Below, piece by piece: positions 1 to 47,408 of a stretch of DNA of 47,408 nucleotides. The stretch is taken from NCBI GenBank assembly GCA_030647325.1, contig JAUSJN010000054.1:1-47408 (forward strand), read 5' to 3'. Made by a program: the position numbers and the translations under genes. How positions within the stretch are numbered: the stretch's first letter is position 1; the number at the start of each line of letters is the position of its first letter. Source of the stretch: Nanobdellota archaeon (GTDB taxonomy: Archaea > Nanobdellota > Nanobdellia > Woesearchaeales > GW2011-AR9). Under the pieces are notes generated by a model that was not told the origin of the DNA, searched no databases, and was given only the letters and a program-made list of their open reading frames with translations.

Positions 1-228
1 CAAATAGAACTTTCCGACCGCGCTCCTATTAGAGATGCTTGCGAAGAACTAGGAGTTTTATTCGGCTGCCGTTCAGGATTGTGCGGAACTTGCATGATCG
101 ACATAGTTGAAGGAGAAGAAAATCTTTCCGAATTAAGCGAAGAGGAAGTAGCCATGGATAGGGATAGGGCACATCGTTTGGCTTGTCAGACTAAAATAAA
201 AAAAGGAACAGTTACTATTAAATTTTAA
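1..228 (+). CDS. [2Fe-2S] ferredoxin-like protein, C-terminal part (5' end lies outside the window)
   Basis: Frame 1 is open from base 1 to the TAA at 226-228. The translation ...LFGCRSGLCGTCMIDIVEGEENLSELSEEE...RLACQTKIKKGTVTIKF has the C-x4-C-x2-C...C spacing of plant-type 2Fe-2S ferredoxin domains. It is absent from the ORF track because no start codon lies in the window. Confidence 0.7.
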   Translation, partial: QIELSDRAPIRDACEELGVLFGCRSGLCGTCMIDIVEGEENLSELSEEEVAMDRDRAHRLACQTKIKKGTVTIKF

Positions 229-244
229 TGTTTAGGAGGAAAAA

Positions 245-820
245 ATGGAATCAAACAAATTGGAAATCAACACACCAGCGCCGAAATTTGAAGCGAAAGT
301 ATTTCAGAATGATGAGATCAAAACCATAAAATTAAGCAACTACCATGGAAAATGGGTGGTGTTAGTATTTTACCCTGCCGATTTTACTTTCATCTGCCCT
401 ACCGAGTTAGGAGAATTGGCGGATCATTATGAGGAATTGAAAAAAATCAATGTGGAAGTCTTGAGCGTCAGCACCGATACGGTCTTTACCCACAAGGCGT
501 GGTGGGATAATTCTGCGACCATCAAAAAAATAAAATTTCCCATGGTAGCCGATCCGAATGGGCAGATCTGCCGCAGCTATGGGACCTACATCGCTGAAGA
601 AGGATTGAGTCTGCGGGGAACCTTCATCATAGATCCTGACGGGATCTTGAAAGCATTTGAACTGCATGACAACAGTATCGGCAGAAGCGCGAAAGAATTA
701 TTACGGAAGATCAAAGCGGCGCAGTTTGTCAGGGAACACGGCGGAGAGGTCTGCCCTGCAAGTTGGGAACCGGGAAAAGCGACCTTGAAACCAGGATTGC
801 ATTTAGTAGGAAAAATTTAG
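245..820 (+). CDS. Typical 2-Cys peroxiredoxin (AhpC/Prx1 family)
   Basis: Contains the peroxidatic motif FYPADFTFICPTEL and the resolving-Cys motif GEVCPASW. A GGAGG ribosome binding site lies 5 nt upstream of the ATG. Confidence 0.95.
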   Translation: MESNKLEINTPAPKFEAKVFQNDEIKTIKLSNYHGKWVVLVFYPADFTFICPTELGELADHYEELKKINVEVLSVSTDTVFTHKAWWDNSATIKKIKFPMVADPNGQICRSYGTYIAEEGLSLRGTFIIDPDGILKAFELHDNSIGRSAKELLRKIKAAQFVREHGGEVCPASWEPGKATLKPGLHLVGKI

Positions 821-832
821 GAGGAAAGAGAC

Positions 833-1414
833 ATGGCATACACCGCGCAAAACTTTGATAATTTATTAGGATTGAAAGGATTCAGCGACCAGTTATTACA
901 AAATCATTTCAAATTGTATCAGGGATATGTTACCAACACTAACAAATTGATCGAATTGTTAGATAAACTTGAGTCAGGAACTCCAGAATATTCTGAACTG
1001 CAAAGGCGCTTCGGCTGGGAGTTTAATGGCATGCGGATGCATGAATTGTATTTTGGTAATATGATCAAAGGCGGCAAGGCCTTGAACAAAAATTCTTCCT
1101 TAGCTAAAGAACTAATTAAAACGTATGACAGCCTCGAGAACTGGGAAAAAAACTTCAAAGCGGTTGGCGCGATGAGAGGAATAGGTTGGGCGGCGCTGGT
1201 GTACGACCAAAAACAAAAAGAATTTTTTAACCTCTGGATCAACGAGCATGATGTCGGCCATTTAGCCGGAACTGTTCCCTTGCTGATCATGGATGTTTTT
1301 GAACATGCCTTCATGCTTGACTATGGATTGAATCGGGCGGATTACATCAAAGCGTTCATGGAAGCGGTTGACTGGGATGCGGTGCAGAAGCGCTTTGAGA
1401 AAGCGCAGCATTAG
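833..1414 (+). CDS. Fe/Mn superoxide dismutase family protein
   Basis: Contains C-terminal DVFEHAFMLDY (compare D-x-WEHAYY), GWAALVY (compare WGWL) and NGMRMHELYF (compare NHSLFW). The N-terminal helix motif is divergent (NHFKLYQGYV rather than HH-x-KHH-x-x-YV). A GGAGGAAAG ribosome binding site lies upstream. Confidence 0.8.
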   Translation: MAYTAQNFDNLLGLKGFSDQLLQNHFKLYQGYVTNTNKLIELLDKLESGTPEYSELQRRFGWEFNGMRMHELYFGNMIKGGKALNKNSSLAKELIKTYDSLENWEKNFKAVGAMRGIGWAALVYDQKQKEFFNLWINEHDVGHLAGTVPLLIMDVFEHAFMLDYGLNRADYIKAFMEAVDWDAVQKRFEKAQH

Positions 1415-1470
1415 TTTTCCTGGATTCTTTTTTCTTAATATTTTTAAACTGAGGCCATAAAAGCTCTTTT

Positions 1471-2661
1471 ATGACCTTATACGGCTTGGATTTAGTACGA
1501 GATCAAGATGGAAAATACCATCTTCTGGAAATAAATGGGATTAGTTCTGGAATGAAAGGTTTTGAGTACATTTATGGCGATAATAGGGTGGAAGAGAAGG
1601 TTTTTGAGATGCTGCAAAAGCGTTATGGGAATCTTACCGTCAATGACGGGACCTATGCAGAACTGCAATATAAAAAAGAACATCCTTTCAAATATGCTCT
1701 GGATACCGTTAGGGATAAAATCCCGTTTCTACGTAAAAAAAATCTTGCCTGGCTGAAATTACGTTCTTTACCCACGGCGCGTACAGATTGGGTCTTAGAG
1801 GAAGTTCCTTATTCCAAGGGGCGTATTTTCCCTTTTGATCCTTATATTGGGCAGGAATCAGCAGTATTAAGTACGCATTATAATGAAGAACTGTCTCACC
1901 CTTTAGTAAATCCATTTCTTACTGAAGCGATCGCCGCTAATAAATTTTTCACCGATCAAGTTTTAAGAAATTCTTCTATAGGGGAATTAGTCCCGCCCTC
2001 GACACTTCTTGGTTTGGGCTTTACCCACGAAGAGGAATTGGCAGAGCTTCTAGAGAGCGCTCCTTCCTTTGTCATAAAGCCAATATTGGGCACACAGGGA
2101 AGAGGACTAGAATTCCTCACCAGGGAAGATGCAAAAAAGCATCAACTCAGCCGCGGCCCCATAGAGCTTCTTAGTCCTCTTAATCAGATAAAGGCCTTAT
2201 ACGCAAATCCTGAAGATCTGTTGTATGTTGAGGATCTAGCCAAGATGGGCTTATTCTCATTTCAACATGGATTAGGGATCATCCAGCCTTTCATTGAATC
2301 TAAACGTCTTTTTGAAGGGATGGAGATGTATAGCTGCATCCGGGCTATTGTGTGCAACGAACAGTTCGTGGATGCGTATCTAAGAGTGAGTCCCCTAAAG
2401 AAAGCTAACTTATCTCAGGGAGCCCAGGCGTATCCTTGCAAAGACAAAGATGAGATCGTTTCTTTATCAGAGAAAATTGTCGCAGTCTTTGAAGAAGAAT
2501 GTTTCAGGTATGATCCAAAAAGTTTCCGGCAAGAACTGTATGGCCAGTACATCGAATCCCGGGGGAAGACCACTTTAGAAATGAAAAACAGAGATATCTT
2601 CAGCGGATTATCGACTCTGCTTGTAAATGTCACCAGCGGACTAGAACGCCGTTTACCGTAA
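1471..2661 (+). CDS. ATP-grasp (RimK-like) family protein with apparently permuted motif order
   Basis: Carries FVIKPILGTQGRGLEF (ATP-binding Lys loop), IIQPFIES (hinge), YSCIRAIVCNEQFVDAYLRVS and ANLSQGAQAYPC. The normally C-terminal motif YGLDLVRDQDGKYHLLEINGISSGMKGFE sits at the extreme N-terminus. Confidence 0.65.
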   Translation: MTLYGLDLVRDQDGKYHLLEINGISSGMKGFEYIYGDNRVEEKVFEMLQKRYGNLTVNDGTYAELQYKKEHPFKYALDTVRDKIPFLRKKNLAWLKLRSLPTARTDWVLEEVPYSKGRIFPFDPYIGQESAVLSTHYNEELSHPLVNPFLTEAIAANKFFTDQVLRNSSIGELVPPSTLLGLGFTHEEELAELLESAPSFVIKPILGTQGRGLEFLTREDAKKHQLSRGPIELLSPLNQIKALYANPEDLLYVEDLAKMGLFSFQHGLGIIQPFIESKRLFEGMEMYSCIRAIVCNEQFVDAYLRVSPLKKANLSQGAQAYPCKDKDEIVSLSEKIVAVFEEECFRYDPKSFRQELYGQYIESRGKTTLEMKNRDIFSGLSTLLVNVTSGLERRLP

Positions 2662-2997
2662 TACGATCTTCTCGGCAATAACTTCTTTTTCTCCTTTATA
2701 CTCTTCAACCTGCCCGGTCAGCTCAACATGATCTCCTTCCCGGAGATAGATGCTGCTGTCCGGGAATAAGATAATATCAGTGTAGACGATCTTCTCTCCT
2801 TCCAGTTCAAAGAACACTGCTTTATCCGTCACTTTAAGATTTTTTACTGTACCTTTCATCGCCACTTTTTCAGTAATAGCCACCGTCTCCAGATCAGCGG
2901 CAGATTCAAGATCCAAACCTTGGGCATACACCAACAGAAAACTTAGGCCAAGTACGGTGATGATGAGAGATAGCCTGACCAGCGTTTTTTCTTGCAT
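2653..2997 (-). CDS. Membrane-anchored OB-fold protein (nucleic-acid-binding OB-fold-like)
   Basis: Has an N-terminal TM helix (LVRLSLIITVLGLSFLLVYA). This is followed by a beta-rich segment, KGTVKNLKVTDKAVFFELEG...GDHVELTGQVEEYKGEKEVIAEKI, typical of tRNA-anticodon-type OB folds. Confidence 0.5.
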   Translation of the reverse strand: MQEKTLVRLSLIITVLGLSFLLVYAQGLDLESAADLETVAITEKVAMKGTVKNLKVTDKAVFFELEGEKIVYTDIILFPDSSIYLREGDHVELTGQVEEYKGEKEVIAEKIVLR

Positions 2998-3104
2998 GTT
3001 CTGTCCGCCGGCATACTTATTATATATATTTCTACACTGCAGTACATCAAATACTGCATTTTAAGTCCTAAATGTTTATATAGACTTTACTCCTTTATGA
3101 TAGC

Positions 3105-3287
3105 ATGTCCGAAGAAAGAGTAACCCAGTTAAGAGAAAATTTGTTCCAGCTAGAGCGCCGGATACGGCCGCTGGAATGGGACGCAGGCAGGAACCAGATC
3201 AATGAGTTCAAGAAACAGCAGTTAGGAAGATTGAAAGAAGAATTCACTGTCTTACAACAAGAATTGCATGGTCTGGAAAAACCATAA
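3105..3287 (+). CDS. Small hypothetical coiled-coil protein (60 aa)
   Basis: ORF preceded by a TATA-like TTTATATAG at about 3075. The sequence has heptad-like charged character and no recognisable family. Confidence 0.35.
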   Translation: MSEERVTQLRENLFQLERRIRPLEWDAGRNQINEFKKQQLGRLKEEFTVLQQELHGLEKP

Positions 3288-3372
3288 AACAAAGTAGATC
3301 CCTGTCTAGGGATTTCCAAGATTTACCTCAACATTTTTAAACTTCCATCAATTTAATCTATAAAAGAGGAGG

Positions 3373-6027
3373 ATGGGGATGAAATCGGTTATTTCTCTGC
3401 AGGAAAAAGCACATGCGCAGTCTCTGAAGGAACTATTTAATTATTATAATGCCTCTGAAAAAGGCCTTTCTAACCATGAAGCGGAACAGCGATTGCATTC
3501 TTTCGGCTTCAATGAACTTCAGGCTGCTAAAGAAGACAGTCCCCTGAAGATACTGTTGCGCCAATTTTCCAGCCCCTTAGTGATAATTCTTCTGGTCGCA
3601 GTGATCATTTCGTATCTGCTTGGCGAAAAGGTGGATGCGGGAATCATCACTATCATCGTCATAGTCAATGCCATCCTGGGCTTCATACAGGAATACCGCG
3701 CAGAAAAGACCTTGGAAGCGCTGCAAAAAATTGCCTCGCCTAAAGCAGTAGTGCTCCGTGAGGGAAAGGAGACCATCATCGAGAGCAGGAATGTTGTTCC
3801 CGGTGATATCATCGTCTTTAAAGTCGGCGATAAAATCTCTGCTGACGCGCGGCTGATCGAAGTGCACGACGTAAAGATGCAGGAAGCGGTGCTTACTGGC
3901 GAGTCACAGCCGGTCACCAAAAATATCGAAGTGTTGGATGCAAAGAAAGGGTTAGCCGATCGGCGAAACATGATCTATACTTCTACCATCGTCAGTAATG
4001 GCCGGGGAAAAGCGCTGGTCACCGCGGCGGGGATGAAAACGGAAGTAGGAAAAATCGCCCGTGATATCGCCGAGACGGAGGAAAAGATCTCTCCTCTGCA
4101 GGAAAATATCCAAGTGATGGGAAAATATCTCTCTATCGCCGTAGTGGTAGTCGCTATCGTCGTTTTTTTAGTTGGGATCGCGCAGGGATTAGGATATACC
4201 CTGATGTTCCTGACCGCAGTAGCTTTAGGCGTAGCGGCTATTCCTGAAGGGCTTCCTGCTATCATCACTATCTCGCTTTCCTACGGAGTACAGAAAATGG
4301 CCAAGCGCAATGCGCTGATTCGGAAACTTCCTTCCGTGGAGACGCTGGGCAGCGTCGATGTCATCTGCACTGATAAGACCGGCACGCTGACCCATAATGA
4401 GATGACCGTGACCAAGATCTGGCTCAACAACGCGCTGTATGATGTGACTGGTTCAGGGTATGAAGCAAAAGGCTCCTTCATGCTTGACAATAAAGCTGTC
4501 AAGCCGGATTCTCTGCAGATCATCCTCAAAATAGGAGCGCTTTGCAATGATGCTGAATTTGATAAGAAAAAAAAAGTGATTGGCGATCCGACTGAGGCTG
4601 CCTTGTTAGTATCAGCAGAAAAAGCCGGCCTCCTGCGGACAAAACTGGAACAGGAAGAACCGCGCGTGGATGAGATCTCCTTCTCTTCAGAAAGGAAGAT
4701 GATGACTACCATCCATCAGACTAAGTTCGGGAAAGTCTCTTACACCAAAGGGGCTCCTGATATTCTGCTGAAAAACTGTAACAGTATCCTGATCAATGGC
4801 AGCGTGCAGCGTTTAGACAAGAAGAAAAAAGAAGAGATCCTGCATCAGAATGAAGTCCTGGCGGGAAATGCGCTTCGCCTGCTCGGATTTGCCTACAAGC
4901 CGAAAGTCCAAGGAAAAGAAGATGCGGAAAAAGATATGATCTTCGTCGGACTGCAGGCCATGATCGATCCGCCGCGAAAGGAAGTGAAAGAAGCGATACA
5001 GAAATGTATTGATGCTGGAATACGGGTCATCATGATCACCGGGGATCAATTGAGCACTGCCAAAGCCATCGCCGCCCAGATAGGAATCACCGGAGATGCT
5101 CTCAGCGGTGAGGAATTGAACCAACTGAAGAATCTTACTGCCCATATAGAAGACATCAACATCTTCGCTCGGGTAGATCCTGAACACAAGCTGCGCATCG
5201 TTGAAGCATTAAAGAAAAAAGGCCATAAAGTGGCGGTCACCGGAGACGGGATCAATGATGCTCCTGCTTTGAAAAGAGCGGATATCGGCATCGCCATGGG
5301 CGTGACCGGGACTGATGTGGCGAAAGAAGCAGCAGATATGATCTTGCTTGACGATAATTTTGCCTCTATCGTCAATGCGGTAGAAGAAGGGAGAGGGATT
5401 TACGATAACCTCCGGAAGTTTGTCAATTACTTGCTCTCCAGTAATTTCGCCGAGATTTTAGTTATCTTCTTGGCCATGGTCATCTTTGCTCCTTTTTTTG
5501 GTTTGGGCCTGCCGCTGACTCCTATCCACATCCTCTGGATAAATTTAGTCACTGATGGTCTGCCGGCAGTAGCCTTAGGCGTGGATCCATTTCAAAAAGA
5601 GATCATGAAACGAAAACCGCGCGAGTATGAGGAATCTATCATCAACAAAGAGATGATCATCAGTATCCTGACTTTAGGGATGCTGATCGCTTTTGTGGTA
5701 CTCTTTTTATTCTGGTCGTACCGGAATGCTATCCCGGGAAAAGCGCAGACCATGGTCTTTACCGCCTTGGTGGTATTTGAGCTAGTGCGTTTACACATGA
5801 TCCGGATGCATTATCATCTGTCTATTTTTTCAAATGGTTATCTAGTGGCAGCAGTAGTGCTTTCCCTGGTTCTTCAGGCTATTGTAATGTATGTGCCTTT
5901 CCTTGCCGGCTCCCTCGGAGTGGTGCCTTTAGGGTTCATGGATTGGGCATGGATAGGTATCGCAGCAGCAGGAATAGTGGGGTTGAATTGGATCATACAT
6001 AAAGTAAGGAAGCTTAATTTTGTGTGA
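3373..6027 (+). CDS. P-type cation-transporting ATPase, type IIA (Ca2+/SERCA-like)
   Basis: Contains TGES, the phosphorylation site DKTGTLT, MITGD, VTGDGINDAPALKRADIG, and 10 predicted TM segments. The second ATG at 3379 is better spaced from the GAGGAGG at 3366-3372 and may be the true start. Confidence 0.95.
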   Translation: MGMKSVISLQEKAHAQSLKELFNYYNASEKGLSNHEAEQRLHSFGFNELQAAKEDSPLKILLRQFSSPLVIILLVAVIISYLLGEKVDAGIITIIVIVNAILGFIQEYRAEKTLEALQKIASPKAVVLREGKETIIESRNVVPGDIIVFKVGDKISADARLIEVHDVKMQEAVLTGESQPVTKNIEVLDAKKGLADRRNMIYTSTIVSNGRGKALVTAAGMKTEVGKIARDIAETEEKISPLQENIQVMGKYLSIAVVVVAIVVFLVGIAQGLGYTLMFLTAVALGVAAIPEGLPAIITISLSYGVQKMAKRNALIRKLPSVETLGSVDVICTDKTGTLTHNEMTVTKIWLNNALYDVTGSGYEAKGSFMLDNKAVKPDSLQIILKIGALCNDAEFDKKKKVIGDPTEAALLVSAEKAGLLRTKLEQEEPRVDEISFSSERKMMTTIHQTKFGKVSYTKGAPDILLKNCNSILINGSVQRLDKKKKEEILHQNEVLAGNALRLLGFAYKPKVQGKEDAEKDMIFVGLQAMIDPPRKEVKEAIQKCIDAGIRVIMITGDQLSTAKAIAAQIGITGDALSGEELNQLKNLTAHIEDINIFARVDPEHKLRIVEALKKKGHKVAVTGDGINDAPALKRADIGIAMGVTGTDVAKEAADMILLDDNFASIVNAVEEGRGIYDNLRKFVNYLLSSNFAEILVIFLAMVIFAPFFGLGLPLTPIHILWINLVTDGLPAVALGVDPFQKEIMKRKPREYEESIINKEMIISILTLGMLIAFVVLFLFWSYRNAIPGKAQTMVFTALVVFELVRLHMIRMHYHLSIFSNGYLVAAVVLSLVLQAIVMYVPFLAGSLGVVPLGFMDWAWIGIAAAGIVGLNWIIHKVRKLNFV

Positions 6028-6129
6028 TTTTAAAGCTAAACATTTTTAAATGCAAGCTCAAAATAAGAATGATAGCTGAGGCAGCATAAGCGTGATCCAG
6101 AAAGGATCTTTAGCCTCGGGAGGAAAAAC

Positions 6130-6525
6130 ATGGAATTAAAATTAGTATTAGGGACAAAGGACGGAAAGTCTTATCAAAAAGAAGTAAAAGATGCCGCTGC
6201 AGAAGCGTTGCATAACAAAGTTATCGGGGACACTGTTTCTGGCGAAGAACTTGGTTTTCCAGGATACGAATTCTTGATCACCGGCGGTTCTGACAAGTGC
6301 GGATTCCCCATGCGGAAAGGCATCCAGGCAGCCCGTAAGAGAATAATCGCGGGGAAAAGCGTTGGTTTTTCAGGCTTAGATCGCAATAAGAAGAAGCAGC
6401 CAGGATTGCTCAATAAGAAAACTGTCTGCGGTGAAAGGATCTCAAAAATAATCCATCAGGTCAACCTGAAAGTATTGAAAGAAGGATCTCAGCCATTGGT
6501 CGAAGAAGCTGCGAAAGGGCAGTAA
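6130..6525 (+). CDS. rps6e: 30S ribosomal protein S6e
   Basis: The motifs MELKLVLGTKDGKSYQKEV...GYEFLITGGSDKCGFPMRKG...KRIIAGKSVGF are characteristic of archaeal S6e. A GGGAGG ribosome binding site lies upstream. Confidence 0.9.
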   Translation: MELKLVLGTKDGKSYQKEVKDAAAEALHNKVIGDTVSGEELGFPGYEFLITGGSDKCGFPMRKGIQAARKRIIAGKSVGFSGLDRNKKKQPGLLNKKTVCGERISKIIHQVNLKVLKEGSQPLVEEAAKGQ

Positions 6526-6554
6526 AATTTATTTTCTCTTTTCTGTCAAAATAT

Positions 6555-6815
6555 GACTGGGCTGACCATCGGTCAATAGACCGATGGCATGTTCGCTTCG
6601 CTCACAAGAAAATTGAAAACTATCAATTTTCTGTGCTGAAATTAAATCGTTGTTTCATTTCATGCACCGCCCAGCCTAATTTTGAGCACGCATGAAATTT
6701 GAAAAATATCAAATTTCAGCGCTGAAAATAAATCTTTGTTTATTTTCATGCGCAAGAAGTCCACACATTGATAAGTGGTTTGCTTGCAAACCACCACCCT
6801 ATAGAGTGGTGGAAT
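6555..6815 (+). ncRNA. Candidate structured RNA or paired-hairpin intergenic element, copy A
   Basis: Components:
- hairpin 6566-6587 (CCATCGGTC-AATA-GACCGATGG)
- conserved 17-mer CATGTTCGCTTCGCTCA at 6588-6604
- tandem hairpins at 6603-6635 and 6633-6667, closed by CTGGGC 6557-6562 / GCCCAG 6669-6674
- a second tandem hairpin pair at 6687-6753
- two mutually exclusive hairpins at 6775-6812
Related copies lie at 25293-25492 and 32720-32931 on the opposite strand. Confidence 0.45.
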
Positions 6816-6848
6816 TCTCCGCGTTTAAATCAACTCCAAAACAAAAAA

Positions 6849-6856
6849 TTTTTAAA
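6849..6856 (+). promoter_or_regulatory. TATA-box-like promoter element for the 6883 gene
   Basis: TTTTTAAA is preceded by an A-rich BRE-like tract and lies 26 nt before the ATG at 6883. No SD sequence is present, so the transcript is probably leaderless. Confidence 0.4.
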
Positions 6857-6882
6857 CCCCTTTTATTTTCCTATAAGGTATA

Positions 6883-7083
6883 ATGGCTACAGTCAATCAA
6901 TTCCTCAGTAATTTTCAACAACAAGTAATGTTATTCAACCGTAGGTCAGCTGCCTTTTTCTCCTTTCTGGGGATGAAGCTCAAGAATTTCAGCTCTTTGA
7001 CCGTCCAGGAACAGATCTCGTTCGGTTTTATCGGCATCGGCCTGGTATTGATCGTAACATCGATAGTTTTATTTTTGGTATAG
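6883..7083 (+). CDS. Small membrane protein (66 aa), hypothetical
   Basis: Has a C-terminal TM helix (ISFGFIGIGLVLIVTSIVLFLV), lies 10 nt upstream of the next gene, and has a TATA-like element upstream. Confidence 0.4.
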   Translation: MATVNQFLSNFQQQVMLFNRRSAAFFSFLGMKLKNFSSLTVQEQISFGFIGIGLVLIVTSIVLFLV

Positions 7084-7093
7084 AGGTACAAAC

Positions 7094-7975
7094 ATGAATC
7101 TAGAAGAAGAAGAACAACCACAATTGCAGGGAAAAATCAATCCTTTTAGGGGATCACAGCAATCTACAGAAAAGATTATTCCTTTAAAGGGATTACCGAG
7201 GCCTAAGCAGCCGCAACAGGAGAAAAGTAAGCTTCAGGACAAGCCTCAAGGTAAAGAAGGCAAAGAATTTACTATCACTCTAAAACCCTGGAAGTTTGTA
7301 AAAGGATTTTTAATCTTAGTTTTGCTTCTGGGTGTTTTCTTCGCCGGCCGTCTTAGCGTCGGAGAAGGTTCTGTTCTCCCTGATTTTTCAACCTATTTCA
7401 GCAGCGATTCCGGTCCTTCTGGTTTAGCCACTGGTGATACAGAAGAAGCAGAAGAGCAGGAAGCAACTACGGAAGCAGCTGAAGAAGTTCCAGCTGAACC
7501 GGTAGTAGAAGAAAATGCGACCGAAGAGACTCAGCTTGCAGAGGATGAAACTGCGTTACCAGCAGAAGAGACCGAAGATAAACCTGAGAAATTTGTTGAT
7601 GAAGAGTATTCGCAAGTAACCTTATCTCTTGATGGCGTCTATAAAGACTGGAAAGGGACCTGGGGAAAGATAAAAGGCGTAAAGTATACTATCACTAATA
7701 ACGAAGTTGGAACGGTCAAACCGCATCACTTTTCCATGATTGTGGAAGGATACGAAGACGGAGAGAAGCATTTTGATGTGGGTATTGCTTCTCAAAGGAT
7801 CAAATCAGAGAAAACTGTAAGCGATGAAGCTGCAGTTACTGGCGGATTTGCGTATAGTCCAGTGACTATTCCGGACGGAGATTTGACCAAAGTGCGGATC
7901 TCTTTATTCCTTCTTGATGTTAATGGGGAGACTATGGCTTCTGTGCATCAAGACATGGATCTAAGCGGAAATTAA
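7094..7975 (+). CDS. Hypothetical single-pass membrane protein with an acidic linker and a beta-rich C-terminal domain
   Basis: Has a Q/K/P-rich N-terminus, a TM helix (FVKGFLILVLLLGVFFAG), an E/T/A-rich low-complexity linker, and then a roughly 120-aa beta-rich domain. No family recognised. Confidence 0.6.
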   Translation: MNLEEEEQPQLQGKINPFRGSQQSTEKIIPLKGLPRPKQPQQEKSKLQDKPQGKEGKEFTITLKPWKFVKGFLILVLLLGVFFAGRLSVGEGSVLPDFSTYFSSDSGPSGLATGDTEEAEEQEATTEAAEEVPAEPVVEENATEETQLAEDETALPAEETEDKPEKFVDEEYSQVTLSLDGVYKDWKGTWGKIKGVKYTITNNEVGTVKPHHFSMIVEGYEDGEKHFDVGIASQRIKSEKTVSDEAAVTGGFAYSPVTIPDGDLTKVRISLFLLDVNGETMASVHQDMDLSGN

Positions 7976-8020
7976 TTTTTTTATCTTTCTTATTTTTCTT
8001 TTACCATTTCTAGCCTTGAT

Positions 8021-8052
8021 TTTTAACTTTAAATTTTCTTTTAACTTTAAAT
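8021..8052 (+). promoter_or_regulatory. Two 14-nt direct repeats (TTTTAACTTTAAAT) upstream of the nitroreductase promoter
   Basis: Exact copies lie at 8021-8034 and 8039-8052, followed by TATATATA at about 8060-8068 and the ATG at 8090. Confidence 0.35.
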
Positions 8053-8089
8053 CGTTAAGTATATATATCTCAAAAATTTAATCAGCAGT

Positions 8090-8758
8090 ATGGCCGATAT
8101 ACTGGAAGTGATCAAATCACGGAGAAATGTTACCCAGTTTCTTCCTAAGTTTGTTTCCTGGGAGAATATTTCTCGGGTCTTAGACGCAGGACGGCATGCT
8201 CCCAGTTGCGGTAATATCCAGAATTGGAAATTCATTGTCGTTCTCAAGCCTGAGATGAAGCAGGAGATCGCTGCCGCTTCTTATGATCAATATGAAATCG
8301 CCGCTGCCTTTGCTCTCATAGTAGTTTGTGCTGAACCGGAAAAAGCAGAACGCTATTATGGGGAAAAAGGAAAAACATTCTATTCAGTGCAGAATTGTGC
8401 GGCTGCGGCGCAGAATATGCTATTAGAAGCGCATGCTCTCGGTTTAGCCACCAGATGGGTGGGAGCATTTGATGAAGCAAAAGTAAAAGAACTTCTTAAA
8501 ATTCCTGAAGAAGTGGAAGCGCACACCATCATTGCTCTTGGCTATGCTAAAGATGTTCTGGCTAAACCACCCAAATATCCTCTGGAAACGTTAGTCTATT
8601 TCGGAGCATGGAGAGCCAAGATAGCAGATCCGGCCAAGTATCTGAATGATATTGCCACTATCCTGGCTAGAAAAGCGCACTCTACATCTGAGGCGATCAA
8701 GAAAGGGCAAGAGTATGTGGTGGAAAAGGTTAAAGAAGTTGTAGGGAAGAAGGAATAA
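8090..8758 (+). CDS. Nitroreductase family protein
   Basis: Contains IKSRRNVTQF, RHAPSCGNIQNWKFIVV, NCAAAAQNMLLEAHALGLATRWVGAF and ALGYA, which together form the classic FMN nitroreductase fold signature. Confidence 0.85.
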   Translation: MADILEVIKSRRNVTQFLPKFVSWENISRVLDAGRHAPSCGNIQNWKFIVVLKPEMKQEIAAASYDQYEIAAAFALIVVCAEPEKAERYYGEKGKTFYSVQNCAAAAQNMLLEAHALGLATRWVGAFDEAKVKELLKIPEEVEAHTIIALGYAKDVLAKPPKYPLETLVYFGAWRAKIADPAKYLNDIATILARKAHSTSEAIKKGQEYVVEKVKEVVGKKE

Positions 8759-8769
8759 GAACAATAACT

Positions 8770-9210
8770 TTAGTCTTTCTTAAACGGTGTAAATTCGTTA
8801 GGGTAAAGATACACGACCGGGAAATAATCTTCTGAATCTCCGCATTTTCTTTCTCCGGAAGTTACGAGACTGGAAGAGGCCTTTGGGCCAAGGCAATAAT
8901 GTGTAGCATGGCTGGGTCTTTTCATAGTGCTACCTACCAACTGAATCTTACCTGTTCTTTCTGCAGAGTAGGGATCGTCTTTTAGCAAGTAATGGTCTGA
9001 TTTTCTCACTTCGGTATCATATGAAACAGTCACTAAACCAACGCCGGCAAAGGCTAAACTTAACATTGGTCTGTTATCTGCGCTAACATATTTTTCTCTA
9101 TCTTCAGACCAGAATACTTCAGTTATCTCATCTAACTTAAGCTCTTCTGCTACTTTTCTCGGTAGATCTTCTTTTCGTAGATTTTTCATAGTAAGCGCCT
9201 CAAAAAACAT
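8770..9210 (-). CDS. Hypothetical protein
   Basis: Long ORF with codon usage similar to its neighbours. No recognised motif. An internal Met at 9189 is an alternative start. Confidence 0.45.
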   Translation of the reverse strand: MFFEALTMKNLRKEDLPRKVAEELKLDEITEVFWSEDREKYVSADNRPMLSLAFAGVGLVTVSYDTEVRKSDHYLLKDDPYSAERTGKIQLVGSTMKRPSHATHYCLGPKASSSLVTSGERKCGDSEDYFPVVYLYPNEFTPFKKD

Positions 9211-9594
9211 ACCGTAAACTCACTTAATAAGAATTTAGCTTTTCTAAGCTATCTGTCTGGTTTTTATCAAAAATAAGCTCAAATGACTATCTATCTTCTG
9301 CAATATATATTTTAAAGAAAAATAATATTTAAATATAAGTAGTACATTACTAAACTCAAAAGGGTTGGTCGCCCTTGATTAGTTATTTGGTCCGTACTCG
9401 GTCAGTTGAGTTTTGTACTTACTTTCTGTTTCTTGTAAGCTAATTTCTCATCCATAATTGGTCAGATTATGCACGACAAACTTGAGAATAGAACAGTAGA
9501 ACTAGTATATAATAATTTATGTACTAGAGAATATAGTTCTCAAACTGAGAACTATTAAAAAGGGTGGACACACAAAAAATTTGAGGTGGTAAGA

Positions 9595-10662
9595 ATGGAT
9601 TTTTTAGTTGAAAGGGCATTGCAAAACGCACCGGCAGAGGACGATTTTGCACATATGAGTCAAGCGAATATTAAGGTTATTGGAGTAGGCGGAGCCGGCA
9701 ACAACATGGTTGGCTGGTTATACAAAAAAGGAATAAAGGGAGCAGAAATTATCGCTACCAACACCGATCATCAGCACTTGCAGATAACAGGAGCTGACAA
9801 GAAATTTCTTATTGGTAGAGACTGCACTAGAGGACTTGGATGCGGCGGATTCCCTAACAAGGGAGCAGAAGCAGCTCAGGAATCCTTGATGGCATTGAAA
9901 GAAGCCCTGAAAAGCGCAGATATGGTTTTCGTTTGCGCAGGTATGGGCGGTGGGACAGGAACAGGAGCAGCTCCAGTAGTGGCGCAAGTCGCTAAGGATA
10001 CTGGCTCAATCGTCATCGGGACTGTCACTATGCCTTTCAATATCGAGCGCGCTAGGTGCGATAAGGCAGAATTCGGACTGCAGCAGTTGCGACAAGTCTC
10101 TGATACTGTTATCGTCATCGATAACAACAGGCTAGTGCAGATTGCTGGTAACTTACCGATCCAACAAGCTTTTGCTGTAGCTAACGAATTAGTAGCTACT
10201 ATGATCAAAGGTATCGTTGAGACTATCGCTGTACCTTCACTGGTCAATCTGGACTACGCAGACGTAAAAGCAATTATGTCTAACGGCGGAGTTGCAGCCA
10301 TCGGTGTAGGAAGCTCAGATACGAACAACCGCGTAGAAGAAGCAGTCAAGGGAGCTTTAAGCAATCCTTTGCTTGACATCAACTACGAAGGAGCTACCGG
10401 AGCTTTGATCCACGTCACAGGTGGACCAGACATGACTCTCGATGAAGTCAGCCGGATTGGTGAATTGGTGACTGAATCCTTAGATGATGACGCTAACGTT
10501 ATCTGGGGAGCTCGGGTTGCTGACGAAATGAAGGGCAAACTTACGGTGATGACCATCATCACTGGTGTCAACTCACCATGGATCTTGGGAAAGCTTGACA
10601 ACAGGCATTCACAACAACGGGCGAAGAGCTTAAGCAAAGAACTAGGCATAGAACTGGTTTAA
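9595..10662 (+). CDS. ftsZ: Cell division protein FtsZ
   Basis: Contains IKVIGVGGAGNNMV, the tubulin signature GMGGGTGTGAAPVVA, and NLDYADVK. The ATG at 9595 lies 5-6 nt after GAGGTGG; the ORF-track start at 9586 is a GTG inside that ribosome binding site. Confidence 0.95.
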   Translation: MDFLVERALQNAPAEDDFAHMSQANIKVIGVGGAGNNMVGWLYKKGIKGAEIIATNTDHQHLQITGADKKFLIGRDCTRGLGCGGFPNKGAEAAQESLMALKEALKSADMVFVCAGMGGGTGTGAAPVVAQVAKDTGSIVIGTVTMPFNIERARCDKAEFGLQQLRQVSDTVIVIDNNRLVQIAGNLPIQQAFAVANELVATMIKGIVETIAVPSLVNLDYADVKAIMSNGGVAAIGVGSSDTNNRVEEAVKGALSNPLLDINYEGATGALIHVTGGPDMTLDEVSRIGELVTESLDDDANVIWGARVADEMKGKLTVMTIITGVNSPWILGKLDNRHSQQRAKSLSKELGIELV

Positions 10663-10701
10663 GCAGTACGCAAGTAGAAGAAAAGGGGGGTGTCCACCCT
10701 C

Positions 10702-10711
10702 TTTTTTTTTT
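10702..10711 (+). terminator. Oligo-T archaeal terminator candidate after ftsZ
   Basis: A run of 10 T lies 40 nt after the ftsZ stop codon, immediately following the GTGTCCACCCT repeat arm. Confidence 0.5.
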
Positions 10712-10821
10712 AATTTCTTTCCGATCAACTCACGATCAAAAAAGAGATCTTGCCCTGCGTCTTTGTTCTTATCACCGCCCCTACGTGAAGACTTCCGCAG
10801 GGCATGATTTTTTTATTATTT

Positions 10822-11715
10822 TTATGGTAAAAAAGTATTTATCTTACTTTCTATGAGATTAACCAGTTTGACTCTGTCTGTAACTAAGAGATATATAATT
10901 AGTGTAACAATAATTACAAAAACGAGTGCCTTTGAATATTTGTTTAGAAAATCTAAACAATTAGTACTAGAGGAGATTATTCTACTTAAAAATTTATGAT
11001 GATTGTCCTTATAATGTAAATCAACTAGGAACTGAAAAAATGAAGTTTCTTTTTTTACACCCATTACAGCTTGAACATATTCAATATTTTCCAGATATCC
11101 TTGTTTCTCCTTTAGTTTATCATTGAATTCTAAGATAATGTACTTAATCTGAGAATAAGATCTTTTATCAATTATGCTTCCGAGTTTGTCAAAAAATTCT
11201 TGAAAGTCTTTGTTGCTAACATCAATATTAAGTTCGCTAACTATCCTCCTTAAAAAAGGAGAAAGAACTTTAATTTCATCTTCTTTATAATAAAAACCAC
11301 CAATATTTCTTATTAAATTATTTATGTGTTTTTTTGTTTCGTTAATTTCTTTTGATTTTCTTATTTTAAAGATTGCAAATCTAATTAAGGCTTCTTTACT
11401 TAAAAAACCACTCGGAATAAAAATATAAAAAACTAAGACCAAGAACATACCTAATAAAAAGAAAAAGAGTAGAATAAATTTTATCCAAAGACTAGACCAA
11501 CTGATAAATATCCCTATTCCCATTAATATTGTTAAAGTGAGAAGAATGGGGAATAAAATAATCAAAAATAGAGTAATTAAAAAAAGGATTAACTTAAAAT
11601 AGTTATAATTATTGATATTCGCCTTTCGCCATACTTTATCTAAAAACTTAATAGTTCTATCTTTTTCTGAAATTTTATCTAATATAGAAGAAATTAATTC
11701 TGTAAACCAGGTCAT
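10822..11715 (-). CDS. Hypothetical multi-pass membrane protein in a strongly A+T-rich islet
   Basis: The 297-aa ORF is very rich in K/I/F/L/N codons. It has three N-terminal TM helices and one C-terminal TM helix. Its composition is visibly far more A+T-rich than the flanking ftsZ and proS. Confidence 0.55.
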   Translation of the reverse strand: MTWFTELISSILDKISEKDRTIKFLDKVWRKANINNYNYFKLILFLITLFLIILFPILLTLTILMGIGIFISWSSLWIKFILLFFFLLGMFLVLVFYIFIPSGFLSKEALIRFAIFKIRKSKEINETKKHINNLIRNIGGFYYKEDEIKVLSPFLRRIVSELNIDVSNKDFQEFFDKLGSIIDKRSYSQIKYIILEFNDKLKEKQGYLENIEYVQAVMGVKKETSFFQFLVDLHYKDNHHKFLSRIISSSTNCLDFLNKYSKALVFVIIVTLIIYLLVTDRVKLVNLIESKINTFLP

Positions 11716-11891
11716 TGTTTAAATAGTGGTGTTTTTTATTTATAATTCTTTCCTGGCGAAAAAAAGGAAAATTGACTTAGTGAACTTTCATAAGAAAATT
11801 TATGGGTTCTTTGAAGAAGAGAAGAATGTATCGCACGCAGATCAACAAAATTATTTGAATTTACTTGAATAAGAAAATACCAACAAAAACG

Positions 11892-11899
11892 TTTAAATA
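11892..11899 (+). promoter_or_regulatory. TATA box of proS (leaderless)
   Basis: TTTAAATA is preceded by AAAAACG (BRE-like) and followed by 23 nt before the ATG at 11923. No SD sequence. Confidence 0.5.
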
Positions 11900-11922
11900 A
11901 CCAAACCTTCTTCTCAAGGCGT

Positions 11923-13377
11923 ATGTCGTCCAAGAAAAGCACCTTAGGGATCACTGTAAAAAAAGACCAGGATTTCTCTGAATGGTACACCCAGCTTCTG
12001 CAAAAAGCAGAATTGATAGAATACTCTGCCGTTTCCGGCTGTTACATCCTGCGTCCTAATGCCTATCACATCTGGGAAAAAGTGCAGGAATTCCTTGACA
12101 GATTGATCAAAGCTGATGGAGTGAAAAATGCCTATTTCCCTTTACTTATCCCGGAAAGCCTGTTAGCCAAAGAAGAAAAACATATCCAGGGATTTGCTGC
12201 AGAAGTCGCCTGGGTGGAATCAGGAGGACATTCTAAATTACCTGAACGGCTGGCTATCCGTCCGACTTCAGAAACTATCATCAATGACACCTATGCCAAA
12301 TGGATCCGTTCGCATCAGGATTTACCCTTGCGATTGAACCAATGGTGCAATGTGGTACGCTGGGAATTCAAACATCCTGTCCCTTTCCTCAGAAGCAGAG
12401 AATTCCTCTGGCAGGAAGGCCATACTGCTTTTGCTACCAAAGAAGAAGCGGTGAAAGAGACCTACACGATTTTAGATTTCTATGAAAGAGTGTTTACCGA
12501 ATTATGTGCCCTTCCAGTTCTGAAAGGAAGGAAAGCAAAAACAGAGACCTTCGCCGGAGCAGATTATTCGCTTTCTTTAGAAGTATTTTTGCCTAACGGC
12601 AAAGCCATCCAGGGCTGCACCTCCCATCATCTCGGGCAAAATTTTGCCAAGGCTTTCAACATCACTTTTCAAGATGAGAAACAGCAATCACAATATGTCT
12701 GGCAGAATTCCTGGGGTCTTGCCACGCGTCTGCTGGGGATCATGATCATGATGCATTCTGATGATAAAGGATTGGTGTTACCGCCAAGACTAGCCTTGAC
12801 CCAAGCAGTGATCATCCCTATCCTATTTGATGATTCTCGAGTTAAGGTCTTGAAAGAGGCGCAGAAAATAAAATCGGCCTTGGAAAAGAAAGGCATCTCA
12901 GTACATCTTGATGATCGTGAGGGTTATTCTCCGGGCTGGAAGTTCAATGAGTGGGAGATGAAAGGTGTTCCAGTGAGGATTGAATTAGGTCCAAAAGATC
13001 TTGAAAAGAGACAAGCTATGGTAGCGCGTCGGGATACCGGAGAGAAACAAGCTCTCTCTCTGGCTGGTGTAGATGCTAAAATAAAACTATTGCTGGAACA
13101 GATGCAGCAGGACTTGCATGTAAAGGCTGAAAAATTCCTCCAACAAAGTATCGTCAAAGCAGAAAACCTGAAAGATGCAGAGAAAGCAGTAAGTGCAGGA
13201 AAGATTGCTTTCGTACCCTGGTGCGGAACTGAAAAATGCGAAGAAAAGTGGAAGGAGCGTACTAACGCTAAATCATTGAATTCTCCATTAGAGCAACCGA
13301 AGATGAAAAGTGGCCAGTTATGTTTTGCTTGCAAAGAAAAAGCTAATTCTTGGTTTTATATCGGAAAGAGTTATTGA
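11923..13377 (+). CDS. proS: Proline--tRNA ligase, archaeal/eukaryal type
   Basis: Contains FSEWYTQLLQKAELIEY, class II motifs (IRPTSETI, FLWQEGHTAF, QNSWG), and a C-terminal zinc-binding domain ending ...FYIGKSY. Confidence 0.95.
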   Translation: MSSKKSTLGITVKKDQDFSEWYTQLLQKAELIEYSAVSGCYILRPNAYHIWEKVQEFLDRLIKADGVKNAYFPLLIPESLLAKEEKHIQGFAAEVAWVESGGHSKLPERLAIRPTSETIINDTYAKWIRSHQDLPLRLNQWCNVVRWEFKHPVPFLRSREFLWQEGHTAFATKEEAVKETYTILDFYERVFTELCALPVLKGRKAKTETFAGADYSLSLEVFLPNGKAIQGCTSHHLGQNFAKAFNITFQDEKQQSQYVWQNSWGLATRLLGIMIMMHSDDKGLVLPPRLALTQAVIIPILFDDSRVKVLKEAQKIKSALEKKGISVHLDDREGYSPGWKFNEWEMKGVPVRIELGPKDLEKRQAMVARRDTGEKQALSLAGVDAKIKLLLEQMQQDLHVKAEKFLQQSIVKAENLKDAEKAVSAGKIAFVPWCGTEKCEEKWKERTNAKSLNSPLEQPKMKSGQLCFACKEKANSWFYIGKSY

Positions 13378-13895
13378 TAGGATTTAAGCAGATCATCTGC
13401 TAAAGAACTCAGGTGAGAAGAGTGAGAAAGATTTTTTACATAATGAATTTTATCTGCTTTGTATAATGCCAATATGCCCCCAATATGAGCTACATCTTCT
13501 TCATTATCATATTTCATGAATGGATCTAATAAAAATCTCTCTGCACGTAAGGCCTGAACAAGGCGATGGCCAAGCCCTAGATGTATCAAGGCATGGGTCG
13601 CTTCATGACCTAAAACCAGCAAGTTTGTAATAATATCAACATCCCTTATAAAAATCGTGGAAAACTTTTCTTTCTCTAATTTACCACGTGCACATATCCC
13701 GTATACTCTTGGTCCATACTGCTCGTTTTTATGAGGAAAACTCAATTGCTGGAATACCTTTTCTGTATGAGTTGTTAGATCACTGACTATGCCATCATTC
13801 CTGAAATATTGGTTTGAGTTAAGTTGGATGGTTAGGTCTAATCCAGGTAAGGTAATCTCTCCAGTTTGATAGCCTAATGCTTTGAAATCAGTCAT
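13371..13895 (-). CDS. Hypothetical protein with an HExxH zinc-metallopeptidase-like motif
   Basis: Contains LVLGHEATHALIHLGLGH (HExxH plus downstream His residues). It lies 6 nt downstream of the CheD-like gene on the same strand. Confidence 0.5.
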   Translation of the reverse strand: MTDFKALGYQTGEITLPGLDLTIQLNSNQYFRNDGIVSDLTTHTEKVFQQLSFPHKNEQYGPRVYGICARGKLEKEKFSTIFIRDVDIITNLLVLGHEATHALIHLGLGHRLVQALRAERFLLDPFMKYDNEEDVAHIGGILALYKADKIHYVKNLSHSSHLSSLADDLLKSYQ

Positions 13896-13901
13896 TGTAG
13901 A

Positions 13902-14378
13902 TTATTGATATCTATATACTGTAACTTTTCCAGTCGCACAATCAAGGTGAACTTCGCGCCCGATGGGGACGATGCCGGTATCTTCTCCAACGATAGGAAT
14001 TTTTAATTCTCCCAGTCTTTTTCTGATCATTGCGGAAATCCCGATCTCTCCCTGGCTTTCTCCCGCCAGCGTGGCTTCTAGATCTGCATAGTCTTTGGTG
14101 ATTGCTGATGCTAAAGTATCCACAACATTTCTATGATACATACAAGAGGGGATTTCATCTCTCTGTCCCTGAGTCAAATGAGCTAAAGCTCCCTTGCCCA
14201 GCTGCGCTGAATATACGGTTACTGCAAGGCAGGGTCCCAGGCCAGGAGTCCATAACATAGTGCCGTCTATCCCGATCTTGTACTCATCCCAGTCTACATA
14301 CGTTCCAGAATCGCATGGGCGGCTTTCTGGAAACCCTTCTATGATCTCAAATTCGGCCATAAGCTCTGATTCTCTCAA
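13902..14378 (-). CDS. CheD-like protein-glutamine deamidase family protein (orphan)
   Basis: GLGPCLAVTVYS...GALAHL...ATLAGES...IVGEDTGIVPIGREVHLDCATGKVTVYR parallels the CheD motifs GLGSCVAV, GAMAHVMLP, AKIAGGA and EDTGG...R.V.....G.V.V. Confidence 0.65.
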   Translation of the reverse strand: MRESELMAEFEIIEGFPESRPCDSGTYVDWDEYKIGIDGTMLWTPGLGPCLAVTVYSAQLGKGALAHLTQGQRDEIPSCMYHRNVVDTLASAITKDYADLEATLAGESQGEIGISAMIRKRLGELKIPIVGEDTGIVPIGREVHLDCATGKVTVYRYQ

Positions 14379-14431
14379 TTTTATATAAATCTTACTAGTA
14401 GTTACTGATTAGTGGTAAAATGGACAAAAGG

Positions 14432-14439
14432 TTTATAAA
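14432..14439 (+). promoter_or_regulatory. TATA box for the 14487-18937 operon
   Basis: TTTATAAA is preceded by AAAAGG. An AGGAGG ribosome binding site lies at about 14474-14479, before the ATG at 14487. Confidence 0.45.
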
Positions 14440-14486
14440 TCACTAATAGATTTTAATAGGAACTATGGGATTAAAGGAGGAAAAAA

Positions 14487-15014
14487 ATGAACAAAAAATC
14501 TACGCCAGAAATATACGAGAAGACACGAGTTTACGCACAATCAGATGAAATTCCATTGTTGCAGGCTTATTTAGAAGAATGTCTGCGAAAAACCATAGAA
14601 ACCGTGCAGGATCATAGGATCTTAAGGCTTCAGGCTTTTAAAAGGCAGTACGAGCCCTTCCGAGCGGAAGTAGAAGCTCTTGCTGCTAAATCGAGAATTG
14701 AAAAGATTTTAGAAGCGGCAATCGCAAACAACGAAGCTGAGGCAGATAAACAGTATGGATACTTACTTACTTCAATAAGTTCTGCTGCACCGCTTCATCC
14801 TCAATTTAAAGAGACCATTGCCCCTGCCTATAGAAAGCTGGATGAAGTCTTAGAAGCGGTAGAAAAAGCAATACATTCTGATAACGCCAAGCTTGCTTTA
14901 ACCCTATGTAAGGTAGGTGATTACCTCGCTTACAAAAGTGGAGCGGCATCGGAAGTAAAACAATCAATTGAAGAAAAAAAAGATAGAGCACTATTGAAGT
15001 ATCTTCGGGCTTAA
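14487..15014 (+). CDS. Hypothetical all-helical protein (first gene of the kinase operon)
   Basis: Strong ribosome binding site. The 175-aa sequence is helical and has no recognised motif. Its stop codon is 1 nt from the next start. Confidence 0.6.
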   Translation: MNKKSTPEIYEKTRVYAQSDEIPLLQAYLEECLRKTIETVQDHRILRLQAFKRQYEPFRAEVEALAAKSRIEKILEAAIANNEAEADKQYGYLLTSISSAAPLHPQFKETIAPAYRKLDEVLEAVEKAIHSDNAKLALTLCKVGDYLAYKSGAASEVKQSIEEKKDRALLKYLRA

Positions 15015-15015
15015 G

Positions 15016-15159
15016 ATGAGACTGACCGTAAGTTTTTCCTTGAATGAAGAGACTCTCGCCAAGATGCGAGAACGGCTTAGAAACGGCAATAGCTACCGCA
15101 ATAAATCCCATTTAGTGGAATGCGCGATAGAGAAGTTTCTGGGAGAAGAAAATGTATAG
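15016..15159 (+). CDS. Ribbon-helix-helix (CopG/Arc-like) small DNA-binding protein, 47 aa, not in the ORF track
   Basis: The translation is MRLTVSFSLNEETLAKMRERLRNGNSYRNKSHLVECAIEKFLGEENV. It has a beta-strand (RLTVSFSL) followed by two helices, as in RHH proteins. The start lies 1 nt after the upstream stop, and its stop overlaps the ATG at 15152. Confidence 0.6.
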   Translation: MRLTVSFSLNEETLAKMRERLRNGNSYRNKSHLVECAIEKFLGEENV

Positions 15160-15883
15160 AAATAATGAATTAGGAAATGTACTTCGTGAGCAGCATGAAG
15201 AAGCGAAAGCTACCTTGGAAGAGATGGCGGAAGAAAGAATGAATGTAAATTCTGATAGCAGTGAAAAAATAGGCGATGCTTTAGAAACAATGGGATTTGA
15301 GAAGAAAGAATTAGGTCAAGTTATAATGAGGGTGATCTTAAGTTCACATCGTGTTCAGGTTTATGTACGTCAAAAAAACGACATTACTGAAATTCTATTC
15401 GATGATTTATCAATACTGGGTAAAAGTTTATATCAGATTCCAGCAGGACAAAATGTTCAGGAATGGTATAATTCTATTCCAGATCTGGATGAGTGGAAAA
15501 AAAAATATTACTCCAGGATAGGTACCATGGGCTTATCTACAATGATGGGAGGTGCGCTTATAGGTTCATTATTGGGTTATTTTATTGCTGGAGAAGCTGG
15601 AGCTCTTTTAGGTAGCGTTGTTTTACTCTCAATTGTAGGTGGTGGAGCTTTAGTCTACCGAGGTAAAAAACATCCTCTATACAACCAACTCATCGCTTCA
15701 GGACCAGATGCTTTACGCTACATCGCTAACAATACTGAATACGAAGCTCCTCAATTGCGAATCGCAACAAAGTCTAGAATAATCGATGCTGAATTTACAG
15801 ATGAAAATGCTGAAGCAGAACAATACCAAGAACAAGTAAGAGAAACATTGGCTATTGAAGAAACTGAAAAGCAAGAAAAATAA
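15152..15883 (+). CDS. Hypothetical membrane protein with a glycine-zipper TM hairpin
   Basis: Has a soluble N-terminal region of about 125 aa. This is followed by MMGGALIGSLLGYFIAGEAGALLGSVVLLSIVGGGALVY (two G-x-x-x-G-rich TM helices) and an acidic C-terminal tail. Confidence 0.65.
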   Translation: MYRNNELGNVLREQHEEAKATLEEMAEERMNVNSDSSEKIGDALETMGFEKKELGQVIMRVILSSHRVQVYVRQKNDITEILFDDLSILGKSLYQIPAGQNVQEWYNSIPDLDEWKKKYYSRIGTMGLSTMMGGALIGSLLGYFIAGEAGALLGSVVLLSIVGGGALVYRGKKHPLYNQLIASGPDALRYIANNTEYEAPQLRIATKSRIIDAEFTDENAEAEQYQEQVRETLAIEETEKQEK

Positions 15884-15894
15884 ATAAATCTAAA

Positions 15895-16890
15895 ATGATC
15901 TCAGATACACTAAAAACAGGAGAAGGACCTTTACATGATTTTGATGTAGCTGATGCTACGCCTTCTACAAGGAGATTTTTAGAAGAGGCTATCACCCAGG
16001 TTAATATCCATAGTCGGCCGACCATTGACATGCATCCTGCAAAATATAAAGAAAGAGTTGGCCTCGAATCTATGATCAGGGCTTTAGAAAAAAATAGTTA
16101 TGAGTTCATGAAGGTACTGCATAATTCTAAACGAAATAAAGTCTTCCTAGTCGAAGAATCAAAAAGTGGAGAGCGAAAAGCAGCAAAATGGTTCAACCAG
16201 GCAGAACATTACTTCAAAGAGAAAGAAGCTCAGGAAATTTTGCTCGGGTATGACAGGCATAATAATATTCTGCTTGCCGATAGATTTATCGATGAAGACC
16301 GGCTCATAATCTCACCCCATGCCGCGCGCGGAAATCTAGGCGAATTACAGAAAAAAGGCAGATTAACTTTGCCGCAAGTGGAAGTTGTTGCTGCTCATGT
16401 CTTAGATGCCCTGCAATATCTTCATGACCATAATCTTATTCATCGTGATGTTAAACTCTCGAATATAGTGTTGGACATCGGAGTTTTTGGTTTAGAGACT
16501 TTCCAGCTGATTGATTATGAATTCACCCAGTACGTAGAGTTTCCTATAAGCAAAAATGAAACAGAAGGCATGGTAATCGGCACTCCGCACTATATGGCAC
16601 CTGAAATATATAGGGGCAAGAATGCTGATTTGCGTAGTGATCTTTATGCAGCTGGTGTTACTTTCTATCACTGCTTAACCGGGCATTTTCCTTTTGACGG
16701 GGCTACGGATCTAGAACTATTTCGTAACCATATCAACAAGCCGGTTCCAGATATACGGCAGCACAACCCAGAAATGTCTCTAGCTTTTGAAGAAGTATTT
16801 TACAGAGCTCTCGCTAAAAATCCTGCTGACCGATATCAAAGCGCGGTGGAATTTAAGCGAACTCTTTTAGAAGCAGCGAGAAGAAAATGA
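15895..16890 (+). CDS. Hanks-type Ser/Thr protein kinase (atypical: no clear Gly-rich loop, DYE in place of DFG)
   Basis: Contains the catalytic loop IHRDVKLSNIVL, LIDYEF at the DFG position, GTPHYMAPE, and DLYAAGVTFYHCLTG..PF. Confidence 0.9.
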   Translation: MISDTLKTGEGPLHDFDVADATPSTRRFLEEAITQVNIHSRPTIDMHPAKYKERVGLESMIRALEKNSYEFMKVLHNSKRNKVFLVEESKSGERKAAKWFNQAEHYFKEKEAQEILLGYDRHNNILLADRFIDEDRLIISPHAARGNLGELQKKGRLTLPQVEVVAAHVLDALQYLHDHNLIHRDVKLSNIVLDIGVFGLETFQLIDYEFTQYVEFPISKNETEGMVIGTPHYMAPEIYRGKNADLRSDLYAAGVTFYHCLTGHFPFDGATDLELFRNHINKPVPDIRQHNPEMSLAFEEVFYRALAKNPADRYQSAVEFKRTLLEAARRK

Positions 16891-18029
16891 AAAAAGAAAT
16901 AATCATCCTGGGAGATATTGAGATGGGCGGCGGGACGCTCACTGACGACTTTATCAGTGATAAGGCTCTTTCCAAACTTATCTACTCGCTCTGCAACAAA
17001 AATATCCCTGTAGATCTAATCCTTAATGGCGATACTTTTGACTTCCTGAAATGCCCGTATATAGTGAACAATGCTGCATCCTATCCTCGGCACATCACCA
17101 GCGAAGTTTCTTTGGCTAAATTCAGATTGATCTACAATGCCCATACTTCCGTCTTTGAAGCATTGAAAAGATTCGCACAGGAAAAGAAAAACAGGATCTT
17201 CTTCATCGTAGGCAATCACGATGCTGATTTAGTTCATCCTGAAATCCAGGAAAACATTAAATTAGTTTTGAAAAGTTCAGGGAATATTATCTTTTCTTTC
17301 TACTACAATGAGCATAGTGTTCATACTGAACACGGCCATCAGTACGATTTCCTGAATAAAGTCAATGAAGAGCATCTCTTCCTCAATTACCAAGGACAGA
17401 AGATACTGAACATCCCTTGGGTCTCACTGGGCCTGATCAGCAAATTTATGTCCCTGAAAGAACAGTATCCCATGCTGGAACGCATCACTCCTCGTCCGGC
17501 GATGTTCTCGCATCATAAGTCGGTGGAGAAGGTAATAACCCGGCATAGCCTCATGTATCTGCTGAAGAGCCTTGCCTACTACCCGATACGATATTATTCC
17601 GATCCGACTTATACTTTTCCACGTGAACTGATCAGGGAATTTTACCGTCGCTTGAAAAATGTACACTGGGACATAGATGAGATCGTCACTGTTTTCAAGA
17701 AGAAAAGGAAAAGAAAACTTCACCGCAATAAGATCTACATCTTTGGACACGTGCACAAGCGCCATCTGGAGCAGCATGGCGCCATAACTATCATCCATCC
17801 TGATACCTGGCGGGATGAATATTTCCTGGACACTCAGACCAGGCAACTTACTTCCAAGTCAAAAAGATATGTGCGCATCATGGTAGAACGAGACCAGAGC
17901 CTGCGCTGGGAACTTATCGACATACGCCCTTCCCGCAGCATCCTGCACTTTGATGACGTCATCCGTGATGAGCAGAAGTATGTGCGCGTAGCTGCACAAG
18001 AAGAAGGTTATGAGGCGAAGGCATTATGA
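16887..18029 (+). CDS. Calcineurin-like metallophosphoesterase (LpxH-like layout)
   Basis: Contains ILGDIEMGGG, NGDTFDF, VGNHDADL, HGHQYD and FGHVHKRH. The start overlaps the kinase stop codon (ATGA). Confidence 0.85.
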   Translation: MKKEIIILGDIEMGGGTLTDDFISDKALSKLIYSLCNKNIPVDLILNGDTFDFLKCPYIVNNAASYPRHITSEVSLAKFRLIYNAHTSVFEALKRFAQEKKNRIFFIVGNHDADLVHPEIQENIKLVLKSSGNIIFSFYYNEHSVHTEHGHQYDFLNKVNEEHLFLNYQGQKILNIPWVSLGLISKFMSLKEQYPMLERITPRPAMFSHHKSVEKVITRHSLMYLLKSLAYYPIRYYSDPTYTFPRELIREFYRRLKNVHWDIDEIVTVFKKKRKRKLHRNKIYIFGHVHKRHLEQHGAITIIHPDTWRDEYFLDTQTRQLTSKSKRYVRIMVERDQSLRWELIDIRPSRSILHFDDVIRDEQKYVRVAAQEEGYEAKAL

Positions 18030-18937
18030 GCAATACAAAGTATGATCCAAAAATGGCACAGTATGCCTTTGAGGTAAATGCGCGTCTAGGCATTCCCGAA
18101 GAGCAGACCGCTTTAGCTATTGCTCAAGCTTGTGGCAAAGAACAAGAATTTCAAGAAGCTTTGAAGGACCGAAAGAAAGGTTGGATATTTCGCCGGCATG
18201 GTGAGGATATTACTACCACCTTAGCCATGGCTTGTCTTACACCGCCAGAAAATTCTTCAACATTTATCGAAGGGAAATATATTCTGATGCCCAAAACATC
18301 TAGGTACGCACAGGGCGTTCATGCTTTGCAAAATGCTTGTAGAGCAGAAGCTGTTTCAGCTCATCCGCCGTTTATTACGCCTTATGGGAGAACCTATCGT
18401 CCTTTGACCTTTAAAGAAAATATTGAAGCAAGGGTACATGATTATGAAAGCAATAAAGATAGCGAAGAGCGATTACGATTATTTCAGCGCTGGAACGATT
18501 CCTGCACTGCGATTGCTTATAAGAAAAGAACAACCAAGTTTAAAATAGTACTAAATTCTCAGGAACTTATTACTATTCCAGAAGATTTCAATAGGGATAT
18601 TATTACAGTTAATTATGATCACACCTGGGGAGTTGAATTAGATAGAAATGATGCAACGTATAATAATCTGCTCACTCCAGCGCAAGTAGAAAATCATCCT
18701 GCTTGGTTAGCTGCGCTGGAAGGCGATAGTCATTTATTAAAGACTTACCGGGACATTGTTTTTGCAAATCTAAGCCAAGATAAAGCGATGGGCTTCTGGT
18801 TGAGAACTGGAATTTCTGAAGATCAGCTTCGGGCTTTGTTTGTGAACAATCTAAACTATGATTCCGTTGCCAGCGGCAGCAATAATCTAGGCGGCAACGG
18901 CTCTTTTCTCCGCGTAGCCCCCGTCGTCGCGCGCTAA
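18026..18937 (+). CDS. Hypothetical protein (last gene of the kinase operon)
   Basis: The 303-aa ORF starts with an ATGA overlap onto the phosphoesterase stop codon. No recognised motif. Confidence 0.65.
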   Translation: MSNTKYDPKMAQYAFEVNARLGIPEEQTALAIAQACGKEQEFQEALKDRKKGWIFRRHGEDITTTLAMACLTPPENSSTFIEGKYILMPKTSRYAQGVHALQNACRAEAVSAHPPFITPYGRTYRPLTFKENIEARVHDYESNKDSEERLRLFQRWNDSCTAIAYKKRTTKFKIVLNSQELITIPEDFNRDIITVNYDHTWGVELDRNDATYNNLLTPAQVENHPAWLAALEGDSHLLKTYRDIVFANLSQDKAMGFWLRTGISEDQLRALFVNNLNYDSVASGSNNLGGNGSFLRVAPVVAR

Positions 18938-18973
18938 AAAATAATCTTTCACTACTTTTTCGCAATAAGAAAG

Positions 18974-18981
18974 TTTAAATA
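18974..18981 (+). promoter_or_regulatory. TATA box (leaderless) for the 19004 gene
   Basis: TTTAAATA is preceded by AGAAAG, with 22 nt to the ATG at 19004. Confidence 0.45.
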
Positions 18982-19003
18982 AATATAGCCCTATAAAAAA
19001 AAG

Positions 19004-19462
19004 ATGTTGCATATTGTAGCCGCAAAAAGAGAAGAACCGCTGGAAGATGAGAGATCTGTGCTGGAATTAAAAGTAGAAGAAGTCGGAATTCCAGAGACAG
19101 AAGATTTAGGATTTCCTCTCCTTAAGTACCTGCCTTTAGAAGACAGCGTACAGGAATTTATCTATAACGCTAATGCTGCCAATAGTAATCTTTACTCAAT
19201 CTTACCTTCTCTTAAAGAGGAAGAAGAAGTTTCCGCGCCCGCCCCGGTCAATGACGAATCTGATCCAGGTTCTGCGACAGGCGAAGAGGCCCGGGAACAA
19301 TTGCAGGAGTCAAAATATGATTCTGTAGTCCCATCTACAGAGATCAATTATGAAGAAAGGAAGAGACTGGCTTTATGGATCATGTTCCATACCGCTGAGT
19401 TCAACTTTTTAGAAAACTTTTATGGCCTAAGCCGGAATGTAAATTACCATCCCTTAGCATAA
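19004..19462 (+). CDS. Hypothetical acidic protein
   Basis: The 152-aa ORF is E/D-rich and has a TATA box at leaderless spacing. No family recognised. Confidence 0.5.
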   Translation: MLHIVAAKREEPLEDERSVLELKVEEVGIPETEDLGFPLLKYLPLEDSVQEFIYNANAANSNLYSILPSLKEEEEVSAPAPVNDESDPGSATGEEAREQLQESKYDSVVPSTEINYEERKRLALWIMFHTAEFNFLENFYGLSRNVNYHPLA

Positions 19463-20211
19463 AATTTCAGGAATTCTTCTTCGCTAAAATGCATCTTTCC
19501 CGGGATGATCAGGCAATGCGGCGCTTTGCCAAACTCCATCTTCCTTATTTTTTCTAAAGGCCCGGCTTTGATAACTGCATCATCGCTTCCCAATCTGGCG
19601 CAGCCGACCACCAAAGTATCTTTTTGAATAAGGTTTTCCTTCTTACGTGATTCGATCTTTTCCAAGATTTCCAAAGCCTGATTCACAGTCATAAATTTAT
19701 GCTGCTCTGGTTTTAGATCCAACAAGAATAAAGTATGTAATCCTTGCTGCTGATTCTCTTTGAATACATTGTAAGGAGTTTCTAACTGGGGATGATCTTC
19801 GATGAAAGGGATAGAGGTAGTCTTCCCGAATTTATACAACTGTAATCCGGTGATCCCTACCGCGGTGAGGATAGAAGCATTATGCACTACCTGCACCGGT
19901 ATATTTTTTTCCTTGGCTAATTTGAATAGTTCGATATGAGTGGTGGCGGAGAATGGATCTCCTACCACCAAGAAAGCGACATCTTTTGTTTTTGCTTCTG
20001 ACACGATCTCCTGATCTTTTTGTTCTGCAGTAAGACGGTCAGCGACAGTGATATTTTTCCCGTAGAATTTTTCCAGGTCTGCTAGAGAACATTGCAATAA
20101 TGAAGTGTAATTTTCCAAGTATATCTTATCGCACTTCTGGACTATCTCCAGTCCTTTGACGGTGATATCTTTCTCGGTGCTAAGTCCTATGCCGATGAGG
20201 TAGAGGGTCAT
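19444..20211 (-). CDS. dph5: Diphthine synthase (Dph5)
   Basis: MTLYLIGIGLS...DITVKGLE...VAFLVVGDPFSATTH...HNASI matches the tetrapyrrole-methylase-fold Dph5 signature. The start overlaps the Elp3 stop codon. Confidence 0.92.
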   Translation of the reverse strand: MTLYLIGIGLSTEKDITVKGLEIVQKCDKIYLENYTSLLQCSLADLEKFYGKNITVADRLTAEQKDQEIVSEAKTKDVAFLVVGDPFSATTHIELFKLAKEKNIPVQVVHNASILTAVGITGLQLYKFGKTTSIPFIEDHPQLETPYNVFKENQQQGLHTLFLLDLKPEQHKFMTVNQALEILEKIESRKKENLIQKDTLVVGCARLGSDDAVIKAGPLEKIRKMEFGKAPHCLIIPGKMHFSEEEFLKFYAKGW

Positions 20212-21893
20212 AAATTTTTCACCATGTACGGCCCTTCTTTCAGATACCCTAACTTCTCTTGGTAATACTTTCTCACTCCGACTCCGGAAATGACCACCAT
20301 TTTTTCTTTTCCATGCGCTTGAGCGATCTCTTCTGCTTTCTGCATCAGTTTCTTTCCCCAGCCTTTGTGCTGCACCATCCCTTCATCGCCGATAGCGGTA
20401 GCAGTACCATAGACATGCAGCTCCCGTAGTAATGCGCTTCCCGGGGTGATTTCCGGCCGCAGGAATTCAAACGGAAATCGCAACCTGCAAAAGCCGATCA
20501 GGATGTCGTTCTCAACATCCTCGGCAGAGATGAAAAATTCCTTTCCTTGTGAAGCTGGATATTCCATGACTTTGATTTCTACTTTATCCCAATTGATGGG
20601 TTTTCCTTTCGGTTCGCGGGCACGGATATCCCGTGATTTATTTTCATATTTTCCATCCGTAAATTGGCGTAGATTAGTCATCTCCACCCCTGCTTCCCAA
20701 TACTTAGTAGGAACATCTCGTTGCACTCGTTGGATGCGGCAATACTCAGGTACAAAAGTATAAAATTCAGCGATCCTTCTTGCAGCTTCGTCAGCATCTA
20801 TGGGAGTGAATTCTCCTTTCTTATATTGGTAATACAACGCCGTTCCCGGAGCGACCATGCAGGGGTACAATTTGATCATATCTGGTTTGTAGGCAGGATC
20901 TGTAAATAGCTGTCGCATCCCGGCCATGTCCCGTTCATAATCTGTCAAAGGAAGGCCGGGCATGTAATGGAAATTAATCTTAAATCCTAGATCGCGCAAT
21001 ACTTGGATTGATCTCTTGGAATCTTCTGCTGTATGTCCCCGGTGCACAAACTTTAGCACATCTTCATAGACCGATTGGATGCCTAATTCCACCCGGGTGC
21101 ATCCCTGTCTTAGCATCTCATTGCCGTGTTCTACAAATCCCCAATCCGGTTTGGTCTCGATGCATAAAGCGACACAACGGATATGGCTGGTCTCATTGCG
21201 CAGCTGCTCTTCTTCCAAGCTTGTTTTTGTCTTTTGTTTTAATTCCAGCAGCTTTCTCTGGATGTTCTGCTCTCGTTCCTTATCATACATATCGCCGGGA
21301 AGTTCAAAAAATTCCTTGAATTTCAGGAAATCAAATTCTCCTTGAGCATCAAAAAACAAGACGGAAAAATCATTCATGGCCTTGAACAAGCCGTAGACAA
21401 ATTCTTCCTGATATTCTGGTGATTCCGCCGGGAAGGTTCCGCCCATGATGATGATCTCGATCTTGTCAAAGCCGTGGCCCATCAAGACATACTGCTGCAG
21501 GCGGTTGAACACCTGCAGGTAAGAATCGTAATTGTTCCTGATGCCCCGCATGGTGGCTGGCTCGTGTCCGGTATATGATTGCGGGACATCTCCCCAGGGG
21601 GAATTCAATCCTCCCGGACAGAAGGTGCATTTTCCGTGCGGGCATTTACTAGGAGCGGTCATGATGGCGACGGGAGAGACTCCAGAGATAGTCCGCGTCG
21701 GTTTAGAGAGAAGAACTTTTTTGAATTCGGAGATCTCCTCATTTGGTAAAGAGATAAGGATCTCGATGTTGGTAGGCGTTTTAGAAAGTTTATGTTTTTT
21801 GGCGATATCCTGTTTGAGATTGTTTAGACTACCCTGATCTTCGATCTTTTGTGTTCTGATCTGTTCGGTTATTTCTTGTAATGCGGCTGACAT
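20208..21893 (-). CDS. elp3: Elp3-family radical SAM plus GNAT enzyme (tRNA uridine(34) carboxymethyl modification)
   Basis: Contains CPHGKCTFCPGG (radical SAM cluster), ELGIQS, and the C-terminal GNAT segment LRELHVYG...QHKGWGKKLMQKAEEIA. Confidence 0.95.
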   Translation of the reverse strand: MSAALQEITEQIRTQKIEDQGSLNNLKQDIAKKHKLSKTPTNIEILISLPNEEISEFKKVLLSKPTRTISGVSPVAIMTAPSKCPHGKCTFCPGGLNSPWGDVPQSYTGHEPATMRGIRNNYDSYLQVFNRLQQYVLMGHGFDKIEIIIMGGTFPAESPEYQEEFVYGLFKAMNDFSVLFFDAQGEFDFLKFKEFFELPGDMYDKEREQNIQRKLLELKQKTKTSLEEEQLRNETSHIRCVALCIETKPDWGFVEHGNEMLRQGCTRVELGIQSVYEDVLKFVHRGHTAEDSKRSIQVLRDLGFKINFHYMPGLPLTDYERDMAGMRQLFTDPAYKPDMIKLYPCMVAPGTALYYQYKKGEFTPIDADEAARRIAEFYTFVPEYCRIQRVQRDVPTKYWEAGVEMTNLRQFTDGKYENKSRDIRAREPKGKPINWDKVEIKVMEYPASQGKEFFISAEDVENDILIGFCRLRFPFEFLRPEITPGSALLRELHVYGTATAIGDEGMVQHKGWGKKLMQKAEEIAQAHGKEKMVVISGVGVRKYYQEKLGYLKEGPYMVKNL

Positions 21894-21896
21894 GTT

Positions 21897-22397
21897 TTAG
21901 TATAGTTGACAATTTTTATTTAATTTTCCTTCCGCTTCTCCGTCTAGAGCATTTCCTACTGTGAATCCGTCATGATCGGGATCAAATCCATAATATTTGT
22001 TCCAGAGTTCTGCGGTGGCGGCAATATTTTCTTTAGCGCTAATCGCTTCTGTTTTGGTAAAGCTGAAGATGGAACAGATGCGTTCGTTATGTAAATCTTC
22101 TTGGTGGTTTCTCCGGCGTGCTTCTATCACAAACTGTGCCGTGTCTACAGCGACTAAAAAAGATCCATAGTGGTGATGGGAGATTTCTTCTGGAGGTAAA
22201 TAACGAACCTTGCCGGCATGGGAAATTATCCCGTAATCATTGAAGAGAAAATCTAATCTATAACATGGAAATCCCTGCCATAAGCCTGCGCTTCCGTAGC
22301 TTGGTCCATCTTCTATCACGGAATGCAGGTCTCCTTTTGGAGCTATCTTTCTTACATTATGCCTTACTACCAGTGCGTTTATAATTTTGTTTAACAT
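21897..22397 (-). CDS. Hypothetical protein, paralog 2 of a tandem pair
   Basis: Shares GFPCYRLDFLFNDYG, HYGSFLVAVDTAQF and YGFDPDHDGFTVGNALDGE with the adjacent ORF 22432-22917. Its stop codon lies 3 nt from the Elp3 start. Confidence 0.6.
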   Translation of the reverse strand: MLNKIINALVVRHNVRKIAPKGDLHSVIEDGPSYGSAGLWQGFPCYRLDFLFNDYGIISHAGKVRYLPPEEISHHHYGSFLVAVDTAQFVIEARRRNHQEDLHNERICSIFSFTKTEAISAKENIAATAELWNKYYGFDPDHDGFTVGNALDGEAEGKLNKNCQLY

Positions 22398-22431
22398 GTT
22401 TTTTCAAATATTATCTTCTGTTTAGATAAAT

Positions 22432-22917
22432 TTAGAGTAAATCGCCTTCATCTAGAACATTCTCTGCCGTGAATCCATGGTAACCACTATTGTAACTAGG
22501 GTCAAAACCAAATTCTCCATTGTAGAGTGCTGCTGTCTCTTTAATTCTATGATAGGCCTTTGGAGGAATTCCCTTGTAAAATCCTACATTAATGATTCGT
22601 TCGTAGGGGAAATCAATACTGACAGAACCTGCTTTTCTTGCTGCATCAACCTGCGCCTGGTCTACTGCTATGTTAAATCTACCAAAATTATATCTCTCAA
22701 TTTCTGTTTCAGAGAAATCTTGCCGGGCTCCTAATTTGCAGAGAAATCCACTATCATTACAGGTAAAATAAAGTTTATGATAAGGATATCCATTCCAGAT
22801 ATACATTGGTTCACTTACCTTATCGCCGAGAGCAGACAGCAAGCGGCCTTGGTATCTAGCGAGATGTCTTTCAAAATTATATTGTCCAATCCAACTATTC
22901 ACTGTTTCGTCTAACAT
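22432..22917 (-). CDS. Hypothetical protein, paralog 1 of a tandem pair
   Basis: GYPYHKLYFTCNDSG, NFGRFNIAVDQAQV and FGFDPSYNSGYHGFTAENVLDEGD align with the neighbouring ORF. Confidence 0.6.
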   Translation of the reverse strand: MLDETVNSWIGQYNFERHLARYQGRLLSALGDKVSEPMYIWNGYPYHKLYFTCNDSGFLCKLGARQDFSETEIERYNFGRFNIAVDQAQVDAARKAGSVSIDFPYERIINVGFYKGIPPKAYHRIKETAALYNGEFGFDPSYNSGYHGFTAENVLDEGDLL

Positions 22918-23017
22918 TGTATCATCTTTTCTTCAGAGTCTCTTTATAAATATTTCTTGTATTTATTAAGCAGTGGTGAAAACATGGGCCATAACTTACT
23001 TATTCTTTTCCAAAACC

Positions 23018-23025
23018 TTTATAAA
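23018..23025 (+). promoter_or_regulatory. TATA box of rpl21e (leaderless)
   Basis: TTTATAAA is preceded by CCAAAACC, with 22 nt to the ATG at 23048. Confidence 0.5.
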
Positions 23026-23047
23026 TCAACCATTAATCTACAATTGC

Positions 23048-23341
23048 ATGGTAACCAGGATCGGGACAAAGCAGCGAAAAACAAGGCATAAATTCATGCT
23101 TCATTACCGCCAACGGGGAAAGACTCCTTTAAGCCAATACTTCCAGGAATTTAAGGAAGGAGACAAAGTCAATCTTAAGATCAATTCCAGCGTACAGACT
23201 GGTCAATTTTTCCCACGATTCCATGGCTTGACCGGAACCGTCACCGGAAAACGCGGCTTCTGTTACGAAGTCATGATCCATGACCAGAACAAGGAGAAAA
23301 AACTCTTTGTACATCCTATTCATCTTACAAAAACCGCATAA
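23048..23341 (+). CDS. rpl21e: 50S ribosomal protein L21e
   Basis: MVTRIGTKQRKTRHKF...FQEFKEGDKVNLKI...FHGLTGTV.GKRG..YEV is typical of L21e. The upstream 25 codons in the ORF track cover the promoter and are not conserved-looking. Confidence 0.9.
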   Translation: MVTRIGTKQRKTRHKFMLHYRQRGKTPLSQYFQEFKEGDKVNLKINSSVQTGQFFPRFHGLTGTVTGKRGFCYEVMIHDQNKEKKLFVHPIHLTKTA

Positions 23342-23376
23342 TCCGAGGATAACGAGGATAAGATACGAGACCTAAA

Positions 23377-23724
23377 ATGCCATCACCACAATACCTATCT
23401 GAGACGCCGCTTGCCCTTGCTGAAGTTAAAGCTATCTTGCAGACTGTGGAAAAGCGTGATGAAAACCTGAATTTCCTTTCTAATAAAGCAAAAGAACATC
23501 AAGTATTATTCGTGACCTTGTCTAAGGAAAAAAAGGACGAATTATACTCTAAATTGACCGCTCTTAACTTGACCCGGCTTAAGGAAGAGCATTATTGCAA
23601 GATCATAGATTTTCTCCCTCAAAATCTAGAGGAATTAAAGGTAATTCTGCAATCTTATCCTTTGAGCTTATCCAAAAAGGATCAAGAGAGCATTGTCGCT
23701 GTTACGGAAGTAGCTCTTAAATAA
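23377..23724 (+). CDS. rpoF: DNA-directed RNA polymerase subunit Rpo4 (RpoF)
   Basis: The 115-aa protein has the helical Rpb4/RpoF pattern (PLALAEVKAILQ...KAKEH...KIIDFLPQNLEELKVIL). It sits in the conserved archaeal order L21e-RpoF-DUF655. Confidence 0.8.
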   Translation: MPSPQYLSETPLALAEVKAILQTVEKRDENLNFLSNKAKEHQVLFVTLSKEKKDELYSKLTALNLTRLKEEHYCKIIDFLPQNLEELKVILQSYPLSLSKKDQESIVAVTEVALK

Positions 23725-23783
23725 ACGCAATTCTTATTAAAGCGAAGATATTCCTAACTATACATTGAATTCCAAGATAAAAA

Positions 23784-24350
23784 ATGACATCGATACCGGA
23801 ACCGAAAACTGTACGAGAGGAAAATGCAATAGTCTTGGATCACCTGGAACACGGGTATCCATTTGAGCAGGTTAGTGTCAAGACTCCTATCGTCCAGGCT
23901 CTCGGTGTAGGCCATCTCACCCTTCTTGAACTGATCCCTAAAAAAGGGATCATGTTACAGCCTATGCAGAAAGTATACATCGGTGAAGGAAAGCGCGAAG
24001 AGATCCATCACATCAAAGGCAAGATCCCTGCGGAAAAGCTTACTGCGACTGCCGCTAATACTTTACATGAAGCGGTGGAAGATGTAGTGACCGCACAAGA
24101 AGCCAGATTTGTCGAATTCTTCAACAAAGCCCAGCCTCTCAGTATGAGGATGCACCAGTTGGAATTACTTCCAGGAGTAGGAAAGAAGCACATGTGGGAA
24201 GTATTGAATGCGCGCAAAGAGAAACCCTTTGCCGGCTTTGAAGACATCAAAGAAAGAGTCAAATTACTTCCTGATCCTAAGCAGTTAGTGATCAAAAGGA
24301 TTATCGCTGAGATCGAAGGTAAAGAGAAGTATAGGATATTTACAAGTTAG
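23784..24350 (+). CDS. DUF655 family protein (OB-like N-terminal domain plus helix-hairpin-helix)
   Basis: Contains AIVLDHLEHGYP, LLELIPKKG, RFVEFFNKAQPLSMRMHQLELLPGVGKKHMWEVL and FEDIKERV, in the conserved position after rpoF. Confidence 0.8.
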   Translation: MTSIPEPKTVREENAIVLDHLEHGYPFEQVSVKTPIVQALGVGHLTLLELIPKKGIMLQPMQKVYIGEGKREEIHHIKGKIPAEKLTATAANTLHEAVEDVVTAQEARFVEFFNKAQPLSMRMHQLELLPGVGKKHMWEVLNARKEKPFAGFEDIKERVKLLPDPKQLVIKRIIAEIEGKEKYRIFTS

Positions 24351-24411
24351 AGAATTTCTTTAGTATTTATCTACTCGAGACAATAATCTTCTTAAATTTT
24401 AAAAAATATTT

Positions 24412-24801
24412 TTACCACAGCATCTTCCATCTCATATCTTTTTCTTTCTGTCTCACTAAATCGGTCATGCCTGCTGCTTTTATCCGCTTCAGGAATTCGG
24501 CTGCAATCATCTTCACCCGCAAGCCGTTCACATCCACATCATCCTGAAAGAACCCATAGCGTTCCAGCAGCTTGTCCAATAATTTTGCCTGCGTCTCCAG
24601 ATTGACATGCAGTATGCCGGAAGAAGCGACTTCATATTCTTTCTCCAGCTCTTTCAGTTTCTTCAACTGGGAAAGCAATTCTTTGGTATCAGCCTGGATA
24701 TCATTCAGAAATTCAGTTATCGCTTCAATGTCCAAAAGAACATCTATTTTCTTTGAAGTATGTTTCTTTCTAAATAACCTATTCCAGCTCTTTTTTAACA
24801 T
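24412..24801 (-). CDS. Hypothetical coiled-coil protein
   Basis: The 129-aa ORF is K/E/L-rich and helical. No family recognised. Confidence 0.45.
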   Translation of the reverse strand: MLKKSWNRLFRKKHTSKKIDVLLDIEAITEFLNDIQADTKELLSQLKKLKELEKEYEVASSGILHVNLETQAKLLDKLLERYGFFQDDVDVNGLRVKMIAAEFLKRIKAAGMTDLVRQKEKDMRWKMLW

Positions 24802-24849
24802 AGTAAAACTAATATTCTGAGGAATATAAACCTTTCGAGGGATATTTTT

Positions 24850-25236
24850 CTAACTATCTTTCAATGTTACCTTCACTTTATCAGAGAATTCCAAGGGAAA
24901 TTCCTGCCGATATCTCTTGCCGTACTTCAAGGCCAGTTCCGCTTTATACAGTTCTTTTCCTAAATAGGCAGCATGCTCTAATCGAGAGATCATTTTCTTC
25001 TTGATGATAGTATTGTAGATCTCAATGGCATTACTTCCGTGGACCATTTTGGTGATGACATGCTTGTAGGTGCAGAAACCTGCTTCAATCATTTTTTTCT
25101 TCTCATCCACCCGAATCAAAAAATATCCTTTCGGATCAGCTCTCCATTCTTTGATAGGATCATGTTTAGCCTTGATGATCTCTTTGATTTTCTCTGTCTG
25201 CCGGTAAAACTTGTACTTTGGTTTAGCTTTAACCAT
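24850..25236 (-). CDS. Small conserved protein, DUF4346-like (tentative)
   Basis: The pattern WRADPKGYFLIRVDEKKKMIEAGFC...GSNAIEIYNTIIKKKMISRLEHAAYLGKELYKAELAL resembles the DUF4346 domain as I remember it. This assignment is unverified. Confidence 0.4.
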   Translation of the reverse strand: MVKAKPKYKFYRQTEKIKEIIKAKHDPIKEWRADPKGYFLIRVDEKKKMIEAGFCTYKHVITKMVHGSNAIEIYNTIIKKKMISRLEHAAYLGKELYKAELALKYGKRYRQEFPLEFSDKVKVTLKDS

Positions 25237-25292
25237 GAGCTGTATATTCTATTTATTGTTTATAATAGTTACGTTTTAGGATTCATTTAAAA

Positions 25293-25492
25293 TCTGCTTT
25301 TTCCACCAGTGTGTTCACCAGAAATAAGGAAAATACCTTATTTCTGTGCAGAAAAGCAATAGTTTTTGCTTTTCTTGCACTGGTGGTAAATCGTTGATTT
25401 CACATTAGTTGGAAAAAACAGGGTCCGAGAAAACCGCCCTGAGCGAAGCGAACATGCAGCTGGTCTATTGACCAGCTGTGGGTGGTTTTCGA
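25293..25492 (-). ncRNA. Candidate structured RNA or paired-hairpin intergenic element, copy B (consensus orientation on the minus strand)
   Basis: Components:
- tandem hairpins at 25316-25380, enclosed by CCACCAGTG / CACTGGTGG
- TGAGCGAAGCGAACATG at 25440-25456, the exact reverse complement of the 17-mer in copy A
- hairpin CAGCTGGTC-TATT-GACCAGCTG at 25457-25478, enclosed by AAAACCGCCC / GGGTGGTTTT. Confidence 0.45.
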
Positions 25493-25566
25493 TTGACTTC
25501 AATAAATAATGTTACAAATACTTTTATAAATGATAAGTGCGTTAATATCCAAAAAAAGGTGAATAC

Positions 25567-25755
25567 ATGTCTGAAATTCGTTATCTTTGCACGGGGAGTT
25601 GCGGCCAGATGGTCACCAGAGAAACCTACCTGCAGGGACGGAAGAAATGCAATGACAAATCCTGTGACAGTTTTAGCTCTGCGTTAGAGCGTGGGGAATA
25701 CTGTTCGCAATGCAATACCAGTTTTGATGAAGGCGAGGATCACATCTGTATATGA
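25567..25755 (+). CDS. Small Cys-rich (zinc-ribbon-like) protein, 62 aa
   Basis: Contains C-x3-C (CTGSC), C-x4-C (CNDKSC), C-x2-C (CSQC) and HIC. A TATA box (TTTATAAA) lies at 25523-25530. The stop codon overlaps the pepF start (ATGA). Confidence 0.55.
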   Translation: MSEIRYLCTGSCGQMVTRETYLQGRKKCNDKSCDSFSSALERGEYCSQCNTSFDEGEDHICI

Positions 25756-27491
25756 AAAAGCACCAGCTTTCTTCGTGGGATCTCTCAGAGATAAAACCGG
25801 ATCATCTGCAGAAAACATTCCAGGAGATCGAGACCAGGACAAAACATATCGAACACTGGCGTCCTAAACTTAACGCTAAAATCTCGTCTAAGGATTTTAT
25901 CTCTCTTCTTGCGGAGTTAGAGAAACTTCAGATCATCAATAGCAAAGTGGGCGTCTACGCCCAACTTAGGTTTGCGGAAGATTCCAGCGACCAGGAAGCG
26001 AGCGCTTTACAGTCGCAGGTTGAGACTTTTCTTACTAACATAAGTAATCGTCTGCTTTTTTTTAACCTGTGGTTCAAACAACTGCCGGAAAAAGAAGCCT
26101 CGCGCTTGATCAAAGCCAGCGGGAAGTATCGTTACTTCCTGGAAAAGATGTATAAATCCAAGCCTTACATCTTGGATGAAAAGGAAGAGAAGATCGTCAA
26201 CATCAAGGATGTGTCTGGCGTGTCGGCCTTGAATAGCATCTATAATATTCTCTGTTCTCAATTCCAATTTGAGTTTGAAGGGAAGAAAATAGGGCAGGAA
26301 GAATTACTCACCGCAGTGCGTAGTCATTCGCCCGAAAGAAGAGAAGCAGCCTATCGCACCTTGTTGGAAAAATACAGGTCTCACAAGGATCTGATAGGAG
26401 AAGTGTACCGCAACATCGTCAACGATTGGCGGGAAGAAAATATCCGGCTGAGAGGATACGATAGTCCCATCCATGTCCGCAATGTCGGCAATGACATCCC
26501 TGATAAAGCGGTAGAAGCATTGCTGAAAGTCTGCGAACGCAATGAATCATTATTCCAGCGTTTCTTTGAATTGAAACGGAAGAAAATCGGCCTGAAAAAG
26601 ATGCGCCGTTTTGATCTTTACGCTCCCCTGCAGAAGAAAAAAGAAAAAGAGATACCTTATCATGAAGGCGTGACCACGGTCTTGGAGACCTTCCATGATT
26701 TCTCTCCGGCCTTTCATCGTGAAGCGTTGAATATCATCACTGCTGACCATATCCATTCTAAAGTTCAAAAGAATAAAGACACCGGTGCATTTTGCTGCAG
26801 CGTCACCTCGAAATTAAATCCTTATGTGTTGTTGAATTATACCGGGACCTTACGTGATGTCTCGACTCTCGCACATGAGCTAGGGCATGGCATCCATCAC
26901 AATCTTGCCCGCGGCCAGACCGAGTTTACCTTTCACGCGCCACTTCCTTTGGCAGAGACGGCTTCTATCTTTTCCGAGATGGTCCTTTCTGAACGTCTTT
27001 TGAAAAAATATCCTGACCGCGCCAAAGAATTGCTTTTCACCAAGCTGGATGAGATATATGCTTCCATCATCCGGCAGGCAGGATTTGTACGTTTTGAGAT
27101 GAAAGCGCATAAGATGCTGGAAGATGGAAAAACCATCGATGAGATCAGCAAAGTCTATCTGCAGGATCTGCGCAAGCAGCTAGGTCCAAAAGTGGAGATA
27201 GATGATATTTATGCTTACGAATGGTGCTATATCCCTCATATTTTCCACACCCCCTTTTACTGTTATGCCTATGCTTTTGGAAATTTACTGACCCTTGCGC
27301 TGTATGAGACCTACAAGGAAAAAGGTCCTGCATACGCTGACAAGATTGTGGAGATGTTAGCCAAAGGCGGAAGCCAATCTCCGCTGGAGATCACCAAGGC
27401 AGTCGGCGCAGACATCACTTCGGAAAAATTCTGGCAGGGCGGATTTGATGTGATCGCAGGGATGCTGAAAAAAGTTGAAGATACGCGATAA
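25752..27491 (+). CDS. pepF: Oligoendopeptidase F (M3B family)
   Basis: Contains the HELGHGIHH zinc site with downstream E (ETASIFSE). Its length of 579 aa and overall layout are typical of PepF. Confidence 0.92.
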   Translation: MKKHQLSSWDLSEIKPDHLQKTFQEIETRTKHIEHWRPKLNAKISSKDFISLLAELEKLQIINSKVGVYAQLRFAEDSSDQEASALQSQVETFLTNISNRLLFFNLWFKQLPEKEASRLIKASGKYRYFLEKMYKSKPYILDEKEEKIVNIKDVSGVSALNSIYNILCSQFQFEFEGKKIGQEELLTAVRSHSPERREAAYRTLLEKYRSHKDLIGEVYRNIVNDWREENIRLRGYDSPIHVRNVGNDIPDKAVEALLKVCERNESLFQRFFELKRKKIGLKKMRRFDLYAPLQKKKEKEIPYHEGVTTVLETFHDFSPAFHREALNIITADHIHSKVQKNKDTGAFCCSVTSKLNPYVLLNYTGTLRDVSTLAHELGHGIHHNLARGQTEFTFHAPLPLAETASIFSEMVLSERLLKKYPDRAKELLFTKLDEIYASIIRQAGFVRFEMKAHKMLEDGKTIDEISKVYLQDLRKQLGPKVEIDDIYAYEWCYIPHIFHTPFYCYAYAFGNLLTLALYETYKEKGPAYADKIVEMLAKGGSQSPLEITKAVGADITSEKFWQGGFDVIAGMLKKVEDTR

Positions 27492-27504
27492 ATTCAATAG
27501 CTAT

Positions 27505-27612
27505 AAGAAATCACTTAAATAATCGTAAGATTATCAAAACTTAAGTGATTTCTTTATTAGGAAATAACTTTAGATTTGCTTTTCAGCTATCTGAAAATTA
27601 AAGTTATTTCCT
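27505..27612. repeat. Two tandem 14-bp perfect stem-loops, each capped by an inner mini-hairpin
   Basis: AAGAAATCACTTAA at 27505-27518 pairs with TTAAGTGATTTCTT at 27541-27554, with an inner hairpin ATAATC-GTAA-GATTAT. AGGAAATAACTTTA at 27559-27572 pairs with TAAAGTTATTTCCT at 27599-27612, with an inner hairpin TTTTCAG-CTAT-CTGAAAA. The element lies between the pepF stop and the TATA box of the next gene. Confidence 0.6.
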
Positions 27613-27648
27613 ATAAACTTTTAAAAATGAGGGGAGTCTTTCACCTTC

Positions 27649-28692
27649 ATGCTCCATTCCGCCCAAATAAGTATGCTGCAAGAGGAACTGAAAACTGCGA
27701 AAAACCCCTTGTTTATCTACGATTCTGATGCTGACGGCTTGTGTTCTTTCTTATTATTATACCGGGTTCACCGTGAGGGGAAGGGGATAAGGGTAACTAA
27801 TACTTCAAAGATGGATGAGCAATTTGTGCGGAAAGTGCAGGAGATCAATCCGGATAAGATCTTTGTGCTGGACATCCCGACCCTGGATCAGCAGTTTGTG
27901 GACGCCGTAAAAGTTCCCATCTTCTGGATAGATCATCATCAGCCGCAGCAGATAAAAAATGTACATTATTTTAACCCGCGCCTAAAAGATGCTGCCGCCT
28001 ATGTGCCGACTACCAGGATGGCCTATCAGGTTTCGCAGGATCAGGATGACCTCTGGATCGCTGCTGCCGGCTGTTTAGCGGACTGGCACATGCCTGATTT
28101 CATTGACAGTTTTATTGAGAAATTTCCAGAATTGCTTCCAGAAAAAACAGACCTGGCCACGGCCTTGTATAAACATCAGGTCGGCAAGTTAGTGAAATTG
28201 TTTTTCTTCCTGCAGAAAGGGTCTAGTCCCGAAGTGCATAAATCCATCAGCATCTTGACCAAGATAAAATCACCTCAGGAAATATTGCAGCAGCAATCTT
28301 CCCCGGGAAAATTCCTGTATAAGCGTTTTGAAAAAGTCAACGCCAAATACGAAGAAGTCCTGGCCCAGGCAAAAAAGAATATCTCTAAGAGCAAGATCAT
28401 CCTCTTCACCTATAATTCCACCCAATGGTCTTTTACTACCAATGTCGCTAATGAATTATCAGCGCTCTATCCCAAGAAAGTGGTCATCATCGCCAGGGAA
28501 AAATCTGGTTCCATGAAATGCAGTCTCCGCGCTCAATTTGCGATCGCCGGAGCTTTGGAAAAAGCCTTGGTCGGCATCGAAGGATACGGAGGAGGGCATC
28601 CTAATGCCTGCGGTGCAGTCATCAAACAAGAAGACTGGTCTCGTTTTTTAGACAATTTCAAAGAAGAATTGAAACATGGCCATTCCAACTGA
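27649..28692 (+). CDS. DHH/DHHA1 family phosphoesterase (RecJ-like or nanoRNase-like)
   Basis: Contains IYDSDADGLCS (DxD), VLDIP, WIDHHQP (DHH) and GGGHPNACGA (DHHA1). Confidence 0.85.
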   Translation: MLHSAQISMLQEELKTAKNPLFIYDSDADGLCSFLLLYRVHREGKGIRVTNTSKMDEQFVRKVQEINPDKIFVLDIPTLDQQFVDAVKVPIFWIDHHQPQQIKNVHYFNPRLKDAAAYVPTTRMAYQVSQDQDDLWIAAAGCLADWHMPDFIDSFIEKFPELLPEKTDLATALYKHQVGKLVKLFFFLQKGSSPEVHKSISILTKIKSPQEILQQQSSPGKFLYKRFEKVNAKYEEVLAQAKKNISKSKIILFTYNSTQWSFTTNVANELSALYPKKVVIIAREKSGSMKCSLRAQFAIAGALEKALVGIEGYGGGHPNACGAVIKQEDWSRFLDNFKEELKHGHSN

Positions 28693-29068
28693 TCTCATCT
28701 CTATAGTGCTTATTCCTCTCTTTTCCCTGAGCGGCCTCTTGGCAGGCATAGTTCTTTCCCATCTCGCTCGAGAAGAATCAACAGTCGGAAAAAAATATTT
28801 CATCCTGATGTACAGGATTATTTTTGTTTCGCTATCGCTTTCCATAACTTATTTTTTATCCTTCCATATTAGTGTATCACTCGTTTTCTTAGCTTTTGGG
28901 TTAATATTGTTAGCTATAGACTTCAAAAAATACTTTAGATCTATGTTCATCATCCATTACCTCTTTTTCCTAGCTGGTTACTTTATCTCTGGCCAACAAC
29001 TTATCATCGCTGCAATCCTATTTTTGTATGGCTTGCCCGTCGGGACTTTACTGCGGCTGAAACAATAA
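28676..29068 (+). CDS. Hypothetical membrane protein (four TM helices)
   Basis: The 130-aa ORF is hydrophobic and overlaps the DHH gene end by 17 nt. Confidence 0.5.
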   Translation: MAIPTDLISIVLIPLFSLSGLLAGIVLSHLAREESTVGKKYFILMYRIIFVSLSLSITYFLSFHISVSLVFLAFGLILLAIDFKKYFRSMFIIHYLFFLAGYFISGQQLIIAAILFLYGLPVGTLLRLKQ

Positions 29069-29084
29069 TTGAAGAAGAATAAAA

Positions 29085-29762
29085 ATGAATAAATACGATT
29101 TAGAAGAGACCGTTAAAGGAAAAGTGGCTTTGCTGTTAGAAGAGACCATGGAAAAGAGCTGGGGGATCTATATCCCTCAGGTCCAGTCTGACATCACCGA
29201 CAAATTACAGACCAATCTTCCTGTAATATTTTATGTCTCTCTGGCCAGCTCTTTCCAGGATGCAAAAAAAAGATTTAAGTTTGAATTCCTGAAAAATCAG
29301 CTGCATCTCCATGGCGGGAACATTTCCCAGTTAGCCCAGTTTGTAGGACTGGATCGGCGCAGCGTGCATCGTGCTATTAAAAGATTGGATCTTCATCTGG
29401 AAGATGTCCGGCGTGAAGCGCATCACAGCAGCTCTTATCAAGAAAAGATGATCAATCAGACCATACGCTTTGCCTTGGAAGAGTATAAGGATATCATCCA
29501 GCCGCAGAAGATGGAAAAAATGTATCTGGAAGTGCCTCTCCTTTCCAGGCATCTCGCGAAATTACTTCCCCATAATCATCTTACTTGGAAACAGGCGGAA
29601 CGCGAATTTGAAAAACAGTTTTTATCACAAGCTCTGGTTGAGCATAAAGGGAAGATTGCTGAGACTGCACGCCGGATACAGATCCAGCCTGAAACCTTGC
29701 ATAGAAAGATTTCAAGATTAGGACTAAAAGCGAGCGCCCTTGCTGCCCAGCCTTCTCAATAA
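29085..29762 (+). CDS. Protein with two Fis/NtrC-type HTH_8 modules
   Basis: Module 1 is AKKRFKFEFLKNQLHLHGGNISQLAQFVGLDRRSVHRAIKRLDL. Module 2 is AEREFEKQFLSQALVEHKGKIAETARRIQIQPETLHRKISRLGL. Both match the C-terminal DNA-binding module of Fis/NtrC. No AAA+ domain is present. Confidence 0.65.
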   Translation: MNKYDLEETVKGKVALLLEETMEKSWGIYIPQVQSDITDKLQTNLPVIFYVSLASSFQDAKKRFKFEFLKNQLHLHGGNISQLAQFVGLDRRSVHRAIKRLDLHLEDVRREAHHSSSYQEKMINQTIRFALEEYKDIIQPQKMEKMYLEVPLLSRHLAKLLPHNHLTWKQAEREFEKQFLSQALVEHKGKIAETARRIQIQPETLHRKISRLGLKASALAAQPSQ

Positions 29763-29792
29763 CTATATAAATTGTAAAATTATTCAAGCTCT

Positions 29793-30209
29793 ATGTCTAA
29801 AAAAGATAGTTCCAATCACAAAGCTAATGGAAATGTTCATCTTCCTTATCACCAAAAACTGACCTTAGGCCAGAGAGCAGCAGATAAGATCACTACATAC
29901 GGCGGGAGCTGGTATTTTATCGGGCTTTTGTTTTTCTATATCGCGGTCTGGGCTGGAGTAAACAGCTGGCTGCTGGCATATAGGCCGCTGGACCCTTATC
30001 CTTATATTCTTCTTAACCTGACTCTTTCCATGCTTGCTGCCATTCAAGGCCCTATTATCTTGATGAGCCAAAATCGGCTGGCAGAACGCGATCGGCTTCA
30101 GGCAAAATATGATTATCTAGTGGATCGAAAGGCGGAACGGGAAATCCAAGAGCTGCAGAAAGAATTGAAACGCACCCAGCAGATGCTCATGAAAACGTCG
30201 CGAAAATAA
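29793..30209 (+). CDS. DUF1003 family membrane protein
   Basis: LGQRAADKITTYGGSWYFIG, two TM helices, QNRLAERDRLQAKYDY and a C-terminal coiled coil match the DUF1003 layout. Confidence 0.7.
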   Translation: MSKKDSSNHKANGNVHLPYHQKLTLGQRAADKITTYGGSWYFIGLLFFYIAVWAGVNSWLLAYRPLDPYPYILLNLTLSMLAAIQGPIILMSQNRLAERDRLQAKYDYLVDRKAEREIQELQKELKRTQQMLMKTSRK

Positions 30210-30257
30210 TTCTTAGTCTTAGATAAACTTATAAATCTCTAATTGCAGTTCTTTATC

Positions 30258-30620
30258 ATGGACGCATCAAAGAGACTTTTAGTGGTCGAGGATGAGAAAG
30301 TTGTACGAGATGGCCTGCGGTCAGAAATTTCTACTTGGGGGTATCATGTTGACGCTCTTGCTGATGGACAGGACCTTTTACAAAATTATGTTCCAGGAGA
30401 ATATGATGCTGTTCTGATGGACACTCAGATGGAACGTTCTGTGGGGTACGAAGTCTGTGCAGAACTGCGTAAACTGGATTCAAAGATAATTATCATAGGC
30501 ATGTCTTCTGATAAAGCTTACCATTTAGCATGGATGGATGCAGGGGCCACTCATTTTTTGCCCAAAGCAAGATTGCATTGTGATTTACAGAAAGTTCTCC
30601 AGCAATACCTAAACAAGTAA
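30258..30620 (+). CDS. Stand-alone response regulator receiver (CheY-like) domain
   Basis: Contains RLLVVEDEK, the phospho-acceptor context AVLMDTQM, IIIGMSS and the conserved K in HFLPKA. The ATG at 30258 is preferred to the TTG at 30243 given in the track. Confidence 0.85.
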   Translation: MDASKRLLVVEDEKVVRDGLRSEISTWGYHVDALADGQDLLQNYVPGEYDAVLMDTQMERSVGYEVCAELRKLDSKIIIIGMSSDKAYHLAWMDAGATHFLPKARLHCDLQKVLQQYLNK

Positions 30621-30686
30621 AATTTAATTAAATTTTAATCAAATAAAAAGAACTCTGCCGAGATTAAGAAAAAAGAGAAAAACAAC

Positions 30687-31208
30687 TCACCTCTTAAATC
30701 TCTTCACTGCTTTGGCAAATTCTTCCTTTGCTTCTTTTGCTCCTTTGATACCCTTGACTTCCACTTTCTTGCCCTGCAGATCCTTATAATGTTCAAGGAA
30801 ATGTTTCATGGCTTTTAATGAATGTTCCGGCAGATCTTTCACATCCTTGACCTGTTTGTGATACGGATCATCAGCTGCTACGCAGATCAATTTGTCATCC
30901 TGTTCTCCATTATCGACCATGATGATGATGCCTACAGGGCGTGCTTTCACCAACACTCCCGGAAAAGTAGGTTCATCCAGCAGCACAAAACCATCCATCG
31001 GATCTCCATCTTCGCATAATGTTCCTGGCACAAAGCCGTAATCAGCAGGGTAATGGAACGGTGAATACAGGACTCTGTCCAAGGTAAATATTTTATATCC
31101 TTTATCATACTCATACTTGTTTTGCTTTCCTTTTGGGATCTCGATGATGAGATTGACTTCATCTTCGCTGCCCGGAGGGATATCTTTCAATAGATTCATG
31201 ATGGTCAC
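30687..31208 (-). CDS. ppa: Inorganic pyrophosphatase, family I
   Basis: Contains EIPKGKQNKYEYDK, YPADYGFVPGT..EDGDP.D and DDKLICV. Confidence 0.95.
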   Translation of the reverse strand: MTIMNLLKDIPPGSEDEVNLIIEIPKGKQNKYEYDKGYKIFTLDRVLYSPFHYPADYGFVPGTLCEDGDPMDGFVLLDEPTFPGVLVKARPVGIIIMVDNGEQDDKLICVAADDPYHKQVKDVKDLPEHSLKAMKHFLEHYKDLQGKKVEVKGIKGAKEAKEEFAKAVKRFKR

Positions 31209-31262
31209 CTTGTATTTGTTTTATGCATTCTTCCTTTCTTGGTTTAAAAATATTGTGTTTGA

Positions 31263-31451
31263 AGACACTGTAACTTTATCGGCAGGTATTGCGTAATCGC
31301 CGATTGGCCGAGTCTCATTGTCTAGTCACTCCGTTCATGACTTGCCTATCGGCAAGAGTTGATTGAGATGACCTGAGCCGAATAAAATGAGGCGAGGTTG
31401 AGAAGCCGGCTAGGCTCCGCAATACCGGCCGCCGATAAGTTAACAGTGTCT
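31263..31451. repeat. Roughly 190-nt palindromic intergenic element (copy C) with terminal inverted repeats of about 20 nt
   Basis: AGACACTGTAACTTTATCGGC at 31263-31283 pairs with GCCGATAAGTTAACAGTGTCT at 31431-31451, with one indel. Inner pairing joins GGTATTGCG 31285-31293 with CGCAATACC 31418-31426. A central hairpin CTTGCC-TATC-GGCAAG lies at 31341-31356. Confidence 0.55.
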
Positions 31452-31466
31452 GCTTGAAGCTCTTAT

Positions 31467-31838
31467 CTAAGACACCATGATGATTCTTTTCTTCTGCCGG
31501 ATGGTCAAGTACGGTCTCTTCAGGCGCTTTTTCAGCTGGACATCTTGAGTCAGGACCAGATCTCCTTTTTTGGAATGTTCCACCAATAGATCATCTACAT
31601 TTCCCAACTCCGGAAGGACAGGAATTTTTTTTACTTTGATGATGCCTAAGGCTAACAAAGCTGCCTGCCTAAATTTTGCTCTTTGCTCAGAGACAACTTT
31701 TTGTAATTCTTCGATCACTCCGGCTAAGGTTACCACTTTATAAGAAAAATCACAATCCCTTTCCAGGGCAGTAAATATATCCAGCTTAAATTCCGTGATC
31801 GCCATCCAGGCATTGGTATCAATGATGACTTGTTTCAT
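31467..31838 (-). CDS. PIN-domain protein, Fcf1/Utp24-like
   Basis: Contains VIIDTNAWMAI (first acidic residue) and LVLTQDVQLKKRLKRPYLTIRQKK (compare the Fcf1 pattern TxDxxLxxRLR...YL). Confidence 0.75.
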   Translation of the reverse strand: MKQVIIDTNAWMAITEFKLDIFTALERDCDFSYKVVTLAGVIEELQKVVSEQRAKFRQAALLALGIIKVKKIPVLPELGNVDDLLVEHSKKGDLVLTQDVQLKKRLKRPYLTIRQKKRIIMVS

Positions 31839-32676
31839 CTTTCTTTTCTGGTTTTATTTCCTGTATCGCGGCGATCCAAAAAATGCGCGTTAGGCTTACC
31901 ATCACCATGCAAAATAATCCTAAGAACAGCAGCAGGGTTACCGACTCACCGTATTCAATAGCTGCATAGAGAACACTAAAACTGGCTAATAGCGCCACAG
32001 CGATGAGGAAAAAAGCGATCACTGTCTTTTGAAATTTACTGATGGAAAATTCAATCCAGGTCAGGGCGAATCTCTTCCATGGTTTATGTGGGGCGACTGC
32101 CAGCGCGACTAAGAAGAAATAATATATCACCAATAAAGCGATCAGCAAGGATTTCAGCACTATCGCTATATTGGTAAAAGATTGGCTTATCCTGATGAAA
32201 TGGAGTAACACATAGTAGGAGATGATCGCGAATGGCCCTAATAACAGCAACGCAGCAGCCCACGCTTTCAGCAGGAATTGCGCTCCTTCTTTCAGTCTTA
32301 TTCTCCACTGCTGTCGCTCCTGCAGCATCCAGTGGCTGAGCAGCCAGATGCTCCCGTTGAGCGATAAGAAAAGCACTGCCAGCCCGGCCAGAAACAAAAA
32401 CACATTCTTTAGCATGGACCTGTAACTGTTGTAGATGGAAGCATAATCCGGGGTGAAGGACTCCCCCTGTTCGATCTTTTGCGAATCATAATTGGCATTT
32501 TCTAAGGGCACGATGATCCCTTGTGCATCTTCTAAGACCTTGAATAGATATTGTGTCCCTAAAGCCAGAGAAGAGACTACGAAGATGATCTGCAAGATGA
32601 CGATCAACGCAAAAAGTAATCTATGTCTCTTGATGGAATTGACCGTAGTGCGCAATCCTTTTTTGAGATACTCCAT
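31819..32676 (-). CDS. Hypothetical multi-pass membrane protein
   Basis: The 285-aa ORF has about six TM helices. Its 3' end overlaps the PIN gene start by 20 nt. Confidence 0.6.
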   Translation of the reverse strand: MEYLKKGLRTTVNSIKRHRLLFALIVILQIIFVVSSLALGTQYLFKVLEDAQGIIVPLENANYDSQKIEQGESFTPDYASIYNSYRSMLKNVFLFLAGLAVLFLSLNGSIWLLSHWMLQERQQWRIRLKEGAQFLLKAWAAALLLLGPFAIISYYVLLHFIRISQSFTNIAIVLKSLLIALLVIYYFFLVALAVAPHKPWKRFALTWIEFSISKFQKTVIAFFLIAVALLASFSVLYAAIEYGESVTLLLFLGLFCMVMVSLTRIFWIAAIQEIKPEKKDETSHH

Positions 32677-32719
32677 CTGTCAGGAAAGAGAAACTAAGTT
32701 TAAAGACTTTTCTGTTTGG

Positions 32720-32931
32720 GCAGATATCGTCGTCACAAGAAATCAAACAACGATTTGATTTCTGTGCAGAAATGAGGTAGTTTTCCGCATTTCTTGCATG
32801 GCCTTAAGGCGAGCCGAGAACAGCTCTTGCTTGGCACGTAATTCATTGATGCTTTCCCTCCAAATTTACTTGCGATGTTCAGCTAAAAAACAAAGAGAAA
32901 GCACGAGGCGAGCGGCCAAGACGATATCTGC
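32720..32931 (-). ncRNA. Candidate structured RNA or paired-hairpin intergenic element, copy D (consensus orientation on the minus strand)
   Basis: A perfect 12-nt closing inverted repeat joins GCAGATATCGTC 32720-32731 with GACGATATCTGC 32920-32931. Tandem hairpins at 32734-32797 have loops identical to copy A when read on the minus strand (AAAACTA and TCGTTG). A degenerate TGTTC..GC.TCGC motif precedes them. Confidence 0.4.
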
Positions 32932-32939
32932 AAACGATT

Positions 32940-33680
32940 TCACAAATAATCATCTTCCAACGGCGTACCAGTAAGGAACTTCCTAAATTTTTGCAATGAG
33001 GGAATATTATTGGTCTTAGTGACCACACCGCAGAGCTGTAATTCTTTCTCGTTGATAAGATATACTCCTCCGCCAGAATTACCGCCGATCATGTAGATGT
33101 CTAAAAAGGTCTTATCATCGGCTATTTTTTTCACCCTAGTGTTGAATAATTCTTTATTTCCTCTCGGAAAGCCGGCGCCGATGACATAATCTTGCGGATC
33201 AAGATATTTGGCGATCTTCCCTCTGAATGGTTTCACCGGTTGGTCATTTATATCTTTGAGATAACCGTCCACTTTCAGCAAGGCTAGATCGTTTTCTTCA
33301 TCCTCTTTGAAGACGGAAGCTTCATGTCCTCCAACCATTATTACTTCCCTTACTATTTTTGTGGTTCTCCCGGTCTTCTGGCTGGTATACATTCCGTCTG
33401 AGGTGATATGCTCTGCAGTGAGAATGTAATTATCCCCGGTCTGTGAATCGACTATCAAGGTTCCTGAACCAAACCATAATTTTAAAAAATCCTGATCATC
33501 ATCAACTTTTTGTTCTAAAGTTATGGTCGTGTTTACTCGAAAGGTAGCATCATATAGGGCATCTAATTGTTCTTTCGTAAAATAATTTCCTTTGTCTTCG
33601 CCTGGATTATTGTCAGAGGTGCATAATACGCCTGCAAATGCCAGGGTGGCGAGGCCAATTCTTTTTCTGTACTTTTTCAT
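32940..33680 (-). CDS. Secreted or lipid-anchored trypsin-like serine protease (S1 family)
   Basis: Has a signal peptide with a Cys (LATLAFAGVLCTS). The catalytic context includes TAEHIT (His), NDLALLK (Asp) and GGNSGGGVY (Ser). Confidence 0.8.
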   Translation of the reverse strand: MKKYRKRIGLATLAFAGVLCTSDNNPGEDKGNYFTKEQLDALYDATFRVNTTITLEQKVDDDQDFLKLWFGSGTLIVDSQTGDNYILTAEHITSDGMYTSQKTGRTTKIVREVIMVGGHEASVFKEDEENDLALLKVDGYLKDINDQPVKPFRGKIAKYLDPQDYVIGAGFPRGNKELFNTRVKKIADDKTFLDIYMIGGNSGGGVYLINEKELQLCGVVTKTNNIPSLQKFRKFLTGTPLEDDYL

Positions 33681-33777
33681 ATCACTACATCACCAAGAAT
33701 AATGTTAAATAAAAAAGGTGAATATAAACTCTATCTTAATGGAGTATATTCATTTTGGAGAACAATAAAAAAAATAT

Positions 33778-35130
33778 TTATGTCCTTCGCCATTTTCCAT
33801 CGATGATGTGGATCAATTGTACCCGGCCATTATCCCATAACATGGCATGGGTATTCATCCAGCTGCTCGGTCCGCTGGTATAATCTAAGCGTAGATCAGT
33901 ACTAGTTCCTACAATATAAGTATCCCTTAAAATTTCGGGAGTGTGGGTATGTCCGGTGACGCTCTTACCATAGGCATTTTCAATCCCCCGGATACCGCCT
34001 CTTGCTCCATTTGCACCCTGATCACCGTGCGCTCCTAACTGCCAGCCTCTTACTTTGTGATCCTGGTCTCGTTCTAAAAATTTGACATTCTTGGGAACTC
34101 CGCCGCACATCTCTAAGCCTACCTGCAAGGGGTTCTTTTCTTCCACCATTGCCGCAAACAACCTAGCACCAAGAGCAGCGTTATGAGGTTCATCCCGAAA
34201 TCTTACTTCTTCCAAGTATCGGTCTAAGAATTCATTATGGTTGCTGGCGACTAAAGCGATCTCGGTATTCTCTCCAGCCACTTCCGCAAAGGCATATAAT
34301 TCTCTGGAATTCATTTTTAATTCTTCTTCTAATGAGAGCCTTCCTTCCCTGGCCGCCCGGGCTCGCGAGCCTAATTTACCCTTTTCATGATGATTTACGC
34401 TGTGTCCATTAAAAAAATCATGCAGTACTATTCTTCGTGGTTTATATTCCTGGATCATCTCCCAAGTTGCTTTACGTACTTCTGCATTAGTGTCGCCCGT
34501 ATGCCAATCTCCCAAGATCAGAGCTTCTAATACTGCCTTTTCTGTTTCTTTTCCGCTATATTTTACTCCAAAATCTACAAATGGTCCATTCTTTTGGGCG
34601 GTAAGCTGGCGGTAATGATAATGTACATTATCTGCTATTTCAACAACTATCGCTCCATACACGTGATCATGGTCGGCGATGATTCCCTGACGGTTGTCAG
34701 TATTATAATTGGGCCTGGTCACTGCACCGGTAGTCATCAACATCTTGGGGAGAGTATTGTTACTGTTTGGCACGACTTTGAGGCGTTGTTTCGGGCTGGC
34801 AAAGATAGTACTCACGTCACTTTGAGGAAATCTTGCTAGTCCCGTGCTGGGGTCGATCATCTGCGGAAGGATAGGATAATTATGCACCTTTATTTTATCA
34901 TTTAACTTTGTTCCCATCTTGAAGCTGGTCTGATGAAGGTACTCCGTCAGCAACGGATCCATCATATCTTGGGTTATGTTCTTGCCTCTCATCGGCAATA
35001 CTAAAAGTTCCGCTTCGTGTTCAGAACAATATTTCTCTAAGCCCGCAAGAAAATCTTTATTGACCAGCCCATTATATTGGGCAGAAGTAATCACATATGT
35101 CTTAGCTTGATCTTTCCCCATCTCATCCAC
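33778..35130 (-). CDS. Large metallophosphoesterase-family protein with an uncharacterised N-terminal domain of about 200 aa
   Basis: Contains LILGDWHTGD, VLHDFFNGHSVNHH, VASNHNEF, GAHGDQG and VTGHTHTPE. The N-terminal half (YVITSAQYNGLVNKDFLAGLEKY...) has no motif I can name. Confidence 0.7.
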   Translation of the reverse strand: MDEMGKDQAKTYVITSAQYNGLVNKDFLAGLEKYCSEHEAELLVLPMRGKNITQDMMDPLLTEYLHQTSFKMGTKLNDKIKVHNYPILPQMIDPSTGLARFPQSDVSTIFASPKQRLKVVPNSNNTLPKMLMTTGAVTRPNYNTDNRQGIIADHDHVYGAIVVEIADNVHYHYRQLTAQKNGPFVDFGVKYSGKETEKAVLEALILGDWHTGDTNAEVRKATWEMIQEYKPRRIVLHDFFNGHSVNHHEKGKLGSRARAAREGRLSLEEELKMNSRELYAFAEVAGENTEIALVASNHNEFLDRYLEEVRFRDEPHNAALGARLFAAMVEEKNPLQVGLEMCGGVPKNVKFLERDQDHKVRGWQLGAHGDQGANGARGGIRGIENAYGKSVTGHTHTPEILRDTYIVGTSTDLRLDYTSGPSSWMNTHAMLWDNGRVQLIHIIDGKWRRT

Positions 35131-35177
35131 CCCTACTTCTTTTTTGTAACTAATACCTTGAATTATTTAAACTTGTG

Positions 35178-36263
35178 TTACCACTGAATCCTATAACCTG
35201 CGGAAAACAAAGGCGTAATATTTTTATCTTCATCTACGCGGACGCTCATGCTTACTGGAACTCTGCCAAAAAGCGTGACTTCGTTGGTCAACTCCCCGTA
35301 GAATGAACCTTCTATATCTACGCCCGGAACGTTATCTACCGAACCTCCGCTGGTACTATAATCCGTCTCTGAAATAGCAAAATCCATAACATACCCGCCG
35401 GATGCCCATAGGCCTAGAGAAATATCCTTTGCCTCCGGAGAACGAAGTCCTATATTTGCAGCATCATCCCCGGGTAAGTTTGCTTCTAATCCAAAATATC
35501 TGTATTCAAGGAAGGGGATAGCTAATTTTACTAACGTACTGGAAGTTTCCCCCTGTACGTCTGCTTCTTTCTCTCCCACGATGGGAACATCTACACTATA
35601 CTTTCGCTTTGAATTTGAATCTGGTAATTTTCCGTAACAGATATCTGCCCCCAGGCGGAATTCTGATCTCCTGGTAGAACTGCACTTTTTATGCTGATCC
35701 AAGAGGTAAGGCAATCCTCCAAATGCATAATGCTTCTTTTCTGGCGCTGCTCCAGGGGCGAGAGGCACAGTATAGTTGGGAACTCGTTCTGATAGATCCA
35801 GGACATCATTAGTAGACTCTCTCGGTGTAGGATCAGGGACCTGGCTTATTCCATCTAGGCCAAAATACAAAGTCCCGTCACATTCTTGGTTTAAGACTAT
35901 CTTTTGTCCGGCCTTTTCTGATCCCAAAAATGCGTCCCAGCCTTGTTTTCGGGGATCATCTGGATTTTTCTGGAAATAGTAATTAGTGCTGTTTTTTATT
36001 TTTCTGATAAGCAAGTCTCTACGTTCAGATATCTCTCGTTCACTCGGTCCTTTGGCTCCGACGGTAGCCCCTCCACGTGCCCGTACGCACAGCAGATTGA
36101 TATGGCCGCCCAAATCCTTGTCGTGCCGGGTGTTGGCATAGGCTACTTGTATCTGGGTATATGGCCGGCTGGCACATCCTGAGGTCAAGAGCGCCGCTAG
36201 AGAAAACGTCGTACTACTAAGCCATGTCTTTTGTCCCATTGAATATTCTCCAAAACCTATCAA
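35178..36263 (-). CDS. Putative lipoprotein with a beta-rich C-terminal region ending in an aromatic residue
   Basis: Has a lipobox-like LAALLTSGCAS. The C-terminal segment of about 130 aa shows alternating hydrophobic and polar residues and ends ...LFSAGYRIQW. The Met at 36239 is an alternative start. Confidence 0.6.
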   Translation of the reverse strand: MIGFGEYSMGQKTWLSSTTFSLAALLTSGCASRPYTQIQVAYANTRHDKDLGGHINLLCVRARGGATVGAKGPSEREISERRDLLIRKIKNSTNYYFQKNPDDPRKQGWDAFLGSEKAGQKIVLNQECDGTLYFGLDGISQVPDPTPRESTNDVLDLSERVPNYTVPLAPGAAPEKKHYAFGGLPYLLDQHKKCSSTRRSEFRLGADICYGKLPDSNSKRKYSVDVPIVGEKEADVQGETSSTLVKLAIPFLEYRYFGLEANLPGDDAANIGLRSPEAKDISLGLWASGGYVMDFAISETDYSTSGGSVDNVPGVDIEGSFYGELTNEVTLFGRVPVSMSVRVDEDKNITPLFSAGYRIQW

Positions 36264-36385
36264 TATTGCCCCTTAACTAATACTCACAACATTTAAATAT
36301 AAATACATTTCTATAATACTATATAGTTAATTGTACAAGTTATGCGGAACTATATGTTTCCCATAAAAACGCAAGGGTGGATACC

Positions 36386-37339
36386 ATGGACTATCGTAGA
36401 TTGATTTCATTTGGAAAAAGCAGTTTCGTCGTCTCATTACCTAAAGAGTGGATCGGCCAGAATAATCTTAAGAAAGGCGATCTGGTATATCTTCAGGAGT
36501 CTGGGCCGAACCTGCTTCTTAGCAAAAAAGACAGCGATGAGAAAGTAGAAGAACGGGAAAAAATAATCTATGTGGACGGAAAATCTGCCTATACTATAGG
36601 TAGGGAAGTATGTTCAACTTATATACAGAATTATCCAAGGATCATCTTACGCGGAAAAGAGATCAAGAATAAAGTCAAGGAACTGCAGGGGATAGTTCAG
36701 TCTCTGATCGCCTTGGAGATCATGGAGCAGACTTCTGATACCATCATCGCTAAAGATTTTCTGAATATGGATTCTGTCTCAGTGGAAGAACTCATCCGCA
36801 AGATGGATCTAGTAACTAGGACTATGATGAAAGAGGCGCAGCAGATCTTTGATGAAGACAATTATGAAAGTCTCAATGAGCGGGATCAAGACGTAAATCG
36901 GCTTTACTTTTTACTGTACCGGTCTATACTCTACAATTTGCGCAACCCCATGAAAGCATTGAAGAATTTCAAATTATCCGGATTAGACTTACTGCGGGCT
37001 CACTTTATGGGATTCTATATTGAAGCGATCGCTGATGAAGTGCGCAGGACCGCGCGCCATGCTCATACCTTAAAGATGCCTGCCGCGACCCAGGAACAAG
37101 TCCAGCAATATCTGGTGAAGATGCATGATTATTACACTACCACCATGAAAGCAGCCTACAATAAAGACACTGAATTAGCTTTCAAGCAAGCAGAATTGAA
37201 ACGCAGTTTTGACAAGGAACTTGAAATCCTCGAAGCAGAAGTGCAAAAAACACCTGGCTTCAATCGTGTTTTAACTCGATTGTTGAGGATGACCAGCCTG
37301 ATCCACAATCTGGGAAGAGTATTGTATACGATGCAGTGA
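36386..37339 (+). CDS. AbrB/SpoVT-domain plus PhoU-domain regulator (archaeal phosphate uptake regulator-like)
   Basis: The N-terminal KSSFVVSLPKEWIGQNNLKKGDLVYL is a swapped-hairpin AbrB fold. It is followed by two PhoU-like helical repeats (RD.DVNRLYF..YR). The ATG at 36386 lies 5 nt after GGGTGG. Confidence 0.8.
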   Translation: MDYRRLISFGKSSFVVSLPKEWIGQNNLKKGDLVYLQESGPNLLLSKKDSDEKVEEREKIIYVDGKSAYTIGREVCSTYIQNYPRIILRGKEIKNKVKELQGIVQSLIALEIMEQTSDTIIAKDFLNMDSVSVEELIRKMDLVTRTMMKEAQQIFDEDNYESLNERDQDVNRLYFLLYRSILYNLRNPMKALKNFKLSGLDLLRAHFMGFYIEAIADEVRRTARHAHTLKMPAATQEQVQQYLVKMHDYYTTTMKAAYNKDTELAFKQAELKRSFDKELEILEAEVQKTPGFNRVLTRLLRMTSLIHNLGRVLYTMQ

Positions 37340-37917
37340 TGTTTATGGATCGGAATAAACATTTCTTGTTAGCTGCCTCTTTTCTGGGAACATTCAGTTG
37401 TCTCCCTTCTACTGTCCCTAAAACTGAAATAACCATTCCGGGGTCAAGAGATACTGTTCAAATGATAGATAATGGCTACAGTGCAACAAGTTCAGTTCCT
37501 CCATGGTCAGAATTAACTCAAAAGATATCGAAAGAATGCAGTAGCAAGATGTGCGAATTTTATTTTCCTGAAGAATCAATGGTTATGGTTTATTACTTTG
37601 GAACTAGGTGCATATCTGCTACTTTAAAAGAAAAAGAATGTTTAGAGGTTATGGTTGGTTTATATGAAGGCGAAGAAATTTCTATGGCTTCTCTGATGAC
37701 AGACTATCAACCGTTCGGTTCAGTCGACAATGTGCTTCTTGTTAAAGCTACAGATGATATAGTTGAGGTTAGTTCAGACAAATTAAAACCGTTTGATCTG
37801 CTTTATGAACGGTCTATATCAGCCGGGTTTTCTTACAATGGAAGGAATTTTGTTTCGCCGCAGGATTTACGGGAAATTCACCAAAAAGCGTTCCACCAAT
37901 ATTTTGTTGTGCAGTAG
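37336..37917 (+). CDS. Hypothetical secreted protein or lipoprotein
   Basis: Has an N-terminal hydrophobic segment with a Cys (LLAASFLGTFSCLPS). The start overlaps the PhoU-like stop codon (GTGATG); the ATG at 37339 is probably the real start. Confidence 0.5.
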   Translation: MMFMDRNKHFLLAASFLGTFSCLPSTVPKTEITIPGSRDTVQMIDNGYSATSSVPPWSELTQKISKECSSKMCEFYFPEESMVMVYYFGTRCISATLKEKECLEVMVGLYEGEEISMASLMTDYQPFGSVDNVLLVKATDDIVEVSSDKLKPFDLLYERSISAGFSYNGRNFVSPQDLREIHQKAFHQYFVVQ

Positions 37918-37946
37918 AAAAAAAGGTGGTTTATTTTTTGACAGTT

Positions 37947-38447
37947 TTATAACAGATCTTCAACACGCAATAAACTTTCTACTGGCACCGACAATTGTCC
38001 TTCTCCTCGCTTGACAAAGACATAACATCCTACTATTTCAGCTCCGGTGGGGGTGATGATATTAATGACTTTTTGTAAAGTTCTGCCGGTAGTGAAGACA
38101 TCATCAACGATGGCTACCCTGTCGCCTTCCGAAGGAACATATCCATCTATATATTTCAGAAGACCATGATCTTTGAGTTCCGTCCGTACTAAGGATAGAT
38201 TTCGTTTATATAACACTGACAATGCCCCGGCTAAAGGCAGTCCGCCATGCCCGGAAGCAGCGATGCAGTTGGTCCGGTTTGGTATTTTTTCACCCAGGCG
38301 CTTGGCCATCAAATCAAAGGCCTCTGCATCACCGTACGCTTTTTTGATATCAATGTAATAATCGGAAGGCCCGGCATGGCTAAGTTCAACTTCTCCGCGA
38401 TGGACAATTTTTAATTGTTTTAATCGAGTGATCAAATCGTCTTGCAT
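37947..38447 (-). CDS. pyrE: Orotate phosphoribosyltransferase
   Basis: Contains the PRPP-binding loop RVAIVDDVFTTGRT, and the YYIDIKK and GGLPLA motifs. Confidence 0.88.
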   Translation of the reverse strand: MQDDLITRLKQLKIVHRGEVELSHAGPSDYYIDIKKAYGDAEAFDLMAKRLGEKIPNRTNCIAASGHGGLPLAGALSVLYKRNLSLVRTELKDHGLLKYIDGYVPSEGDRVAIVDDVFTTGRTLQKVINIITPTGAEIVGCYVFVKRGEGQLSVPVESLLRVEDLL

Positions 38448-38521
38448 ATTTATCTGAAGAAGCAGTAGATTTTATATCTTTTGGTTGAGGATTTTTGCTC
38501 TTTAATTGACATTAACTATCC

Positions 38522-39097
38522 TTAAATTCCTTGTAATATGTACTTCACACCCCAGGTCAAGGTGATCAATCCTAAAATCGTAGATATGACTTGGATGGTG
38601 GTTCTTCCCAGGATCCGATTAGTCCGTCTGGTATTGTAAAAAAGTATTGCCGTCCCAAATAAGACCATGCCGACCGCTAACCCAGTGACGATTTTACCAT
38701 AATTGTTGGCAGAGACAATAATAGAAGTAATTGCTGCTGGACCAGTCAGCAAGGGAGTACCGATGATGGAAGCGATAGCCCAGGTAGAATCGCCTTTTAC
38801 TCGTTCTACATCCACTAAAGAGTATCCTAGAACCATCTTTAACCCTAAGATTCCCAGCACGATGCCGCCGGCCACCTGAAATTCTTTTATATTCATATTA
38901 AACAGTTGCAATAATCCCTGTCCAAAAAGCAACACCAGAAAAGATATGGTAGCTGCAACGATCACGGCGATGGTCGCGGTCCTGCGGCGCTCTTTTTCCT
39001 GCATCGAACTGGTAGCGACCGTAAAGATCACAAAACTAGCCAAAGGATCAAATATCACGAAGAAGAGGATCAACAATTGGAAGAAAGGACTGACCAT
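38522..39097 (-). CDS. MarC family (UPF0056) integral membrane protein
   Basis: Has six TM helices and the N-terminal FFVIFDPLASFVIF motif typical of MarC. Confidence 0.85.
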   Translation of the reverse strand: MVSPFFQLLILFFVIFDPLASFVIFTVATSSMQEKERRRTATIAVIVAATISFLVLLFGQGLLQLFNMNIKEFQVAGGIVLGILGLKMVLGYSLVDVERVKGDSTWAIASIIGTPLLTGPAAITSIIVSANNYGKIVTGLAVGMVLFGTAILFYNTRRTNRILGRTTIQVISTILGLITLTWGVKYILQGI

Positions 39098-39136
39098 TAT
39101 AGCATGGATAGATCAGAAGTTTAAAATGTTTTGCAT

Positions 39137-39589
39137 CTATTCTTCATGTATCACAATCAGCGACTGGGTCTTATCGATCCCTTCGATCCTCTGTAACTTG
39201 GTAAGCAGCACCTGATCGAACTCCGCCACGTCTTTCACCCGCAGCATGGCCACGATATCCGTCCCCCCAGAAACGATGTCCACCCGTTCCACAAAGGGAA
39301 AATGGCGGATCTCTTTGGCCACGTTGTATTGTGATTTATTTTTCTGCTTGAGCAAAGAAAGATCGACCGAGACCAACACATATGCTCTGAATCCTTCTTG
39401 TAATTTATGATAATCTAGATCAACAGTAAATCTCTTGATGATTTTCTCCCTTTTTAACTTCTGGATGCGGTTGTGTACGGTAGTGATCGGCAATCCGGTC
39501 TTTTTGGCGATCTGCCTGGTAGCATGATCGGCATGTTCTTGCAGCACTTCCAGGATCTTACGGTCCTTCTCGTCGATTTCAGTTTTCAT
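39137..39589 (-). CDS. Lrp/AsnC family transcriptional regulator
   Basis: Contains the wHTH segment DEKDRKILEVLQEHADHATRQIAKKTGLPITTVHNRIQKL and a C-terminal RAM domain (AYVLVSV...VERVDIVSGGTDI). Confidence 0.9.
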   Translation of the reverse strand: MKTEIDEKDRKILEVLQEHADHATRQIAKKTGLPITTVHNRIQKLKREKIIKRFTVDLDYHKLQEGFRAYVLVSVDLSLLKQKNKSQYNVAKEIRHFPFVERVDIVSGGTDIVAMLRVKDVAEFDQVLLTKLQRIEGIDKTQSLIVIHEE

Positions 39590-39590
39590 G

Positions 39591-39619
39591 ATGGAACAAA
39601 TGTTCCATTTTTATATAAA
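39591..39619 (-). promoter_or_regulatory. Lrp promoter with an operator-like palindrome between the TATA box and the start codon
   Basis: On the minus strand, the TATA box TTTATATA (39612-39619) is followed by the 18-nt palindrome ATGGAACA-NN-TGTTCCAT (39591-39608). The ATG follows at 39589-39587. Confidence 0.5.
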
Positions 39620-39708
39620 TATTTCGCAATTATTGGAATATTTTTCATTATTTTCGGAATAAATATATTAAGAAGATAGTTTAATTAATTCTTGAACTTA
39701 ATAAAAAA

Positions 39709-40596
39709 ATGGAACTAGAACAACTCCTTACCCAGAGCTCTCGGAAAGAATATCCTTATGAACTTCCTAGCTGCGCTGAGAAATTAAACTATTGGAAAAG
39801 CAATGGATTTAAAGATCAATTGCCTCATCTTGGAATGATCAAGACTATTCTCTTTGCTTATCGACGCGAGGGTCAAGAAAATTATATCTTAGCTTCAACT
39901 CTGGGTCAGAAAAAAATTGATCTCTCTGAATTGGCGGCAGAACTGGGATTATCTGCTGCTGAAGCTGACACTCTTGATCATAATATTGATGACGCTACCA
40001 TAGAAAAAGTCACCGGGAGAAAGCGTGGAGCGGTAAGTCCCTTCGCACCTAAGCTAGATGTTGTTGAGACCATCTATTTTTCCAGAGATCTACTGGAAGA
40101 CCTTACCGAGAATCCCCTTAAAGAATATGATATCCCCTTATCGTTGACTACTTCAATATTTGTAAAGGGCGCTGATCTTTATACCTTCTTACGACAAAAT
40201 CCAACGTATAAGATTCCTGCCTTTCAAGAGCCAGCAGGATTAACAGAAACAGGACCAGTTATAGATGACCTAGTATTAGAAGTAGCAGAATGGAAGGTCA
40301 AAGAAGTAGATTCTTCTCAAGCAGGTTATGCCCATCTTTTTACCGGAACGAGGGTAAAATATGACGGACAAGAATATGAAATTAAAAATCCTCGGCATCG
40401 GAAAGAAGGAATAATGAGAAGACGAAAGAAAATTGACACTGTCGCCTTACCGATTTCCAGAGTTGAAGGAAAAGTTAACTACCAATATGCCGAGCGTGGG
40501 AGAAAAAGAGTGCTGCTGCCGATTGATTATGAGACTTTAGAAAAAGTATATTTAAATGAGCGCGATCTTTTTCAGATCAGAAATAAAATAAGATAG
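39709..40596 (+). CDS. YbaK/ProX-like aminoacyl-tRNA trans-editing domain protein with a basic C-terminal extension
   Basis: GMIKTILFAYRREGQENYILASTLGQKKIDLSELAAELG and VTGRKRGAVSPFAP resemble the YbaK motifs K-T-L and G-x-x-x-G-x-V-S-P. The last 130 aa or so are K/R-rich and uncharacterised. Confidence 0.5.
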   Translation: MELEQLLTQSSRKEYPYELPSCAEKLNYWKSNGFKDQLPHLGMIKTILFAYRREGQENYILASTLGQKKIDLSELAAELGLSAAEADTLDHNIDDATIEKVTGRKRGAVSPFAPKLDVVETIYFSRDLLEDLTENPLKEYDIPLSLTTSIFVKGADLYTFLRQNPTYKIPAFQEPAGLTETGPVIDDLVLEVAEWKVKEVDSSQAGYAHLFTGTRVKYDGQEYEIKNPRHRKEGIMRRRKKIDTVALPISRVEGKVNYQYAERGRKRVLLPIDYETLEKVYLNERDLFQIRNKIR

Positions 40597-40598
40597 AC

Positions 40599-40976
40599 TC
40601 ATTTAATCCTGTGAAGATAGATCGTTCGACCATCCGGGTCATAAACTCTTGCACCATAGGAGAACATCTCTACTTTATCATGAGTATATTTTTTGACCCT
40701 TTCAAGAGTTTCTTCCAGATTATGGGTATTAAAAATAAAACTTGGATCAGAAAAATTAAAAGATACTGTTGATGATAAAGGCATCTTGGTCTTGGGCGGA
40801 GGATATAATTCCAGAAGCAGACCTGCTTCCAGATGGCCGGCATAATGTTTCGGCCCGTCTCCATGTTTCTCTTCCCTAAATTTTATCCCTAGCAAGGCTT
40901 CGTAAAAATCACGTGATTCTTCCAGCTTTGGCGAATGAAGAACAAGTCCTTCTAATTGTCCGTATTCTCTTTTCAT
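40599..40976 (-). CDS. Glyoxalase/bleomycin-resistance/dioxygenase (VOC) family protein
   Basis: LVLHSPKLEESRDFYEALLGIKFREEKHGDGPKHY...LELY... and ...RVYDPDGRTIYL form a paired beta-alpha-beta-beta-beta module pattern. Confidence 0.75.
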   Translation of the reverse strand: MKREYGQLEGLVLHSPKLEESRDFYEALLGIKFREEKHGDGPKHYAGHLEAGLLLELYPPPKTKMPLSSTVSFNFSDPSFIFNTHNLEETLERVKKYTHDKVEMFSYGARVYDPDGRTIYLHRIK

Positions 40977-41080
40977 GCTCCTTTCTAAGGGTTACTCATA
41001 TAAATATTTTTCTTCTCTCAGTACTCTCGGTTAGACTTTCACAAAAACATTTTTATACCCTACCCTTATCCACGATACTC

Positions 41081-42379
41081 ATGGTTCAATACCTCTCTAT
41101 CCAAGAAGCGATGAACAAAGGGTCGGGCAAAGTCTCGGTCAGAGGCTGGATCCATCGCGAACGAGGCAGCAATAAACTTAAGTTTGTGGTGCTCAGGGAT
41201 TCCAGCAACCTTATCCAGTGTGTTTTTGAAAGAGGAAAATTTGACAAAAGATGGGAAGAGATCGATCATCTGCAGGTTGAAAGTTCTCTGGAAATCACCG
41301 GACAGATAAAAAAAGATGACCGCGCCCCTACCGGGCATGAGATCCAGGTAGAATCATACACCCTGGTCGGCGCCAGTGAAAACTTTCCGATCGGAAAAGA
41401 CCAATCTATCGAATTCTTGGCTGACAACCGCCATCTATGGCTGCGCAGCCAACGCATGATCGCTATCTTGAAGATCCGCAGTACTGTTTTCAACGCTATC
41501 CATGAATATTTCCGCAGCCAAGGATTTTTTGAATATCACTCTCCTATTTTTCAGGCGGTGCAGGCCGAAGGAGGAGCGGAATTATTCAGTGTTGATTATT
41601 TTGGTAAGAAAGACGTCTTCTTGGCCCAGACCTGGCAGCTCTATGCCGAACCAGCTATCTTCGCCTTAGAAAAGATTTATACTATCTCCCCCAGCTTCCG
41701 CGCGGAGAAAAGCAAGACATCCCGGCATCTGACAGAATACTGGCATGCGGAGATGGAGATGGCCTGGGCAGAATTTAAAGATATACAAGATCATGCTGAA
41801 GGATTGATCAAGCACGTCGTAAAGAAAGTTTTAGAACATCACCAGAGAGAATTAGAACAGGTAGGCCGTGATGCAAAATTGCTAGAACCGTCTGTAAAGA
41901 AGCCATTCGTGCGCATGACCTATGATGAAGCGCTTCAAATTCTCGATAAGAAATGCAAGATGAAAGTACAGTGGGGCAAAGACCTGCGGACTATCGAAGA
42001 AGAGAAATTGACCAAATTGTATGACGTTCCGGTCATCGTAACCCATTATCCTAAAGTTGTCAAAGCATTCTATATGACCGAAGATCCCAAGAATCCGAAA
42101 ACAGTACAAGGCTGCGACGTACTTGCTCCTGAAGGCTATGGAGAAATAGTTGGCGGTTCGCATCGGGAACATGATCTGGAAAAAATTAAAAAGAGATTAG
42201 TTGCGCAGGGAGAGGATCCCACACAATACGAATTTTACTTAGACACCCGACGTTATGGTAGTGTTCCGCACGGCGGGTTTGGCATGGGTGTAGAACGATT
42301 GATCGCCTGGATCTGCGGATTGGAAACGGTCAAAGACGCAATTCCTTTCCCGAGGACCATGGAACGATATAAGCCGTAG
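41081..42379 (+). CDS. asnS: Asparagine--tRNA ligase
   Basis: Has an OB anticodon-binding domain (VSVRGWIHRERGSNKLKFVVLRD). Class IIb motifs are present: FRAEKSKTSRHLTEYWHAEME, GYGEIVGGSHRE and HGGFGMGVERL. The ATG at 41081 follows a TATA-like TTTTATA; the track's upstream extension overlaps the opposite-strand VOC gene. Confidence 0.88.
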   Translation: MVQYLSIQEAMNKGSGKVSVRGWIHRERGSNKLKFVVLRDSSNLIQCVFERGKFDKRWEEIDHLQVESSLEITGQIKKDDRAPTGHEIQVESYTLVGASENFPIGKDQSIEFLADNRHLWLRSQRMIAILKIRSTVFNAIHEYFRSQGFFEYHSPIFQAVQAEGGAELFSVDYFGKKDVFLAQTWQLYAEPAIFALEKIYTISPSFRAEKSKTSRHLTEYWHAEMEMAWAEFKDIQDHAEGLIKHVVKKVLEHHQRELEQVGRDAKLLEPSVKKPFVRMTYDEALQILDKKCKMKVQWGKDLRTIEEEKLTKLYDVPVIVTHYPKVVKAFYMTEDPKNPKTVQGCDVLAPEGYGEIVGGSHREHDLEKIKKRLVAQGEDPTQYEFYLDTRRYGSVPHGGFGMGVERLIAWICGLETVKDAIPFPRTMERYKP

Positions 42380-42400
42380 AGAATCTTACTTTAAATCATC

Positions 42401-44080
42401 TCACTTCTTCCCTTTCTTTCCTTTCAGTAACTCTTTCTCAATATGCTCCAGCGCCATCTGCGTATTCTCAAACATCAATAATTGTTTCTTATGCTCTCCT
42501 TTCATCAAGGTCTGGAATTCATGATCTTTCAATAGGATCTTCTTGACTTTTTCATCCACGCCGGTTAAGATGACGATGCTGTTATGCTTTTCCTGCTTCC
42601 GGATAAATTCTACCAGGCGCACTACCCCGGTGCTGTCAATAAAAGGGACATACTTCATCCGCAACACTACAAATGGTTTCTTGATCTGCAGATGTTCATC
42701 GATCTTATGGTCAAACACGTTCATGGCGCCGAAGAAGAAAGGGCCATTGATAGTATACACGCTTACGTTCTCTTTCAGCTGAGGATTGGCATTGACAAGC
42801 GTATTGATCTTGGTATCCTTTGGATATTCTTCCATATGGCTAATTTCAATAATATTAGTCAGTTCTATGAATAACAGGAGGATTGCTAATACCATCCCAA
42901 CCTGAACTGCGACTACCAAATCAGTCAGCACAGTTAAGGCAAAAGTAACCACTAATACCGCTGTATCCAGCCAGCTCAATCTGAACACAGTCTTGAACTC
43001 TTGAACATTCATCATTTTTACGGCAACCACTATCAGGACTCCCGCTAAAAATGCTTTAGGGATTTTCTCCGCAAGAGGAGCGAGGAATAGCAAAGTGCAT
43101 AGTAAAAATAATCCATGAATAACTCCAGCATACCGTGTCTTTGCCCCTTCACGGATATTGACCGCGCTTCTAGCGACTGCTGCGGTTGCGGCCATCCCGC
43201 CGAAGAAAGGCATAACCACATTTACCGCGCCCTGCGTCACTAATTCACGGTTGCTGTTGTGCTTGGTCCCAGTCATGCCATCGCAGACTACGGCGCACAA
43301 TAATGCTTCGATTGAACCTAATAAGGCGATAGTAAAGGCTGAGGGAAGAACATTTTTTACCAGTTCCCAGGAAAAATTTAAGTTGGAGAGGGAAGGCAAG
43401 CCTTGAGGGATTTCGCCGACCACAGGGATATTCAATGCTAAAAATACAGCTAAGACCGTGAACAAAATCAAGGCGATGATAGAAGCAGGAATATTTTTTG
43501 TAAATTTATTTTTTGACAAAATTTTCGGCAGGAATACCAACAATAAGACTGTTCCTAGGGTGATACAGAGTGCTGCTATCTCTGCATTAGGAATATTGAT
43601 AAAAATCTGCGAAACAGTCTGCCAGACATGTTCCTGCGGTTCAAGTTTCAATCCTAAGGCATTACCGAGCTGCCCGATGAAGATGATCGCGCCGATACCA
43701 GCGGTAAATCCGGAGATAAGAGGCATAGGAAGATACTTTACCACTTTGCCGACTCTCAACAGTCCAAACCCAATCTGAAAGATTCCTGCCAGAAGTCCCG
43801 CGACAAGTAATCCTTCAATGCCAAATTTTGTGACGGTGCTGAGAATCAATACTACCATGGCTCCGGTCGGACCAGTGACAGAAAAAATGGATCCGCCAAA
43901 TAAAGAACCTAAGATTCCCGCCATTATCGCGGTATAGAGCCCCATCACCGGCGGAACTCCGGAAGCGATGGCAAACGCCAGTGCTAACGGTAATGCAACG
44001 ACAGCAGTGATGAAACCGGCTTTGAGATCGTACAGAAAATTCTGCCTGAAATAGGTTTTCAGTTGATTTTTATACTCCAT
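42401..44080 (-). CDS. SulP family anion permease with a C-terminal STAS domain
   Basis: The N-terminal DLKAGFITAVVALPLALAFAIASG motif, about 11 TM helices and a C-terminal STAS segment (VVLRMKYVPFIDSTGV) match SulP. Confidence 0.92.
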   Translation of the reverse strand: MEYKNQLKTYFRQNFLYDLKAGFITAVVALPLALAFAIASGVPPVMGLYTAIMAGILGSLFGGSIFSVTGPTGAMVVLILSTVTKFGIEGLLVAGLLAGIFQIGFGLLRVGKVVKYLPMPLISGFTAGIGAIIFIGQLGNALGLKLEPQEHVWQTVSQIFINIPNAEIAALCITLGTVLLLVFLPKILSKNKFTKNIPASIIALILFTVLAVFLALNIPVVGEIPQGLPSLSNLNFSWELVKNVLPSAFTIALLGSIEALLCAVVCDGMTGTKHNSNRELVTQGAVNVVMPFFGGMAATAAVARSAVNIREGAKTRYAGVIHGLFLLCTLLFLAPLAEKIPKAFLAGVLIVVAVKMMNVQEFKTVFRLSWLDTAVLVVTFALTVLTDLVVAVQVGMVLAILLLFIELTNIIEISHMEEYPKDTKINTLVNANPQLKENVSVYTINGPFFFGAMNVFDHKIDEHLQIKKPFVVLRMKYVPFIDSTGVVRLVEFIRKQEKHNSIVILTGVDEKVKKILLKDHEFQTLMKGEHKKQLLMFENTQMALEHIEKELLKGKKGKK

Positions 44081-44138
44081 AAAGCCCGACTACAGCAGCT
44101 ACTATTTAAGTTTTGTTATTAACCATTGTTAATCAAGG

Positions 44139-45050
44139 TTATTCCAAAAATTCCAACTCGCATATCAATCCTACATGATCCGACCAGGGAAATGCGAAGG
44201 TCCTATAATCGTGGATCCTGATATTTGGTGAAGCTACAATGTGATCCAGATCCTGAGTAGGATCGCCATTCTGATAGGTCTTGAGGCCGAAATTTTTTGG
44301 GGGATAAAGACCGGAGGATAAGATTATTTTCATGGTCTCACTATCATGGCTATCGTTATAATCGCCTGCTGCCACGATATAACTGTTTGGATTTTTTTCT
44401 TTAAGTTCAGTAATATACCCCGCTATCTCCTGAGCTTCTCCTTTTCTGGTGGAATTATCTTCACTGCCATCATCAAGATGAGTAGTAATAAGATCTAGTT
44501 TTTTATTTCCTATCCTGATTTCAGTATGGATAAAATCTTTGAAAAGATGTCCGATTCTGCTATCTGCATCATTTTTGTCGCCATACAAATGGCGGTGGAC
44601 CGCTCGCATGGGAAATCGGGAAATCACCGCATTGCCGGTAATCCATAAGGGTAATTTCATGTATTGATCAAAGACAACATAATCATACGGTGTGTTCATA
44701 TATTCTGCGATGAGTTTTGGCTGGTCCAATCCTCCTGTCTTTACCGTTCCGGCATAATCAACTTCATTCAAGCTAATGATGTCTACGTTCTCCTTGAGCA
44801 GGGAATCAGCTAACCATCGCGCATGGCGATGAGCTTCTGCTGCGGAGATGGATTCAAATAAAAAAGGAGTATTGCCGCGCAGATCGGCTGCATTAAGATG
44901 GACAAAATTAATCTTCCGGATATCTTCCTGGGAAGCGGCTTCTTCGTATCTGGGAGCGCCATTAAGATGCACCACTTCAAAGATGCCTAAGCAAGAGGTT
45001 AAACTTAGACTAAGGATACCTGGTAGAATATTTCTTGGTGTAAAAGACAT
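44139..45050 (-). CDS. Endonuclease/exonuclease/phosphatase (EEP) family protein, probably a secreted lipoprotein
   Basis: Contains the lipobox-like LSLTSCLG, LNEVD, GDYND and the terminal SDHVGL (SDH catalytic motif). Confidence 0.85.
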   Translation of the reverse strand: MSFTPRNILPGILSLSLTSCLGIFEVVHLNGAPRYEEAASQEDIRKINFVHLNAADLRGNTPFLFESISAAEAHRHARWLADSLLKENVDIISLNEVDYAGTVKTGGLDQPKLIAEYMNTPYDYVVFDQYMKLPLWITGNAVISRFPMRAVHRHLYGDKNDADSRIGHLFKDFIHTEIRIGNKKLDLITTHLDDGSEDNSTRKGEAQEIAGYITELKEKNPNSYIVAAGDYNDSHDSETMKIILSSGLYPPKNFGLKTYQNGDPTQDLDHIVASPNIRIHDYRTFAFPWSDHVGLICELEFLE

Positions 45051-45098
45051 GGTAAAAAATAATTTGAGGGTTATATAAAGATGGTGTATATTATCTAT

Positions 45099-45899
45099 TT
45101 ATTTAGTCAACATCTTGACTTCATACGATCCTAAAGAATAAACTTCCACACTATTCCGTAAGAATTCCAGTGCACTTTTGACCCGCTCTTCCTGAACATG
45201 GGCATCAATCTCGATATAGAACACATATTCTCCCATCTTTTTTCCGGAAGGCAGTGATTCAATTTTTACTAAGTTGATATTCTGCGAAGCCAGAGGCGCT
45301 AAAAGGTGAAACAGCAATCCTGGCCTATCTTCTTTAGGCTTTAGCAGCAAACTGGTTCTTGTCTGACCTGAAATTTTCTTTTCTTCAGCGGAAATGACAA
45401 AAAACTGGGTTACGTTATCATGATTATCTTCGATATTCTCTTGCAGTATCTGTAGGCCGTAATGTTCTGCCGCTTCTTTAGAACCGATAGCCGCAAAAGA
45501 TTCATCCTGTGCTGCAGTTTCCATCGCTTTTGAGGTGCTGGAGGTTTCTACAATGTTTTTTCCCGCCAAAAAGTTTGAGCATTGCCCTAACGCCTGAGGA
45601 TGGGAAATGATTTTTGTGTACTGTTTGCTTTTACCTGCCACACAATGCCGGATAGGAACAATATAAGCTTCATGTATTTTCACTTTATATTTTAACAAGC
45701 CAAGAATGCTTTCTCGTACGCTTCCCTGCAGCATGTTTTCAATAGGAATAATCCCTTTGGCGACTTTTTTTTCGGTCACGGCAATAAAAATCTCTTCAAT
45801 GCTGTTGCAGAGCAGCAACTCTTGCTCAGAAAAAACTTTCTTTCCCACGAGATGTGAATAACTATACGCTGGCCCCAGAACGGCAATCTTACTCATCAA
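45099..45899 (-). CDS. pheA: Prephenate dehydratase with a C-terminal ACT domain
   Basis: Contains IAVLGPAYSYSH, PIENMLQGSV, TQFFVIS and the ACT segment (TSLLLKPKEDRPGLLFHLL). Confidence 0.9.
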   Translation of the reverse strand: MMSKIAVLGPAYSYSHLVGKKVFSEQELLLCNSIEEIFIAVTEKKVAKGIIPIENMLQGSVRESILGLLKYKVKIHEAYIVPIRHCVAGKSKQYTKIISHPQALGQCSNFLAGKNIVETSSTSKAMETAAQDESFAAIGSKEAAEHYGLQILQENIEDNHDNVTQFFVISAEEKKISGQTRTSLLLKPKEDRPGLLFHLLAPLASQNINLVKIESLPSGKKMGEYVFYIEIDAHVQEERVKSALEFLRNSVEVYSLGSYEVKMLTK

Positions 45900-46701
45900 T
45901 TATTTTCACTCTCTTCTTTCTCAGCGCAGGATGATCTTTAAATTCTTCTTGAAGAGAACGAAGCTTGTTTTCTAACCCCATTTTTGTTCTTCCTTGCACT
46001 AACGCGTTTACCTCTTTCACCGATTTCTCATACGCGCGCACTACTTTATCTGTAAAAGGATTTTCAAAGAATATCCCTGAATACAATGAAGGATCCTGCG
46101 AGAGCATTCGTTTTACAGCGTAAAGGCGAAGGATATATGCCGGGGTGCTTATCTCTGGTTGGTTTTTTCCCTGCTTTATTTTTGCAAGAGTATTGGCAAA
46201 GTATAAGTTAGATAGATGAACTAAAACTTGTTTTTCAGCCATGATTTTATCATGTTCTTCCGCAGTCATAAGGTAAATTTTCATCCCTAATTCTTCCATT
46301 GTTCTTTTGTACCAGGAAAGATATTCCTTCCCTCGTTCTGGGCAGAGGACCATTTTTTCTCCTTTGAATGAGTCAACGCTCGGTCCGAAAAGCGGATGTC
46401 CGCCGATGACTTCTGCTTGCGAATATTTGAGCATTGCCGCTACCGGTTTAATCTTTACCGAAGTGAAATCAGTAAGCAGGGCTTCTTTTCTCACGTAAGG
46501 ACCGATTTCCTGTATCACTTCTTCTGTTTTTTGGAGAGGAACGGAAACAATGACGACGTCTCCCTGCTGGGCAAGTTTAATATTATTGGAATTACTTTCA
46601 TTTGAAACGAGAACAGTATAATCCCTCTGCTGAAAGGCGTCCGCAAATAAGGAACCCATTTTACCTCTGCCGCCGATGATGGAAATAGTTTTTGGTTTCA
46701 T
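45889..46701 (-). CDS. tyrA: Prephenate dehydrogenase
   Basis: Contains the Rossmann motif ISIIGGRGKMGSLF, GGHPLFGP and EHD...A..Q.L.H. Confidence 0.88.
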   Translation of the reverse strand: MKPKTISIIGGRGKMGSLFADAFQQRDYTVLVSNESNSNNIKLAQQGDVVIVSVPLQKTEEVIQEIGPYVRKEALLTDFTSVKIKPVAAMLKYSQAEVIGGHPLFGPSVDSFKGEKMVLCPERGKEYLSWYKRTMEELGMKIYLMTAEEHDKIMAEKQVLVHLSNLYFANTLAKIKQGKNQPEISTPAYILRLYAVKRMLSQDPSLYSGIFFENPFTDKVVRAYEKSVKEVNALVQGRTKMGLENKLRSLQEEFKDHPALRKKRVKIIDE

Positions 46702-46958
46702 TGCTGTATATCCTTTGATTTTTTAATAATTATTTCAAACAGTTCTTTTATAAATGTTTCGTCGTCAAAACCCTTTTCTTGGAACGCTTCTATTCTCTCT
46801 TGAAGGATGATTTTTTCGCGTTCTTGATCTTGGACCGGGAGCTTGTTTTCCAGTTTGTACTTCGCAATTTCCTTACAGATCTCCAGCCGCTTCACTACCA
46901 ATTCCAAGAGCTGCTCATCCAGCGCATCTATCTTCTTCCTATATTCCTGTAAGCTCAT
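46698..46958 (-). CDS. Chorismate mutase, AroQ class
   Basis: YRKKIDALDEQLLELVVKRLEICKEIAKYK...PVQDQEREKIIL is typical of AroQ. It has 4-nt overlaps with both neighbouring genes. Confidence 0.85.
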   Translation of the reverse strand: MSLQEYRKKIDALDEQLLELVVKRLEICKEIAKYKLENKLPVQDQEREKIILQERIEAFQEKGFDDETFIKELFEIIIKKSKDIQQ

Positions 46959-47408
46959 CGCTGCGGCACTCTCCGACGTTTAATCTCCGAGGCGAATCCC
47001 CTGAATGATGAACTCCTCATTCCCTGATCATAGTCGCAGACATCTACACCGTCAATCTGCGGTTTTTCATCATCCCGTATCACATCTATGATCAAGCCAT
47101 TGGCAGCGGCATTGAGATATGCTTTACCTACCTCTGGAACCAAATCTCGGCATCCGCTAGAATGACTCGGATCGCCAATGACCGGAAGGTAGGTTGCTTT
47201 CCGCAGCTGATAAAGGAAGTCTGGTTGGGGAGTATTTCTCATTCTCATAGTGGGCTCATTTATTCCACGTTCGCAGAGGATTATTTTAGGTTTTTTTCCT
47301 TGCTGGTCATACTCTAGGGCCAGATATTCTGCTGCGCATAACACTTCTTTAAGTTTCGGCTTGGGACCAGTTTTCAGTAGCACTGCTTTATCATGTTTTG
47401 CAGCGTAT
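46955..47408 (-). CDS. 3-deoxy-7-phosphoheptulonate (DAHP) synthase, type I-beta, C-terminal part (5' end outside the window)
   Basis: The frame stays open from the window edge (...YAAKHDKAVLLKTGPK...). Contains ILCERG and PVIGDPSHSSG. The GTG 'start' in the track is internal. Confidence 0.8.
   Translation of the reverse strand, partial: YAAKHDKAVLLKTGPKPKLKEVLCAAEYLALEYDQQGKKPKIILCERGINEPTMRMRNTPQPDFLYQLRKATYLPVIGDPSHSSGCRDLVPEVGKAYLNAAANGLIIDVIRDDEKPQIDGVDVCDYDQGMRSSSFRGFASEIKRRRVPQR

Follow-up and report, generated by a model that had tools for sequence, protein, structure and literature searches.

Four hairpin pairs lie in the window

The stretch of DNA that we analyzed (47,408 nucleotides; here, the window) contains four 66-nt hairpin pairs, at 6602-6667, 6688-6753, 25315-25380, and 32733-32799. 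The first two, A1 and A2, stand in tandem between rps6e and the next gene and are 82% identical; the others are B and D. An earlier note on this DNA had listed hairpins, an enclosing stem, and extra copies, and we found every one of these sequence features where it had placed them. A covariance model run on the window returned exactly four copies (E = 1e-14 to 1e-16), with no further match under E = 0.5. None of the inserts below is assigned a strand.

Pair A1, 6605-6664: 60-nt insert CAAGAAA...TTTCATG; hairpin 1, 6607-6632; center GTGC, 6633-6636; hairpin 2, 6637-6662; flanked by CA at 6603-6604 and 6665-6666
Pair A2, 6691-6750: 60-nt insert CATGAAA...TTTCATG; hairpin 1, 6693-6718; center GCGC, 6719-6722; hairpin 2, 6723-6748; flanked by CG at 6689-6690 and 6751-6752
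Pair B, 25318-25377: 60-nt insert; center GTGC; flanked by CA at 25316-25317 and 25378-25379 (plus-strand reading)
Pair D, 32736-32796: 61-nt insert with one 7-nt loop; center GTGC; flanked by CA at 32734-32735 and 32797-32798

In A1 and A2, three stems (6607-6616/6623-6632, 6693-6702/6709-6718, and 6723-6732/6739-6748) pair at 10 of 10 positions around 6-nt loops, and stem 6637-6646/6653-6662 pairs at 9 of 10. The stems are A+T rich and differ among all four window pairs. The pair consensus, about 60 nt long, is 5'-C-A-[WGAAA N5 - N1 AAC N5' A - N5 TTTCW]-G-YR-C-[WGAAA N5 - T N GTT N - N5 TTTCW]-T-G-3'. The two hairpin units of each pair are inverted, tail to tail (the RY architecture was found in 85 groups), and each folds independently, the halves of a pair being only 75% complementary. 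The bulged A is invariant (153 of 157), and the conserved triloop has a covarying closing pair.

Each pair has a pseudo-two-fold symmetry. The model scored the two strands of the window copies at 84.0/83.2, 81.3/80.7, 80.4/79.8, and 76.7/75.4 bits, and the predicted DNA folds are of the same strength on either strand. These equal scores, together with the symmetry, indicate that the pair itself has no orientation. We therefore could not uphold the proposal that every copy is directed at the gene downstream of it.

The upper stems covary in a large family

The same unit was recovered in at least 115 genome-contig stretches, nearly all of them from Woesearchaeota/Nanoarchaeota metagenome-assembled genomes. 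Hairpins of the pair type numbered 261 in 790 kb of element-bearing loci versus 3 after shuffling. In 87 copies, 96.6% of the stem cells were paired, compared with 74.0 ± 0.6% in shuffles, and changes on both sides of the stem were seen in 551 of 2262 cells, compared with 192 ± 17. One-sided changes numbered 5, and G-U pairs occupied 13 of the 2262 cells. The covariation score reached 0.573; shuffles gave 0.173, and slid partners no more than 0.095. At each position of the 5 variable bp of a hairpin, 0 to 10 of the 87 copies were unpaired. Since pairing and double-sided changes go far beyond the shuffles, the covariation is real, which bears out the description of covarying upper stems with conserved stem bases and loops in the earlier note. 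The stems differ between copies yet stay Watson-Crick on both strands. Because the family combines conserved stem bases and loops with truly covarying upper stems, we concluded that the folded form is under selection.

Hairpin types occur in free combination among pairs, so the copying unit may be the pair or the single hairpin. Across species, sequence conservation extends to feet, loops, and bulges as well as to entire composites, and it is strong in the feet, loops, and composites.

The pairs sit in larger palindromic composites

Pairs have inserted into intergenic DNA, into loops of the dispersed palindromic composites, which are larger, and into the centers of other pairs. Composites of types 1 to 3 hold 0, 1, 2, or more pairs. 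The window contains the following composite parts.

6546-6685, plus strand: type-1 composite backbone, with closing inverted repeat TCAAAAT-N4-CTGGGC (6546-6562) / GCCCAG-N4-ATTTTGA (6669-6685)
6566-6587, plus strand: class-2 hairpin CCATCGGTC-AATA-GACCGATGG, 9/9 complementary
6588-6604, plus strand: invariant 17-mer CATGTTCGCTTCGCTCA, common to copy B and composites of other genomes; consensus CATGYTCGCTTCGCTC
6775-6812, plus strand: trailing hairpins of the type-1 composite, GTGGTTTGC-TT-GCAAACCAC (6775-6794) and CCACCAC-N8-GTGGTGG (6791-6812)
25294-25491, minus strand: type-2 composite (context of copy B), with P1 stem GAAAACCACCC (25490-25480) / GGGCGGTTTTC (25439-25429)
25478-25457, minus strand: class-2 hairpin within the type-2 composite
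25456-25440, minus strand: 17-mer within the type-2 composite
25421-25410 and 25305-25294, minus strand: type-2 P2 stem CTGTTTTTTCCA / TGGAAAAAGCAG, which covaries in loci L016 and L113
25386-25378 and 25311-25303, minus strand: type-2 class-2 hairpin CCACCAGTG / CACTGGTGG, whose loop received pair B

The type-1 backbone encloses the class-2 hairpin, the conserved 17-mer, and the inserted pair A1. The CTGGGC/GCCCAG stem (6557-6562/6669-6674) belongs to a 24-nt inverted repeat (6546-6569/6662-6685) that is 75% complementary, and the closing stem covaries, reading CAGGGG/CCCCTG, CTGGCG/CGCCAG, and GGCTGGC/GCCAGC in L080, L007, and L006. The stem of the class-2 hairpin also covaries; copy B has CAGCTGGTC-AATA-GACCAGCTG in its place. 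In the otherwise identical L063 and L084 composites, the loop of a class-2 hairpin is flipped (AACA versus TGTT), a sign of an element that acts at the DNA level. GTGGTTTGCTTGCAAACCAC is also found after the L080 composite. We found four near-identical relatives of the type-2 composite, on four contigs of one genome; these are composites of about 270 nt with unrelated flanks. Some composites contain CCAGTGGAAA, which we compared with the consensus of archaeal origin recognition boxes; we rejected that assignment, as the stem of this sequence covaries.

Pairs are inserted at YR steps

We removed each pair computationally together with the pyrimidine-purine (YR) dinucleotide on one side of it. 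In 30 of 112 cases, the result gave an ungapped, junction-spanning match elsewhere, whereas control deletions shifted by +2, -2, and +4 nt restored 1, 1, and 0 junctions. The flanking dinucleotides are identical to each other in 102 to 106 of 110 copies and complementary to the pair center in 102 to 108 of 110, the central GYRC holding the reverse complement of the flanking YR. All four YR dinucleotides serve as insertion sites, not TA alone.

Filled and empty sites could be compared directly. One such couple lies on a single contig with 100% identical flanks (L036). Another comes from a single genome (L016, filled; L042, empty), and further couples are L059/L084, L074/L079, and L031/L019. The 17-mer ends in CA (6603-6604), which forms the left half of the target duplication around A1, and the empty A1 site in L080 reads GCTTCGCT-CA-CCCCTG. 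The equivalent site in L007 holds four hairpins, a second pair being nested in the TG at the center of the first. For A2, the same backbone in L080 has a different pair, ATTTTGAGCACGCAAG, at the neighboring CA. The hairpin that hosts pair B is found in empty form as CCACTGG-TG-AACA-CACCAGTGG in L024 and as CCACCAG-TG-AAACA-CACTGGTGG in L008 and L068. The orthologous empty site for pair D, in L245, reads GTCGTCGTC-TA-GGCCAAGAGGCGA. We found one exception, L098 versus L240, in which the empty site is TT but the right copy is TG. The restored junctions and empty sites show that each pair is a discrete insert, 5'-CAWGAAA...TTTCWTG-3', bounded by a duplicated YR. The insertion of pairs at YR steps is thus shown directly.

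Two other schemes were tried and rejected. Pairing of outer flank to outer flank occurred in only 5 of 63 cases when the center was nonpalindromic, and stepwise insertion of single hairpin units failed to reproduce the t / rc(t) / t pattern.

The earlier note had named near-identical mobile repeats of the MITE or REP type with target-site duplications as a finding that would count against its reading. In large part this is what we observed: the copies are YR-flanked insertions, missing in relatives and dispersed, although they are not near-identical. We conclude that the pairs are probably nonautonomous miniature mobile DNA, REPIN/BIME-like or MITE-like, particular to some Woesearchaeota/Nanoarchaeota genomes. 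Some observations run against a mobile element. The four stem sets in the window all differ, and active copying is expected to leave identical copies; the complementarity of center to dinucleotide is not explained by classical target-site duplication.

The same insert might instead have traveled in double-stranded form, through an IS630/Tc1-like DDE transposase making 2-bp staggered cuts, with CAWGAAA/TTTCWTG as terminal inverted repeats and the hairpins as a by-product. IS630-family MITEs duplicate a TA dinucleotide, and here too the insertion site carries a two-base duplication, terminal inverted repeats exist, and the center, TTTCW-GYRC-WGAAA, resembles two abutted ends. A double-stranded route, however, needs neither complementarity of the 5 variable bp, which are nonetheless paired in nearly every copy (0 to 10 of 87 unpaired per position), nor an invariant bulged A (153/157) and a conserved triloop whose closing pair covaries. 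It also leaves unexplained why the center complements the duplicated dinucleotide, four YR dinucleotides are used rather than TA alone, and a DDE gene was not seen near the copies. We consider this route unlikely.

Elements are patchy among relatives

We compared the window with related loci. There is no element between rps6e and the next gene in the syntenic L017; L239 and L240 have the genes orthologous to those around pair B but no element between them, and pair D is absent at the orthologous location in L267 as well as L245. These relatives differ by at least 15% in protein sequence, so some of the absences could be deletions. Conversely, L017, L088, L111, and L250 have pairs at places that are empty in the window. 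The model matched 3 times in 397 kb of relatives versus 4 times in the 47-kb window. Pair D is almost identical to the L014 copy, flanks included. Exact-protein look-ups for population variants gave matches from the source sample, SRR13727527, only.

The genes flanking the copies are in tandem in 45 cases, convergent in 17, and divergent in 14, and copies often lie 50 to 150 nt past a stop codon. The neighbors are housekeeping genes. In the window, direct reading of the sequence places the copies ahead of the TATA-like boxes that belong to the genes downstream.

Conserved loops, feet, and composites across species could also mean a host function. In such a case, the pairs would be structural DNA sites, cruciforms or lagging-strand folds bound by a host protein, that spread rarely and are kept by selection, as proposed for bacterial REPs (nucleoid organization, gyrase-like, or replication/repair functions). 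The cross-species conservation, bulges included, fits such sites, as do the Watson-Crick-only pairing on both strands and the insertions that some genomes have in common (window D and L014). The orthologous sites of relatives, on the other hand, manage without elements, the density differs among relatives, with 4 copies in 47 kb at one end and 3 in 397 kb at the other, the copies have no preferred position relative to genes, and no binding protein is known. We regard retention as host sites as improbable.

The pairs do not behave as a structured RNA or as terminators

The earlier note had described a selected RNA or single-stranded DNA fold. Selection on the folded form stands; a conserved structured RNA tied to downstream genes does not. 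The note had been unable to assign the element to any RNA family, and in agreement with this, Rfam covariance models gave no match at the gathering score in the whole window. A permissive Rfam scan of 6450-6950 gave rliE as the best match, with 22.6 bits versus a gathering score of 90 (E = 0.17). No tRNA or tmRNA was found within the window.

A structured-RNA family (cis-regulatory, 3'-UTR stabilizing, or small RNA), with transcription running into the downstream gene's direction, would account for the strong RNA fold of the 357-nt intergenic region (z = -8.6), the abundant covariation, and the many copies 50 to 150 nt behind a stop codon, and action at the RNA level is possible for bacterial REPs (PMC3733652). 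The opposite strand folds just as strongly, however (z = -8.7), and the model scores are equal on both. G-U pairs, at 13 of 2262 cells, are nearly missing. The copies include 14 between divergent and 17 between convergent genes, and those of the window precede the TATA-like boxes of the genes downstream. The element is missing from orthologous sites in L017, L239/L240, L245, and L267, there is no recurring neighbor family, and the copies are insertions with duplicated target dinucleotides. Together with the Rfam result, these data make a structured RNA very improbable.

The earlier note had also raised terminators as an alternative, and the hairpins do lie in intergenic DNA 3' of genes. Archaeal termination depends on oligo-T tracts, not hairpins. 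A T run is absent after the pairs, and a terminator-like scan marked only 6508-6523, at the end of rps6e. The stems are A+T rich, and 14 copies lie between divergent genes. We give terminators almost no chance.

Further candidates were rejected. The pairs do not fit the consensus of C/D-box and H/ACA sRNAs or K-turns, as tandem G-A pairs are absent and CTGA is not conserved. A CRISPR array does not match abutting inverted hairpins in tandem units of 82% identity, and the sole match to a CRISPR repeat model (E = 9.6) lies outside the element. The conserved 16-mer CATGYTCGCTTCGCTC as a viral sequence had 68 viral matches versus 50 for the reversed control; given this control, the matches are at chance level. 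Many of them are an SD-like GAG, a spacer, and ATG on the opposite strand, and Rfam found no family around the 16-mer in the viral loci. One viral match, in L141, extends unusually far.

Search for a mobilizing enzyme

All-against-all clustering of 979 locus open reading frames (ORFs) and the 201 ORFs nearest the hairpins revealed no recurring family, and ORFs between closely spaced elements appear ordinary or spurious. Using tblastn with approximate queries for IS608 TnpA and Escherichia coli RAYT, we obtained 0 matches in 823 kb. No transposase or nuclease was found near the elements, and no autonomous element with matching ends was seen in about 1.2 Mb of DPANN sequence. Viral contigs had 0 matches to the pair pattern, and blastn of the whole element against curated phages and plasmids returned nothing at E < 0.3. 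A literature search on hairpin repeats of Woesearchaeota/DPANN, and on the 16-mer as text, yielded nothing relevant.

Comparison with known systems

REPINs are inverted REP doublets with random extragenic placement in which compensatory changes are common (PMC3116915), and there are also REP dimers that have unlike stems and sit inside "target" palindromes (PMC3733652). The pairs share these traits: they are short extragenic palindromes, mostly inverted doublets, in tens of copies per genome and patchy among relatives, with random extragenic placement, compensatory changes, heterodimers, and dimers nested in larger palindromes. In contrast to REPs, whose superfamilies are marked by a terminal GTAG or CGTC beside the palindrome (PMC3733652), they lack either tag, and the consensus ends are YRC-A-WGAAA and TTTCW-GYR. 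Unlike a REPIN, which is one long hairpin, a pair is two separate hairpins with unrelated upper stems. Its units overlap by the YR, and its center is complementary to the flanking dinucleotide. The host, too, is different: the pairs are archaeal (DPANN), and the tblastn search of 823 kb with an approximate query found no RAYT, whereas RAYT-type TnpA_Y1 subclasses are reported from bacteria only (PMC6006769).

Compared with MITEs (Correia, IS630 type), the pairs are likewise small, noncoding, multicopy, and intergenic, with terminal inverted repeats (CAWGAAA/TTTCWTG) and a 2-bp duplication, the target-site duplication being shown by filled and empty sites. They differ in being far smaller (60 nt), in an interior that is variable but self-complementary, in their four YR targets, in a center complementary to the target, and in having no known cognate IS. 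In a MITE census, the density in one woesearchaeal genome was 105 per Mb (PMC11602168).

Pneumococcal BOX and enterobacterial BIME elements similarly hold a variable number of hairpin modules inside conserved end modules. They have no sequence relation to the pairs, in which each module can be shown to be an insertion of its own with a duplicated dinucleotide.

The ends of IS200/IS605 elements are imperfect hairpins with extrahelical bases that are recognized as folded single-stranded DNA, and short guides pair with cleavage and target sites (IS608). The central GYRC of the pairs, which pairs with both flanks, resembles the IS200/IS605 family (PMC6006769) and PATEs in working principle only. 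IS200/IS605 hairpins have the same orientation on one strand and make no duplication; the pairs, in contrast, are inverted and strand symmetric, with a dinucleotide on both sides, and TnpA/TnpB was not found near them.

Integron attC sites conserve structure over sequence, have extrahelical bases, and are recognized as folded single strands. The pairs also conserve structure rather than sequence and have conserved extrahelical bases. We rejected an identity with attC: the pair consensus is strand symmetric and lacks the R'/R'' boxes (GTTRRRY), there are no cassette arrays or nearby integrase, and the neighbors are housekeeping genes.

A possible model for mobility of the pairs

Of the readings considered, we favor mobile DNA, and the features of the pairs suggest how it might work. 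The element would move via a folded single-stranded or cruciform form. Recognition of each hairpin may depend on its shape, namely a 10-bp stem whatever the sequence, a conserved GAAA/TTTC foot, two bulged bases, and a triloop whose closing pair covaries. The central GYRC could pair with the end or target YR, like the guide tetranucleotides of IS200/IS605. Copies with nonpairing stems would fail to propagate, a loss that would explain the covariation, and only Watson-Crick pairs would be tolerated because the module is used on both strands. The mobilizing enzyme is presumably not encoded nearby, and effects on neighboring genes would be incidental.

A more specific version is possible, although we hold it only tentatively. 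According to this version, the pairs form a previously undescribed class, a strand-symmetric two-hairpin archaeal mini-element that transposes as folded single-stranded DNA or a cruciform, with the YR (in R-YR-Y) chosen by the GYRC "guide" and mobilization in trans by an unrecognized DPANN enzyme (HUH-like, recombinase-like, or new). If so, this would be a REPIN-like replicator in Archaea without RAYT, and a new central dinucleotide should retarget it.

REP/REPIN replicators, like their RAYT transposases, count as bacterial (PMC6006769, PMC3116915). If the reduced genomes of DPANN archaea held a well-defined analogue, REP-type selfish DNA would reach into the Archaea as well, and an unrecognized mobilizing enzyme would be indicated. 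Direct testing of the insertion mechanism has so far been hard for REPs. Here, the many clean filled and empty sites, with the rule that the center is complementary to the duplicated YR, make the mechanism directly testable. The pairs also call for caution in RNA discovery, as mobile DNA hairpins can give rise to apparently perfect covariation with conserved loops; near-zero G-U pairing and equal scores on both strands are telltale signs. Lastly, these repeats break short-read assemblies of Woesearchaeota, and the short-read contigs of the source sample break within elements A and B.

Tandem hairpin pairs downstream of rps6e

The earlier note had described tandem hairpin units, partly enclosed by CTGGGC/GCCCAG, after rps6e (6130 to 6525; Pfam Ribosomal_S6e, E = 6e-26), together with further copies. 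We found that all of these features were present as stated, the unit recurring at two other sites:

6526-6882: element A region, the spacer between rps6e and a small ORF (6883-7083)
25315-25380: further 66-nt-type unit
32733-32799: further 66-nt-type unit

Element A contains two 66-nt units in tandem that are 82% identical to each other, and CTGGGC/GCCCAG encloses the first. Each unit consists of two 10-bp hairpins with 6-nt loops; the stems are complementary at 10/10 positions in three cases and 9/10 in one. We refer to this two-hairpin module as a pair (A1 and A2 in element A, B and D elsewhere). Searching the window with a covariance model returned the four known copies and nothing else. 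No Rfam family matched the window, and a tRNA search of it found none.

The window genes adjoining the copies are ordinary (PterinBD-DUF4346, M3 peptidase, trypsin-like peptidase, and ELP3), and on direct reading of the sequence the copies precede the TATA-like boxes that belong to the downstream genes. Small ORFs at 25567-25755 and 6883-7083 (62 and 66 aa) have no Pfam match and are conserved in relatives. The former, present in L006, L239, L240, and L250 (L-numbers denote compared loci or contigs), shares 4 nt (ATGA) with the start of the M3 peptidase gene; the latter has a counterpart in L017. Both are probably real small genes, marking promoter positions relative to the elements. The sole terminator-like site of the element A region, a short G+C hairpin (GCTGCGAAAGGGCAGT) at 6508-6535 that overlaps the rps6e stop codon and precedes a T-rich tract, lies upstream of element A. 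Separately, G+C falls to 0.27 at 11001-12000, compared with ~0.42 elsewhere, across ORF 10822-11715 (minus strand) and its surroundings.

The stems of the pair covary

We derived the anatomy of the pair from ~110 copies. The consensus of one hairpin unit is YRC-(A)-WGAAA-N5-[N1-A-A-C/A-N5'-A]-N5-TTTCW-GYR, and all four Watson-Crick pairs are used at the five variable stem positions; at column 12/25, for example, we counted GC 33, UA 24, AU 19, and CG 11, with 0 mismatches. The apparent loop includes one extra covarying pair (A:T 72, C:G 50, n = 157) that closes a triloop; the next base is an unpaired A with hardly any variation (153/157), and the stem foot has another unpaired base. Hairpin 2 is such a unit in reverse complement, its loop T-rich, so the pair is an inverted tail-to-tail doublet that reads the same on either strand. 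Loop order was A-rich/T-rich in 85 of ~120 groups, and no lone pair among the groups had the order T-rich/A-rich.

The two units overlap by the central YR (pyrimidine-purine) of a GYRC centre. The three bases 5' of hairpin 1 pair with GYR, and the three bases 3' of hairpin 2 pair with YRC, in 102 to 108 of 110 copies. Pairing of outer flank to outer flank was rejected, as it fails whenever the centre is nonpalindromic (5/63).

In 87 ungapped copies, 96.6% of cells were paired, compared with 74.0 ± 0.6 after shuffling. Double-sided changes numbered 551 (192 ± 17 in shuffles), and the covariation score was 0.573, compared with 0.173 for shuffles; slid partners reached no more than 0.095. These counts bear out the earlier claim of covarying stems.

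Two more long nested hairpins occupy the spacer at 27505-27613, which separates the M3 peptidase gene from the gene that follows. One is AAGAAATCACTTAA...TTAAGTGATTTCTT (14/14 bp, with an inner hairpin inside its loop) and the other TAGGAAATAACTTTAGATTT...AAAATTAAAGTTATTTCCTA (20 nt, 90%). Their feet are GAAAT, as in the units of pairs, but their build is different.

Selection acts on a DNA fold

The earlier note took the fold to be selected, as RNA or single-stranded DNA. Selection on the fold stands; an RNA family does not, as the signal is strand symmetric and almost devoid of G-U. The selected entity is the DNA hairpin fold of a mobile repeat. The element A region folded much more strongly than shuffles and did so to the same degree on either strand (z = -8.6 and -8.7 as RNA); its DNA folds were also equal between strands. 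Covariance model scores for the four window copies were likewise close on the two strands (84.0/83.2, 81.3/80.7, 80.4/79.8, and 76.7/75.4 bits). Among the 87 copies, G-U made up 13 of 2262 cells, and one-sided changes numbered 5. Mismatches in the variable stem (43/900) showed no G-T preference in either reading; since G-T on one strand is A-C on the other, this is as predicted by selection on both DNA strands. Covariation is demonstrably Watson-Crick only, on both strands. On a simple ORF map, the intergenic regions that hold copies were tandem (45), convergent (17), or divergent (14), and no recurrent protein family was found among the neighboring ORFs. The case of the pairs calls for caution when RNAs are sought by covariation.

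Pairs are discrete insertions at YR dinucleotides

A metagenome-contig scan with the protein of 27649-28692 yielded 44 related loci (38 to 84% protein identity), in which B is absent from L239 and L240 and D from L245 and L267. L017 is syntenic with window 245-10662, yet only ~50 nt separate rps6e from the next ORF; the whole ~300-nt element A is missing, and promoter-proximal sequence is retained. L006 has a different module set at the site of B. The covariance model found only 3 matches in 397 kb of relatives, and L017, L088, L111, and L250 carry pairs at sites empty in the window. The copies are not conserved in place, and their distribution is demonstrably patchy. The pair in L250 lies in the spacer corresponding to window 27505-27613.

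Empty and filled sites can be compared directly. At D, L245 reads GTCGTCGTC-TA-GGCCAAGAGGCGA and the window GTCGT-CA-[CAAGAAATC...CATTTCTTG]-CA-TGGCCTTAAGGCGA. At A1, L080 reads GCTTCGCT-CA-CCCCTG and the window GCTTCGCT-CA-[pair]-CA-CCGCCCAG. At B, the hairpin CCAC(Y)(R)G-TG-AACA-CAC... is intact in L024, L008, and L068; in the window, a pair separates two TGs. Genome JACPNA01 holds both states, an empty one in L042 and filled ones in L016, L008, and L068; so does L036, where their flanks are 100% identical and the distance between them is 1.2 kb. A2 and the L080 pair occupy adjacent dinucleotides (CG and CA, respectively) of one backbone, ATTTTGAGCACGCAAG, and their centers match these targets (GCGC and GTGC). 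In L007, a second pair is nested within the central TG of the first.

For an unbiased junction test, we deleted the pair plus one YR copy in 112 copies and searched the restored 48-mers in all collected DPANN sequence. Ungapped junction-spanning matches were found for 30 of the 112; control deletions gave 1 (both YR kept), 1 (neither kept), and 0 (terminal C...G also kept). This confirms that pairs are discrete insertions. They are 60 nt long and have a duplicated YR, to which the center is complementary.

All four YR dinucleotides are targeted (centers GCAC 35, GTGC 28, GTAC 26, and GCGC 21). The target tends to R-YR-Y, with a purine at -1 in 90/110 copies and a pyrimidine at +1 in 88/110, and so resembles the pair's own center. 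In a single case, L098/L240, the empty site is TT and the right-hand copy TG, the complement of the center, which hints that one YR copy may come with the element and not from duplication of the target.

A probable mechanism and its relation to known systems

We propose that the pair would propagate via a folded single-stranded or cruciform form. Recognition by an enzyme would depend on the shape of the hairpins (stem length, foot, triloop, and two bulges) rather than on stem sequence, and the GYRC center would base-pair with the YR of the end or target. IS200/IS605 elements read cleavage and target sites by such base pairing. A copy whose stems do not pair would not spread further, which would drive compensatory evolution of the stems, as REPINs are reported to show (PMC3116915). 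A DDE mechanism acting on double-stranded DNA with a 2-bp stagger is less likely. It leaves the internal complementarity of the hairpins, the conserved loop, and the center rule unexplained. Approximate, and hence weak, IS608 TnpA and Escherichia coli RAYT queries gave no match in 823 kb.

Pairs work most like REP doublets/REPINs and small MITEs. They fall outside the GTAG and CGTC REP superfamilies, which carry a tag (PMC3733652), because they lack one. Nor are they strict REPINs, since their two hairpins are separate and the RAYT query gave no match, or derivatives of IS200/IS605 (overview in PMC6006769), since their hairpins are inverted and a dinucleotide flanks both sides. A MITE census gave 105 MITEs per Mb in one Woesearchaeal genome (PMC11602168), so repeats of this general sort have already been counted in bulk. 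Our literature search found no description of this two-hairpin architecture. Pairs would represent an archaeal replicator of REPIN-like type whose insertion rule is unusually clear.

Some pairs reside in dispersed composites

Elements A and B exceed the pairs. Both contain a separate, class-2 hairpin (NNNCTGGTS-AAYA-SACCAGNNN, stem covarying) and then an invariant 17-mer, CATGTTCGCTTCGCTCA, and a covarying long-range stem encloses this block. We distinguished three composites:

Type 1: window A, L080, L007, and L006; closing TCAAAAT...ATTTTGA
Type 2: window B, L008, L016, L024, L042, L063, L068, L084, and L113; second domain closed by CTGCTTTTTCCA/TGGAAAAAGCAG
Third composite: TTAAAGAAAATCCTGAAAAG...CTCTTTTCATTTAA; five genomes

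The CTGCTTTTTCCA/TGGAAAAAGCAG stem covaries in L016 and L113, and one genome holds four near-identical ~270-nt type 2 copies with unrelated flanks. The third composite (L039 6250-6700, L070, L074, L079, and L088) is highly conserved, also has unrelated flanks, and is absent from the window; its layout is TTAAAGAAAATCCTGAAAAGCGACTA ... GGGGATTTACGC[pair]GCGCCGCTTTTCCGAGACGGATTTTCTAAA ... GGGGATTTCTGCTCTTTTCATTTAA. The composites are themselves dispersed repeats and resemble BIMEs and BOX elements in their mosaic build; the number of pairs in their loops is 0, 1, 2, or more. L063 (minus strand, ~7760-7800) and L084 (minus strand, ~7720-7760) are identical in stems and flanks and differ in the class-2 loop, which reads AACA or, as its reverse complement, TGTT; the loop of the DNA palindrome has undergone a flip/flop inversion. 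As expected for repeats, which break assemblies, Logan contigs of source sample SRR13727527 (L234 3397-3464, L235 1-297, and L280 1-238) end inside elements A and B, the short-read breaks falling at the shared 17-mer and class-2 hairpin.

Viral matches to a 16-mer from the element were at chance level (68, compared with 50 for the control). Among T-variant viral matches, AC after the 16-mer was far commoner than expected. One high-GC phage-like contig (L141 5011-5055; IMGVR_UViG_3300021560_000037) reads CATCGGCGCACTGCGCCGATGG-CATGTTCGCTTCGCTCAC, the hairpin foot plus 18-mer of window 6566-6605, and reaches 10 nt past the searched 16-mer.

Distribution of the family

The degenerate pattern GAAA-N16/17-TTTC-WGYRCW-GAAA-N16/17-TTTC matched at least 115 stretches in a database of one genome per prokaryotic species. 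Among the matches listed, all but ~6 chance ones were in MAGs labeled Woesearchaeota, Nanoarchaeota/Nanoarchaeia, or "archaeon," except for an "uncultured Methanosarcinales" set (L005, L007, L020, L021, L026 to L029, L038, L047, L071, and others). That label is probably wrong, since several of these MAGs share gene order with the window (e.g., the cluster with window 40913-42379). Several genomes contain at least 3 to 8 loci each, and the element-bearing loci hold 261 hairpins of this type in 790 kb (3 after shuffling).

The family extends beyond the search pattern. Variant pairs (L028 4903-4975, L268 3390-3450, and L250 7202-7284) retain the CA...TG ends and the GYRC center, but the GAAA/TTTC foot is missing from one of their hairpins, as in AGAAGGAC-AAAA-GTCCTTCT.

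Follow-up and report, generated by a model that had tools for sequence, protein, structure and literature searches.

Ribosomal protein S6e, a P-type ATPase, FtsZ, ProRS and similar housekeeping proteins are encoded in the window, i.e., the whole stretch of 47,408 nucleotides analyzed here. The window is a housekeeping stretch of a DPANN archaeal genome; for its DUF4346 protein and its S6e protein alike, the closest homologues come under the name Woesearchaeota or Nanoarchaeota archaeon. A scan for tRNA and tmRNA genes in the window gave no hit. Two structured elements are of concern here. Element A (280 nt, positions 6544–6823, plus strand) is located 3′ of rps6e. Element B (206 nt, positions 25293–25498, minus strand) lies 56 nt upstream of the start codon of a DUF4346-like gene (24850–25236) and on the same strand. 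The TATA-like box of this gene, AACTATTATAAA at 25250–25261 (minus strand), is found between element B and the ATG. On the plus strand, its putative top strand, element B runs from TCTGC to TTGACT and is abutted on the 5′ side by the pentanucleotide TAAAA (25288–25292, plus strand), a TAM-like target motif. The boundaries of B derive from its alignment with two copies of the same type at loci L022 (144 nt) and L030.

Elements A and B share a 39-nt module on opposite strands. Read directly from the sequence, the reverse complement of 25440–25478 is CAGCT-GGTCAATAGACC-AGCTG-CATGTTCGCTTCGCTCA, and positions 6566–6604 of the plus strand are CCATC-GGTCAATAGACC-GATGG-CATGTTCGCTTCGCTCA. The 12-nt hairpin top GGTCAATAGACC and the 17-nt tail CATGTTCGCTTCGCTCA are hence identical, and four of the five basal pairs of the hairpin are altered on both sides and still paired, as the earlier note had described. 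In B, the module (minus strand) forms a 9-bp hairpin, CAGCTGGTC-aata-GACCAGCTG, followed by the tail. There are exactly two occurrences of the tail in the window, where 0.13 matches would be expected if up to three mismatches are tolerated, and none of 100 shuffles had two or more.

The module of B is enclosed by a further stem, AAAACCGCCC/GGGTGGTTTT, at 25430–25439 and 25480–25489. Its full strands on the minus strand are GAAAACCACCC (5′ strand, 25480–25490) and GGGCGGTTTTC (3′ strand, 25429–25439). The earlier note had given this stem a G-U pair; the stem itself is present, but the wobble exists only on the plus strand (G-T) and is an A-C mismatch on the module strand. At the same position, the relatives L022 and L030 are perfectly paired. 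The enclosing stem of three other subfamilies, A, J and K, is GGCAGGGG/CCCCTGCC and covaries with the version found in B. Two further stems listed for B in the earlier note are present: CCACCAGTG/CACTGGTGG (25304–25312 and 25378–25386) encloses both AGAAA hairpins, and an outer inverted repeat, CTGCTTTTTCC/TGGAAAAAACAG, is present at 25294–25304 and 25410–25421.

As RNA, the B region folds with z values of −9.0 and −7.9 on the two strands compared with shuffles. The putative top strands fold strongly as single-stranded DNA as well (z of −8.7 for the B region, and −9.0). Among 28 distinct copies of the family, double-sided changes are frequent in hairpin pairs 2–6 and in the enclosing stem, e.g., CG to TA or AT, AT to GC, GC to AT and GC to CG; the compensatory pattern that had been seen between A and B is therefore general. 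Non-canonical pairs in the stems were counted as five G-U and three A-C, plus two more A-C in L154, i.e., there is no strand asymmetry, which is the prediction for a DNA palindrome and lends no support to an RNA-only constraint, although such counts can neither separate RNA from DNA nor choose a strand.

We scanned one genome per species with the exact pattern GACC-N5-tail. Of the 24 loci obtained, one was a chance match in a coding region and 23 were true copies, distributed over 11 DPANN (Woesearchaeota/Nanoarchaeota) bins with a maximum of eight copies in JAHJSS01 and four in JAGVZN01. When metagenomes were scanned for the tail by itself, about 20 more distinct copies emerged among many chance matches. 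Copies within a bin are almost identical, and contigs frequently end at them. The earlier note had held that a module found as an exact repeat at many loci without further covariation would simply be repeat DNA; it is indeed found at many loci, and further covariation is present. Since every copy was retrieved by a pattern with the exact tail, the evidence for conservation of the tail is the A/B identity within the window together with the occurrence of the tail in four subfamilies that otherwise diverge. Variant tails with up to four mismatches after the hairpin were not found in about 1.2 Mb of fetched loci.

The canonical element has 128–160 nt, no conserved ORF and two halves. The first half is composed of TGTCAAAA-[stem]-A-[9-bp hairpin]-CATGTTCGCTTCGCTCA-[stem′]-TTTTGAGCA, the second of another palindrome, of the CCACC...GGTGG type, with a closing stem around it. 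We named four subfamilies A, J, K and B. Element A of the window is an A-type copy with the plan of L016 and L027, and element B a B-type copy like L022 and L030; both are copies of one structured element on opposite strands, with the structure kept by compensatory changes. The family is absent from Rfam: Rfam 15 gave no match at gathering score over the whole window, and with B, A and the canonical copy L020 as queries, nothing but noise appeared at E values up to 10. Our literature search on DPANN MITEs or non-coding RNAs yielded only a general MITE census and no description of the family, which is otherwise undescribed so far as this literature goes.

A is larger than the canonical element, since it consists of 156 nt of canonical sequence and two nested units of 62 nt each that are extra relative to L016 and L027, which are the same element without them. 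Unit 1 (6606–6667, plus strand) lies between CAC and CAC, and unit 2 (6690–6751, plus strand) is nearly palindromic. B has one such unit of about 65 nt (25313–25377, plus strand), built as AGAAA..TTTCT-GTGC-AGAAA..TTTCT, which is extra relative to L022. From comparison with L022 and L030, it splits the loop of the left-end near-terminal palindrome CCACCAGTG/CACTGGTGG (25304–25386, minus strand). This palindrome is unbroken in L022 (CCACCAGT-aaatat-ACTGGTGG), and L030 has a nested unit at the place corresponding to that of B in the other orientation. Double-hairpin units also occur solo. One such copy is locus C of the window (32738–32794, plus strand), outside any module-bearing element, and L012, L016 and L029 contain others. 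In addition, units can be carried along by the element that hosts them, as unit 1 of A is at the same site in the window, in L014 and in L067. We suggest that the AGAAA hairpin pairs represent a second, smaller mobile repeat of 62–65 nt that nests inside the elements.

Insertion could be resolved at two sites. Locus L170, with an S6e protein 95% identical to that of the window, is an empty site of element A. It reads ctcttttc/tttaaatcaa, and the window reads ctcttttc(TGTCAAAA...CTCCGCG)tttaaatcaa. In a longer reading, L170 has ctcttttc/tttaaatcaattcc compared with ctcttttc(TGTCAAAATATG...GGAATTCTCCGCG)tttaaatcaactcc in the window. A is thus exactly 6544–6823, it was inserted without target duplication, and its ends are not inverted repeats. 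Its second near-terminal palindrome, CCACCAC-cctataga-GTGGTGG, is at 6791–6812 (plus strand). The second filled site is that of L001, ctgaaa(CGCGGAG...TTTTGACA)cat, compared with empty L004 and L006. A target-site duplication is absent in both resolved insertions (A versus L170; L001 versus L004 and L006), which are two independent events only. Copies are also polymorphic elsewhere. L022 is syntenic with the window at 16.9–21.9 kb and carries a B-type copy where the window is empty, and L173, from the assembly of L022, lacks element A after the S6e gene.

The flanks are constrained on one side only. On the module strand, the right flank of A-type copies is TTT(C/T/A)A in 11 of 15 and TAT(T/A)A in three; it is TT(T/C)TAA in all three B-type copies and AT(A/T)T in all eight J and K copies. 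Accordingly, nearly all copies of A and B type have T(T/A)T(T/C/A)A at the ...CGCG or ...CAGA end, and no constraint is seen on the left flank. Read on the strand opposite the module, the arrangement is 5′-T-N-A-A/T-A, directly followed by the element, which closes with TTTTGACA at its 3′ end.

Terminal inverted repeats are absent from A and B types (TGTCAAAATAGG compared with the reverse complement CGCGGAGTATTC). J and K types show an end symmetry of 8–9 nt, TGTCAAAA...TTTCTGACA, i.e., TGTCA(A/G)AAA...TTT(T/C)TGACA around a central palindrome GAGCATGCTC. Each type has two near-terminal palindromes where we compared them: CCACCGGTC..GACCGGTGG and CCACCACTC..GAGTGGTGG in A type, and CAGCTGGTC..GACCAGCTG and CCACCAGT..ACTGGTGG in B type. 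In K type (L061, L083 and L055), CCACCGGTCAAATAGACCGGTGG is found in both halves with an asymmetric loop, AAATA, in like orientation; these palindromes are hence direct, not inverted, repeats. The distance from hairpin to end on the putative top strand is 11 nt at the left end and 19 nt at the right end.

To place B in its genomic context, we compared orthologous loci, as the earlier note had proposed. The gene order M3 peptidase/small Cys-rich ORF next to the DUF4346 gene is kept in relatives. Loci L006 and L004, with 92% and 86% protein identity, respectively, have a short orthologous intergenic region without element B. This region retains TTTATAAAAGTATTT on one flank and, on the other, AACTATTATAAA, which precedes the ATG by about 22 nt; the box is conserved in the window, L001, L004 and L006. 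At the orthologous spot of L001, we found a related family member in opposite orientation, with the module replaced by 18 unrelated bases. B is thus not conserved at its locus. The earlier note had suggested that it could be a cis-regulatory leader of the DUF4346-like gene, and its position 56 nt before the start codon on the same strand would suit a leader or riboswitch. However, the 86–92% identical orthologs do without B and keep the TATA-like box, and the same type of element is found beside unrelated genes, with element A even 3′ of rps6e. Moreover, B lies upstream of the box and, as judged from archaeal promoter geometry, outside the expected 5′ UTR. We therefore regard a leader function as extremely improbable. 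Most likely, the shared module forms the hairpin at one end of a small mobile element without genes and is not a regulatory leader of the neighboring gene.

Non-autonomous relatives of IS200/IS605 elements, the palindrome-associated transposable elements (PATEs), have no inverted terminal repeats, near-terminal palindromes, no target duplication and a targeting oligonucleotide of 4–6 nt, and their palindromes are invaded by small repeats (PMC3119063). IS200/IS605 elements have stem-loop ends and pentanucleotide TAM/TEM motifs (PMC10055086). Both move as single-stranded circles; the Y1 transposase TnpA recognizes the end hairpins, and insertion occurs 3′ of the TAM without duplication (PMC3119063; PMC10055086). 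The family described here likewise encodes no protein and leaves no target duplication. Its A and B types lack a terminal inverted repeat, two similar near-terminal palindromes lie on the same strand, and a motif of 4–6 nt is found on one side only. We therefore propose that B and A probably belong to two subfamilies of one mobile element that has no protein-coding gene, occurs in Woesearchaeota-type DPANN archaea and has PATE anatomy, i.e., a non-autonomous IS200/IS605 element. Elements of the PATE-like kind are already known.

According to this proposal, a Y1 (HUH) TnpA encoded elsewhere would fold the strand opposite the module into a left-end and a right-end hairpin. At the left end it would cut after the 5-nt target motif, T-N-A-A/T-A, and at the right end after TGACA. 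The excised single-stranded circle would then be inserted on the 3′ side of a further motif copy, with no duplication of the target. On the top strand, the module would be the right-end hairpin; a conserved single-stranded stretch, TGAGCGAAGCGAACATG, precedes it at the position where IS200/IS605 elements carry their DNA guide and transposase contacts. Such a role of TGAGCGAAGCGAACATG would account for a hairpin top and tail that are invariant next to a stem base that covaries freely. Inspecting three subfamilies by eye, we found no consistent rule for an IS608-style pairing of guide and cleavage site. No TnpA or TnpB gene lies beside any copy, no full-length IS with the same ends was found, and the Pfam scan of the 30 window proteins contained no transposase. 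A tblastn search with an approximate IS200 TnpA query matched solely an unrelated bacterial integron contig, L112, which shares the 17-mer by coincidence. We also looked for a parent element as one end without the other within 450 nt and obtained only contig ends or divergent halves; among loci L007–L030, no cluster of neighboring ORFs recurred in three or more loci.

The likeness to the PATEs of Haloquadratum walsbyi and other IS200/IS605 hosts is one of anatomy, not of any testable sequence similarity, and the host here is a DPANN archaeon. Common to both are the lack of a terminal inverted repeat (A and B types) and of target duplication, two similar near-terminal palindromes in direct orientation and a targeting oligonucleotide on one flank only. 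Also, copies are homogeneous within a genome and subfamilies heterogeneous between genomes, and palindromes are often invaded by smaller repeats. Unlike in PATEs, the right-end hairpin here sits inside a further covarying stem with an invariant bulge of 17 nt, and J and K types have symmetric ends. In Haloquadratum, the invading SMR-A repeats target PATE palindromes (PMC3119063). Like SMR-A, the double-hairpin units are small, have inverted ends and no clear target duplication, and are nested in a host element, in B inside a near-terminal palindrome. They differ from SMR-A in size (about 62 nt compared with about 110 nt), have no sequence relation to it and also occur solo. With the ends of IS608, ISDra2 and ISGst (TAM, left end ... 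right end, TEM), the family shares subterminal stem-loops, scarless empty sites and a pentanucleotide target (here T-N-A-A/T-A) located 5′ of the element, with TGACA as a similar motif at the opposite end. In contrast to IS608, the left-end hairpin is nearer to its end (11 nt) than the right-end hairpin (19 nt).

The orientation of the copies with respect to genes shows a weak bias. In module orientation, both neighbors were co-oriented in 11 cases and anti-oriented in three (p of about 0.06), and many copies begin 13–58 nt after the stop codon of a co-oriented gene. It is the module strand and not the putative top strand that tends to be the sense strand of the neighbors, an observation that counts against the PATE reading. 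A simple explanation of the bias is that, on the sense strand, the target motif is TTTNA, as is typical of the T-rich stretches that follow archaeal genes. Many copies would then land between stop codon and T-rich terminator, and such copies are probably co-transcribed as structured 3′ UTRs. This placement is a by-product and not the reason for the existence of the elements.

Three other origins of the family were weighed against a PATE-like element. A family of functional non-coding RNA genes, either a stand-alone omega-RNA-like scaffold acting with TnpB or IscB in trans or another structured small RNA, would make the invariant tail and hairpin top putative binding sites for protein or target. 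In its favor, subfamilies with completely different other stems have the same tail and top, stem covariation is extensive, copies show a modest orientation bias relative to genes (11 versus three), and omega-RNAs that work in trans with TnpB are often encoded by PATEs (PMC10055086). On the other hand, B as an independent small RNA, the second option of the earlier note, does not fit with copies that occur in all gene contexts and, as their flanks are unrelated, have no promoter-like sequence upstream in common. G-U pairs are not in excess over A-C on either strand, the member in L001 has no module, there is no Rfam match, and no tnpB is near any copy. We hence consider an RNA gene family unlikely. 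At a similarly low probability, hairpin top and tail could, in addition to a transposase recognition site, be an omega-RNA-like guide-RNA scaffold, read from the TGACA end into the flank, so that dozens of gene-less copies would program a TnpB/IscB-type nuclease encoded elsewhere in the genome; that the family is the first archaeal domesticated repeat system of the REPIN/RAYT type is less likely than such a guide RNA.

A classical cut-and-paste MITE, mobilized by a DDE transposase through terminal inverted repeats, would be expected to have ends like those of J and K types, TGTCA(A/G)AAA...TTT(T/C)TGACA around GAGCATGCTC; their symmetry, TGTCAAAA...TTTCTGACA, counts against the PATE reading. 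Moreover, a Woesearchaea genome with about 105 MITEs per Mb appears in a MITE census (PMC11602168). This origin is nevertheless quite unlikely, since both filled/empty comparisons lack a target-site duplication, A and B types have no terminal inverted repeats, the flank motif is on one side only, and the inner palindromes of the two halves are direct repeats. A domesticated REP- or REPIN-like repeat, maintained by a single-copy RAYT-type transposase and having a host role, e.g., as mRNA 3′-end stabilizer or terminator, is slightly more doubtful still. The elements are palindrome doublets and BIME-like mosaics of modular hairpins, many of them 13–58 nt after the stop codon of a co-oriented gene. 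REPs, however, are about 35 nt long with a GTAG head, and the RAYT gene is flanked by REPs; the elements here are larger and more complex, and the sequence at hand contains no RAYT. Like bacterial REP/BIME/REPIN systems with RAYT, they form palindromic-unit mosaics in intergenic regions or after genes, show compensatory changes in stems and would be mobilized by an HUH-type enzyme. In contrast, they insert precisely at a 5-nt motif, which IS200/IS605 transposition fits directly. The T-rich target motif accounts for their location after stop codons, and copies differ between close relatives.

Two further identities were rejected. Integron attC sites end with R′′ RYYYAAC ... R′ GTTRRRY and are arrayed between cassettes; the ends found here, TGTCAA... 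and ...CCGCG or ...CAGA, do not fit, and copies are single and dispersed. By coincidence, the same 17-mer is present in an unrelated family of attC-like sites from bacteria. We also scanned viral contigs (18 matches) and metagenomes (at least 120 matches) for the 17-mer as a universal motif. The matches were mostly coding or unrelated and about as many as chance gives for 17 nt; 17-mer and hairpin together were found outside the DPANN family in only two further families, and the idea was therefore dismissed. The unrelated contexts of the 17-mer comprise the bacterial attC-like family, another hairpin family and a viral contig with a 25-nt identity.

Taken as a non-autonomous IS200/IS605-type element, the family has consequences for how such loci are read. 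The compensatory changes at this locus come from a mobile repeat family and are not to be taken as evidence for a riboswitch or small RNA there. DPANN genomes are small and poorly characterized; the family marks strain-level insertion polymorphism in them and explains some contig breaks. It also provides a handle by which these archaea can be searched for IS200/IS605-type machinery. Should the right end encode a guide RNA, the elements would be a compact example of stand-alone omega-RNA genes.

The 17-mer that forms the invariant tail of the 39-nt module common to elements A and B, two copies of the protein-less PATE-like repeat family, was also met in unrelated contexts. At the centre of a bacterial integron attC-like family (fetched loci L112, L137, L141, L142 and L155), the 17-mer CATGTTCGCTTCGCTCA is conserved. 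Members of this family have the form GCCTAAC ... GTTAGGC and are arrayed at 0.6-0.9 kb intervals; L112 also carries an IS200-type TnpA, which has CCGGCTTTAGCCGG hairpins on either side. As independent matches to the 17-mer occur at about chance expectation, we treat its sharing with the attC-like family as coincidence. A GC-rich family in L049 (4290-4360), L063 (7165-7240) and L087 places the same 17-mer after a hairpin, CTTAAGGCC..GGCCTTAAG, and aatcc. The match fitting the label of chance least comfortably is L038 5015-5053, on the GC-rich, phage-like viral contig IMGVR_UViG_3300021560_000037, where a 9-bp hairpin, CATCGGCGC-act-GCGCCGATG, precedes the 17-mer and 25 nt, including the 3' hairpin arm, are identical to window 6580-6605.

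Several element-bearing bins (L014, L015, L016, L022, L023) have the record title 'uncultured Methanosarcinales archaeon'. One assembly so titled, CAYJQD01, is the source of both L022, which shares synteny with window 16.9-21.9 kb, and L173, whose S6e protein is 87% identical to that of the window. From these sequence comparisons, the title appears to be a taxonomic mislabel, at least for CAYJQD01.

A small Cys-rich ORF of 62 aa (window 25567-25755), which overlaps the M3 peptidase gene at its start, gave no Pfam match; the ORF is conserved in the sequences of L001, L004 and L006, relatives with the DUF4346-gene locus.

The intergenic spot at the element A site, downstream of the S6e gene, is an insertion hot spot. 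The relatives L169 (1920-2033) and L171 (615-766), with S6e 95% identical to that of the window, carry a hairpin-rich insertion unlike element A, with CAGAAATCTCCAAAC..GTTTGGAGAT, CTGAGCA and CAGAAAGA..TCTTTCTG, positioned a few bases downstream of the window's element A site.

Intergenic region 32677-32939 of the window holds a solo copy, 57 nt long (32738-32794), of the small double-hairpin repeat also nested in A and B. Around it, GGGCAGATATCGTCGTC (32718-32734) pairs with GACGATATCTGC (32917-32928) in a separate inverted-repeat structure that looks like a further repeat family.

In copies L057 and L146, the first hairpin's 5' half gives way to a pair of short hairpins, TGTCAGGAATAC-gat-GTATTCCTGAGCA and CAGAAATC-gag-GATTTCTGAG; these use the TGTCA.../...TGAGCA end motifs again and may represent the repeat family's minimal units. 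Of the eight J-type copies in the DPANN genome bin JAHJSS01, three (L019, L024, L026) have a nested hairpin pair different from that in A and B, AAAAACC-cg-CGGTTTTT plus AAAAATCC-caca-GGATTTTT, inserted at their GAGCA|TGCTC centre, which suggests that there are several families of small nesting repeats.
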